NCBI GenBank assembly: GCA_963705375.1
Contig: OY970071.1
Location: forward strand, 30,001 to 62,000
Reading direction: 5' to 3'
Length of the DNA stretch: 32,000 bases
Source of the DNA: Candidatus Saccharimonadota bacterium
Lineage (GTDB): Archaea; Micrarchaeota; Micrarchaeia; Micrarchaeales; Micrarchaeaceae
The notes under the pieces are model-generated. The model had not been told where the DNA came from and did no database searches. It worked only from the letters and a program-made list of their open reading frames with translations. Made by a program: the position numbers and the translations under genes. This document shows, piece by piece, positions 1 through 32,000 of this stretch (positions within the stretch are counted from its first letter, which is position 1; every line of letters starts with the position of its first letter).

Positions 1-12
1 CATGCAAGACCT

Positions 13-1293
13 CTATAGCGTCGTGCCGTAAAGCACATTTGCGGATGCGCCCTTTATCCTAACATCGTAGTGAGAACCCAGGGCAATGTCTGAATGTGCA
101 TCTTCATTTCTTATAACTATCTCCCTGTATGACCTGTTCCTTCCGTTGAACGACTTTGGCGTTCTCTCTGTGATCAGCGTTCCGAAGCGCTCACCTATCA
201 GCCTGTCGGTTATGCTATGCTGCACAACGCGCACAGCGCTAAACATCCTGGTGCTTCTTTCCTTTATCAATTCATTAGTGTGCTGCTTCATCTTAGATGC
301 TGTGGTGTGCGGCCTGGCGCTAAACTTTGATATGTTAGTTACCTCTGGCCTTGCCCTCTTCATGAGCTCTATGCTCTGGTCGAAGTCGCTCTCTGTTTCG
401 GCAGGGAAGCCAACTATGACATCGGTCTCTATCGTCACTTCGGGCACAGCATGGCGCAGCTCTTTGACGCAATGCTCGAACTCTTCAACGGTGTACTGCC
501 TTCTCATCGATTCAAGGACGCTGTCGCTGCCTGCCTGGACCGGTATGTGCACGAACTTGTAGAATCTGCTGCACGTCAGCGCGTCGGCAAACTCGTCAAG
601 ATACTTTAGCAGGTGCACAGGGTTTATCATCCCTATGCGCACCAAGAAATCTCCGTCAAGAGCAGAGATCTTCTGCATGAGCTTTGGGATGTCTGTCCCG
701 GTATCAAGGCCGTAAGCGCCGACGTCCTGCGATGTTAGCTGTATCTCCTTTGCTCCATTCGCCACACTGCACCTTATTGCCTCCAGTATCCTGTCTTCAG
801 AGAAGCTGTTCAAAGGCCCTCTTGCAAGCTTCGTTTCGCAGAAGCTGCAGTTGCTGACACAGCCCTCGCTTATCGCGACCTTCGATATGGCTCTATCGCT
901 CGGCCTGAAGAACGCGAGCCTGTCAAGCTTTGAATAGGTATTGAGCACGACTCTCTCGCCCTTGAACGCGCTCCTCACCGCTTCTGCCATGAGCGGCATG
1001 TTGCTTGTAGTCACAATGCTTGCATTAGGTGCATATTTTTCTATGAGGTCCTGGTTTGCTGCAGCCATGCACCCTGTCACAACGAGCATCTTTCTGGATT
1101 TGCTCAGGTTTCCTAGCGCGTATAGTATCTTTTGCGCAGTCTGCCTCTTCACAGTGCACGTGTTGATTATCGCGACATCGGCATCTGCCTGGCGCTGCGC
1201 CTGCTCGATGCCGTTGTCCTCAAGTATCGCTGCTATCATGTCGCTGTCTGCCTGGTTGAGCGTGCAGCCATAGGTTTTTATATGCACTCGCAT
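13..1293 (-). CDS. MiaB/MtaB-family radical-SAM tRNA methylthiotransferase (archaeal CDKAL1-like type)
   Basis: 426-aa ORF. N-terminal MTTase signature MRVHIKTYGCTLNQADSD, radical-SAM CxxxCxxC motif CVSNCSFCETK, C-terminal TRAM-like tail. TAG stop at 13-15. Confidence 0.9.
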   Translation of the reverse strand: MRVHIKTYGCTLNQADSDMIAAILEDNGIEQAQRQADADVAIINTCTVKRQTAQKILYALGNLSKSRKMLVVTGCMAAANQDLIEKYAPNASIVTTSNMPLMAEAVRSAFKGERVVLNTYSKLDRLAFFRPSDRAISKVAISEGCVSNCSFCETKLARGPLNSFSEDRILEAIRCSVANGAKEIQLTSQDVGAYGLDTGTDIPKLMQKISALDGDFLVRIGMINPVHLLKYLDEFADALTCSRFYKFVHIPVQAGSDSVLESMRRQYTVEEFEHCVKELRHAVPEVTIETDVIVGFPAETESDFDQSIELMKRARPEVTNISKFSARPHTTASKMKQHTNELIKERSTRMFSAVRVVQHSITDRLIGERFGTLITERTPKSFNGRNRSYREIVIRNEDAHSDIALGSHYDVRIKGASANVLYGTTL

Positions 1294-1377
1294 AATATCA
1301 TTAACTGTCTGACATAAGTCGCTTTCCAGCTTGTGCTGATATTATCTCAGGCCGCTTATAAAACATTTGGTGAACGT

Positions 1378-1605
1378 ATGACAATTTCATGTGAACGCTG
1401 CAAGAACGAGGTATTCAAGTACGAGCCCTGCAACTATTGCGGCAGGAAGCTGTGCTACAGCTGCATAAGGAGCTCGCAGAGGCCAGAGAAGACCACTCGA
1501 CTTGTGATATGCAAGGACTGCTGGAGCGATATGAAGAAACGTACAGCATTCAAGAACAAGAAGGTGCTCTCGGACTTCAAGACTGAGAAGAAGCCTGCTG
1601 CTTGA
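1378..1605 (+). CDS. Small 8-Cys (four CxxC pairs) double zinc-ribbon protein
   Basis: ATG at 1378 lies about 15-20 nt downstream of the TATA-like gcttataaaacattt. The protein MTISCERCKN..CNYCGRKLCYSC..ICKDCW has CxxC x4 and a Lys-rich tail. The ORF-track start at 1333 is upstream of the putative TATA box. Confidence 0.55.
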   Translation: MTISCERCKNEVFKYEPCNYCGRKLCYSCIRSSQRPEKTTRLVICKDCWSDMKKRTAFKNKKVLSDFKTEKKPAA

Positions 1606-2264
1606 ACAAAACAACGCCTATTTACTTTGGGGGTGGTTCGCTGAAGATAATCTTCGTTAGGCATGGTTCTACTGCTCGAAACGAGAATCACACGCACCAG
1701 AACAAAGAAGAGCCTCTTTCTAAGGAAGGGTTAATACAGGCCGAAAGAGTGGCCAACCGGCTGAAAGGAGTGAAAGCGGATCTGATACTATCTAGCAGGT
1801 GCAGAAGAGCAGTGCAGACTGCGCATGCCATATCAAACTCGATAGGGAAGCGCGTTATATACACAAGCCTGCTGAATGAACTGGCAGATCCTTCCGAATT
1901 TTTTGGCAAGGAGTATGTAGTGGATTCCGTCGTCCGCATCGCTGAAGAAATACGTGCGCATGCTGCAGATCCGAAGTGGCATTATTCCGACGAGGAAAAT
2001 TTCTTCGACCTAAAAAAACGGGCAATTAGGGCGTTAGAGTTTATCAAGTCCAAAAAAGCAGAGACTGTGATCGTGGTTACGCACAGCGTGTTTATGCGCA
2101 TGGTGCTTTATGTCGGGATCTTTGGTGAGGATGCCGATGCTCCGGACAATTTCCATAAGTTCAGGACGGCCGTCCGCACTCACAATGGTGCAATCACCGA
2201 ATGCGAGATAAGTGAAGGCAACTTCAAACTGATCACATTCAACGACAGTGCGCACCTTCATTAG
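1602..2264 (+). CDS. Histidine phosphatase (phosphoglycerate-mutase-like) family protein, paralog 1
   Basis: Catalytic IIFVRHGST (RHG) motif and downstream VVTHS histidine. About 60-65% aa identity by eye to the two downstream paralogs. The TTG start overlaps the TGA stop of the zinc-ribbon gene (cTTGAac), suggesting translational coupling; start uncertain. Confidence 0.8.
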   Translation: MNKTTPIYFGGGSLKIIFVRHGSTARNENHTHQNKEEPLSKEGLIQAERVANRLKGVKADLILSSRCRRAVQTAHAISNSIGKRVIYTSLLNELADPSEFFGKEYVVDSVVRIAEEIRAHAADPKWHYSDEENFFDLKKRAIRALEFIKSKKAETVIVVTHSVFMRMVLYVGIFGEDADAPDNFHKFRTAVRTHNGAITECEISEGNFKLITFNDSAHLH

Positions 2265-2287
2265 TTTCGACAGTTCTGTGCATGTCC

Positions 2288-2350
2288 TCAAAAGCGCACG
2301 CCGGCCTTATAGTGTCAAGCATGTGCAAAAGGGCGGTGCAGACCGCGTGC
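2288..2350 (+). pseudogene. Relic fragment of a fourth histidine-phosphatase copy
   Basis: 2305-2347 (ccttatagtgtcaagcatgtgcaaaagggcggtgcagaccgcg) matches paralog 2 at 2724-2766 with 4 mismatches in 43 nt. It encodes the ...LIVSS.CKRAVQTA segment only. There is no RHG-containing N-terminus and the frame is disturbed upstream. Confidence 0.6.
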
Positions 2351-2500
2351 GGTATTGAAAGATTTTCGGACGAGCTTACGGGTCAGCAAACGCCCTTCAT
2401 GCGCTCTTAAATAGATATAAGTCGTATGTGTTTTGTGTACAACAGTATGCCTTATTGGTGCCCACTCGCCTTTGTGTTTGCAGCAATCGGTTTTGTACTT

Positions 2501-2583
2501 GTTCTGATTTGCGGCTTAACAGGTCGCCGGGCGCAAACATTATACTTTGAGAAGGTAACTCCGTAATATATGTTTGTGATTCC
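2501..2583 (+). promoter_or_regulatory. Conserved 5' leader/promoter module, copy A (upstream of phosphatase paralog 2)
   Basis: About 85% nt identity (hand count: 13 differences including 1 indel over 84 nt) to 3301-3384. Contains the hairpin tttgcgGC...GCcgggcgcaaa and the TATA-like cgtaatatat about 25 nt before the TTG start. Confidence 0.5.
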
Positions 2584-3207
2584 TTGAAGATACTATTTGT
2601 AAGACACGGGTCGACTCCTGCGCTTGAGGCCAGTTTGCACCAAAAACCAGAGGAGCCGCTTTCCGAAGCAGGCATTCTGCAGGCAAAGTGCGTTGCGGAA
2701 CGGCTACAGAGTGCAAACGCCGACCTCATAGTGTCAAGCAGATGCAAAAGGGCGGTGCAGACTGCGCAGATCATATCGAAATCAATAGGGAAGCGCATCA
2801 TCTACACGAAGCTGCTTAACGAGGTTGCAAGCCCATCTGAATTTCACGGCAAAAAGCACGGTACAAGGTCTGCGAGTCGGGCCTGGCGTGAGATCCGCTC
2901 GCACGCATCTGATCCGAGTTGGCACTATTCTGATGAGGAAAATATCTTCGATCAAAGAAGCAGGGCGATAAACGCGCTGAAGTACTTAAAGTCTCAAAAG
3001 GCAGATACTCTCATTACGGTGACACACGGAACCATCATGCGCATGATCCTCTTCGTTGGGATTTTCGGAGAAGGTGCCGATGTCATGAGCCTCTTTCCTG
3101 TTTTCAACGATAATCTCCGTTCCCACAATGCATCTATAACTGAGTGCGAGTTGGAAAAAGACCATTTCTGGCTTATCACGTACAATGACCACACGCACCT
3201 GCAATAA
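2584..3207 (+). CDS. Histidine phosphatase family protein, paralog 2
   Basis: MKILFVRHGST (RHG), SSRCKRAVQTA, VTHG. TTG start; no in-frame ATG is available before the catalytic motif. Confidence 0.85.
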   Translation: MKILFVRHGSTPALEASLHQKPEEPLSEAGILQAKCVAERLQSANADLIVSSRCKRAVQTAQIISKSIGKRIIYTKLLNEVASPSEFHGKKHGTRSASRAWREIRSHASDPSWHYSDEENIFDQRSRAINALKYLKSQKADTLITVTHGTIMRMILFVGIFGEGADVMSLFPVFNDNLRSHNASITECELEKDHFWLITYNDHTHLQ

Positions 3208-3300
3208 TGGCAAGGCATAGAAAAGAACTCGTAGCACCTCTGCCCGGAGTCGGGCTGCTGGCTAGGTTTTCCATTTCGATAACACAATTCCGTTATATTG

Positions 3301-3384
3301 GTTCTGATTTGCGGCTTAACGGGTTGCTGGGCGCAAACATTTTAATCTGAGAAGGTAACATTCGTAATATGCATTTGTGATTAC
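3301..3384 (+). promoter_or_regulatory. Conserved 5' leader/promoter module, copy B (upstream of phosphatase paralog 3)
   Basis: Near-identical to 2501-2583. Same hairpin and TATA-like cgtaatatg at the same distance from the TTG start. Confidence 0.5.
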
Positions 3385-4014
3385 TTGAAGATAATCTTTG
3401 TCAGGCACGGTTCTACTGCTTTGAACGAGGTTCACGTATACCAAAAGCCGGAAGAGCCCCTTTCTGAAGAAGGTTTCCGACAGGTGAAGCGTGTCGCAGA
3501 AAGACTGAAGGGCGCAAATGCGGATCTGATAATCTCTAGCAAGTGCCGGAGAGCTGTCCAGACCGCACAGGCGATATCCCAGGCCACCGGCAAGCGTATT
3601 ATTTATACGAAACTGCTGAACGAAGGGACAACTCCCTCCGAATTCCACGGCAAGACTGCCGACGCAGAGTCTATCGCGCATATCCATGCCAAGATGCGCG
3701 CTCATGCCGCGGATCCAAAATGGCACTACTCTGACGAAGAGAACCTTTTCGACATAAAAAACCGGGCGCTAAAAGTGCTGAAGTATCTCGAGTCTAAAAA
3801 AGCGGGGACATTGATAGTAGTTACGCACGGTCTGCTGATGCGCATGATAATTTTCGTTGGGATATTTGGTAAGGATGCTGATGTTGTTGACTCTTTCCTG
3901 AGGTTCAGGGCGAGTACCGGCTTGCACAACACCGGAATCACCGAATGCGAGATAACCGAGAACGGCTTCAAGCTCTTCACGTACAATGACCGCGCCCATC
4001 TGCAGAAATACTGA
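3385..4014 (+). CDS. Histidine phosphatase family protein, paralog 3
   Basis: MKIIFVRHGST (RHG), SSKCRRAVQTA, VVTHG. TTG start. Confidence 0.85.
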   Translation: MKIIFVRHGSTALNEVHVYQKPEEPLSEEGFRQVKRVAERLKGANADLIISSKCRRAVQTAQAISQATGKRIIYTKLLNEGTTPSEFHGKTADAESIAHIHAKMRAHAADPKWHYSDEENLFDIKNRALKVLKYLESKKAGTLIVVTHGLLMRMIIFVGIFGKDADVVDSFLRFRASTGLHNTGITECEITENGFKLFTYNDRAHLQKY

Positions 4015-4085
4015 TTGCAGTACAGAAGATATTAAACTCTTGCATGGACATAGAAGAACAGCGCTTCACAAGCTGGTGTGTTACT

Positions 4086-7000
4086 ATGGAAACCATTGAT
4101 TTGCTCAAGATAGAGAGTATGGTGCTGGACAAGTGGTCTGCCGAAAACACAAGGCAGAAGATAAACGAAAAAAACAAGAACAACAAAGTATTTTTCTTCC
4201 TGGAAGGGCCGCCGTACGCGAATGGCGAGCTCCACATGGGCCATGCTAGGGGCTACATCCGGAAGGATGCCGTGCTTAGATACAAGCGCATGCGGAAGTT
4301 CTCCGTTTTTGACAGGGCCGGCTTCGACGTGCATGGGCTTCCTATAGAAAATAAGGTCGAGAAGCATCTTGGCATAACCTCCAAAAAAGAAATCGAAAGC
4401 AAATTCGGCGTGAACAATTTCATAAAAACGTGCATAGAAACCTACAAGAGCCACATGAAGGCTCAAATTGATGACGCGATAAAATACGGCGTCTGGTTCG
4501 ATTTCGAAAACGCGTACATACCTTCAAGTCCCGACTACATAGACAAAGCGTTCGGAGTGTTCAAGAAGATATACGACAAGAGAGGCGTGTACAAGGACAC
4601 GCAGGTGATGCCATACTGCATACACTGCGGCACGGTCCTCGCCAAGGGTCCGGAAGTTGAGGAAGTCGATGACGAAGACCCGTCAGTGTTCGTTCTTTTC
4701 AATGTTGACAAGAAGGGCTCCAAAGCCAAGATTGAGCTCAGCGAGAGTATGTGCCTGCTTGTCTGGACGACGACCCCCTGGACTCTATTGGGAAACGTTG
4801 CTATCGCAGCAAACCCCAAAGAGCTGTATGTCGATGTCGAGATCGAAGGCCATAGGGTTATACTTGGTAAAGGCAGGCTTGATGCCGTTTCACAGCAACT
4901 GGGCTCTTCCCTGATAGTGCGCAGGGAGTTCTACGGATCAGAACTGGAAGGCATAAAATACGCCAATCCTGTATACTCAAGTCCTAAGGATGGTGCCATT
5001 CCGAAAAAGAGAGTCGCATCTTTCCGCACCGTTGTGCTTGACGAAGCTCTGGTGACCATGTCTGAAGGAACCGGGCTTGTGCACATAGCGCCCGCTTATG
5101 GGCCGGAAGACTTTGACCTTGCAAGCCGCAAAAAGTTGCCGTTTATTTCAGTCGTCGATCCGGAAGGCTTCTACACCCAAGAAGCCGGAAAGTATGCCGG
5201 AAAACACCTGATACACGAGGCAAACCGAGAGATAGAGACCGAACTTAAGAACACAAACATGCTGCTGGCGAAGACCACGATAAAGCACAAGTATCCTCAC
5301 TGCTGGCGATGCAAGGAAAAGCTAGTGTACCTGCCGACGACTCAGTGGTTCATAAAGGTGTCAAGGCTGAAGGACAAGATAAGGAAGGCATGCCAAAAGG
5401 TCGAATGGCACCCTGCAGAGCTAAAGGATTGGTTCATCGACGCCATAGACTTGGCGCCGGAATGGACCATCAGCAGGCAGAGATATTGGGGCATTCCGAT
5501 GCCGATATGGGTCTGCGACTCGTGCAAGGGCGTTAAAGTCATCGGCTCGTTTGAAGAACTGAAAATTGCGTCAGGGCTAGGCCTCAAGTTCGCAGAAGAG
5601 ACCCTCCATCGGCCGGCAATCGACGATATAACATTCTCCTGCGATAGTTGCGGCGGCGTGATGCACAGGATAAAGGATGTTTTCGACGTCTGGTTTGATT
5701 CTGGCGTTGCGCACACTGCAAGCCTGAGTGCGGAAGAGTTCAATAACATGTACTCAAAGGCCTTCATCACCGAAGGGCCCGACCAGATACGCGGCTGGTT
5801 TGCGACACTCATGAAGACCGGGGTCGCTGCATACGGGAAGTCTCCGTTCAATACGATTGTCATGCAGGGATGGGTCCTTGGCGAGAACGGGGAACCCATG
5901 CACAAGAGCAAAGGCACGTATCTCGCGGCCCACGACCTGTTCGGCAAGTACTCAATCGACGCGGTGAGGCTGTTTACCTTGTCGCACGTCACGTACGAGA
6001 ACCTGCAGATAAAGCTCGGCGAAGCTGAGAAAATGCAGGCCTTCTTGCTATTGCTTTACAGTGTGACTGACCTCATAGGTATGTATGCCGATGTCGTTCC
6101 TCAGCCATACGATGTGCCTGCAACTTTCCGTACTAGTTCGAACACCCCCATTGAGGATAGGTGGATACTTTCGCGCCTGAATTCGGTAATCGAAGAAGCA
6201 ACAAAGAGCATGGACAACTATGACATATGCCAGAGCATCTCTGCCATCATTGACTTTGTAACTAACGACCTAAGCAGGTTCTACCTCAAGTCTGCAAAGA
6301 AGAGAATGTCAAACTCCTCTCCTGCCGAATCAAAGAGAACGGTCGGCATAATATCCCATGCTCTGTACAACGCTCTTCTCATGCTAGCTCCTGTCATGCC
6401 TTTCAATGCAGAGTATATCTTCAGGAATAGGTTCGGTCTCAGCGAGAGCATATTCTTCGAGGACTGGCCAAAGGCAAACAAGAAACTGATCGACCAGGAA
6501 GTCGAAAGGCGTGTCGATGTTGCAAGAGAGACTATCACGGCAATACTGAACAGCCGCGAGAAAGCGGAGATAAGCCTGCGCATGCCTGTCCTTAGCGCAA
6601 CAATAGCCGCTGTGGATGACGAGGCGGTGACCACGATCCAGGAAATGGCCACAATGATACAGGAGTTCGCTAACGTGAAGACGCTAAACGTTACGAAAGG
6701 CACCGCGAACAAGAAGAACATAATTCCCCTGTTCGCCAAGCTGGGCCCCGTGTTCAAAAACGACTCACAAGTGGTCGCTGAAGAACTGAAGGCGCAGGAT
6801 GCGGATGCTGTGGCGGGCGCAGTGGCAAAGGATGGCTATTTCAGGCTGCACACAAACAGCGGCACATTCGACATAAGGCCTGAGCACTTCACAATATCTG
6901 AAACTCCGGTGTCAGGCAACGCTTCTCTGTTCAAGTACGGGACCGTGAGCATCGACATCTCCCAGACCGAGGCGCTGAAGGAAGAATCCCTTGTGAGGGA

Positions 7001-7247
7001 GCTTGTCCGCAGGATACAGATGATGCGCAAGGAGATGAAGCTAACGAGGCTCAAGAAAATCCGGCTTCACATAGCAGCAGACGCGCAGATGTCCGGAATA
7101 ATAAACAAAAACAAAGCGCAGATGGCAAAGACCGTTGTCGCAGACTCCTTAAGCGTGCAGAACGGCCTTCCGGACAGGAAGCTGTACAAGAAGGACTGGG
7201 AGATCATGGACGCCACGTTAAGCATAGGCATAGAGGTTGCGGACTAG
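4086..7247 (+). CDS. ileS: Isoleucyl-tRNA synthetase
   Basis: Class I motifs PPYANGELHMGHARGY (HIGH variant) and MHKSKGT (KMSKS). IleRS-typical WTISRQRYWGIPMPIW and several CxxC zinc knuckles; archaeal length. The ORF opens at 4044, but the TATA-like gatattaaac at 4028-4037 favours the ATG at 4086 (METIDLLK...). Confidence 0.92.
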   Translation: METIDLLKIESMVLDKWSAENTRQKINEKNKNNKVFFFLEGPPYANGELHMGHARGYIRKDAVLRYKRMRKFSVFDRAGFDVHGLPIENKVEKHLGITSKKEIESKFGVNNFIKTCIETYKSHMKAQIDDAIKYGVWFDFENAYIPSSPDYIDKAFGVFKKIYDKRGVYKDTQVMPYCIHCGTVLAKGPEVEEVDDEDPSVFVLFNVDKKGSKAKIELSESMCLLVWTTTPWTLLGNVAIAANPKELYVDVEIEGHRVILGKGRLDAVSQQLGSSLIVRREFYGSELEGIKYANPVYSSPKDGAIPKKRVASFRTVVLDEALVTMSEGTGLVHIAPAYGPEDFDLASRKKLPFISVVDPEGFYTQEAGKYAGKHLIHEANREIETELKNTNMLLAKTTIKHKYPHCWRCKEKLVYLPTTQWFIKVSRLKDKIRKACQKVEWHPAELKDWFIDAIDLAPEWTISRQRYWGIPMPIWVCDSCKGVKVIGSFEELKIASGLGLKFAEETLHRPAIDDITFSCDSCGGVMHRIKDVFDVWFDSGVAHTASLSAEEFNNMYSKAFITEGPDQIRGWFATLMKTGVAAYGKSPFNTIVMQGWVLGENGEPMHKSKGTYLAAHDLFGKYSIDAVRLFTLSHVTYENLQIKLGEAEKMQAFLLLLYSVTDLIGMYADVVPQPYDVPATFRTSSNTPIEDRWILSRLNSVIEEATKSMDNYDICQSISAIIDFVTNDLSRFYLKSAKKRMSNSSPAESKRTVGIISHALYNALLMLAPVMPFNAEYIFRNRFGLSESIFFEDWPKANKKLIDQEVERRVDVARETITAILNSREKAEISLRMPVLSATIAAVDDEAVTTIQEMATMIQEFANVKTLNVTKGTANKKNIIPLFAKLGPVFKNDSQVVAEELKAQDADAVAGAVAKDGYFRLHTNSGTFDIRPEHFTISETPVSGNASLFKYGTVSIDISQTEALKEESLVRELVRRIQMMRKEMKLTRLKKIRLHIAADAQMSGIINKNKAQMAKTVVADSLSVQNGLPDRKLYKKDWEIMDATLSIGIEVAD

Positions 7248-7286
7248 CCGTCTTTTTTCCTTGACGTGCTTAAGAAGCCCTGCCTC

Positions 7287-7318
7287 AAAAGTGTCGACAT
7301 GCTTGCCGCGACACTTTT
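7287..7318 (+). terminator. Hairpin plus T-run downstream of ileS
   Basis: 10-bp perfect inverted repeat aaaagtgtcg / cgacactttt with a 12-nt loop, ending in T5. An additional T6 run lies at 7254-7259, right after the stop. Confidence 0.35.
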
Positions 7319-7416
7319 TGGCATGTATACAAAAACACAAACATCAGCGAATAAATTGTAACAAAAAATAACACATATATATCTGAGACGACGTAATACT
7401 CTGTGTTGGTGTATCT

Positions 7417-7560
7417 ATGCCGAGTAATATAGAATCATTCGATAATGCCTTAACTGCCTATTTCAATAGTATAAAAACGGAAGGGCATCTCACGCCGCCG
7501 AACGTGGCTGCGTTTGGCAATGCGGTTAACGCATACTATGCTACGCTATTGAGGCGTTAA
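7417..7560 (+). CDS. Possible 47-aa micro-protein (MPSNIESFDNALTAYFNSIKTEGHLTPPNVAAFGNAVNAYYATLLRR)
   Basis: Not in the ORF track (under 60 aa). The ATG lies about 32 nt downstream of the strong TATA-like acatatatatc (7375-7385). It sits 56 nt upstream of the PLD-like gene on the same strand. Confidence 0.3.
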   Translation: MPSNIESFDNALTAYFNSIKTEGHLTPPNVAAFGNAVNAYYATLLRR

Positions 7561-7616
7561 TAATCTTGAAGGACATCTGACGCAATCCTTATTTCTTTTC
7601 CTCTTCAACAATCAAT

Positions 7617-8189
7617 ATGCAATTTCAATCGCAGAAAGTGCACTACAGCGGCAGCGACTCCTACAAGTTCATTGACGGGATGATAAAATCCAAAGGAAGC
7701 GAGCTGCTTGTAGTGTCTCCTTACGTTGACAATTACTATGCCAAGGCTCTGCTGCGCGCCTCAAGACACAGGCGCGTGCGCATAGTCACTTCTCCAGACG
7801 CAATCGCACACAAAGATTCATTCCTCAGGCACATAACCCTGCAGAGGATGAAGGGCTATGCCAAGGCGACCGTCTATTTCGGGCTTCTTTCCATGATAAC
7901 CTTTTATCTCAGATTCTATTACGTGCTTGTGCCTATTGCTGCTCTTGCGATTGTGTCTTTGGCTCTCACACTTAGGTCAAGGCACAGCACCGCAATACGG
8001 CTGAAAGTGGTGAAGAACAAGTTCGTGCACGAGAAGCTCTATATCAGCAACGGTACGGCCGTGACTGGCAGCGCGAACCTGACTTACAGCGGAATGCACA
8101 GAAACATAGAGCACGTTGATGTAACAAAGGATCCACAGGAGGTGGGCGTGCTGATGAAGCATTTCGAGGCGCTGTGGAGTATGGACTGA
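7617..8189 (+). CDS. Single-HKD phospholipase D / Nuc-like superfamily protein with internal hydrophobic hairpin
   Basis: HKD-type motif HEKLYISNGTAVTGSANLT (H-x-K-x4-N...GSxN, with D replaced by N). A roughly 36-aa hydrophobic insert ATVYFGLLSMITFYLRFYYVLVPIAALAIVSLALTL lies between the N-terminal half and the HKD motif. Confidence 0.7.
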   Translation: MQFQSQKVHYSGSDSYKFIDGMIKSKGSELLVVSPYVDNYYAKALLRASRHRRVRIVTSPDAIAHKDSFLRHITLQRMKGYAKATVYFGLLSMITFYLRFYYVLVPIAALAIVSLALTLRSRHSTAIRLKVVKNKFVHEKLYISNGTAVTGSANLTYSGMHRNIEHVDVTKDPQEVGVLMKHFEALWSMD

Positions 8190-8303
8190 TTGCCGTTTTT
8201 CTGCGTTTTGAGACCTTGCAAAACCGCAAAATCTCACAAACAAACAGTCGGAGAACCAAGCATATAAATATTTCCTAAAACACATGCCATTACGGTGCAA
8301 TGA

Positions 8304-8519
8304 ATGCCTAACCAGTCAAAATCAAAAAAAGATGCAACACCTTCTACCTCTGACATTAAACAACTGGACTATTTTAATGCCCAAATTTGCAAAGCAGAAG
8401 CCGATGGCAATGCCCCTCTCAAGAACGCTCTCACAAACCTGAGAAGTGATTTACTCGAGAATAAATTTAATAAGAAATTTGGGTGGAAGAGCTGCGACTT
8501 GCCGGAACCTGATAAGTGA
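8304..8519 (+). CDS. Orphan small protein A (71 aa) of four-gene operon
   Basis: The ATG lies about 30-40 nt downstream of the TATA-like catataaatattt (8261-8273). Lys/Ser-rich N-terminus then predicted helices; no recognisable motif. Confidence 0.5.
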   Translation: MPNQSKSKKDATPSTSDIKQLDYFNAQICKAEADGNAPLKNALTNLRSDLLENKFNKKFGWKSCDLPEPDK

Positions 8520-8523
8520 TTGT

Positions 8524-8883
8524 GTGTCTGCTACTGATTCAACAAAATGTGACGAAGCGGCAGCGGAAAGGCTGTACTTTGAACAAGCTAGAGAAGTCTT
8601 AATAGCCGCGTTGAATTCCACAAAATTGGACACGGAAGGGACTGTCAAGAGTATAAAAACCTTGGTGGATCAGGGCACTGAAGCGTGCAACAATTCCAGC
8701 GCCTCTTTTTTTGCCGCATCCAATTTTTACAAATCAATTGCATCTTCTGTCTCTAAGCTTCATCCTCGCCTTGCGGATATGCTAAAGACTCTGAGCTTGA
8801 ATGCGCTTACTCTGTCGATGAGTGCATCAGCAACAGAAGAGCTCAATATTATCCGAAAAGACGAAATCTCTGAAAACAAGTGA
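8524..8883 (+). CDS. Orphan small protein B (about 119 aa)
   Basis: The ORF is open from 8446 (GTG) and overlaps gene A by 74 nt. The first start after A's stop is GTG 8524; start uncertain. Ala/Ser-rich helical sequence. Confidence 0.45.
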   Translation: MSATDSTKCDEAAAERLYFEQAREVLIAALNSTKLDTEGTVKSIKTLVDQGTEACNNSSASFFAASNFYKSIASSVSKLHPRLADMLKTLSLNALTLSMSASATEELNIIRKDEISENK

Positions 8884-8887
8884 TCAA

Positions 8888-9202
8888 ATGTCAGAACCAA
8901 CGTTGACAAAACAAAAAGAGATCAGTGAAAATCTCAAGATGGTTATAGCGGCGGCAAAGCAAGGAAACGTCGAAGAGGCGCGTAAATATATAACTGCAGA
9001 ATTTGATGAACACGATGGCTCGATCTCGTGCATTATTGCAGTATCCACTTTCGTTGGCAGGAATCTCGTCGATGCAAATATGCGTGATGCTGATGCGGCT
9101 GAAGTGGATGTGTGGTCTGAACTGCGAACGGACATGGTGCTTAAGCTTCAGGAAGTGCAAAATAAACCTCTGAAACCTTCGGTCAAGCCTAGAGTTGATT
9201 GA
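8888..9202 (+). CDS. Orphan small protein C (104 aa)
   Basis: ATG 8888 lies 4 nt after B's stop (MSEPTLTKQKE...). Helical, acidic, no known motif. Confidence 0.5.
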   Translation: MSEPTLTKQKEISENLKMVIAAAKQGNVEEARKYITAEFDEHDGSISCIIAVSTFVGRNLVDANMRDADAAEVDVWSELRTDMVLKLQEVQNKPLKPSVKPRVD

Positions 9203-9215
9203 ATTTGGTGACAAC

Positions 9216-9605
9216 ATGTCCGAATCTGTAAACAAGCAAAAAAGTTTTTGCGATAATGTGGACACTGTACTCGAATTAGTGAACAAAATAGCGACGGAAA
9301 AGAATATTGATCTTGATGGGCAGATCGACGGTGCAGACATAAACAGAGTATTGCTGTGCAGCTCCCGTGAGAAGGCAAACGCCCTGGCCGAGTCGGCAAA
9401 CGCCATAAAAGACGATGAGTTACTGCCTCTTTATGCTAATTTGAACATGTTGGTGCTTTTCGTTCTCGAGACGTGTGGAAACATGGGTGCGATTGAAGAG
9501 GCGTCAAACCTGTCCACAAAGATGATCGAAGTGTTTGAATCCGTCGAAATGCCCGAAGAAGCTGCAGGAATAAAAGCAGAACAGGCGAAACTGCTCAGAA
9601 AATGA
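9216..9605 (+). CDS. Orphan small protein D (129 aa)
   Basis: ATG 9216 lies 13 nt after C's stop (MSESVNKQKS...). Followed by a T6 run (gggctttttt) at about 9645. Confidence 0.5.
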   Translation: MSESVNKQKSFCDNVDTVLELVNKIATEKNIDLDGQIDGADINRVLLCSSREKANALAESANAIKDDELLPLYANLNMLVLFVLETCGNMGAIEEASNLSTKMIEVFESVEMPEEAAGIKAEQAKLLRK

Positions 9606-9679
9606 CAGGAACTATCTGCCACGATGCAACAGACTCCGAATGGGCTTTTTTAATCTTAAAACGTTTTCCTCGTGCAACT

Positions 9680-9703
9680 TTGCAAAATCACAAACTTTTG
9701 CAA
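9680..9703. terminator. Perfect 8-bp inverted repeat ttgcaaaa-N8-ttttgcaa
   Basis: Read directly from the sequence. It lies after the operon's T-run and before a tatatatat box (9727-9736). The loop and 3' arm share gcaaaatc(t)cacaaac with 8226-8241. Confidence 0.3.
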
Positions 9704-10082
9704 ATAAAATTCAACAAATAGGATAGTATATATATCTGGACGCATTCAGTAATTTTGTAGGATACAGACGGAAATTTTGCATTGTGATAAACTTGCCTGC
9801 CGATAATGCTGATAATAATAAGGGGTTCTGGCACACGCTCACCCATATCGGGGTATTCAAGTCCAGCCAAACCGCTTCTGTTGACACTGAGGCGCTCGCC
9901 AATGTGGGTCCGCTATTAAGGAAATAGTAAGTCCGTAGGCTGCGCATTCAACTCTTGTCCTTTTTCACCTATATTGCATCAAATCTTTTCTTTCATTTAC
10001 ATAGCAATTCGGCTTTCAGTCAGTACTTTGTGGTTGTTGTATTAGAGGTTTCTTCTTCTTCAAGAAAGGATAAAAGCGTAAG

Positions 10083-11357
10083 TTGCCAATCCTTAATGTG
10101 GACCGGTTTGCGATACTCAATGAGCTTGGAAACGGCGACACGACGCGTCATGTGAAACGCTCGGACATCGTTTACAGGCACATGCGCGACCCTGCACTTC
10201 TCAGGTACTATTACAAGCTGAAGCTGCAGCCGTTCACTAACAAGCTGGAGCTTGCCGGGAGCTCGCCAACCGATCTGTTCATAGGACGATTCGGTTATCC
10301 CAAAGTGTTCATCGGTCCTCTGGTACCTCCGGAGTTTGGGGACACCTCCGTACTAGGTACGCCTGAACGCTGGCGCAGCATGAGCATAGAGCAGGTCGTG
10401 GAGATGAGGTCGAAGCTTGTGCGAGGAGTCCACCTAACCAGCGTGAAGAATGTAGAGGCTGGCAAGATAGAGGAGTTTGTCAGGGACCTTGCGCTCGCAG
10501 AGCGTCCGGCAGAAGCCGAGGTATCATTTGCCAGGAAGCCGGTGGCAAAGATCGCGATGCAGGACGAGGTCCAGCCGTTCGGCCCAAGTGCCGAGATGAA
10601 GACATTCGAGCTGTACAATGTCAAGACTGACAAGAAGGTCGAAAGCAGGTACAGCGACATAGATGCGAAGGCCAACACATCCATGGTCGAGCTCTACAAC
10701 AAGGGTGTGCCAGTGTCTAAGATACAGCGCGGGCTTTCTGCTGGTCTGTTCGGCATGAAGAACGATCGGAAGTTCGTGCCGACAAGATGGAGCATCACTG
10801 CCGTTGACGACACGCTATCGAAGTCAAACCTTGAGACCGTGAAGAGCTTTGACCCAATAGACTCGATATACGCGTACGCCAGCACCGCGCTGGACAACAG
10901 GTGGCTCATATTCTTCATACCTGGCAACTGGCAGTATGAGTCTATAGAGGCATGGTATCCGAACACCGTGTGGAACGAGAACGGCAAGGATGTGAGCATC
11001 TTCGGCTCTTATGAGAACTACAACGGCCGGAAGCACTATGCAGAAATAGGTGGCTGTTATTATTCAGGAAGGCTGGCAGTGACAGAGGCAATGATGTCCT
11101 TGCAGAAGCAGGCGATGGCCCTCATACTGCGAGAAGTGCACGATGGCTACCTCATGCCTGTTGGCGTATGGAACGTGCGCGAGCACGTAAGGGAGACCCT
11201 GGAAACCCAACCTATGATAATGCACAGCATGAAGGACATGTTCGAGTGCATCCAGCGTGTCTTCGAGATAGGCACAAAGGACTGGATCAAGAACAGCGTG
11301 ATGCTCACAGAGCTCATAAGGCAGAAGCGGCTTGCCGAGTACATGGGCGCAAGATAG
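10083..11357 (+). CDS. Nre-family (DUF650/DUF651, NreA-like) archaeal DNA-repair-associated protein
   Basis: Family-typical SPTDLFIGRFGYPKVFIGPLVPPE block and overall length. The extreme C-terminus QKRLAEYM fits the PIP-box pattern Qxx[ILM]xx[FY][FYLM]. TTG start; an in-frame stop at 10071 leaves no room for a longer N-terminus. Confidence 0.65.
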   Translation: MPILNVDRFAILNELGNGDTTRHVKRSDIVYRHMRDPALLRYYYKLKLQPFTNKLELAGSSPTDLFIGRFGYPKVFIGPLVPPEFGDTSVLGTPERWRSMSIEQVVEMRSKLVRGVHLTSVKNVEAGKIEEFVRDLALAERPAEAEVSFARKPVAKIAMQDEVQPFGPSAEMKTFELYNVKTDKKVESRYSDIDAKANTSMVELYNKGVPVSKIQRGLSAGLFGMKNDRKFVPTRWSITAVDDTLSKSNLETVKSFDPIDSIYAYASTALDNRWLIFFIPGNWQYESIEAWYPNTVWNENGKDVSIFGSYENYNGRKHYAEIGGCYYSGRLAVTEAMMSLQKQAMALILREVHDGYLMPVGVWNVREHVRETLETQPMIMHSMKDMFECIQRVFEIGTKDWIKNSVMLTELIRQKRLAEYMGAR

Positions 11358-11396
11358 CTGGACACGAAATCCGCGTGCGTATCGTGCACCATCTTC

Positions 11397-12770
11397 CTAT
11401 GGTTGCTGATTGATCGCATACCAGCCTGGTTTCGGCTGTTCTATGGCATGTCCTTTTCTGAGCAGGTTCAGATGCCGATTTACAGCACTTGAAGTAAGTG
11501 GAGAGAGTCCCGCGTCTGCTCTTATCTCGTTTAATCTTTCTGTTAGTTCGCTATTTTTGATCGGGTTGCCGTTTTCAGAACGCAATATTGCCAATAAAGC
11601 GCTTCTCACTTTAGGACCGGATGCAGGTCCCACATTGTTCCTTTCAGCGCCATATATTTCAAAGACATTTCCGATGTGCTCTACCAGCAACTGCGGGTCT
11701 GATGTGTACATCGACAGCTTATCTCTGAACCCTTCTGTTCTAGGGTTCATCGTCTCTGCGGCTCTGCCTATCGGCTCAAGCAGGTCATTCCACAATAAGA
11801 AGGTTAGTTCATTTGCTTTTGCTATGGATCTCTTACAGCCTTCAAACTGCGAGTTCAAGTGGCCCGTATTTCTGAGATAAGACAATATGCCGCTTGCGTG
11901 TTCCTTACGTATGCCTATTTTGTCTACGAGCTCATTATGATCAAGCGCTTTCTTCGGATTCTCGTTGAAGCAATCAACGACTGCCCTCAACCCGCCAGGC
12001 CGATTGAATTTAGGATAACGCATTTTTATGTCCTTCAAGCATGTTTCATAGTCCAGCGTAGACTCGGCCTTATATATTGCCCAACCACGTGCGCGCTTGC
12101 CGCCATATTCCTTATAGGGAGACATATAGGCAATCATTCCAGATGCACCTAGCGAACTCAATGCGAAGGAGACTGCATCACGGGTCAACCCTAACTTTTC
12201 TAACTTTTTTACGATGGCACCATTGTCAAATTCAGTGTCAGGGCTATTTGCAAGAAGCCTGGTTATCATGTACACTGAAAAGCCCCTCCTCGCGGATGCG
12301 TCCTCAGTCTTGTTAGAACTACTGAAAATCCTCAGAAGAGACAGCGGTGTGGGTTTTCCGTGCTCTAGTAGTTCATTAACAAATGCAATTCCTAGCGCAG
12401 CCGCAGGATCTCCAAAGGCACTTCCGGCACCAGTCTTCTCGTACGCATACGCCGCTTTTGGTCCAGTTGCAGTCATTACAGTCGTTACTTCCACTTTTAC
12501 TGTAGCACCTATTGAACTTAGGCTCCCCTCCCAATTGCCGGCACCATTGCAGTATCCCCACGTTGCGGTACTTGTTAACGGCAATTCGTCCAGGTCTGCA
12601 AAGCGCATCACTTGTTTATATAGCTCGGCTTTGGTATAGCGCACATCGGACTGCATCGACCACAAAGTGATGGCTTTCGGATCAGGACTCAGAACGCCGC
12701 TCGTCAGCGCCTCTACCCTTAACTGAAAGCCTCCTGAGCCTCTCTGATTCCAGACCGCTGTGCTTGACAT
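11397..12770 (-). CDS. Orphan 457-aa protein with three winged-helix-like segments
   Basis: ATG at 12770 (MSSTAVWNQ...) is preceded by tatttatat about 27 nt upstream; the longer ORF-track N-terminus looks non-coding. wHTH-like stretches: ITRLLANSP..GAIVKKLEKLGLTRDAVSFALSSLGASGMI; ALDHNELVDKIGIRKEHASGILSYLRNTGHL; ILRSENGNPIKNSELTERL...TSSAVNRHLNLLRKGHAIE. Confidence 0.6.
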   Translation of the reverse strand: MSSTAVWNQRGSGGFQLRVEALTSGVLSPDPKAITLWSMQSDVRYTKAELYKQVMRFADLDELPLTSTATWGYCNGAGNWEGSLSSIGATVKVEVTTVMTATGPKAAYAYEKTGAGSAFGDPAAALGIAFVNELLEHGKPTPLSLLRIFSSSNKTEDASARRGFSVYMITRLLANSPDTEFDNGAIVKKLEKLGLTRDAVSFALSSLGASGMIAYMSPYKEYGGKRARGWAIYKAESTLDYETCLKDIKMRYPKFNRPGGLRAVVDCFNENPKKALDHNELVDKIGIRKEHASGILSYLRNTGHLNSQFEGCKRSIAKANELTFLLWNDLLEPIGRAAETMNPRTEGFRDKLSMYTSDPQLLVEHIGNVFEIYGAERNNVGPASGPKVRSALLAILRSENGNPIKNSELTERLNEIRADAGLSPLTSSAVNRHLNLLRKGHAIEQPKPGWYAINQQP

Positions 12771-12950
12771 GTTCTGCCATCTGTTCGGCGCGATATAAAT
12801 ACTTGTTGTTTTGCAGAAGGTACTGTTTCGGATTTGATGAAATGCGAATAGTTCCTCTTGTCTTGTCTGTAATTGCCTGTGGCTTGTGTCATTTGCGCAA
12901 AAGCCACCCAATATAAAAGCATTAAATAGTTATCATTTTATAGGATATGC

Positions 12951-13277
12951 ATGATTGGCAGTGAAAGTAAGCAAACGGGGCTTGCCAGCATATATGACGT
13001 CGCAAGCATACTCGAGGAGCGCAAGAAGGCAAGCGCACTGACCTACGAGCAGCAGCTCGCGTTGGAGCACGCAACGAAGCTGGTCAAGGGCAACGAACAG
13101 TCTAAGAAGACGAAGAACGAACTTGGAAAGCTCGGCACTCTTAGCGAGAGATCAATTGTGAAGCTTCTTGAAATAATGCCAAAGAACACAACTCTGCTTA
13201 AGCAGGTTATCGCACAGGAAGGCAAAGTATTCAGCGAGGAGGAACTCTCAAAGATACTCTTGATAACCAAGAGTTAA
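12951..13277 (+). CDS. rpoF: DNA-directed RNA polymerase subunit F (Rpo4/RpoF)
   Basis: 108 aa. The pattern ...YEQQLALEHATKL...SERSIVKLLEIMPKN...SEEELSKIL matches archaeal RpoF. It is immediately followed by a DUF655 gene, the conserved archaeal pairing. Confidence 0.7.
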   Translation: MIGSESKQTGLASIYDVASILEERKKASALTYEQQLALEHATKLVKGNEQSKKTKNELGKLGTLSERSIVKLLEIMPKNTTLLKQVIAQEGKVFSEEELSKILLITKS

Positions 13278-13303
13278 GGGTGGAACTGACCTAGGTGGGA
13301 CGT

Positions 13304-13864
13304 ATGGAGGAGCGAAGAGAAGATTATGCGTATGTACTGGACTTTCTGCAGAGCGGAAAGTCTTTCACCCACAGGGCTGAGCCCGTGGTGCAGCTTCTTG
13401 GCGAGTCCATGTTCACTATGCTTGAAGCGACGCCAAAGCCAGAAGCCACTATGGTGTTCGGCGAGCGCGTCTACATAGGCAAGAACGAGCGCGACAAGAT
13501 AATGCTCATAAAGTCAAGGATAGACTATGGGGAGCTCACCCAGACCGCAAAGAACGAGCTGCCCAATCTTGTCATGAAGATCGTGAAGAACGACGAGAAG
13601 CACTTCGTTGATATTTTCAACAACGCAGGGGCGCTTAACATGCGTCAGCATGCGCTGGAGCTGCTCCCCGGCATAGGTAAGAAGCATCTTGAGGCCATTC
13701 TAAAAGCAAGAGAGGAAAAGCCATTCGAGGGCTTCGAGGACATAAGCAAAAGAGTTGCGCTGCTCCAGGATCCTGCAAAGCTCATAACTGAAAGGATACT
13801 CTCAGAGCTGCGCGGCGACGAGCGCTTCTACATGTTCACGAAACCGTATAGGCCGAAGTTCTGA
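13304..13864 (+). CDS. DUF655-family protein (predicted nucleic-acid-binding, HhH-containing)
   Basis: EDYAYVLDFLQSG...FTMLEATPK...ERVYIGKNERDKI...LELLPGIGKKHLEAILKAREEKPFEGFEDISKRV is the DUF655 pattern. GGTG lies 6 nt upstream of ATG 13304; the ORF-track start is GTG 13295. Confidence 0.75.
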   Translation: MEERREDYAYVLDFLQSGKSFTHRAEPVVQLLGESMFTMLEATPKPEATMVFGERVYIGKNERDKIMLIKSRIDYGELTQTAKNELPNLVMKIVKNDEKHFVDIFNNAGALNMRQHALELLPGIGKKHLEAILKAREEKPFEGFEDISKRVALLQDPAKLITERILSELRGDERFYMFTKPYRPKF

Positions 13865-13884
13865 GAGTGTGCGCTAGAGCTGCT

Positions 13885-14616
13885 TCATTCGTCTGCAGAC
13901 GAATCCTTCTTTTCAGATTCATCCAACTTCTGAGATTCCAGCCTTATCAGCGTTTTTAGGTTCTCCATCCTTGCTGTGTTGCCATACGTTTCGAGATTCG
14001 TGATCTCGAGCTCTGCCTTCCTGATAAGCTCTCTTGTGATCTCTTGCATTTCGCTATTTTCTTCGGCTGCATCTCTTATCCATACTGCGCCAGCGTATTT
14101 GGCAACTTCGTCTCTGCCTGTGGCGTCAATGTGCAAGAGGTCTTTCGAATAGTTGCCGAATCCTATTACTATGTCTCCCTTTCCAGGAGTAACCCAAGCA
14201 ATCAATTTGCTATCTATCAATTCAAGTCTTTCAAGAATATCCTTCCTGTCTGCCTCGGAGATGTTGATCCAACCGGTCTTGTATTTTGCTTTTATCAGAG
14301 GAAGAGGGACGAGCTCTCCGCTTCGGGGGATTATTGCGCATGGCCCTCCAAAAGCCTCGGATATTCCCCTTTCGCCTGTAGCTATGCGCTGCTCTGAGTC
14401 CAACGCCATAGTCGCTACTTTAGTATCTTGCCCAATAAGTTTCACAACCTCTTCATACCCTGCCAGGTGCCATTCATCTCCAAGCATTTCTGTGATTGCT
14501 TTCCTCTGCTCCTCAGTCAGTTTTTCTCTTGACAGACAGAGATTGCCGTCTAATTCGACCAAACCCAATAATTTGCCCAGAGCGGTGTTTTTTTGTTCCT
14601 TTGTAATGCTGCTCAT
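13885..14616 (-). CDS. Orphan 243-aa protein whose C-terminus carries one copy of a 40-aa helical module
   Basis: ATG 14616 (MSSITKEQKN...) with tatatatat about 35 nt upstream. The C-terminal MQEITRELIRKAELEITNLETYGNTARMENLKTLIRLESQ is homologous to the repeats of the upstream gene. Confidence 0.6.
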   Translation of the reverse strand: MSSITKEQKNTALGKLLGLVELDGNLCLSREKLTEEQRKAITEMLGDEWHLAGYEEVVKLIGQDTKVATMALDSEQRIATGERGISEAFGGPCAIIPRSGELVPLPLIKAKYKTGWINISEADRKDILERLELIDSKLIAWVTPGKGDIVIGFGNYSKDLLHIDATGRDEVAKYAGAVWIRDAAEENSEMQEITRELIRKAELEITNLETYGNTARMENLKTLIRLESQKLDESEKKDSSADE

Positions 14617-14701
14617 TTTAACACAGTAATGCTGGATAAATCCAGATATATATACTTGCGCCTGTACGCCGTCACGATGGCGCAGCACCTCGTTTTAGGC
14701 G

Positions 14702-15031
14702 CTATTTGCCAAGATATATCCGTCTTTCTTCCGGAATCAGATGAGTCAGCGTACGCAGGCATTCTAGTCCGCGCAGCAACTCCAGGCTCTTCGTCCTTAT
14801 CGGGTCAACGAACGTCTTGAGGTTTTTGAGCTCGTTGCCTGTATCCCAGAGAAGCTCCTGTGTGATTTCCTGTGGTGCACTTTCCAGTCTGAGTAGCCGT
14901 TCCAGGTTCTCCACCCTTGCCTGATCAACGAACGTCCTGAGATTCTTTAGTTCGTTTCCTGCATTCTTGAGAAGTTCTGGCGTGATTTCTTGTGGCACCT
15001 CCTGTGCCTTGGCACTTCCGGTCTTATCCAT
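14702..15031 (-). CDS. Orphan 109-aa protein built from two tandem 40-aa helical repeats
   Basis: PQEITPELLKNAGNELKNLRTFVDQARVENLERLLRLESA / PQEITQELLWDTGNELKNLKTFVDPIRTKSLELLRGLECL. The 120-nt tandem duplication is visible at DNA level. The TATA-like ggataaatatcagg lies about 34 nt upstream of the ATG. Confidence 0.6.
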   Translation of the reverse strand: MDKTGSAKAQEVPQEITPELLKNAGNELKNLRTFVDQARVENLERLLRLESAPQEITQELLWDTGNELKNLKTFVDPIRTKSLELLRGLECLRTLTHLIPEERRIYLGK

Positions 15032-15074
15032 ACAATCACAATATGCGCTTCTTCGCCCTGATATTTATCCTTAT

Positions 15075-15085
15075 CTGCCTGGCGG
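15075..15085. repeat. Target-site duplication, left copy (ctgcctggcgg)
   Basis: Identical 11-mer directly abuts both IS termini. It is extendable to the 13-mer atctgcctggcgg if the IRs are taken as 15 bp. Confidence 0.75.
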
Positions 15086-15104
15086 ACTCTGGGACAAAAG
15101 TCGA

Positions 15105-15266
15105 TTACTTTGATTTCCGCACCATGACGTAAACCATCTTGCCAATGTACTCTTTAGGACAATCGATTTTTGCTCCTGTTCCGAACCGAGTTACAGGTTT
15201 CTCAAAAACAACTACAACATCGTCTCCGATTTTAAGTTTGTTCTTTATTACTTCAATTTTCCTCAT
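15105..15266 (-). CDS. 53-aa DUF2080-like 'transposon-encoded' small protein
   Basis: Hand-translated: MRKIEVIKNKLKIGDDVVVVFEKPVTRFGTGAKIDCPKEYIGKMVYVMVRKSK. The ...V..FG.gAkI..PKEYIGK.VYV pattern matches archaeal DUF2080 (SpoVT/AbrB-like) proteins found inside IS elements. Absent from the ORF track (under 60 aa). Confidence 0.6.
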   Translation of the reverse strand: MRKIEVIKNKLKIGDDVVVVFEKPVTRFGTGAKIDCPKEYIGKMVYVMVRKSK

Positions 15267-15329
15267 TTACCACACCGTATAATATATATTAATATATATT
15301 TAAATACTTTTCCTTTCAATAATAATATC

Positions 15330-16325
15330 ATGGCAAAAACCAAAAGGTTAACGAATAGACAGTTCCGAAGATTTTTCAAGGAGTTCAAGAAACTGATTGA
15401 GATTTACGGCGAAAAAACGGCAGAAAAACACACTGACTGGAAAACATATGAAGAAGAATATGCAAATAGGATAAGATATGTCGCGAAAGAGTTGAACATT
15501 CTTACAAAATCAGCAATAGACTCTATTGAGATGAAGGTATCCAAATTCGGAAGACCTGCAAAATTGTCTCTCCAACAGAAGGTGGTTGCGCTTATCCTAA
15601 AATCGATTTTCTGCAAAAACAACAGACCAATGGCCGGACTGATGTCCCTTTTTGGCGCATTTTGTGGCATTGACATTAGTTACAAAACTGTCGAAAGGAT
15701 GTATTCTGATGAACTGGTGCGAATTGTTTTGCACAACATGTTTATTCTGACGATAAAACGAAAATGTGATAAGAAAATAGATGTGAGCGGAGACGGAACG
15801 GGTTACACACTAACAGTAACGAAACATTACCGTACACAAGTCGATAAAGAAGGGTACAGGAAATTCGTGTATTCGTTCAATCTCATCGACATAAAGAATG
15901 GGTTGTACATATGTTATGGCTCGGGTATACGATCTGAAAAGGAAGCATTCGAAAATGCAATGAAGCTGCTCAGAAATGTAGAGGTGGCCACAGGGATAAC
16001 AGTCAATAGTGCAAGGTTAGACAGGTACTATAGTTACCAATCAACTTTGAAGTATTTTGACGACAAAACTGTTTTGTACATAATCCCAAAGAGCAACACA
16101 ACAATAAATGGCCCGTCTAGATGGAGGAAGATATTCAGACGGATGATGAAGGATCCTCTGTCCTACTTGATAGAGTACTACAAAAGGGAGAAGTCTGAGA
16201 ATGGTTGGTCTGTAGATAAACGGATGGTTGGGTGGAAAATATGGCAGAAAAGAAATGACAGAATCGATACAGCAATAAGTTGTACTGCAACACTTCACAA
16301 CTTATTCAGAATCGGTTATGGATGA
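15330..16325 (+). CDS. DDE transposase, IS4/IS5 superfamily
   Basis: 331 aa. N-terminal GRPAKLSLQQKVVALILKSIF DNA-binding segment. Candidate DDE residues in VSGDGTGY, ARLDRYYS and the exact Y-x2-R-x3-E-x6-K signature YYKREKSENGWSVDK. The stop overlaps IRR. Confidence 0.85.
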   Translation: MAKTKRLTNRQFRRFFKEFKKLIEIYGEKTAEKHTDWKTYEEEYANRIRYVAKELNILTKSAIDSIEMKVSKFGRPAKLSLQQKVVALILKSIFCKNNRPMAGLMSLFGAFCGIDISYKTVERMYSDELVRIVLHNMFILTIKRKCDKKIDVSGDGTGYTLTVTKHYRTQVDKEGYRKFVYSFNLIDIKNGLYICYGSGIRSEKEAFENAMKLLRNVEVATGITVNSARLDRYYSYQSTLKYFDDKTVLYIIPKSNTTINGPSRWRKIFRRMMKDPLSYLIEYYKREKSENGWSVDKRMVGWKIWQKRNDRIDTAISCTATLHNLFRIGYG

Positions 16326-16340
16326 CTTTTGTCCCAGAAT

Positions 16341-16351
16341 CTGCCTGGCGG
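16341..16351. repeat. Target-site duplication, right copy (ctgcctggcgg)
   Basis: See the left copy. It lies 3 nt from the GNAT stop codon. Confidence 0.75.
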
Positions 16352-16354
16352 GTG

Positions 16355-16879
16355 TTACCTGAGATAGAGATAGTAGTATTCGTTGTCAAAGTATCTTGTT
16401 CCCCTTTTTGCGAATCCGGGTTCCGTTCCAAAATACCTGAAGCCTCTGCTTTTGTAGAGCCTCTTCGCGACCTTATTATCGGCAAAAACGCCGAGCCTTA
16501 GCATCTCAAACCCGTTTCTTGACCGGTTAATGATGGAGTCCAGAAGCTTCCCGCCTATTCCTTTGTGCCTGTATGCTCCATCAACAATTATCGACAGTTC
16601 CCCGACATGCGAAAGTTCTGATTCCGGCTCTATTCTTCTCACGAAACAGTGGCCTACTACTTTCCCGTCAACTTCCGCCAACAACGATATGGCGTTGCCC
16701 TTTCCGGTGTCTGCGAGCAGTTTCCTGAACCATTTGAGCATGTTGCTTTTCGAAGGTCTTTTCAGGAAGGCCCAGTCTCCGAAGTTAGGGTCTGATGACA
16801 CTTCCTTATATGCATTCCTGTTGATTCTCAGAACGCCATCAAAGTCCTTTTCGGTGGCCTGCCTTATTTTGATGTCCAC
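16355..16879 (-). CDS. GNAT-family N-acetyltransferase
   Basis: Acetyl-CoA binding motif RHKGIGGKLLDSIINRS (R/QxxGxG/A) and typical beta-strand pattern. GTG start with ttattatattttt about 30-38 nt upstream. Confidence 0.85.
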   Translation of the reverse strand: MDIKIRQATEKDFDGVLRINRNAYKEVSSDPNFGDWAFLKRPSKSNMLKWFRKLLADTGKGNAISLLAEVDGKVVGHCFVRRIEPESELSHVGELSIIVDGAYRHKGIGGKLLDSIINRSRNGFEMLRLGVFADNKVAKRLYKSRGFRYFGTEPGFAKRGTRYFDNEYYYLYLR

Positions 16880-17113
16880 TAGTACCTACAGTCTCTTTCA
16901 CGAAAAATATAATAACCGCACCGATAGGGTGGATGGCGCCACAAAGACAGGCGTACGACCTCATAGAAGAGTATTTAAGCATTAACGCTAAAGTATAGAA
17001 CGTGAAATTATGTACGGAGGAGCTACAGGCGGAGGCGGAACATAATCGTTAGTGCTGAAGATACTCTTCTTCACAGCTATTCCTTTATGATGTTTGCTCC
17101 AAAATGCCTTTTC

Positions 17114-18592
17114 CTAGATCACATATTCGTCATCTAGTGGTACGCCGCGTATGTCGCGCCGGATTGTCTGTGTCTTGGCCTTTCTAGGGCCGTAATAGTC
17201 TGTCTTGGCTATCTCTTTCTTCTCATACTCTAGAGATAGTATGCGCTGCTGGCTCGAATACATGTTGTCGTACATCCGGTAACAGAGGCTGCCGACTATT
17301 GTCTCGCTTGCTAAAAGCGTATATACGTTGGTGCCGCCCATGTCCTTTATCTGCTTCTCTACCTTCTCAAGTGTTCCCTCGTGTTCGACCGGAAGCACAA
17401 AGATGCCCCCGTATGGCGCGTTTATGTCTCCTACAAGCGCATATTTGTTTATCGGCGTGCTCTTCTCTATGATGTTGCGCAGAAGCTCTGGTCTGCTTGC
17501 TGCAAATGCATCGTTTTGTACGAGGTCCATGCATATGATCGCGACATATTTTACTGGAGGTTCTTGCATGGTCATTGTGATGCGTTTTATTGTGCCATTC
17601 GCAACAAGCTTATCGTACGTATAGTCCGACCTGCCTCTGTCAAACCCGTACTTTTCGTCGATACTTGTGAATTCTGCCTGGCCATCTTCATTCAACTCCT
17701 TCAAGACTGCGTATTCCCTAGAGAGCAGCTGGCCTGGTGCTGGTCTTGGGCTCTCTTTGCTCTTCTTCCATATCCTGTCCTTAACTACGTCAAAGAATTC
17801 GTCCCTTAGTGGAACATATCCGTACGTCCTGAAGAACGGAGATGCATACCATTTTGCAGCATATGCTTTGAACACTCCTGACCGGAACTTGTACAATTCT
17901 TCTTGGGCGAGCCATTCATAAGTGACCGGCAGATACTCTGTCTCTGCCACGAAGTATATGAAGAGGTCGTATTTGCCGTGTGTCGCGATTGCCAGCTGGA
18001 CTCTGGGAAATCTTGACAGTTCCTTTCGCATCTCCTCGATACTTGGAATCGCTCCTTCGAATTTTACGAATATTATAAAATCGATATACCCTAGCTTGCT
18101 CGTGTATATCTCTGGCAGATACTTGATTTTGTATTTCTCTTCTATCTTCTTGACACGGTATTCTGCAGCAGCGTTGCTCATTCCGGTTATTTTTGCTATA
18201 AGTGGTATCGATGCACGTCCGTTCATGCTTAGTATTCTGAGCAGCTCGTCTTCGCCTTCATTGTGTGCTTGCGCTTTTTCGATCTCACCGCCGATCTGCA
18301 CACTGCTCTTTCCGACGTTCCATATCACCTCTCCGCCATTGCGCGCGATGATTGCCTGTGCTCTTTCGAGCTCATCCTTCATCGGTACGAGCTTCTTTAT
18401 GAATTTGCCTGTCTCGTCTATCTTTCCAAGATATTCTGTGATTATCCGCGTCTTCTTCTTATCTTTATCCCATACGCCGGTCTGCTTGTACAGGTAATAG
18501 TTCTTGCCTATTTTCTTCAGCGAGATGAAAGCGTCAGACTCTTCCTTCATCCTTTCGTATACCTCTCTCACTGCTCTAGGTGCTGTTGGCAT
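17114..18592 (-). CDS. 492-aa transcription-regulator-like protein with two Lrp/AsnC-type HTH+effector modules
   Basis: Module 1: DELLRILSMNGRASIPLIAKITGMSNAAAEYRVKKIEEKYKIKY followed by an alpha/beta segment. Module 2: LLSREYAVLKELNEDGQAEFTSIDEKYGFDRGRSDYTYDKLVANGTIKR followed by another alpha/beta segment. The N-terminal ISLKKIGKNYYLYKQTGVWDKDKKKTRIITEYLGKI is a beta-hairpin-like DNA-binding segment. Confidence 0.6.
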   Translation of the reverse strand: MPTAPRAVREVYERMKEESDAFISLKKIGKNYYLYKQTGVWDKDKKKTRIITEYLGKIDETGKFIKKLVPMKDELERAQAIIARNGGEVIWNVGKSSVQIGGEIEKAQAHNEGEDELLRILSMNGRASIPLIAKITGMSNAAAEYRVKKIEEKYKIKYLPEIYTSKLGYIDFIIFVKFEGAIPSIEEMRKELSRFPRVQLAIATHGKYDLFIYFVAETEYLPVTYEWLAQEELYKFRSGVFKAYAAKWYASPFFRTYGYVPLRDEFFDVVKDRIWKKSKESPRPAPGQLLSREYAVLKELNEDGQAEFTSIDEKYGFDRGRSDYTYDKLVANGTIKRITMTMQEPPVKYVAIICMDLVQNDAFAASRPELLRNIIEKSTPINKYALVGDINAPYGGIFVLPVEHEGTLEKVEKQIKDMGGTNVYTLLASETIVGSLCYRMYDNMYSSQQRILSLEYEKKEIAKTDYYGPRKAKTQTIRRDIRGVPLDDEYVI

Positions 18593-18606
18593 ATGTTATT
18601 TAACAT
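18593..18606. promoter_or_regulatory. Perfect palindrome ATGTTA-TT-TAACAT abutting the regulator's start codon (candidate operator)
   Basis: Lies between the TATA-like ttaaatatctta (about 30 nt upstream on the minus strand) and the ATG. The decamer catatgttat recurs at 18624-18633. Confidence 0.35.
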
Positions 18607-19016
18607 ACAATAAGATATTTAATCATATGTTATGATGTCGGAAGTATAACCTATGTCGTGCCCTGTGTTCCTAGAATTATCAAGTAAATCTGGAAAGTAA
18701 GATGCTTGCCCTATCCAATAATTTGCACATGACGATATATACAAGGTACGACGTATAATACTGTCAAGGGGGATGGAATAGGACGTGCCCTGGCAAACAC
18801 TTGTTTTACCACCATACCTTCGCCCACAAGAATGCGAGGGCCGATCCTTCCTCCTATTGTGGTTGAGATGGGAAATATTACTGATTTGATTGCTTTGTTC
18901 ACGGTGTCTCCATTGCTAAGGGCTGAAGAAAAAGTGAAGCAAGAGGTACAAAGCATTGCGCGTCGATGATAAAAGATATGGCATGGCTCTCGTATGTTGA
19001 TGTTTAAGGTGAAAAA

Positions 19017-19094
19017 ATGACCTACAAATGTGAAGTGTGCGGAGAAGAGTTTCACAGCGAGCCCGAGCTGGTGCTTCACGAAGGCATTATCTGA
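19017..19094 (+). CDS. 25-aa C2H2-zinc-finger-like micro-protein (MTYKCEVCGEEFHSEPELVLHEGII)
   Basis: GGTGA Shine-Dalgarno-like element ends 4 nt before the ATG. The sequence fits Y-x-C-x2-C-x3-F-x5-L-x2-H exactly but stops before the usual second His. A T-rich run lies at 19124-19136. Confidence 0.4.
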   Translation: MTYKCEVCGEEFHSEPELVLHEGII

Positions 19095-19245
19095 TACGTG
19101 CATACGACGACTGCGCACGCTGCATATTTTTATTTTCTACTTCTTAATCTTAACATAGACTATCGCTTAAGCGTTTTAACAAACAAGATGATTTCCGTAT
19201 TCTCCTTTTTGTTTTTGCCACCAAGCCGCCCTGCCTGAAGAAGTT

Positions 19246-19680
19246 CTAGCCGTTGGCAAAGGTTCCAATTCCTACCGGCAAATAACCCCAATCACCAACT
19301 AGTTTAATATTCATCCATTCTGCCAGTTCTTCACTAGGGTAGATCCTGCGTGGATTGGCGGGCTCGTATCTGAAAAGATTCTGATACGTTTGACCGTCTC
19401 TTCTTGCAAATGTATCTATATACTCTGCTCCCGTGTCGCTTGTTACTTCAAAATACGCGTCGGCTATGGGTACGTTTCTCTCGTGCGCATTAATCAAAAT
19501 GAAAACCAATATTGTAGACTCTATGAATGTGCTTTGAAGTGGAGAGCCGCTAAATATTGTGCGTGTAGACAGGCTACCGGCCTCTGTCCTATTGACTATT
19601 GCATCAAGCTTCTCTCTCAACGATTCTACACGTAACATATCTGAGGGCGTATCTCTGTCCCTGTTTATGTTTGAGGACAT
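19246..19680 (-). CDS. Orphan 144-aa protein
   Basis: ATG-initiated ORF with a protein-like composition; no motif recognised. Confidence 0.5.
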   Translation of the reverse strand: MSSNINRDRDTPSDMLRVESLREKLDAIVNRTEAGSLSTRTIFSGSPLQSTFIESTILVFILINAHERNVPIADAYFEVTSDTGAEYIDTFARRDGQTYQNLFRYEPANPRRIYPSEELAEWMNIKLVGDWGYLPVGIGTFANG

Positions 19681-19851
19681 CTAATCAATATCTATTTTCT
19701 TTTTAGAGATACTTATGCGCTCTGTTTTCTGGCAGTTTACTTGCTAACTTTTGTGATTCTGTAACCACTTACTTAGAAAAGAGAAGCTGCGGTTCCACAG
19801 CTCTTCGATGCCTTAGAATGGAAGAATTATTGGCTAAGCCGCGTGTGCACT

Positions 19852-20136
19852 TCAGCCTGCCTTCTGGAGGTGCACTGCAGGAACCACAAGCTTCTTCCAA
19901 GAATCTAGAACGTGAAGCTTTATGATGTATGCGGAGCCGCGCTTATCGATTATCTTTCCGGTCTTTCCGCGGTAGCGCATGTGCGGCGCGTTCCCCATTC
20001 TGCCGTTGGGGAGTACGACGACGCTGTCGCCTATGTTGAAGCTCTTAACCAAGTCCCTCACCCGCAGCTTCGATGGCTTGCGGTGCCTGGCCATGATCCT
20101 TGTCTTTCCTCTTAGAAACCCTGATGAGTGCTTCAT
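19852..20136 (-). CDS. rpl21e: 50S ribosomal protein L21e
   Basis: SSGFLRGKTR...FNIGDSVVV...MPHMRYRGKTGKIIDKRGSAYIIKL is the L21e signature; 94 aa. Confidence 0.92.
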   Translation of the reverse strand: MKHSSGFLRGKTRIMARHRKPSKLRVRDLVKSFNIGDSVVVLPNGRMGNAPHMRYRGKTGKIIDKRGSAYIIKLHVLDSWKKLVVPAVHLQKAG

Positions 20137-20175
20137 ATAATCAGTGCGAGTTATTGCTATTGTTTGGAGGAGAAC

Positions 20176-20183
20176 TATTTAAA
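20176..20183. promoter_or_regulatory. Shared TATA-like box TATTTAAA between divergent rpl21e and the TBP-repeat gene
   Basis: 32 nt upstream of ATG 20215 and 40 nt upstream of ATG 20136. Near-palindromic TTTAAA core. Confidence 0.4.
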
Positions 20184-20214
20184 GGCTTGCACAGAATAAT
20201 AGAATGGTGCAATA

Positions 20215-20541
20215 ATGCCCAAAAAGAGCTCTCAAGGATTCTTACCTAAGCATAAGCATGCGGTGCTTAAGCCGACTTATAGGGTTGAAAACATCGTGGC
20301 GAAGGCCGAACTCGGAGTTGATCTTGACCTCTACTATCTGGCCAAACTATCGCACGACATAGACTATGAACCAGAACAGTTCCCTGGCGCTATATTCAAG
20401 GTCCATGACCCAAAAGCAGCATTGCTCCTGTTCAAGAACGGCAAAGTCATATGCACAGGCGCTAGGACGCGTGCCGACATAAAGAAGAGCATAGAGCGCG
20501 CCGTCGATCTTGTCAACAAGTACCTGGCCAGCAAGCACTGA
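20215..20541 (+). CDS. tbp: Single-repeat TATA-box-binding-protein (TBP) domain protein, 108 aa
   Basis: One TBP repeat: YRVENIVAKAEL..DLDLYYLAKL...DYEPEQFPGAIFKVHDPKAALLLFKNGKVICTGARTRADIKKSIERAVDLVNKY. It is preceded by the basic extension MPKKSSQGFLPKHKHAVLKPT. There is no second repeat in any frame of the flanks. Confidence 0.85.
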   Translation: MPKKSSQGFLPKHKHAVLKPTYRVENIVAKAELGVDLDLYYLAKLSHDIDYEPEQFPGAIFKVHDPKAALLLFKNGKVICTGARTRADIKKSIERAVDLVNKYLASKH

Positions 20542-20690
20542 CTGAGTGCCTGTGCGCAGGCTTGGTCTGCCGTGTACTTGTTGTTTCTTCACACTTATGC
20601 TAAACGAGCGCATTCCTAAAGCTGGACTTTCTGTACAAAGCCAATATAAATGCGCTAATGCGGAATATTCTCTAATCAAGGTATATTTGC

Positions 20691-22412
20691 ATGGCTGAGA
20701 TGACTGGCGCAAGGGCTCTGCTCGAAGCGCTGAAGAAAGAGAAGGTGTCCACGATCTTCGGGATACCTGGTGGTGCAAGCCTTCCTATTTATGACGAACT
20801 TCCTGACAGCGGCATAAGGCACATACTATGCAGGCATGAGCAAGGTGCCGCACACATGGCTGACGGCTATGCGCGAGCCAGCGGAAGGGTTGGCGTATGC
20901 ATGGCGACATCAGGGCCTGGCGCTACCAACCTTGTGACGGGCATAGCGACGGCCTATTTGGATTCTTCGCCTATCGTGGCGATAACTGGCCAGGTGACTC
21001 GGCCTCTGATAGGCACGGACTCTTTCCAGGAAGTCGACATAATCGGCATCACCACTGCGATAACAAAATACACATTCCAGCCCATGGGTGCGACAGAGAT
21101 CCCGCGCGATGTAAAGAAGGCGTTCTACATCTCATCGACCGGAAGGCCCGGCCCTGTCCTGATAGACATTCCAAAGGACGTTCAGCAAGAAAAAGCCGAA
21201 ATCTCATTTCCTGAGAGCGTAACTGTACTGGGCTACAAGCCCGTGCTGTCTCCGCATCCTCTTCAAGTGGAAAAAGCCGCTGATCTTCTGGCGAAGGCGA
21301 AGCGGCCGGTCCTGTGGGGCGGCGGCGGTGTGATCCTCAGCAACGCTGCAGAACCGTTCCGAAAAATAGCAGAGCTGCTGATGGCTCCTGTCGTCACGTC
21401 CTTGATAGGCAAGGGTGCGTTTCCAGAGAACCATCCATTAGCTCTAGGGCCGATAGGCATGCACGGCACCGCAGAAGCGAACAAGCTAGTCCTTGAAACC
21501 GATTGCCTGCTTGCGGTCGGTGTCAGGTTCTCCGACAGGTCTACTGGCAACTACAGCGAATTCTGCCCTGACGCAAAGATAATACACATCGATGTCGATC
21601 CCTCAGAGATAGGTAAGAACAAGAAAGTGGACATGCCCATAGTGGGAGATGCAAGGCTCACGCTTACAGGAATATATGAGGCACTTACGCGCAGGGTAGT
21701 GCAGAAAGGGAAGGGCTCGCCGTGGCTCCAGCGGGTTGAAGTTGTGCGGGAAGAATTGAAAAACACTTCAAATGCTGATACATCGGGCCTGACTACCGTG
21801 CTTGCCATAAAGAAGATACGCGAACTGCTGCCTGCGAATGGCATACTGGCGACGGAGGTCGGAAAGCATCAGATGTTTGCATCGCTCAACTACAAAGTCA
21901 TAGAACCAAGGACGTGGATCACTTCAACAGGACTTGGCACCATGGGCTTCGGGTTCCCTGCAGCAATAGGTGCAAAAGTGGCCAAGCCTGGCGTGCCTGT
22001 CGTTGATCTGGCAGGCGATGGCAGCTTCTGCATGACCGAGAACTCCCTTGCCGTCTGCGTAGAAGAAGGGATACCGGTTACCGTGGTCATACTCAACAAC
22101 AGGTCTCTCGGCCTCGTTGAGCAGTGGCAGCGCATGTTCTACAATCGCAAGTTCTCTGCAGTGAAGTTCAAGGACACTCCTGATTTCGTGAAGCTTGCGG
22201 AGGCCTACGGTGCGACCGGCATACGCGCGCAATCGATCAAAGAGCTCGAGAAGGCATTGAAGCAAGGTATTGCGAGTGACGGGCCCACAGTCATAGACGT
22301 TCCGGTATCTTCAGAGGAAGACGTGTTCCCCTTTGTCCCTCCCGGTACGGGCCTGAAGGACATCCTTTACGGCCCTGCAAGCGGCGCAAAAATTGGTGCA
22401 GATCATGAATAA
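20691..22412 (+). CDS. ilvB: Acetolactate synthase (acetohydroxyacid synthase) large subunit, ThDP-dependent
   Basis: 573 aa. N-terminus MTGARALLEALKKEKVSTIFGIPGGASLPIYDEL. ThDP-binding GDGSFCMTENSLAVCVEEGIPVTVVILNN. Confidence 0.92.
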   Translation: MAEMTGARALLEALKKEKVSTIFGIPGGASLPIYDELPDSGIRHILCRHEQGAAHMADGYARASGRVGVCMATSGPGATNLVTGIATAYLDSSPIVAITGQVTRPLIGTDSFQEVDIIGITTAITKYTFQPMGATEIPRDVKKAFYISSTGRPGPVLIDIPKDVQQEKAEISFPESVTVLGYKPVLSPHPLQVEKAADLLAKAKRPVLWGGGGVILSNAAEPFRKIAELLMAPVVTSLIGKGAFPENHPLALGPIGMHGTAEANKLVLETDCLLAVGVRFSDRSTGNYSEFCPDAKIIHIDVDPSEIGKNKKVDMPIVGDARLTLTGIYEALTRRVVQKGKGSPWLQRVEVVREELKNTSNADTSGLTTVLAIKKIRELLPANGILATEVGKHQMFASLNYKVIEPRTWITSTGLGTMGFGFPAAIGAKVAKPGVPVVDLAGDGSFCMTENSLAVCVEEGIPVTVVILNNRSLGLVEQWQRMFYNRKFSAVKFKDTPDFVKLAEAYGATGIRAQSIKELEKALKQGIASDGPTVIDVPVSSEEDVFPFVPPGTGLKDILYGPASGAKIGADHE

Positions 22413-22953
22413 CAATAGCCACATCATATCTGTGATAGTCGAAAACAAGCCAGGAGTCCTTTTCAAGGCAGCCAACATGTTCAGGCGCAGAGGATTCAAC
22501 ATAGAGAGCCTGACTGTCGGGCGCATAGCGCGTCCCGGGCTGTCCAAGATGACCATTGTCGTCAACGGGGACGAAAGGACAACAGAACAGCTCATAAAGC
22601 AGATCGCGAAGCTTCTTGACGTGATAAAGATTACAGAGCTCGGGCCAAGGACTGCGGTGATACGCGAGCTCGCGCTTGTACGAATATCAACTCCTGACCA
22701 GAAGGCCATGGCGGACATAACTCACTTCGCGCGCGCATTTGAGGCCCGGACCGTCGATGTGACCAAGGATTCTACTACAGTCGAGCTGACGGGCGATTCT
22801 GACCGCATAGACGACTTCATCGGCCTTGTGCAGGGCTACGGCATAAAGGACATATCGCGCACCGGGCTCACTGCAATACAGAAAGGCTCGTACACCTCAC
22901 AGAGCAAGGCGCAGAAGCTAGCCGTGGAAGGTAATGCTGTGTCAACTGATTAG
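22405..22953 (+). CDS. ilvH: Acetolactate synthase small (regulatory) subunit, ACT domain
   Basis: HIISVIVENKPGVLFKAANMFRRRGFNIESLTVG is the IlvH/IlvN ACT signature. ATG 22405 overlaps the ilvB stop by 8 nt. Confidence 0.9.
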   Translation: MNNNSHIISVIVENKPGVLFKAANMFRRRGFNIESLTVGRIARPGLSKMTIVVNGDERTTEQLIKQIAKLLDVIKITELGPRTAVIRELALVRISTPDQKAMADITHFARAFEARTVDVTKDSTTVELTGDSDRIDDFIGLVQGYGIKDISRTGLTAIQKGSYTSQSKAQKLAVEGNAVSTD

Positions 22954-24123
22954 AGCGGCTGTCCGTGTCTCTTTATTGCGCTTTGTCGCATGCAGCGTGA
23001 TGTCGTGCCTGTTGTGCGGCAGCTTCTTTATCCCGAACGCTTCATAGCTCTTGGAAAGTCCTGCCTCTGCGTCCGCGATCTGCTCTTTCGTGTTGCTGCC
23101 GAAAAGCTTTATCGTCATTATCAGATGCGCACCAGGGTTTAACACTCCTGCAAAAGACTCTGCGATCTCTGCGCTGGCTGCCGCATCTGTGTTGGTGTCT
23201 ATTGTGAGCAGGTCAAAGCTGCCAAAGCTCTCAAGCAAGCCCTTCTTGACGTAATCAGCGCTATTTTTTATGTGTATGACTGAATACTTGGCAAAATTCG
23301 CGCCGGCATCATCTATGTCAGCAAAATCAACACTGCTGTCTTTCAGTGTTTTTTGAATGGAAGGTATCTCTTCTCTGCGCAAAATTACCAGGACCTTTCC
23401 TTCTTTGCCTATTCTTTCATAGTCGAGCAATGCGTTATCCATGGCCACTACTTTCACTCCATGTTCTGTAAGGTAGTGCGTCCAGCCTCCTGGCGCTGCC
23501 CCTATGTCCAGTGCGCGAGAAACCTTGGAAAGATCGATTCCGAAGAATTCTATTGCTTCTTCTATCTTGAATTCTGCACGGTTGATCTTGAATGCAACCT
23601 CTTTCTGTCTGTGTCTAAATTGGTCCAGGACGTAACTCGCGGCTTTGCTTCTTTCAATGATGCCTATCGCAGTCTTTCCCTCCAGAAATATGAGGTACAC
23701 GACCATTTCAGGATTCTTAAGGTCGGGTACGAATCCTTTGGACTCTAGTGCGTTCCCCACCTTCACTTCAATTGCCTTCGCCTTATCGAAGAGTCCGGAG
23801 TTGATTCTCTTTACCTCTATCTTGAACGCCCTTCTTTTGTCCAAAAGCTGCTCTACGGCTCTTATCACATTACCGTATCCGCTTCCGACGCTGTCCAATT
23901 CTGCGTCTATCGGGATTGCAGCTTCTACGAACGACAATTTACCCGCCTTTATGACTGAAAGCCTTTTTTCCTTGTCGCCTTTTATGTTTGCAATGAAAAA
24001 GTGCGCGTCCCGCTGTATCTCTCCTGTATAGTCTGCGCCGAACAGCTTTTTCAACTCTGCGTCTGCGTCTTCTTCAAACCTATGCTCTGCAAATATTATG
24101 TATCGTCTTTTTTCCAAGCGCAT
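22942..24123 (-). CDS. THUMP-domain plus FtsJ/RlmM-like SAM-dependent RNA ribose methyltransferase
   Basis: THUMP-like FKIEVKRINSGLFDKAKAIEVKVGNALESKGFVPDLKNPEMVVYLIF. Then INRAEFKIEEAIEFFGI and the SAM motif ALDIGAAPGGWTHYL. ATG 24123 (MRLEKRRY...) is preferred over the longer ORF. The 3' end overlaps ilvH by 12 nt (convergent). Confidence 0.75.
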   Translation of the reverse strand: MRLEKRRYIIFAEHRFEEDADAELKKLFGADYTGEIQRDAHFFIANIKGDKEKRLSVIKAGKLSFVEAAIPIDAELDSVGSGYGNVIRAVEQLLDKRRAFKIEVKRINSGLFDKAKAIEVKVGNALESKGFVPDLKNPEMVVYLIFLEGKTAIGIIERSKAASYVLDQFRHRQKEVAFKINRAEFKIEEAIEFFGIDLSKVSRALDIGAAPGGWTHYLTEHGVKVVAMDNALLDYERIGKEGKVLVILRREEIPSIQKTLKDSSVDFADIDDAGANFAKYSVIHIKNSADYVKKGLLESFGSFDLLTIDTNTDAAASAEIAESFAGVLNPGAHLIMTIKLFGSNTKEQIADAEAGLSKSYEAFGIKKLPHNRHDITLHATKRNKETRTAALIS

Positions 24124-24213
24124 CTCCTGGCTTTCCTGTTTTGTGAATCTTATTGCCTGTCTGTAGTCCTGCAACAGCTTTAAAATGTTCGCACAGAATA
24201 CTGTGTGGTAAAT

Positions 24214-24540
24214 ATGGACGCAGGACAACCTATAAACATAGACCTTTCAAAAACGAACATAAGGCCCATCTTCGCCGATGAGGTCGCTGTTGTAATTAAG
24301 CTTAAGGCTTCGAAAAACCAGAAAGGCGAAGCTGAGAAGGAAGGGCTTATAAGCATAATATTTCTCGACATGATGAAGCAGAAACCTATAGGCGAGTTCG
24401 TGGTGTCCCGGACGACTGCAAAAGCGCTGTCATCAGTTCTTTCTCAGAACATAATCACTCTTGAGAAGGAGCTAAAAAGCAAAGAAATGCCAAAGGCACC
24501 TGCGATAAAGACTACGACAGACACTAGTGCTATACGATAG
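24214..24540 (+). CDS. Small conserved-looking hypothetical protein (possibly DUF3467-like)
   Basis: ATG 24214 lies about 30 nt downstream of gctttaaaatg. The layout ...IFADEVAVVIKL...ISIIFLDM...EFVVSRTTAKALSSVLSQNI resembles DUF3467, but the family call is weak. Confidence 0.45.
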   Translation: MDAGQPINIDLSKTNIRPIFADEVAVVIKLKASKNQKGEAEKEGLISIIFLDMMKQKPIGEFVVSRTTAKALSSVLSQNIITLEKELKSKEMPKAPAIKTTTDTSAIR

Positions 24541-24598
24541 TGGGGCAAATCTGAAATCTGGTGAAGCGTGCATACGCGTCACTGCACATGACTAGATT

Positions 24599-24612
24599 GA
24601 CTTTTGTCCCAG
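24599..24612. repeat. Solo copy of the IS terminal inverted repeat (gacttttgtcccag)
   Basis: 14/14 identity to the IRR of the IS at 16324-16337 (15/15 including the preceding t). No transposase is adjacent. Confidence 0.6.
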
Positions 24613-24666
24613 GGTCCTGGCCCTGAAAGGATTCGAATATGCTGTTGCGAACGGATTAACGCATGT

Positions 24667-26217
24667 TTAGAATATGTGAAGAGCCCACCAGCGCATTGCC
24701 CTTTTTAGATATATTATCAAAGTGTTTGTGTTCCTTTTTATGTCTTTTACAAGCGCTTTGTAGAGGATCTTTTCCTGCGGGTCGAGCTTGCCTTCCTTGA
24801 CGATTTCCTGCTTCTTTCCGTCAACTATCTGCGTTTCGGTCTTGCTTATTACGTCTTTCTTGACCATCTGGAACCACTCGTCAAGCGAGCTGCTTGCGTA
24901 ATCCTTATCTCTCAGTATGTTCAGCAGGTCCTCTGTGGCGAGCATTCTGGCTTCTTTCTTCGCATACTCGTGGAGGAGCGGAAGCATCTTCGCCCTGTCT
25001 GCTACGCGCGCTATATCTGCAGGAGAGAATCCCATGGTGGCTCTCGAAAGCCTGCCTAGATTAAGTTTCTTCCTTGGAGCGTTCTTGGTGTACAGGTCGA
25101 ATATCTTCTTTCTGTCGCTGTATGACGGTGCTGTGATGTACAGTGTGTCTCCGAACCTTCCACTACGCTTCAGTGCTGGATCGATGTCCCATGGCTGGTT
25201 GGTTGCGCCCACGACGTAGAGTCCTTCCGGATTCTTCTCCACACCGCTCATCTCTACCAGGAACTGGTTTATCGCAAGCCTTATTGAGTTGCTCTCGCCG
25301 CCCTCGCCTCCTCCTCGTTTTGTGCCCAGAGCGTCAAGCTCATCAAAGAATATTATGCAAGGCGTGTTCTTCCTCGCTTGCTCGAATATCGCATGTAGGT
25401 TCTTCTCGGTGTTGCCCGTGTACATGTCGACTATCTGGTTTATCTGTGCTATTATCATGTTGGCGCCGGTTTCTCCTGCTATTGCCTGCGCCATGTAAGT
25501 CTTTCCTGTGCCAGGCGGTCCATAGAACAAGAGTCCAATACCCATCTTCTTTCCGTATTTCTTGAAGAGGTCCGGCCTATTTATCGAAAGCACCACGTTG
25601 TCCTTCAGATAATCTATTGCCTTCTTCTGGCCTATGTATGCGTCAAACTTGGTGGTCGATTTGAAGAAAGGCACCTTCTTGATCTGGCCTTCTTCAATGA
25701 CTGCCTCTTTCTCATCGTATTTTTCAATATTTTTCTGTGCGGTCTCGGACGGTGCAGCATTCTCGCCTATGTCCAGGCTCAGCTTTTTGTCTATGTGCTC
25801 CAACCTACTCTTCGCTTCCGCATAGTCTGGATTGTTGGTTAACGAGCGCACGTACCAGTACCTTGCGCCTGTGTAATCGTTGTTGCTCTCGGCCATGTCT
25901 CCGATGAGCAATGGAGCATCGGCGCTCTTGGGCTGGAGCTCCATCACGGCCTCAAGGTCTTTCTTAGCAGCAGAAAAATCCTTTATTACCCTTTCTGTCA
26001 GTGCCTTGTTGAAATAAGCATCAGCATACTTGCTGTCTATCTTGATGGCTTCTTCGTACTCTTTGATTGCGTCTTCGAACCTGTTCTCTTCAAAGCATGA
26101 ATTTCCTTTGCGCCAATGGTCCTTTGCTTCTATCGGGACCTCGTGAACTTCGCCGGCTTTGCCTGGCGCTGCTGCTGGAGTCCCTGGCCCTTGGTTCTCC
26201 GGTAGCTTGTCGGCCAT
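24667..26217 (-). CDS. TPR-repeat plus classical AAA+ ATPase fusion protein
   Basis: N-terminal TPRs (AIKEYEEAIKIDSKYADAYFNKALT..., ARYWYVRSLTNNPDYAEAKSRL). Walker A GLLFYGPPGTGKTY, Walker B CIIFFDELDAL, SRH region ATNQPWDIDPALKRSGRFG. ATG with cataaatag about 25-30 nt upstream. Confidence 0.85.
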   Translation of the reverse strand: MADKLPENQGPGTPAAAPGKAGEVHEVPIEAKDHWRKGNSCFEENRFEDAIKEYEEAIKIDSKYADAYFNKALTERVIKDFSAAKKDLEAVMELQPKSADAPLLIGDMAESNNDYTGARYWYVRSLTNNPDYAEAKSRLEHIDKKLSLDIGENAAPSETAQKNIEKYDEKEAVIEEGQIKKVPFFKSTTKFDAYIGQKKAIDYLKDNVVLSINRPDLFKKYGKKMGIGLLFYGPPGTGKTYMAQAIAGETGANMIIAQINQIVDMYTGNTEKNLHAIFEQARKNTPCIIFFDELDALGTKRGGGEGGESNSIRLAINQFLVEMSGVEKNPEGLYVVGATNQPWDIDPALKRSGRFGDTLYITAPSYSDRKKIFDLYTKNAPRKKLNLGRLSRATMGFSPADIARVADRAKMLPLLHEYAKKEARMLATEDLLNILRDKDYASSSLDEWFQMVKKDVISKTETQIVDGKKQEIVKEGKLDPQEKILYKALVKDIKRNTNTLIIYLKRAMRWWALHIF

Positions 26218-26243
26218 AAAATTACACTTAATAACTAATCTAT

Positions 26244-26744
26244 TTATGTGCTTGGTTTCGATGCAACGTGATGTGCATTTCCTATCGCGTGCTTGTCCAG
26301 CAAAATATTAAGAGCCTTGTCTACTGCGCTTATGTGCTTGTCCTCCCTTCTGAGGTTTACAAATATCACGTTGCCGAGCGCCGCAGCCAGTTCGCTTGCC
26401 CTTCTGTACAACGCCTTCAACTGAGTGGATTTCGTCTTGTATTCCCTGTTCAGCTGCCTTATTGCGAGTTCGCTGTCAGAATTCAGCGTTATCTTGGTTT
26501 CGTGTGCGTCGCCCACATTTTTTAAGCACCATTCCAATGCCTCTATTATCGCTTTGTACTCGGCTATGTTGTTGGTTACGCGGCCGTTATAGAACGCATC
26601 TTTCTTGATTATCTTGCCGTTCTCGAAGATCGCGTAACCAGACGCGCTGGGTCCAGGGTTTCCTCTAGCGGCTCCGTCAGTGTATATCTCGAGCTTACGC
26701 TGGTGCGTCGAAACCGCCAAGTGTCCCATCAGAGTGCTCTGCAT
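26244..26744 (-). CDS. rnhA: Ribonuclease HI (type 1 RNase H)
   Basis: LEIYTDGAARGNPGPSASGY (Asp), NNIAEYKAIIEALEW (Glu), LNSDSELAIRQL (Asp), C-terminal SAVDKALN. Start taken at ATG 26744 (MQSTLMGH...); the alternative is 26729. Confidence 0.85.
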   Translation of the reverse strand: MQSTLMGHLAVSTHQRKLEIYTDGAARGNPGPSASGYAIFENGKIIKKDAFYNGRVTNNIAEYKAIIEALEWCLKNVGDAHETKITLNSDSELAIRQLNREYKTKSTQLKALYRRASELAAALGNVIFVNLRREDKHISAVDKALNILLDKHAIGNAHHVASKPST

Positions 26745-26750
26745 GCGAAA

Positions 26751-26773
26751 GACACACACCTATGTGTGTGGTC
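26751..26773. other. (CA)n/(TG)n hairpin between the 633-aa orphan and rnhA
   Basis: gacacacacctatgtgtgtggtc forms a 9-bp stem with one bulged G and the loop ccta/ctat. Function unknown (terminator or promoter-proximal element). Confidence 0.25.
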
Positions 26774-26817
26774 TTTTAAATCCCTTACTGAGCGTATGTT
26801 ATGATGATCGTGCTCGA

Positions 26818-28719
26818 TCAGTCTCCTGGATGATAGTCCTGCTCGGTACGCCTTCTGATCTCCTTTTTCAATGCGCTTTGGCCCAGATTCGTGCTCGCCT
26901 CCCGGAGCTCTGTAAGCCCTATCAATTGCCTTGCTATGCTGCCGGACCACCAGGTATCTGCACCGTATAGCTTTCGTGCTTTGTAGTTTTCACTTAATCC
27001 ACTCACATTTTCTAGGGTTCTCTGAGCAATCAGCCTATATGCATCTTGCATAGTCTCTGCTTTCTTTACCTGTCCGACAAACCTTTCGAATTCTGCTTGA
27101 TCGAAACCGTTTGGTGAAGCGGTAAGCTCTTGGAACTTTAGGATAGAAATAAACCAAGGCTTGTCATACGCCGATAACTGGTCCTCGTATGTAAGGGATT
27201 GGAGTTTTTTGTCCCCTTGCCTGTCAAGCCATGATATGATAGATATCAAATTGGGCTCAATGCCCGCCTCGCCATGTTCCATCATCGCCTCCAACTTATC
27301 ATTAACATAGGTCAAAGCCCTCTCCAGAGGCGTGTCATACACGCTACCGCTCCTGACCAAACGTGCCATCCTTTCATTCAATTCGGGGTCAGAGGTGCTC
27401 GGAGGGGTTTCTACTTCAGGTTCTGTATTCTTTAACAGGCGCATTAGGACGTCTACTGCCTTTTCAGGAGCGTTGTGCTCCTTTACCAAAACCTCTCTTT
27501 CGTAAAAGGGCCTATCCTGGACTTCCTTTAATAGGTCATTTACTAGCTCGCCGTATCCGCTACGTCCAAGACTTCGCTCATAATCTGCCGCTCTCGTAAA
27601 AGCGGCATCTAGCTCTTTCTTGTCGTTGGTGCTGTAATAGCTAGCCATGGCCTTGATGAGTTCATGTACATAAGGTCTTTCGTCATGCACTGTTTCTTTC
27701 AACAGACCGCTTAACGCAGGTGCGTCTACTCTGTTTTGTTTTAGCCTAGATAAATTTGTCCCTGGAACCTGGCTCATAATCATTAACAGCTCGTTTATGT
27801 TGGGTGGTGTTACACGTACGGCGTAGCAATGAACGATGAAATCGCCTATGCCGAATGCATCGAGATCCCCTGCAAATATGTTATGCCCGCTTGTCAATAT
27901 GGCTATTTGATCGTCTTTGGTTTTGAAGGCAGGAAGCAACTTGTCTATAAGGCTTCGTGTGCTATCGTCGGTTAATAGATGGTGCCCGCTATATTGGTGC
28001 ACAACAGAATGAAGAAAGTCTTCCTGAACCTTGGTGTCTGTAACCGGCATTTCCTTGAACAACCTTAAGATTCTACTAGCTTGTTCCGGGCTATTTAAGC
28101 CAACGCCTATCGATACGGCCTGGGCCAAATACTTCGAAGATTCCCCTTTAAGGTTTTCTGGACTGGAAAATATATACGCATAAACTTCGATCGCAACCTC
28201 AAAATGTTTCCTTAAGTCGTCTAAGCTTAAATTTGGCCGTGGTGCCGTACCTGCCGCCAGATGCGCCCCAACCAATATCTTTATCGTGTCTATATACGAT
28301 GTTGCCATTTTGCGTATGGTGCTCTCTGATTGGTCTGTTAAAAATCGCTCTCTCCATTTGTGCGCCTGTTCTTGAAGAAGTTCTGCTTCGGCCAGCGAAT
28401 TGACCGCTTTTGTCAAGATAATCATGGTTACGGCACGTATTCTATCCTTTTCCTGAATGGCTGCGTACGTTTGATAACGAGAACAGTATGCCGTACTGTC
28501 TGTGTCTGCTAGAGCTCGTAGATATGGTTCCAAATCCTTTCTAGGAATGTCCTTTTTTATTAGTTCTTCTGCAAGCTTTCTTCTGGCATCTGGCTCGTTC
28601 TCACGTCCCTCTTCGCCATACTCGGAAATCGCAGGCAAAACTCGATTTATCAGCTGTTCAATTTCTGCATGTTTTCTTTCATCGGCCTTGACTTGTGAAC
28701 TGGACTTTGTTGTCCCCAT
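26818..28719 (-). CDS. Orphan 633-aa alpha-helical protein
   Basis: Long uninterrupted ORF. ATG 28719 (MGTTKSSSQ...) with ataaatattt about 30 nt upstream. No catalytic or binding motif recognised. Confidence 0.65.
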   Translation of the reverse strand: MGTTKSSSQVKADERKHAEIEQLINRVLPAISEYGEEGRENEPDARRKLAEELIKKDIPRKDLEPYLRALADTDSTAYCSRYQTYAAIQEKDRIRAVTMIILTKAVNSLAEAELLQEQAHKWRERFLTDQSESTIRKMATSYIDTIKILVGAHLAAGTAPRPNLSLDDLRKHFEVAIEVYAYIFSSPENLKGESSKYLAQAVSIGVGLNSPEQASRILRLFKEMPVTDTKVQEDFLHSVVHQYSGHHLLTDDSTRSLIDKLLPAFKTKDDQIAILTSGHNIFAGDLDAFGIGDFIVHCYAVRVTPPNINELLMIMSQVPGTNLSRLKQNRVDAPALSGLLKETVHDERPYVHELIKAMASYYSTNDKKELDAAFTRAADYERSLGRSGYGELVNDLLKEVQDRPFYEREVLVKEHNAPEKAVDVLMRLLKNTEPEVETPPSTSDPELNERMARLVRSGSVYDTPLERALTYVNDKLEAMMEHGEAGIEPNLISIISWLDRQGDKKLQSLTYEDQLSAYDKPWFISILKFQELTASPNGFDQAEFERFVGQVKKAETMQDAYRLIAQRTLENVSGLSENYKARKLYGADTWWSGSIARQLIGLTELREASTNLGQSALKKEIRRRTEQDYHPGD

Positions 28720-28871
28720 TCGACTCACACAATTGTGCCCTTTTCAAATATTTATGCGTATCTGGGCGTTAAAGAAGGCGTGCCTTGTTGGTTTGTTGCG
28801 CTTCATACATTGCCTCTTATGTTTCGGGCCCTCTGGACCTAAATGCCTATTAAAGCTTTGTATCACAATCC

Positions 28872-29489
28872 ATGAACATGCACCTGTACAGCCTTAAGCA
28901 GGGCGAGGAGCTTGTCAAGGCAGCAAGGAACAGCATAGAGCTCTTCATCATAAACCCTTACTTCAACAAGAAGATTGTGGTTGACAGCATAGCGCAGTTT
29001 GGAGAGAAGCACGGCGTTTTTGTCACACTCGAATATTATCCTACAAAGGAATTGCGCGGGTGCGTAGGTTTCCCCACTGCAGTAGCTCCCCTGAACGAAA
29101 GCATAGTTGACGCGGCAATAGCTGCCGCTTTCGAGGATTCTAGGTTCGTACCTGTATCTAAGAGCGAGCTGAACAACATCGTAGTTGAAGTTAGCGTGCT
29201 TTCAAAGCCGGAACTCATCAAGGGAGGCAAATACAACAGGCTGCGTTCGATAAAGGTGGGAAGGGACGGCCTGATAGTGGCGTATGGCATGTATTCCGGT
29301 CTGCTGCTGCCCATCGTTGCCGTTGACCAGCACTGGGACAAGACGCAGTTTCTGGAGCACGCGTGCGAAAAAGCCGGGCTGGACACGCACTTCTGGTCGC
29401 AGCCAAACGTCAACGTGTTCAGTTTCCAGACACAGGTGTTTCACGAAGAAACGCCGATGGGCAAAGTGTCAGAGGTAACATTGGAATAA
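28872..29489 (+). CDS. AMMECR1-domain protein
   Basis: HGVFVTLEYYPTKELRGCVGFPTAVAPL...AAFEDSRFVPV contains the LRGC[IV]G AMMECR1 signature; 205 aa. Confidence 0.85.
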   Translation: MNMHLYSLKQGEELVKAARNSIELFIINPYFNKKIVVDSIAQFGEKHGVFVTLEYYPTKELRGCVGFPTAVAPLNESIVDAAIAAAFEDSRFVPVSKSELNNIVVEVSVLSKPELIKGGKYNRLRSIKVGRDGLIVAYGMYSGLLLPIVAVDQHWDKTQFLEHACEKAGLDTHFWSQPNVNVFSFQTQVFHEETPMGKVSEVTLE

Positions 29490-29533
29490 GCAAAACTCTT
29501 AAAGATGGAATGTCATATTATATGTAAACTTGA

Positions 29534-29638
29534 GGGCTCGTAGCTTAGCCTGGTTGGAGCGCCCGACTGATATCTCGCTTTCGATTGGAAGTGCTGAAAG
29601 AGATCGGGAGGTCCGGAGTTCAAATCTCCGCGGGCCCA
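29534..29638 (+). tRNA. tRNA-Ile(GAU): tRNA-Ile (anticodon GAU) with a 30-nt intron at the canonical 37/38 position
   Basis: Hand-folded cloverleaf. Acceptor GGGCTCG/CGGGCCC, D stem GCTT/GAGC, anticodon stem CCCGA/TCGGG, variable AGGTC, T arm CGGAG-TTCAAAT-CTCCG, discriminator A. Removing 29573-29602 gives the loop CTGATAA. The body matches the archaeal tRNA-Ile consensus (GGGCCCG...CGGGCCCA). Confidence 0.85.
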
Positions 29639-29685
29639 TATTTATCAAAAGATGCACGTTTGCGTCACAGCTGCTTTTACTGCAG

Positions 29686-30231
29686 TCACGGCTTTTTCAT
29701 TTCGTTTTCCCATTCTGCGAGTATCTTCTGTGTGGCATCCCACTGTTTTTGTTTCTTGACCAGCTGATTTTCTTCATCTGCTAGGCTTTTGAACTCGTCT
29801 ATATTAAAATCTGCTTCAGCTATCAAATCACTTTCGGCCATCTCGCCCTCTTGTGTTTTAGTCCTGCCTGCTACAATCTGTGCGGTCTTGCCTGCTGCAA
29901 TCAGCGCGAATTCTTTCCGGAGTTTAAACCCTTTCGGTTCTTCTGGTGGTGTAGGAACAAGGTTTAGGTCCTCTGCAAGTGTCTTCTGCATGGCCAATAC
30001 ATATTCAATTTCTTGCTCATTAAGGGGATCGACATTCTCTGCAGCATGCATCAAAAGAGCTTCTCGTGAAGTGAGTGGCTCGGCAGCAGCCGCATCATCG
30101 TTTTCCATACTGTGGTCGTTTCCTTGTTCTTCTATCGCTGCTGGCGCAGGACCGCTCGTATTTTGTGGTGTGCCTTCCTCCTTGTTGTTTTCGGCATTGC
30201 CCTTACCATGATCTTTTGTTGCGTTTGGCAT
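29686..30231 (-). CDS. Orphan acidic 181-aa protein
   Basis: ATG 30231 (MPNATKDHGKG...) with atatatattatata 15-30 nt upstream. Low-complexity N-terminus, helical acidic C-terminus. Confidence 0.5.
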   Translation of the reverse strand: MPNATKDHGKGNAENNKEEGTPQNTSGPAPAAIEEQGNDHSMENDDAAAAEPLTSREALLMHAAENVDPLNEQEIEYVLAMQKTLAEDLNLVPTPPEEPKGFKLRKEFALIAAGKTAQIVAGRTKTQEGEMAESDLIAEADFNIDEFKSLADEENQLVKKQKQWDATQKILAEWENEMKKP

Positions 30232-30341
30232 TGTATCTGAGTATATAATATATATTGCCAGATATTTAAGCATTACTCTTCGTTACCGTCTATACACTAT
30301 GTTTTGTGATTTTGATAAATGCCCATTTTGCCCGAAAACTA

Positions 30342-31013
30342 ATGGCGACTTCCTATTGGGTGACAGATAGAGATAAGTATGGTCTCTATCATACATATCC
30401 TGTTCAATGCGTGGTTAAAATGGCTGACCTGCTAAGCAATGACGTGTACGAGTATCTGTCGTACGTGATCGGAAGGCTATCTTCAATAACACGATACAGC
30501 ACAAGGAAGTTCATCATACGACAGACCGTGATGGAGCACATCGGGGATGTCGCATTCATTTCGATGGTGCTATCCGAATACCTAAACAACCAAGGTGTAA
30601 AGAACGATTCTGGCAAGGTGCTGAAGTTGGCGCTCATACACGACGTTCCAGAAGCGATAAGTGGCGACCTGCCTCACGATTCGAAATACGACTATGGCAA
30701 AGTGAGCGATGGGCTTCGAAAGCAGCTAATCGCGCTTGAGCGGGTTACTATGAACTACTCCCTGTCCAAGTTGAACGACAAAAAGACGTCACGGTCGATA
30801 TATACGCTTTTCGAAGAATACACTGCAAGGAATACTGTCGAAAGCAAGATAGTGAAGCTCGCGGACCTCTATGATGTCATGCTCTACACGCGGCAGGAGA
30901 TGAACATGGGCAACATGTCCCTGCTTAACGAGTACAATGGCACCAAGCGCGAATTCAAGACACTGCTCAAAAGCGTTTGCGGCAATTCTAAGGTTGCAAA
31001 AGCTCTTGTTTGA
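30342..31013 (+). CDS. HD-domain phosphohydrolase (YfbR-like 5'-deoxynucleotidase family)
   Basis: TVMEHIGDVAFISMVLSEYL (His) and LALIHDVPEAISGDLPH (HD...D) motifs. Start ambiguous: GTG 30306, ATG 30342 or ATG 30420. Confidence 0.75.
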   Translation: MATSYWVTDRDKYGLYHTYPVQCVVKMADLLSNDVYEYLSYVIGRLSSITRYSTRKFIIRQTVMEHIGDVAFISMVLSEYLNNQGVKNDSGKVLKLALIHDVPEAISGDLPHDSKYDYGKVSDGLRKQLIALERVTMNYSLSKLNDKKTSRSIYTLFEEYTARNTVESKIVKLADLYDVMLYTRQEMNMGNMSLLNEYNGTKREFKTLLKSVCGNSKVAKALV

Positions 31014-31959
31014 CCTGCTTCCTGCTTTCCAACATTGGTGCTGCGGAATACCCTGCCCGTTGCAGGTTTCTGGATAGTGCCTCTGCCTCATGCCCGTATG
31101 TAAAAATGCGCCCTGCGCCAGTCGCGTCTATGTATTCTGTGCATTGCTTGAAGTCTGCATGATCGCTTAGCGCGAACTGCACATCAGTATCGAACCTAAA
31201 CTTCTTTGCAAAACCGGTCGCTACGGCCGTGAACACGCGTTTTCCGTGAACTTTGCCTAGCGTGCCACTGAGCTCCCTCAAATCGCGGGAATCCGTTACG
31301 CCCACGAAATTGTCCTTGACTATTTCCTCATAATCACTGTCTGCATCGTATGCCGATGCGTACTCTATGTTTATTCCCCAGTCACGGTAAACCCTGCTTG
31401 CAGTGCTTATCTTCCTGCTCACAAGCGGAGTCACGCCTATTTCGTTCAGCAGCGCTATTATCTCCTGAGACTTCCCCATCGCGTATGCGCTGAACAGCAC
31501 TATTCCGCGGTTTAGCTTGCTCTTTGTCCAGTCCTGAAGGCAGGATTCGACATCGCTTCTGTCATCGAATCTCATATCAGGTTCAGGATACGTTGAATCT
31601 ACTATTACAGTGTCTGCACTTGCTATCTCGATGTGCTTCGCTGTTCTTGACTCTTGCATCTTGAAGTCGCCGGTGTATATGGTGCGGTTTCCGCTTTCTG
31701 TGTTGTCTATGCAGAGCTGCTTTGCTCCTAGCATGTGCCCCGAATCAAGCATGCTGAACTGGGCATTGTCGCCCACTTTCAGTGTCGAATGCGCTCTGCT
31801 CTCTTGGCCTAGAAGCTGCATGGTCTCGTCACTAGCCAGTATGTACTGCGCTGACTTTACAGCTGATGTGTGGTCGCTGTGAGCATGGGATATGAAGTCA
31901 AGGTCGCTCCCAGACTCCCTTCTGTCTAGCGCTATGTTCATGTTATTGACGCATAGCAT
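30988..31959 (-). CDS. Metallo-beta-lactamase-fold beta-CASP-type nuclease
   Basis: HxHxDH motif FISHAHSDHTS. beta-CASP-like motifs VDSTY (A), LSDHAD (B), TYGHE (C). taattaaaag lies about 30 nt upstream of ATG 31959. The 3' end overlaps the HD gene by 26 nt (convergent). Confidence 0.8.
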   Translation of the reverse strand: MLCVNNMNIALDRRESGSDLDFISHAHSDHTSAVKSAQYILASDETMQLLGQESRAHSTLKVGDNAQFSMLDSGHMLGAKQLCIDNTESGNRTIYTGDFKMQESRTAKHIEIASADTVIVDSTYPEPDMRFDDRSDVESCLQDWTKSKLNRGIVLFSAYAMGKSQEIIALLNEIGVTPLVSRKISTASRVYRDWGINIEYASAYDADSDYEEIVKDNFVGVTDSRDLRELSGTLGKVHGKRVFTAVATGFAKKFRFDTDVQFALSDHADFKQCTEYIDATGAGRIFTYGHEAEALSRNLQRAGYSAAPMLESRKQVKQELLQP

Positions 31960-32000
31960 TCTGTCGCCAGCGCTTATTATCTGGGAAGCTTTTAATTACT

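Follow-up and report, generated by a model that had tools for sequence, protein, structure and literature searches.

A conserved one-repeat TBP gene at the canonical TBP locus of Micrarchaeota, proposed as one subunit of a two-gene split TBP

The gene studied here encodes a TATA-binding protein (TBP) with a single repeat, and we propose that it specifies subunit A of a TBP divided between two genes. That its product carries one TBP repeat, that it evolves under purifying selection, that it is a positional orthologue of two-repeat TBP genes and that it co-occurs with a gene of a second, distinct one-repeat family (type B) is shown by the data below. The dimerisation of the products, their binding to DNA and TFB, and the absence of a two-repeat TBP from the same genome are inferred, in such a way that the proposal as a whole is favoured, in our judgement, by a modest margin.

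The type-A gene occupies positions 20215-20541, on the plus strand, of the window (the whole 32-kb stretch of DNA that was analysed), and runs from ATG to TGA in the list of open reading frames, encoding 108 aa plus the stop and one TBP repeat. When the product was compared with the TBP repeat profile PF00352, one match was found, between residues 22-103 of the protein and positions 2-85 of the 85 in the model, with E = 3.7e-25 and a score of 88 bits, versus a gathering cut-off of 22.9, as required of an end-to-end TBP repeat. A second PF00352 stretch was absent from the 108-aa protein, and the two tandem repeats that define a canonical TBP are therefore not present in it. As a control for the repeat count, the two-repeat proteins P0002 and P0004 were analysed, and each of them gave two PF00352 stretches. 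The NCBIfam models of whole TBP proteins scored only 58-85 bits, against cut-offs of 181-347, and the protein remained below the cut-off in 10 out of 10 models (the best score was 84.5 bits against a cut-off of 270, for NF001592), because half of each model is covered. Proteins of this type are annotated by NCBI as "hypothetical protein".

The repeat itself (20278-20523, plus strand, residues 22-103) has the order S1-H1-S2-S3-S4-S5-H2, as deduced from the Pfam coordinates and the secondary structure of an AlphaFold2 model. By reading of the sequence, the stirrup E52-P53-E54-Q55 (20368-20379) and the first kinking Phe that follows it, F56 (20380-20382), are encoded at 20368-20382, and the second DNA-kinking Phe, F73, lies within LLLFKNGK (20431-20433), all on the plus strand. 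The roles of this Phe pair and of the residues that contact the minor groove are known from established TBP structures, and the minor-groove contact set expected of a TBP (F56, F73, N26, V28 and T81) is complete in this repeat. The columns of F56, F73, V28 and T81 are invariant across the aligned type-A and type-B proteins and two-repeat relatives, and N26 is invariant in one alignment (A1) and at least 90% conserved in another (A3). The motif YEPEQF, which we take to be the TFB/TFIIB-contacting stirrup plus the intercalating Phe of canonical TBP, is invariant in the alignments of type A, type B and both repeats of the two-repeat relatives; E52-P53-E54 aligns with this motif in the C repeat of the TBP of P. 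woesei (1AIS), so that the acidic stirrup of a TBP can be recognised, with no binding data to accompany it.

The repeat is preceded by a basic extension, MPKKSSQGFLPKHKHAVLKPT (20215-20277, plus strand, residues 1-21), which falls outside the Pfam match. The N-terminal 21-22 residues of the protein are rich in Lys and His, and the motif P-x-H-K-[HR]-[VA]-V-L-[KH]-P-T-Y is kept in this region by the close type-A family. The C-terminus reads ...NKYLASKH, without an acidic tail. A first-pass annotation, made from sequence alone, had described a genuine TBP of 108 aa with a single repeat, both DNA-kinking Phe residues, a Lys/His-rich N-terminal extension and no acidic tail, and all these claims held: the profile-HMM check was run and gave one PF00352 match and no second repeat, the Phe residues are F56 and F73, and both protein ends were confirmed by reading of the sequence.

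The similarity to solved TBPs is equally clear, with E values of 1e-39 to 1e-25, and the window repeat matches the N repeat and the C repeat of archaeal TBP structures about equally well (66.7 and 67.5 bits, respectively, for M. jannaschii 2z8u). An AlphaFold2 model was built with 57 half-size homologues as input, reaching a mean pLDDT of 85.8, with residues 1-22 alone at low confidence. This model superposes on one repeat of the M. jannaschii TBP (2z8u) at 1.0 Å over 78 residues, and a Foldseek search placed it at an rmsd of around 1 Å over 77-79 residues to one repeat of the TBPs of M. jannaschii, Pyrococcus, plant, yeast and human. The structural check, carried out with a single chain only, thus agrees with one repeat that superposes on a solved TBP repeat.

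The gene is flanked by rpl21e (19852-20136, minus strand, PF01157), a divergent neighbour typical of the canonical TBP locus, and by ilvB downstream (20691-22412, plus strand), with gaps of 78 nt and 149 nt, respectively. With our repeat HMM, the stop-to-stop ORF of the gene gave one domain. No further TBP-like ORF was detected in the 32-kb window when this HMM was run over all frames on stop-to-stop ORFs of at least 50 aa, and no remnant of a second repeat is present in the 78-nt and 149-nt flanks. At Micrarchaeota loci encoding two-repeat TBPs, rpl21e was found adjacent to the TBP gene and divergent from it in 23 out of 28 cases in a scan of GTDB genomes, where adjacency was defined as rpl21e lying on the opposite strand no more than 250 nt upstream. 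In the window and at the type-A loci of relatives, rpl21e is likewise the next gene upstream and has the opposite orientation, as expected of a TBP locus. Since both types of gene adjoin rpl21e divergently, we consider type A a positional orthologue of the canonical TBP gene, and not an extra paralogue inserted elsewhere.

Upstream comparison revealed two conserved elements in the region between rpl21e and the type-A gene. The box TATTTAAA is found at 20176-20183, with no strand assigned, and at 8 orthologous loci this octamer or a one-base variant of it precedes the ATG by 32-55 nt; because it is near-palindromic, it may serve either of the two divergent genes, its function being inferred. 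A GGTG resembling a Shine-Dalgarno sequence lies 6 nt before the ATG (20206-20209, plus strand), and a GGTG occurs 4-7 nt ahead of the ATG in 9 of 9 aligned upstream regions, with its function likewise inferred. A scan for sigma-70 promoters and terminators was discarded, as it is not meaningful for an archaeon. The first-pass claims about this locus were also sustained: the flanks of 78 and 149 nt hide no local frameshift or split, no TBP-like ORF being present elsewhere in the window, and the TATA-like box corresponds to the octamer at 20176-20183, which is conserved upstream of the orthologues and only putatively a promoter element.

Type A constitutes a conserved family. Its orthologues, of 105-117 aa, are present in dozens of independent Micrarchaeota assemblies. 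Those of 105-115 aa, found in many assemblies, are 74-95% identical to the window protein. In the protein database, 24 clusters of 106-115 aa were found at 76-95% identity to it, coming from JGI, ENA, NCBI and Logan assemblies, with one of them (P0003) on a 706-kb contig, and the named members of these clusters are labelled "Candidatus Micrarchaeia". Among the GTDB species genomes there are at least several more distant one-repeat orthologues, about 61-79% identical, in a scan that was cut at 600 rows. The mean identity within type A is 66%. The core of the type-A sequences hardly varies and shows pairwise dN/dS values of 0.02-0.12, with saturated dS, and both the length and the position of the stop are kept across orthologues. 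The gene is under purifying selection. We dismiss truncation, frameshift and repeat collapse because of the orthologues, the low dN/dS, the maintained length and stop, and the upstream motifs that recur among them. The first-pass annotation had named a truncation, revealed by relatives, as one of the findings that would refute its reading, and no such refutation was met, the relatives showing the same one-repeat gene with the same stop.

A search of relatives for further half-size TBP genes, suggested in the same annotation, led to type B, a second, distinct and tightly conserved one-repeat TBP family with the consensus ...P.IKIQNIVVSADLHAVIDLYALSK.VKAVDYEPEQFPGAIFKI.EPKAVIILFKNGKMICTG... (alignment A2). 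Type B was found beside rpl21e in 0 of 22 GTDB loci. Its neighbourhood is conserved in its own right, with a FAD-dependent oxidoreductase gene (minus strand), B (plus strand) and a GT4 glycosyltransferase gene (minus strand), followed by genes for SRP54 and a DRG-type GTPase, and with nuo genes upstream. A DNA pattern specific to B, based on the ILFKNGKxICTG motif, was detected in 73 metagenome contigs, and a one-repeat B gene was present on all 73. The 706-kb contig that carries the type-A protein P0003 is not among these 73 B loci, a result that is uninformative as it is uncertain whether that sample is present in the collection. When the profile of the type-B alignment was used for searching, the best 120 matches were all two-repeat proteins, whose two domain scores outrank those of any half-protein. 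Types A and B are about 45-50% identical to each other, and every DNA-contact and stirrup residue is common to both. The B-type protein of the genome to which the window belongs, P0206, has 132 aa and is 45% identical to A.

The split of a TBP into two genes demands that a second, distinct one-repeat gene exists in the same genome, and this was met in two metagenome-assembled genomes (MAGs) and in the contig records of the window protein and P0206. In GCA_049966995.1, A is P0057 (ACP5TL_03330) on JBMFTN010000039 and B is P0260 (ACP5TL_01295) on JBMFTN010000006, and in GCA_049966775.1, A is P0101 (ACP5UH_03605) on JBMFTZ010000027 and B is P0283 (ACP5UH_00640) on JBMFTZ010000002. In both NCBI MAGs the two genes are on different contigs, so a co-binning error is possible. 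For the exact window protein, as for P0206, there is exactly one record on a contig of 1,209,602 bp, with the same three sources in both cases; the two proteins are also contained in the sequencing run ERR11594402. The B contig of this run has a GC content of 47.3% versus 47.8% for the window, and a tetranucleotide correlation with it of r = 0.89, the highest of the loci tested. Because the contig records, the shared run and the composition agree, we infer that A and B lie on one chromosome-sized contig of 1.21 Mb. This same-contig inference rests on the identical size of 1,209,602 bp and the identical sources, without coordinates. A comparison of the longest-contig values between hit tables was rejected as unreliable, since the value given is that of the cluster representative only (for instance, 38,459 for P0001 versus 1,209,602 for its member P0292).

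Whether a two-repeat TBP coexists with the halves is less well constrained. A and B were found together in no assembly of the GTDB contig scan, which was cut at 600 rows and lacks the species of the window, so that this result is silent on absence. In the same truncated scan, no assembly contained a half-gene together with a two-repeat TBP gene, which is weak evidence. In Mia14, a micrarchaeon whose genome is closed, exactly two proteins belong to arCOG01764 (TBP), of lengths not known to us, and 13 of the 14 other DPANN genomes in the same table have one member (PMC5498576, Supplementary Data 4). If both halves are present in Mia14, these two members leave no room for A, B and a full-length TBP together.

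The relationships among repeats were analysed with a neighbour-joining (NJ) tree of 105 repeats, for which our own NJ code was used for the bootstrap. Type B was supported at 100%, type A at 62%, and the two together at 64%. Group identities were 49.4% for A with N repeats, 50.5% for A with C repeats, 42.4% for B with N repeats, 45.8% for B with C repeats, and about 50% for A with B, which places A at an equal distance from N repeats, C repeats and B. The window repeat is around 54% identical to either repeat of Micrarchaeota TBPs, and the closest two-repeat proteins are about 54-59% identical to the window protein. Clades of all N or all C repeats were never formed (0% bootstrap), and the N and C repeats of a given sub-lineage sit close together. 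This grouping by sub-lineage points to concerted evolution or repeated re-duplication in the phylum. The two-repeat TBPs of sister Micrarchaeota have N-to-C identities of 53-89%, with a mean of 65% and the maximum of 89% in P0002.

We tried to identify A with the N repeat and B with the C repeat through BLAST scores, group identities and terminal extensions, and no clear answer was obtained. As A and B cannot be assigned to N and C repeats, two routes to the present state cannot be distinguished, and both remain possible: in the first, a homogenised two-repeat gene underwent fission and its downstream half was relocated, and in the second, recombinational collapse to one repeat was followed by gene duplication and divergence. 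The locus L063 resembles such a collapse of two repeats into one. Since the half-proteins nest among the repeats of Micrarchaeota TBPs, they likely had a secondary origin within the phylum and are not relics that precede the internal duplication; the ancestral, pre-duplication state that the first-pass annotation had considered is not supported as such. Further one-repeat lineages exist besides A and B, and an assembly of Ca. Iainarchaeum (AUK171) has its own pair of half-genes, one near rpl21e (L043) and the other elsewhere (L061).

In the model that we propose, gene A would have remained at the ancestral TBP locus, divergent from rpl21e, and gene B (P0206 in this genome) would lie elsewhere, between the genes for the FAD-dependent oxidoreductase and the GT4 glycosyltransferase. 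Each product would fold as one TBP repeat, and the two repeats would pair non-covalently through the same pseudo-dyad interface by which both repeats are held together in an ordinary TBP. The assembled saddle would have ten strands, with four Phe residues that kink the TATA box, and would present a YEPEQF stirrup to TFB, the two halves providing two stirrups. The A:B heterodimer would be the most likely working species, although A and B may each form homodimers too (A2 and B2), which could provide additional regulatory options. We favour the heterodimer because two diverged halves have been retained and each of them is strongly constrained; there is no physical or structural evidence of A:B pairing. 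Heterodimerisation over homodimerisation is not forced by the sequence, as no DNA-binding or stirrup residue has been lost from either half.

In archaea, it is the contact between TFB and the BRE, and not TBP, that gives the initiation complex its direction. The polarity of the initiation complex would likewise be set here by TFB-BRE contacts, and a nearly symmetric TBP would be workable because of this. In addition, little asymmetry had to be preserved, since the two-repeat TBPs of the sister lineages are unusually symmetric (53-89% between N and C repeats).

Among the alternatives, the one that survives best is that A2 is by itself a homodimeric TBP and B2 an independent second general factor, each of them with its own set of promoters or its own TFB, which would be analogous to the multiple alternative TBPs of haloarchaea. 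This remains possible. It is favoured by the fact that both families keep the Asn and Val of S1, the two Phe residues, the Thr of CTG and the EPEQ stirrup, and a fully symmetric saddle is evidently tolerated, because symmetry reaches 89% among the two-repeat TBPs of relatives; moreover, there are several other one-repeat lineages, for only one of which the partner was examined. Against it, A and B share a genome wherever this could be checked, and exactly two diverged halves, kept over a long time, are what would be expected of a heteromer. Of the readings offered by the first-pass annotation, we thus favour the one in which the protein is half of a split or heteromeric TBP and its partner is encoded at another locus, as a distinct type B is encoded in the same genomes, while the homodimer reading is not excluded and could coexist with the heterodimer.

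The third of those readings, an accessory factor derived from TBP that caps, competes with or modulates a two-repeat TBP encoded elsewhere, is unlikely but not excluded. In its favour, the single-TBP-domain proteins already known coexist with full-length TBPs, and one of them, TbpA, is reportedly non-essential (PMC3597702); furthermore, the genomes with half-genes may still encode a two-repeat TBP, as no complete genome was scanned. It is disfavoured by the position of the gene at the canonical TBP locus beside rpl21e, by the identity of around 54% to genuine TBP repeats, the preservation of all functional residues and the very low dN/dS, by the two arCOG01764 members of Mia14, which leave no third place if both halves are present, and, weakly, by the lack of any assembly with a half-gene plus a two-repeat gene in the partial scan cut at 600 rows. 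An artefact, in which near-identical tandem repeats collapsed in assembly or a premature stop was introduced, is all but excluded: the highly similar tandem repeats of relatives could collapse in this way, and locus L063 looks like such an N/C hybrid, but the same gene of 105-115 aa, with its stop and neighbours, recurs in dozens of independent JGI, ENA, NCBI and Logan assemblies, the repeat tree shows type A as a distinct family and not as a hybrid of a neighbouring two-repeat gene, type A is under purifying selection, and its flanks lack any remnant of a second repeat.

The split TBP also admits a bolder reading, that a single-chain TBP is lacking altogether in Micrarchaeales, where the general transcription factor would be a non-covalent dimer of A, from the ancestral locus, and the relocated B, and that the number of TBP repeats is fluid in DPANN. 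The fluidity would rest on repeats homogenised up to 89%, on collapse, on several independent pairs of half-genes, and possibly on re-fusion. Taken jointly, we consider these claims as liable to fail as to stand.

The origin of pseudo-symmetric proteins by internal duplication is classically illustrated by TBP, for which a homo- or heterodimeric ancestor has long been postulated. To our knowledge, no characterised cellular TBP is anything other than a single chain with two repeats. If the split TBP is true, the covalent linkage of the TBP repeats would be dispensable in vivo, and natural proteins would be available for testing the binding of DNA and TFB by a homo- or heterodimeric "proto-TBP", as well as a test case for promoter polarity without the built-in asymmetry of TBP. 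It would also explain "hypothetical protein" labels on essential genes, and marker or completeness checks could under-count TBP in such genomes. Under the bolder reading, these organisms would provide living examples of the dimeric state postulated for the TBP ancestor. A half or split TBP of Micrarchaeota or DPANN was not described in the full-text literature that we searched, with most subscription journals outside it, and no report of TBP among the split genes of reduced DPANN genomes was found in the same literature. Stand-alone TBP-domain proteins are already known, as accessory paralogues only, and a two-gene TBP with one repeat per gene appears to be undescribed.

Compared with canonical archaeal TBPs (M. 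jannaschii 2Z8U, P. woesei 1AIS/1PCZ, and P0004 and P0002 of Micrarchaeota), the window protein has the same PF00352 repeat and Phe pair, the same Asn and Val in S1, Thr of CTG and YEPEQF stirrup, the same position adjacent to rpl21e, and a predicted fold within around 1 Å of one repeat. It differs in having one repeat per chain, with the second repeat proposed to come from a separate gene elsewhere, and in having a conserved basic N-terminal extension and no acidic C-terminal tail.

Two kinds of archaeal proteins with a single TBP domain have been described. TbpA of Halobacterium consists of one TBP repeat, which groups with those of genuine TBPs, and is reportedly non-essential (Brindefalk et al. 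2013, PMC3597702); the TbpA homologues are very similar to the full-length TBPs of the same species, which have full-length genes (PMC3597702). Like TbpA, the window protein has one genuine TBP repeat, but its gene is at the canonical locus, in a family that is both old and conserved, and is accompanied by a different half-gene. It is not a recent, truncated and near-identical copy as TbpA would be, since the family is old and even the closest two-repeat proteins are only about 54-59% identical to it. The monopartite TBP-domain proteins of Thermococcales (NP_578195 and others) are stand-alone proteins, mostly of about 91-97 aa, only distantly related to TBP, which cluster separately and occur alongside a normal TBP (PMC3597702). 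They share with the window protein a stand-alone archaeal TBP-domain fold of about 95 aa; by contrast, the window protein qualifies as a true TBP repeat (E = 3.7e-25) with all the DNA-contact residues, and does not show the high divergence and separate clustering of the Thermococcales type, a comparison made with the published description and without a direct alignment.

Finally, reduced DPANN genomes have split genes, as is the case of Nanoarchaeum equitans, in which one protein is encoded by two separate genes whose products must reassemble. A split TBP, if true, would be a striking addition to this pattern. The likeness lies in an essential single-chain protein that is encoded as two separately located genes; the difference is that the split of TBP falls between homologous repeats, so that each piece could also pair with itself.

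The short stretch that separates rpl21e from the divergently oriented TBP-A gene (window 20137-20214) was compared with the equivalent upstream regions of the orthologous loci L001, L006-L009, L160 and L163. A near-palindromic TATTTAAA box is conserved between the two genes and may serve both of them, and a GGTG motif lies 4-7 nt 5' of the ATG in all nine upstream regions aligned.

The genes surrounding TBP-A constitute a typical archaeal housekeeping set that keeps synteny with L001, including those for an RpoF/Rpb4-like protein (108 aa), DUF655 and Nre (window 12951-13864 and 10083-11357, both syntenic with L001), and with IleRS encoded at window 4044-7247. TBP-A is separated by ilvB and ilvN (window 20691-22953, with a 20-nt overlap between them) from a convergent gene for an FtsJ-like methyltransferase (window 22942-24228). 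In a relative showing 85% identity (L001-L004), only 7 nt lie between TBP-A and the FtsJ-like gene that follows it, and therefore the ilvBN pair was either inserted in a lineage-specific manner in the window or lost in the relative, both options being possible. At the thresholds applied, Pfam gave no hit for five sizeable ORFs, four of them on the minus strand (504 aa, window 11397-12911; 636 aa, 26818-28728; 267 aa, 13885-14688; 144 aa, 19246-19680) and one on the plus strand (331 aa, 15330-16325), and no tRNA genes were found across the 32-kb window. As for the type-B locus, in GCA_049966995.1 it adjoins an IS605 OrfB/TnpB-type gene (L159:86-1342).

One-repeat TBP genes were also detected in further lineages. 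Candidatus Iainarchaeum AUK171 is a second DPANN lineage with two separate genes of this kind in one assembly (JAGGYF01; L043:9995-10279 and L061:9950-10249), of which one has rpl21e at a distance of around 0.5 kb and the second occupies a different location. As both fall outside clades A and B in the repeat tree, this pair could represent an independent split. An additional one-repeat clade, with 100% bootstrap, groups loci L072, L078, L081 and L085, in which AIMRLKEIGTTLLLFKNGK replaces the AIxKxxEPKxxLLLFKNGK of the other repeats; in L081 around 0.4 kb separate the one-repeat gene from rpl21e. Micrarchaeota-type half-TBP genes were found under Marsarchaeota titles (L016, L017, L022, L064 and L081, and also the protein P0286) and under other unrelated taxa (L036, Acidoferrum; P0225, Baltobacteraceae), records that probably correspond to mislabelled or contaminated bins.

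Hybrid and multi-repeat sequences were also observed. The one-repeat ORF of L063 (L063:1034-1318) looks like a hybrid of the two repeats of a P0032-like TBP, with its first half resembling that of the N repeat and its second half that of the C repeat. Such a hybrid would result from a recombinational pop-out between the near-identical repeats or, alternatively, from their collapse in the assembly. In the representative protein P0396 (127 aa), which is a chimera, type-B sequence in the first half passes into type-A4 sequence in the second at the DYEPEQFPGAI motif common to the families of both halves; the protein is probably a mis-assembly across this conserved stretch or a recombinant, and gives a hint of A4-type and B genes co-occurring in one sample. 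Three or four repeat matches were found in the TBP-family proteins P0301 (272 aa), P0302 (376 aa) and P0336 (702 aa). The repeats of P0301 follow the order N-N-C, the first two being near-identical, and P0302 carries a eukaryote-like TBP core twice, with the look of an assembly duplication.

In the two-repeat TBPs of Micrarchaeota (including P0002, P0017, P0028, P0012 and P0058), the identity between N and C repeats ranges from 53 to 89% (mean 65%), in such a way that P0002 reaches the highest value, 89%, and the two repeats of P0017 are identical in their second halves. Classical archaeal TBPs show around 40% identity between repeats. Compared with this figure, the Micrarchaeota proteins are far more symmetric, and for this reason gene conversion or a recent re-duplication of their repeats is suggested.
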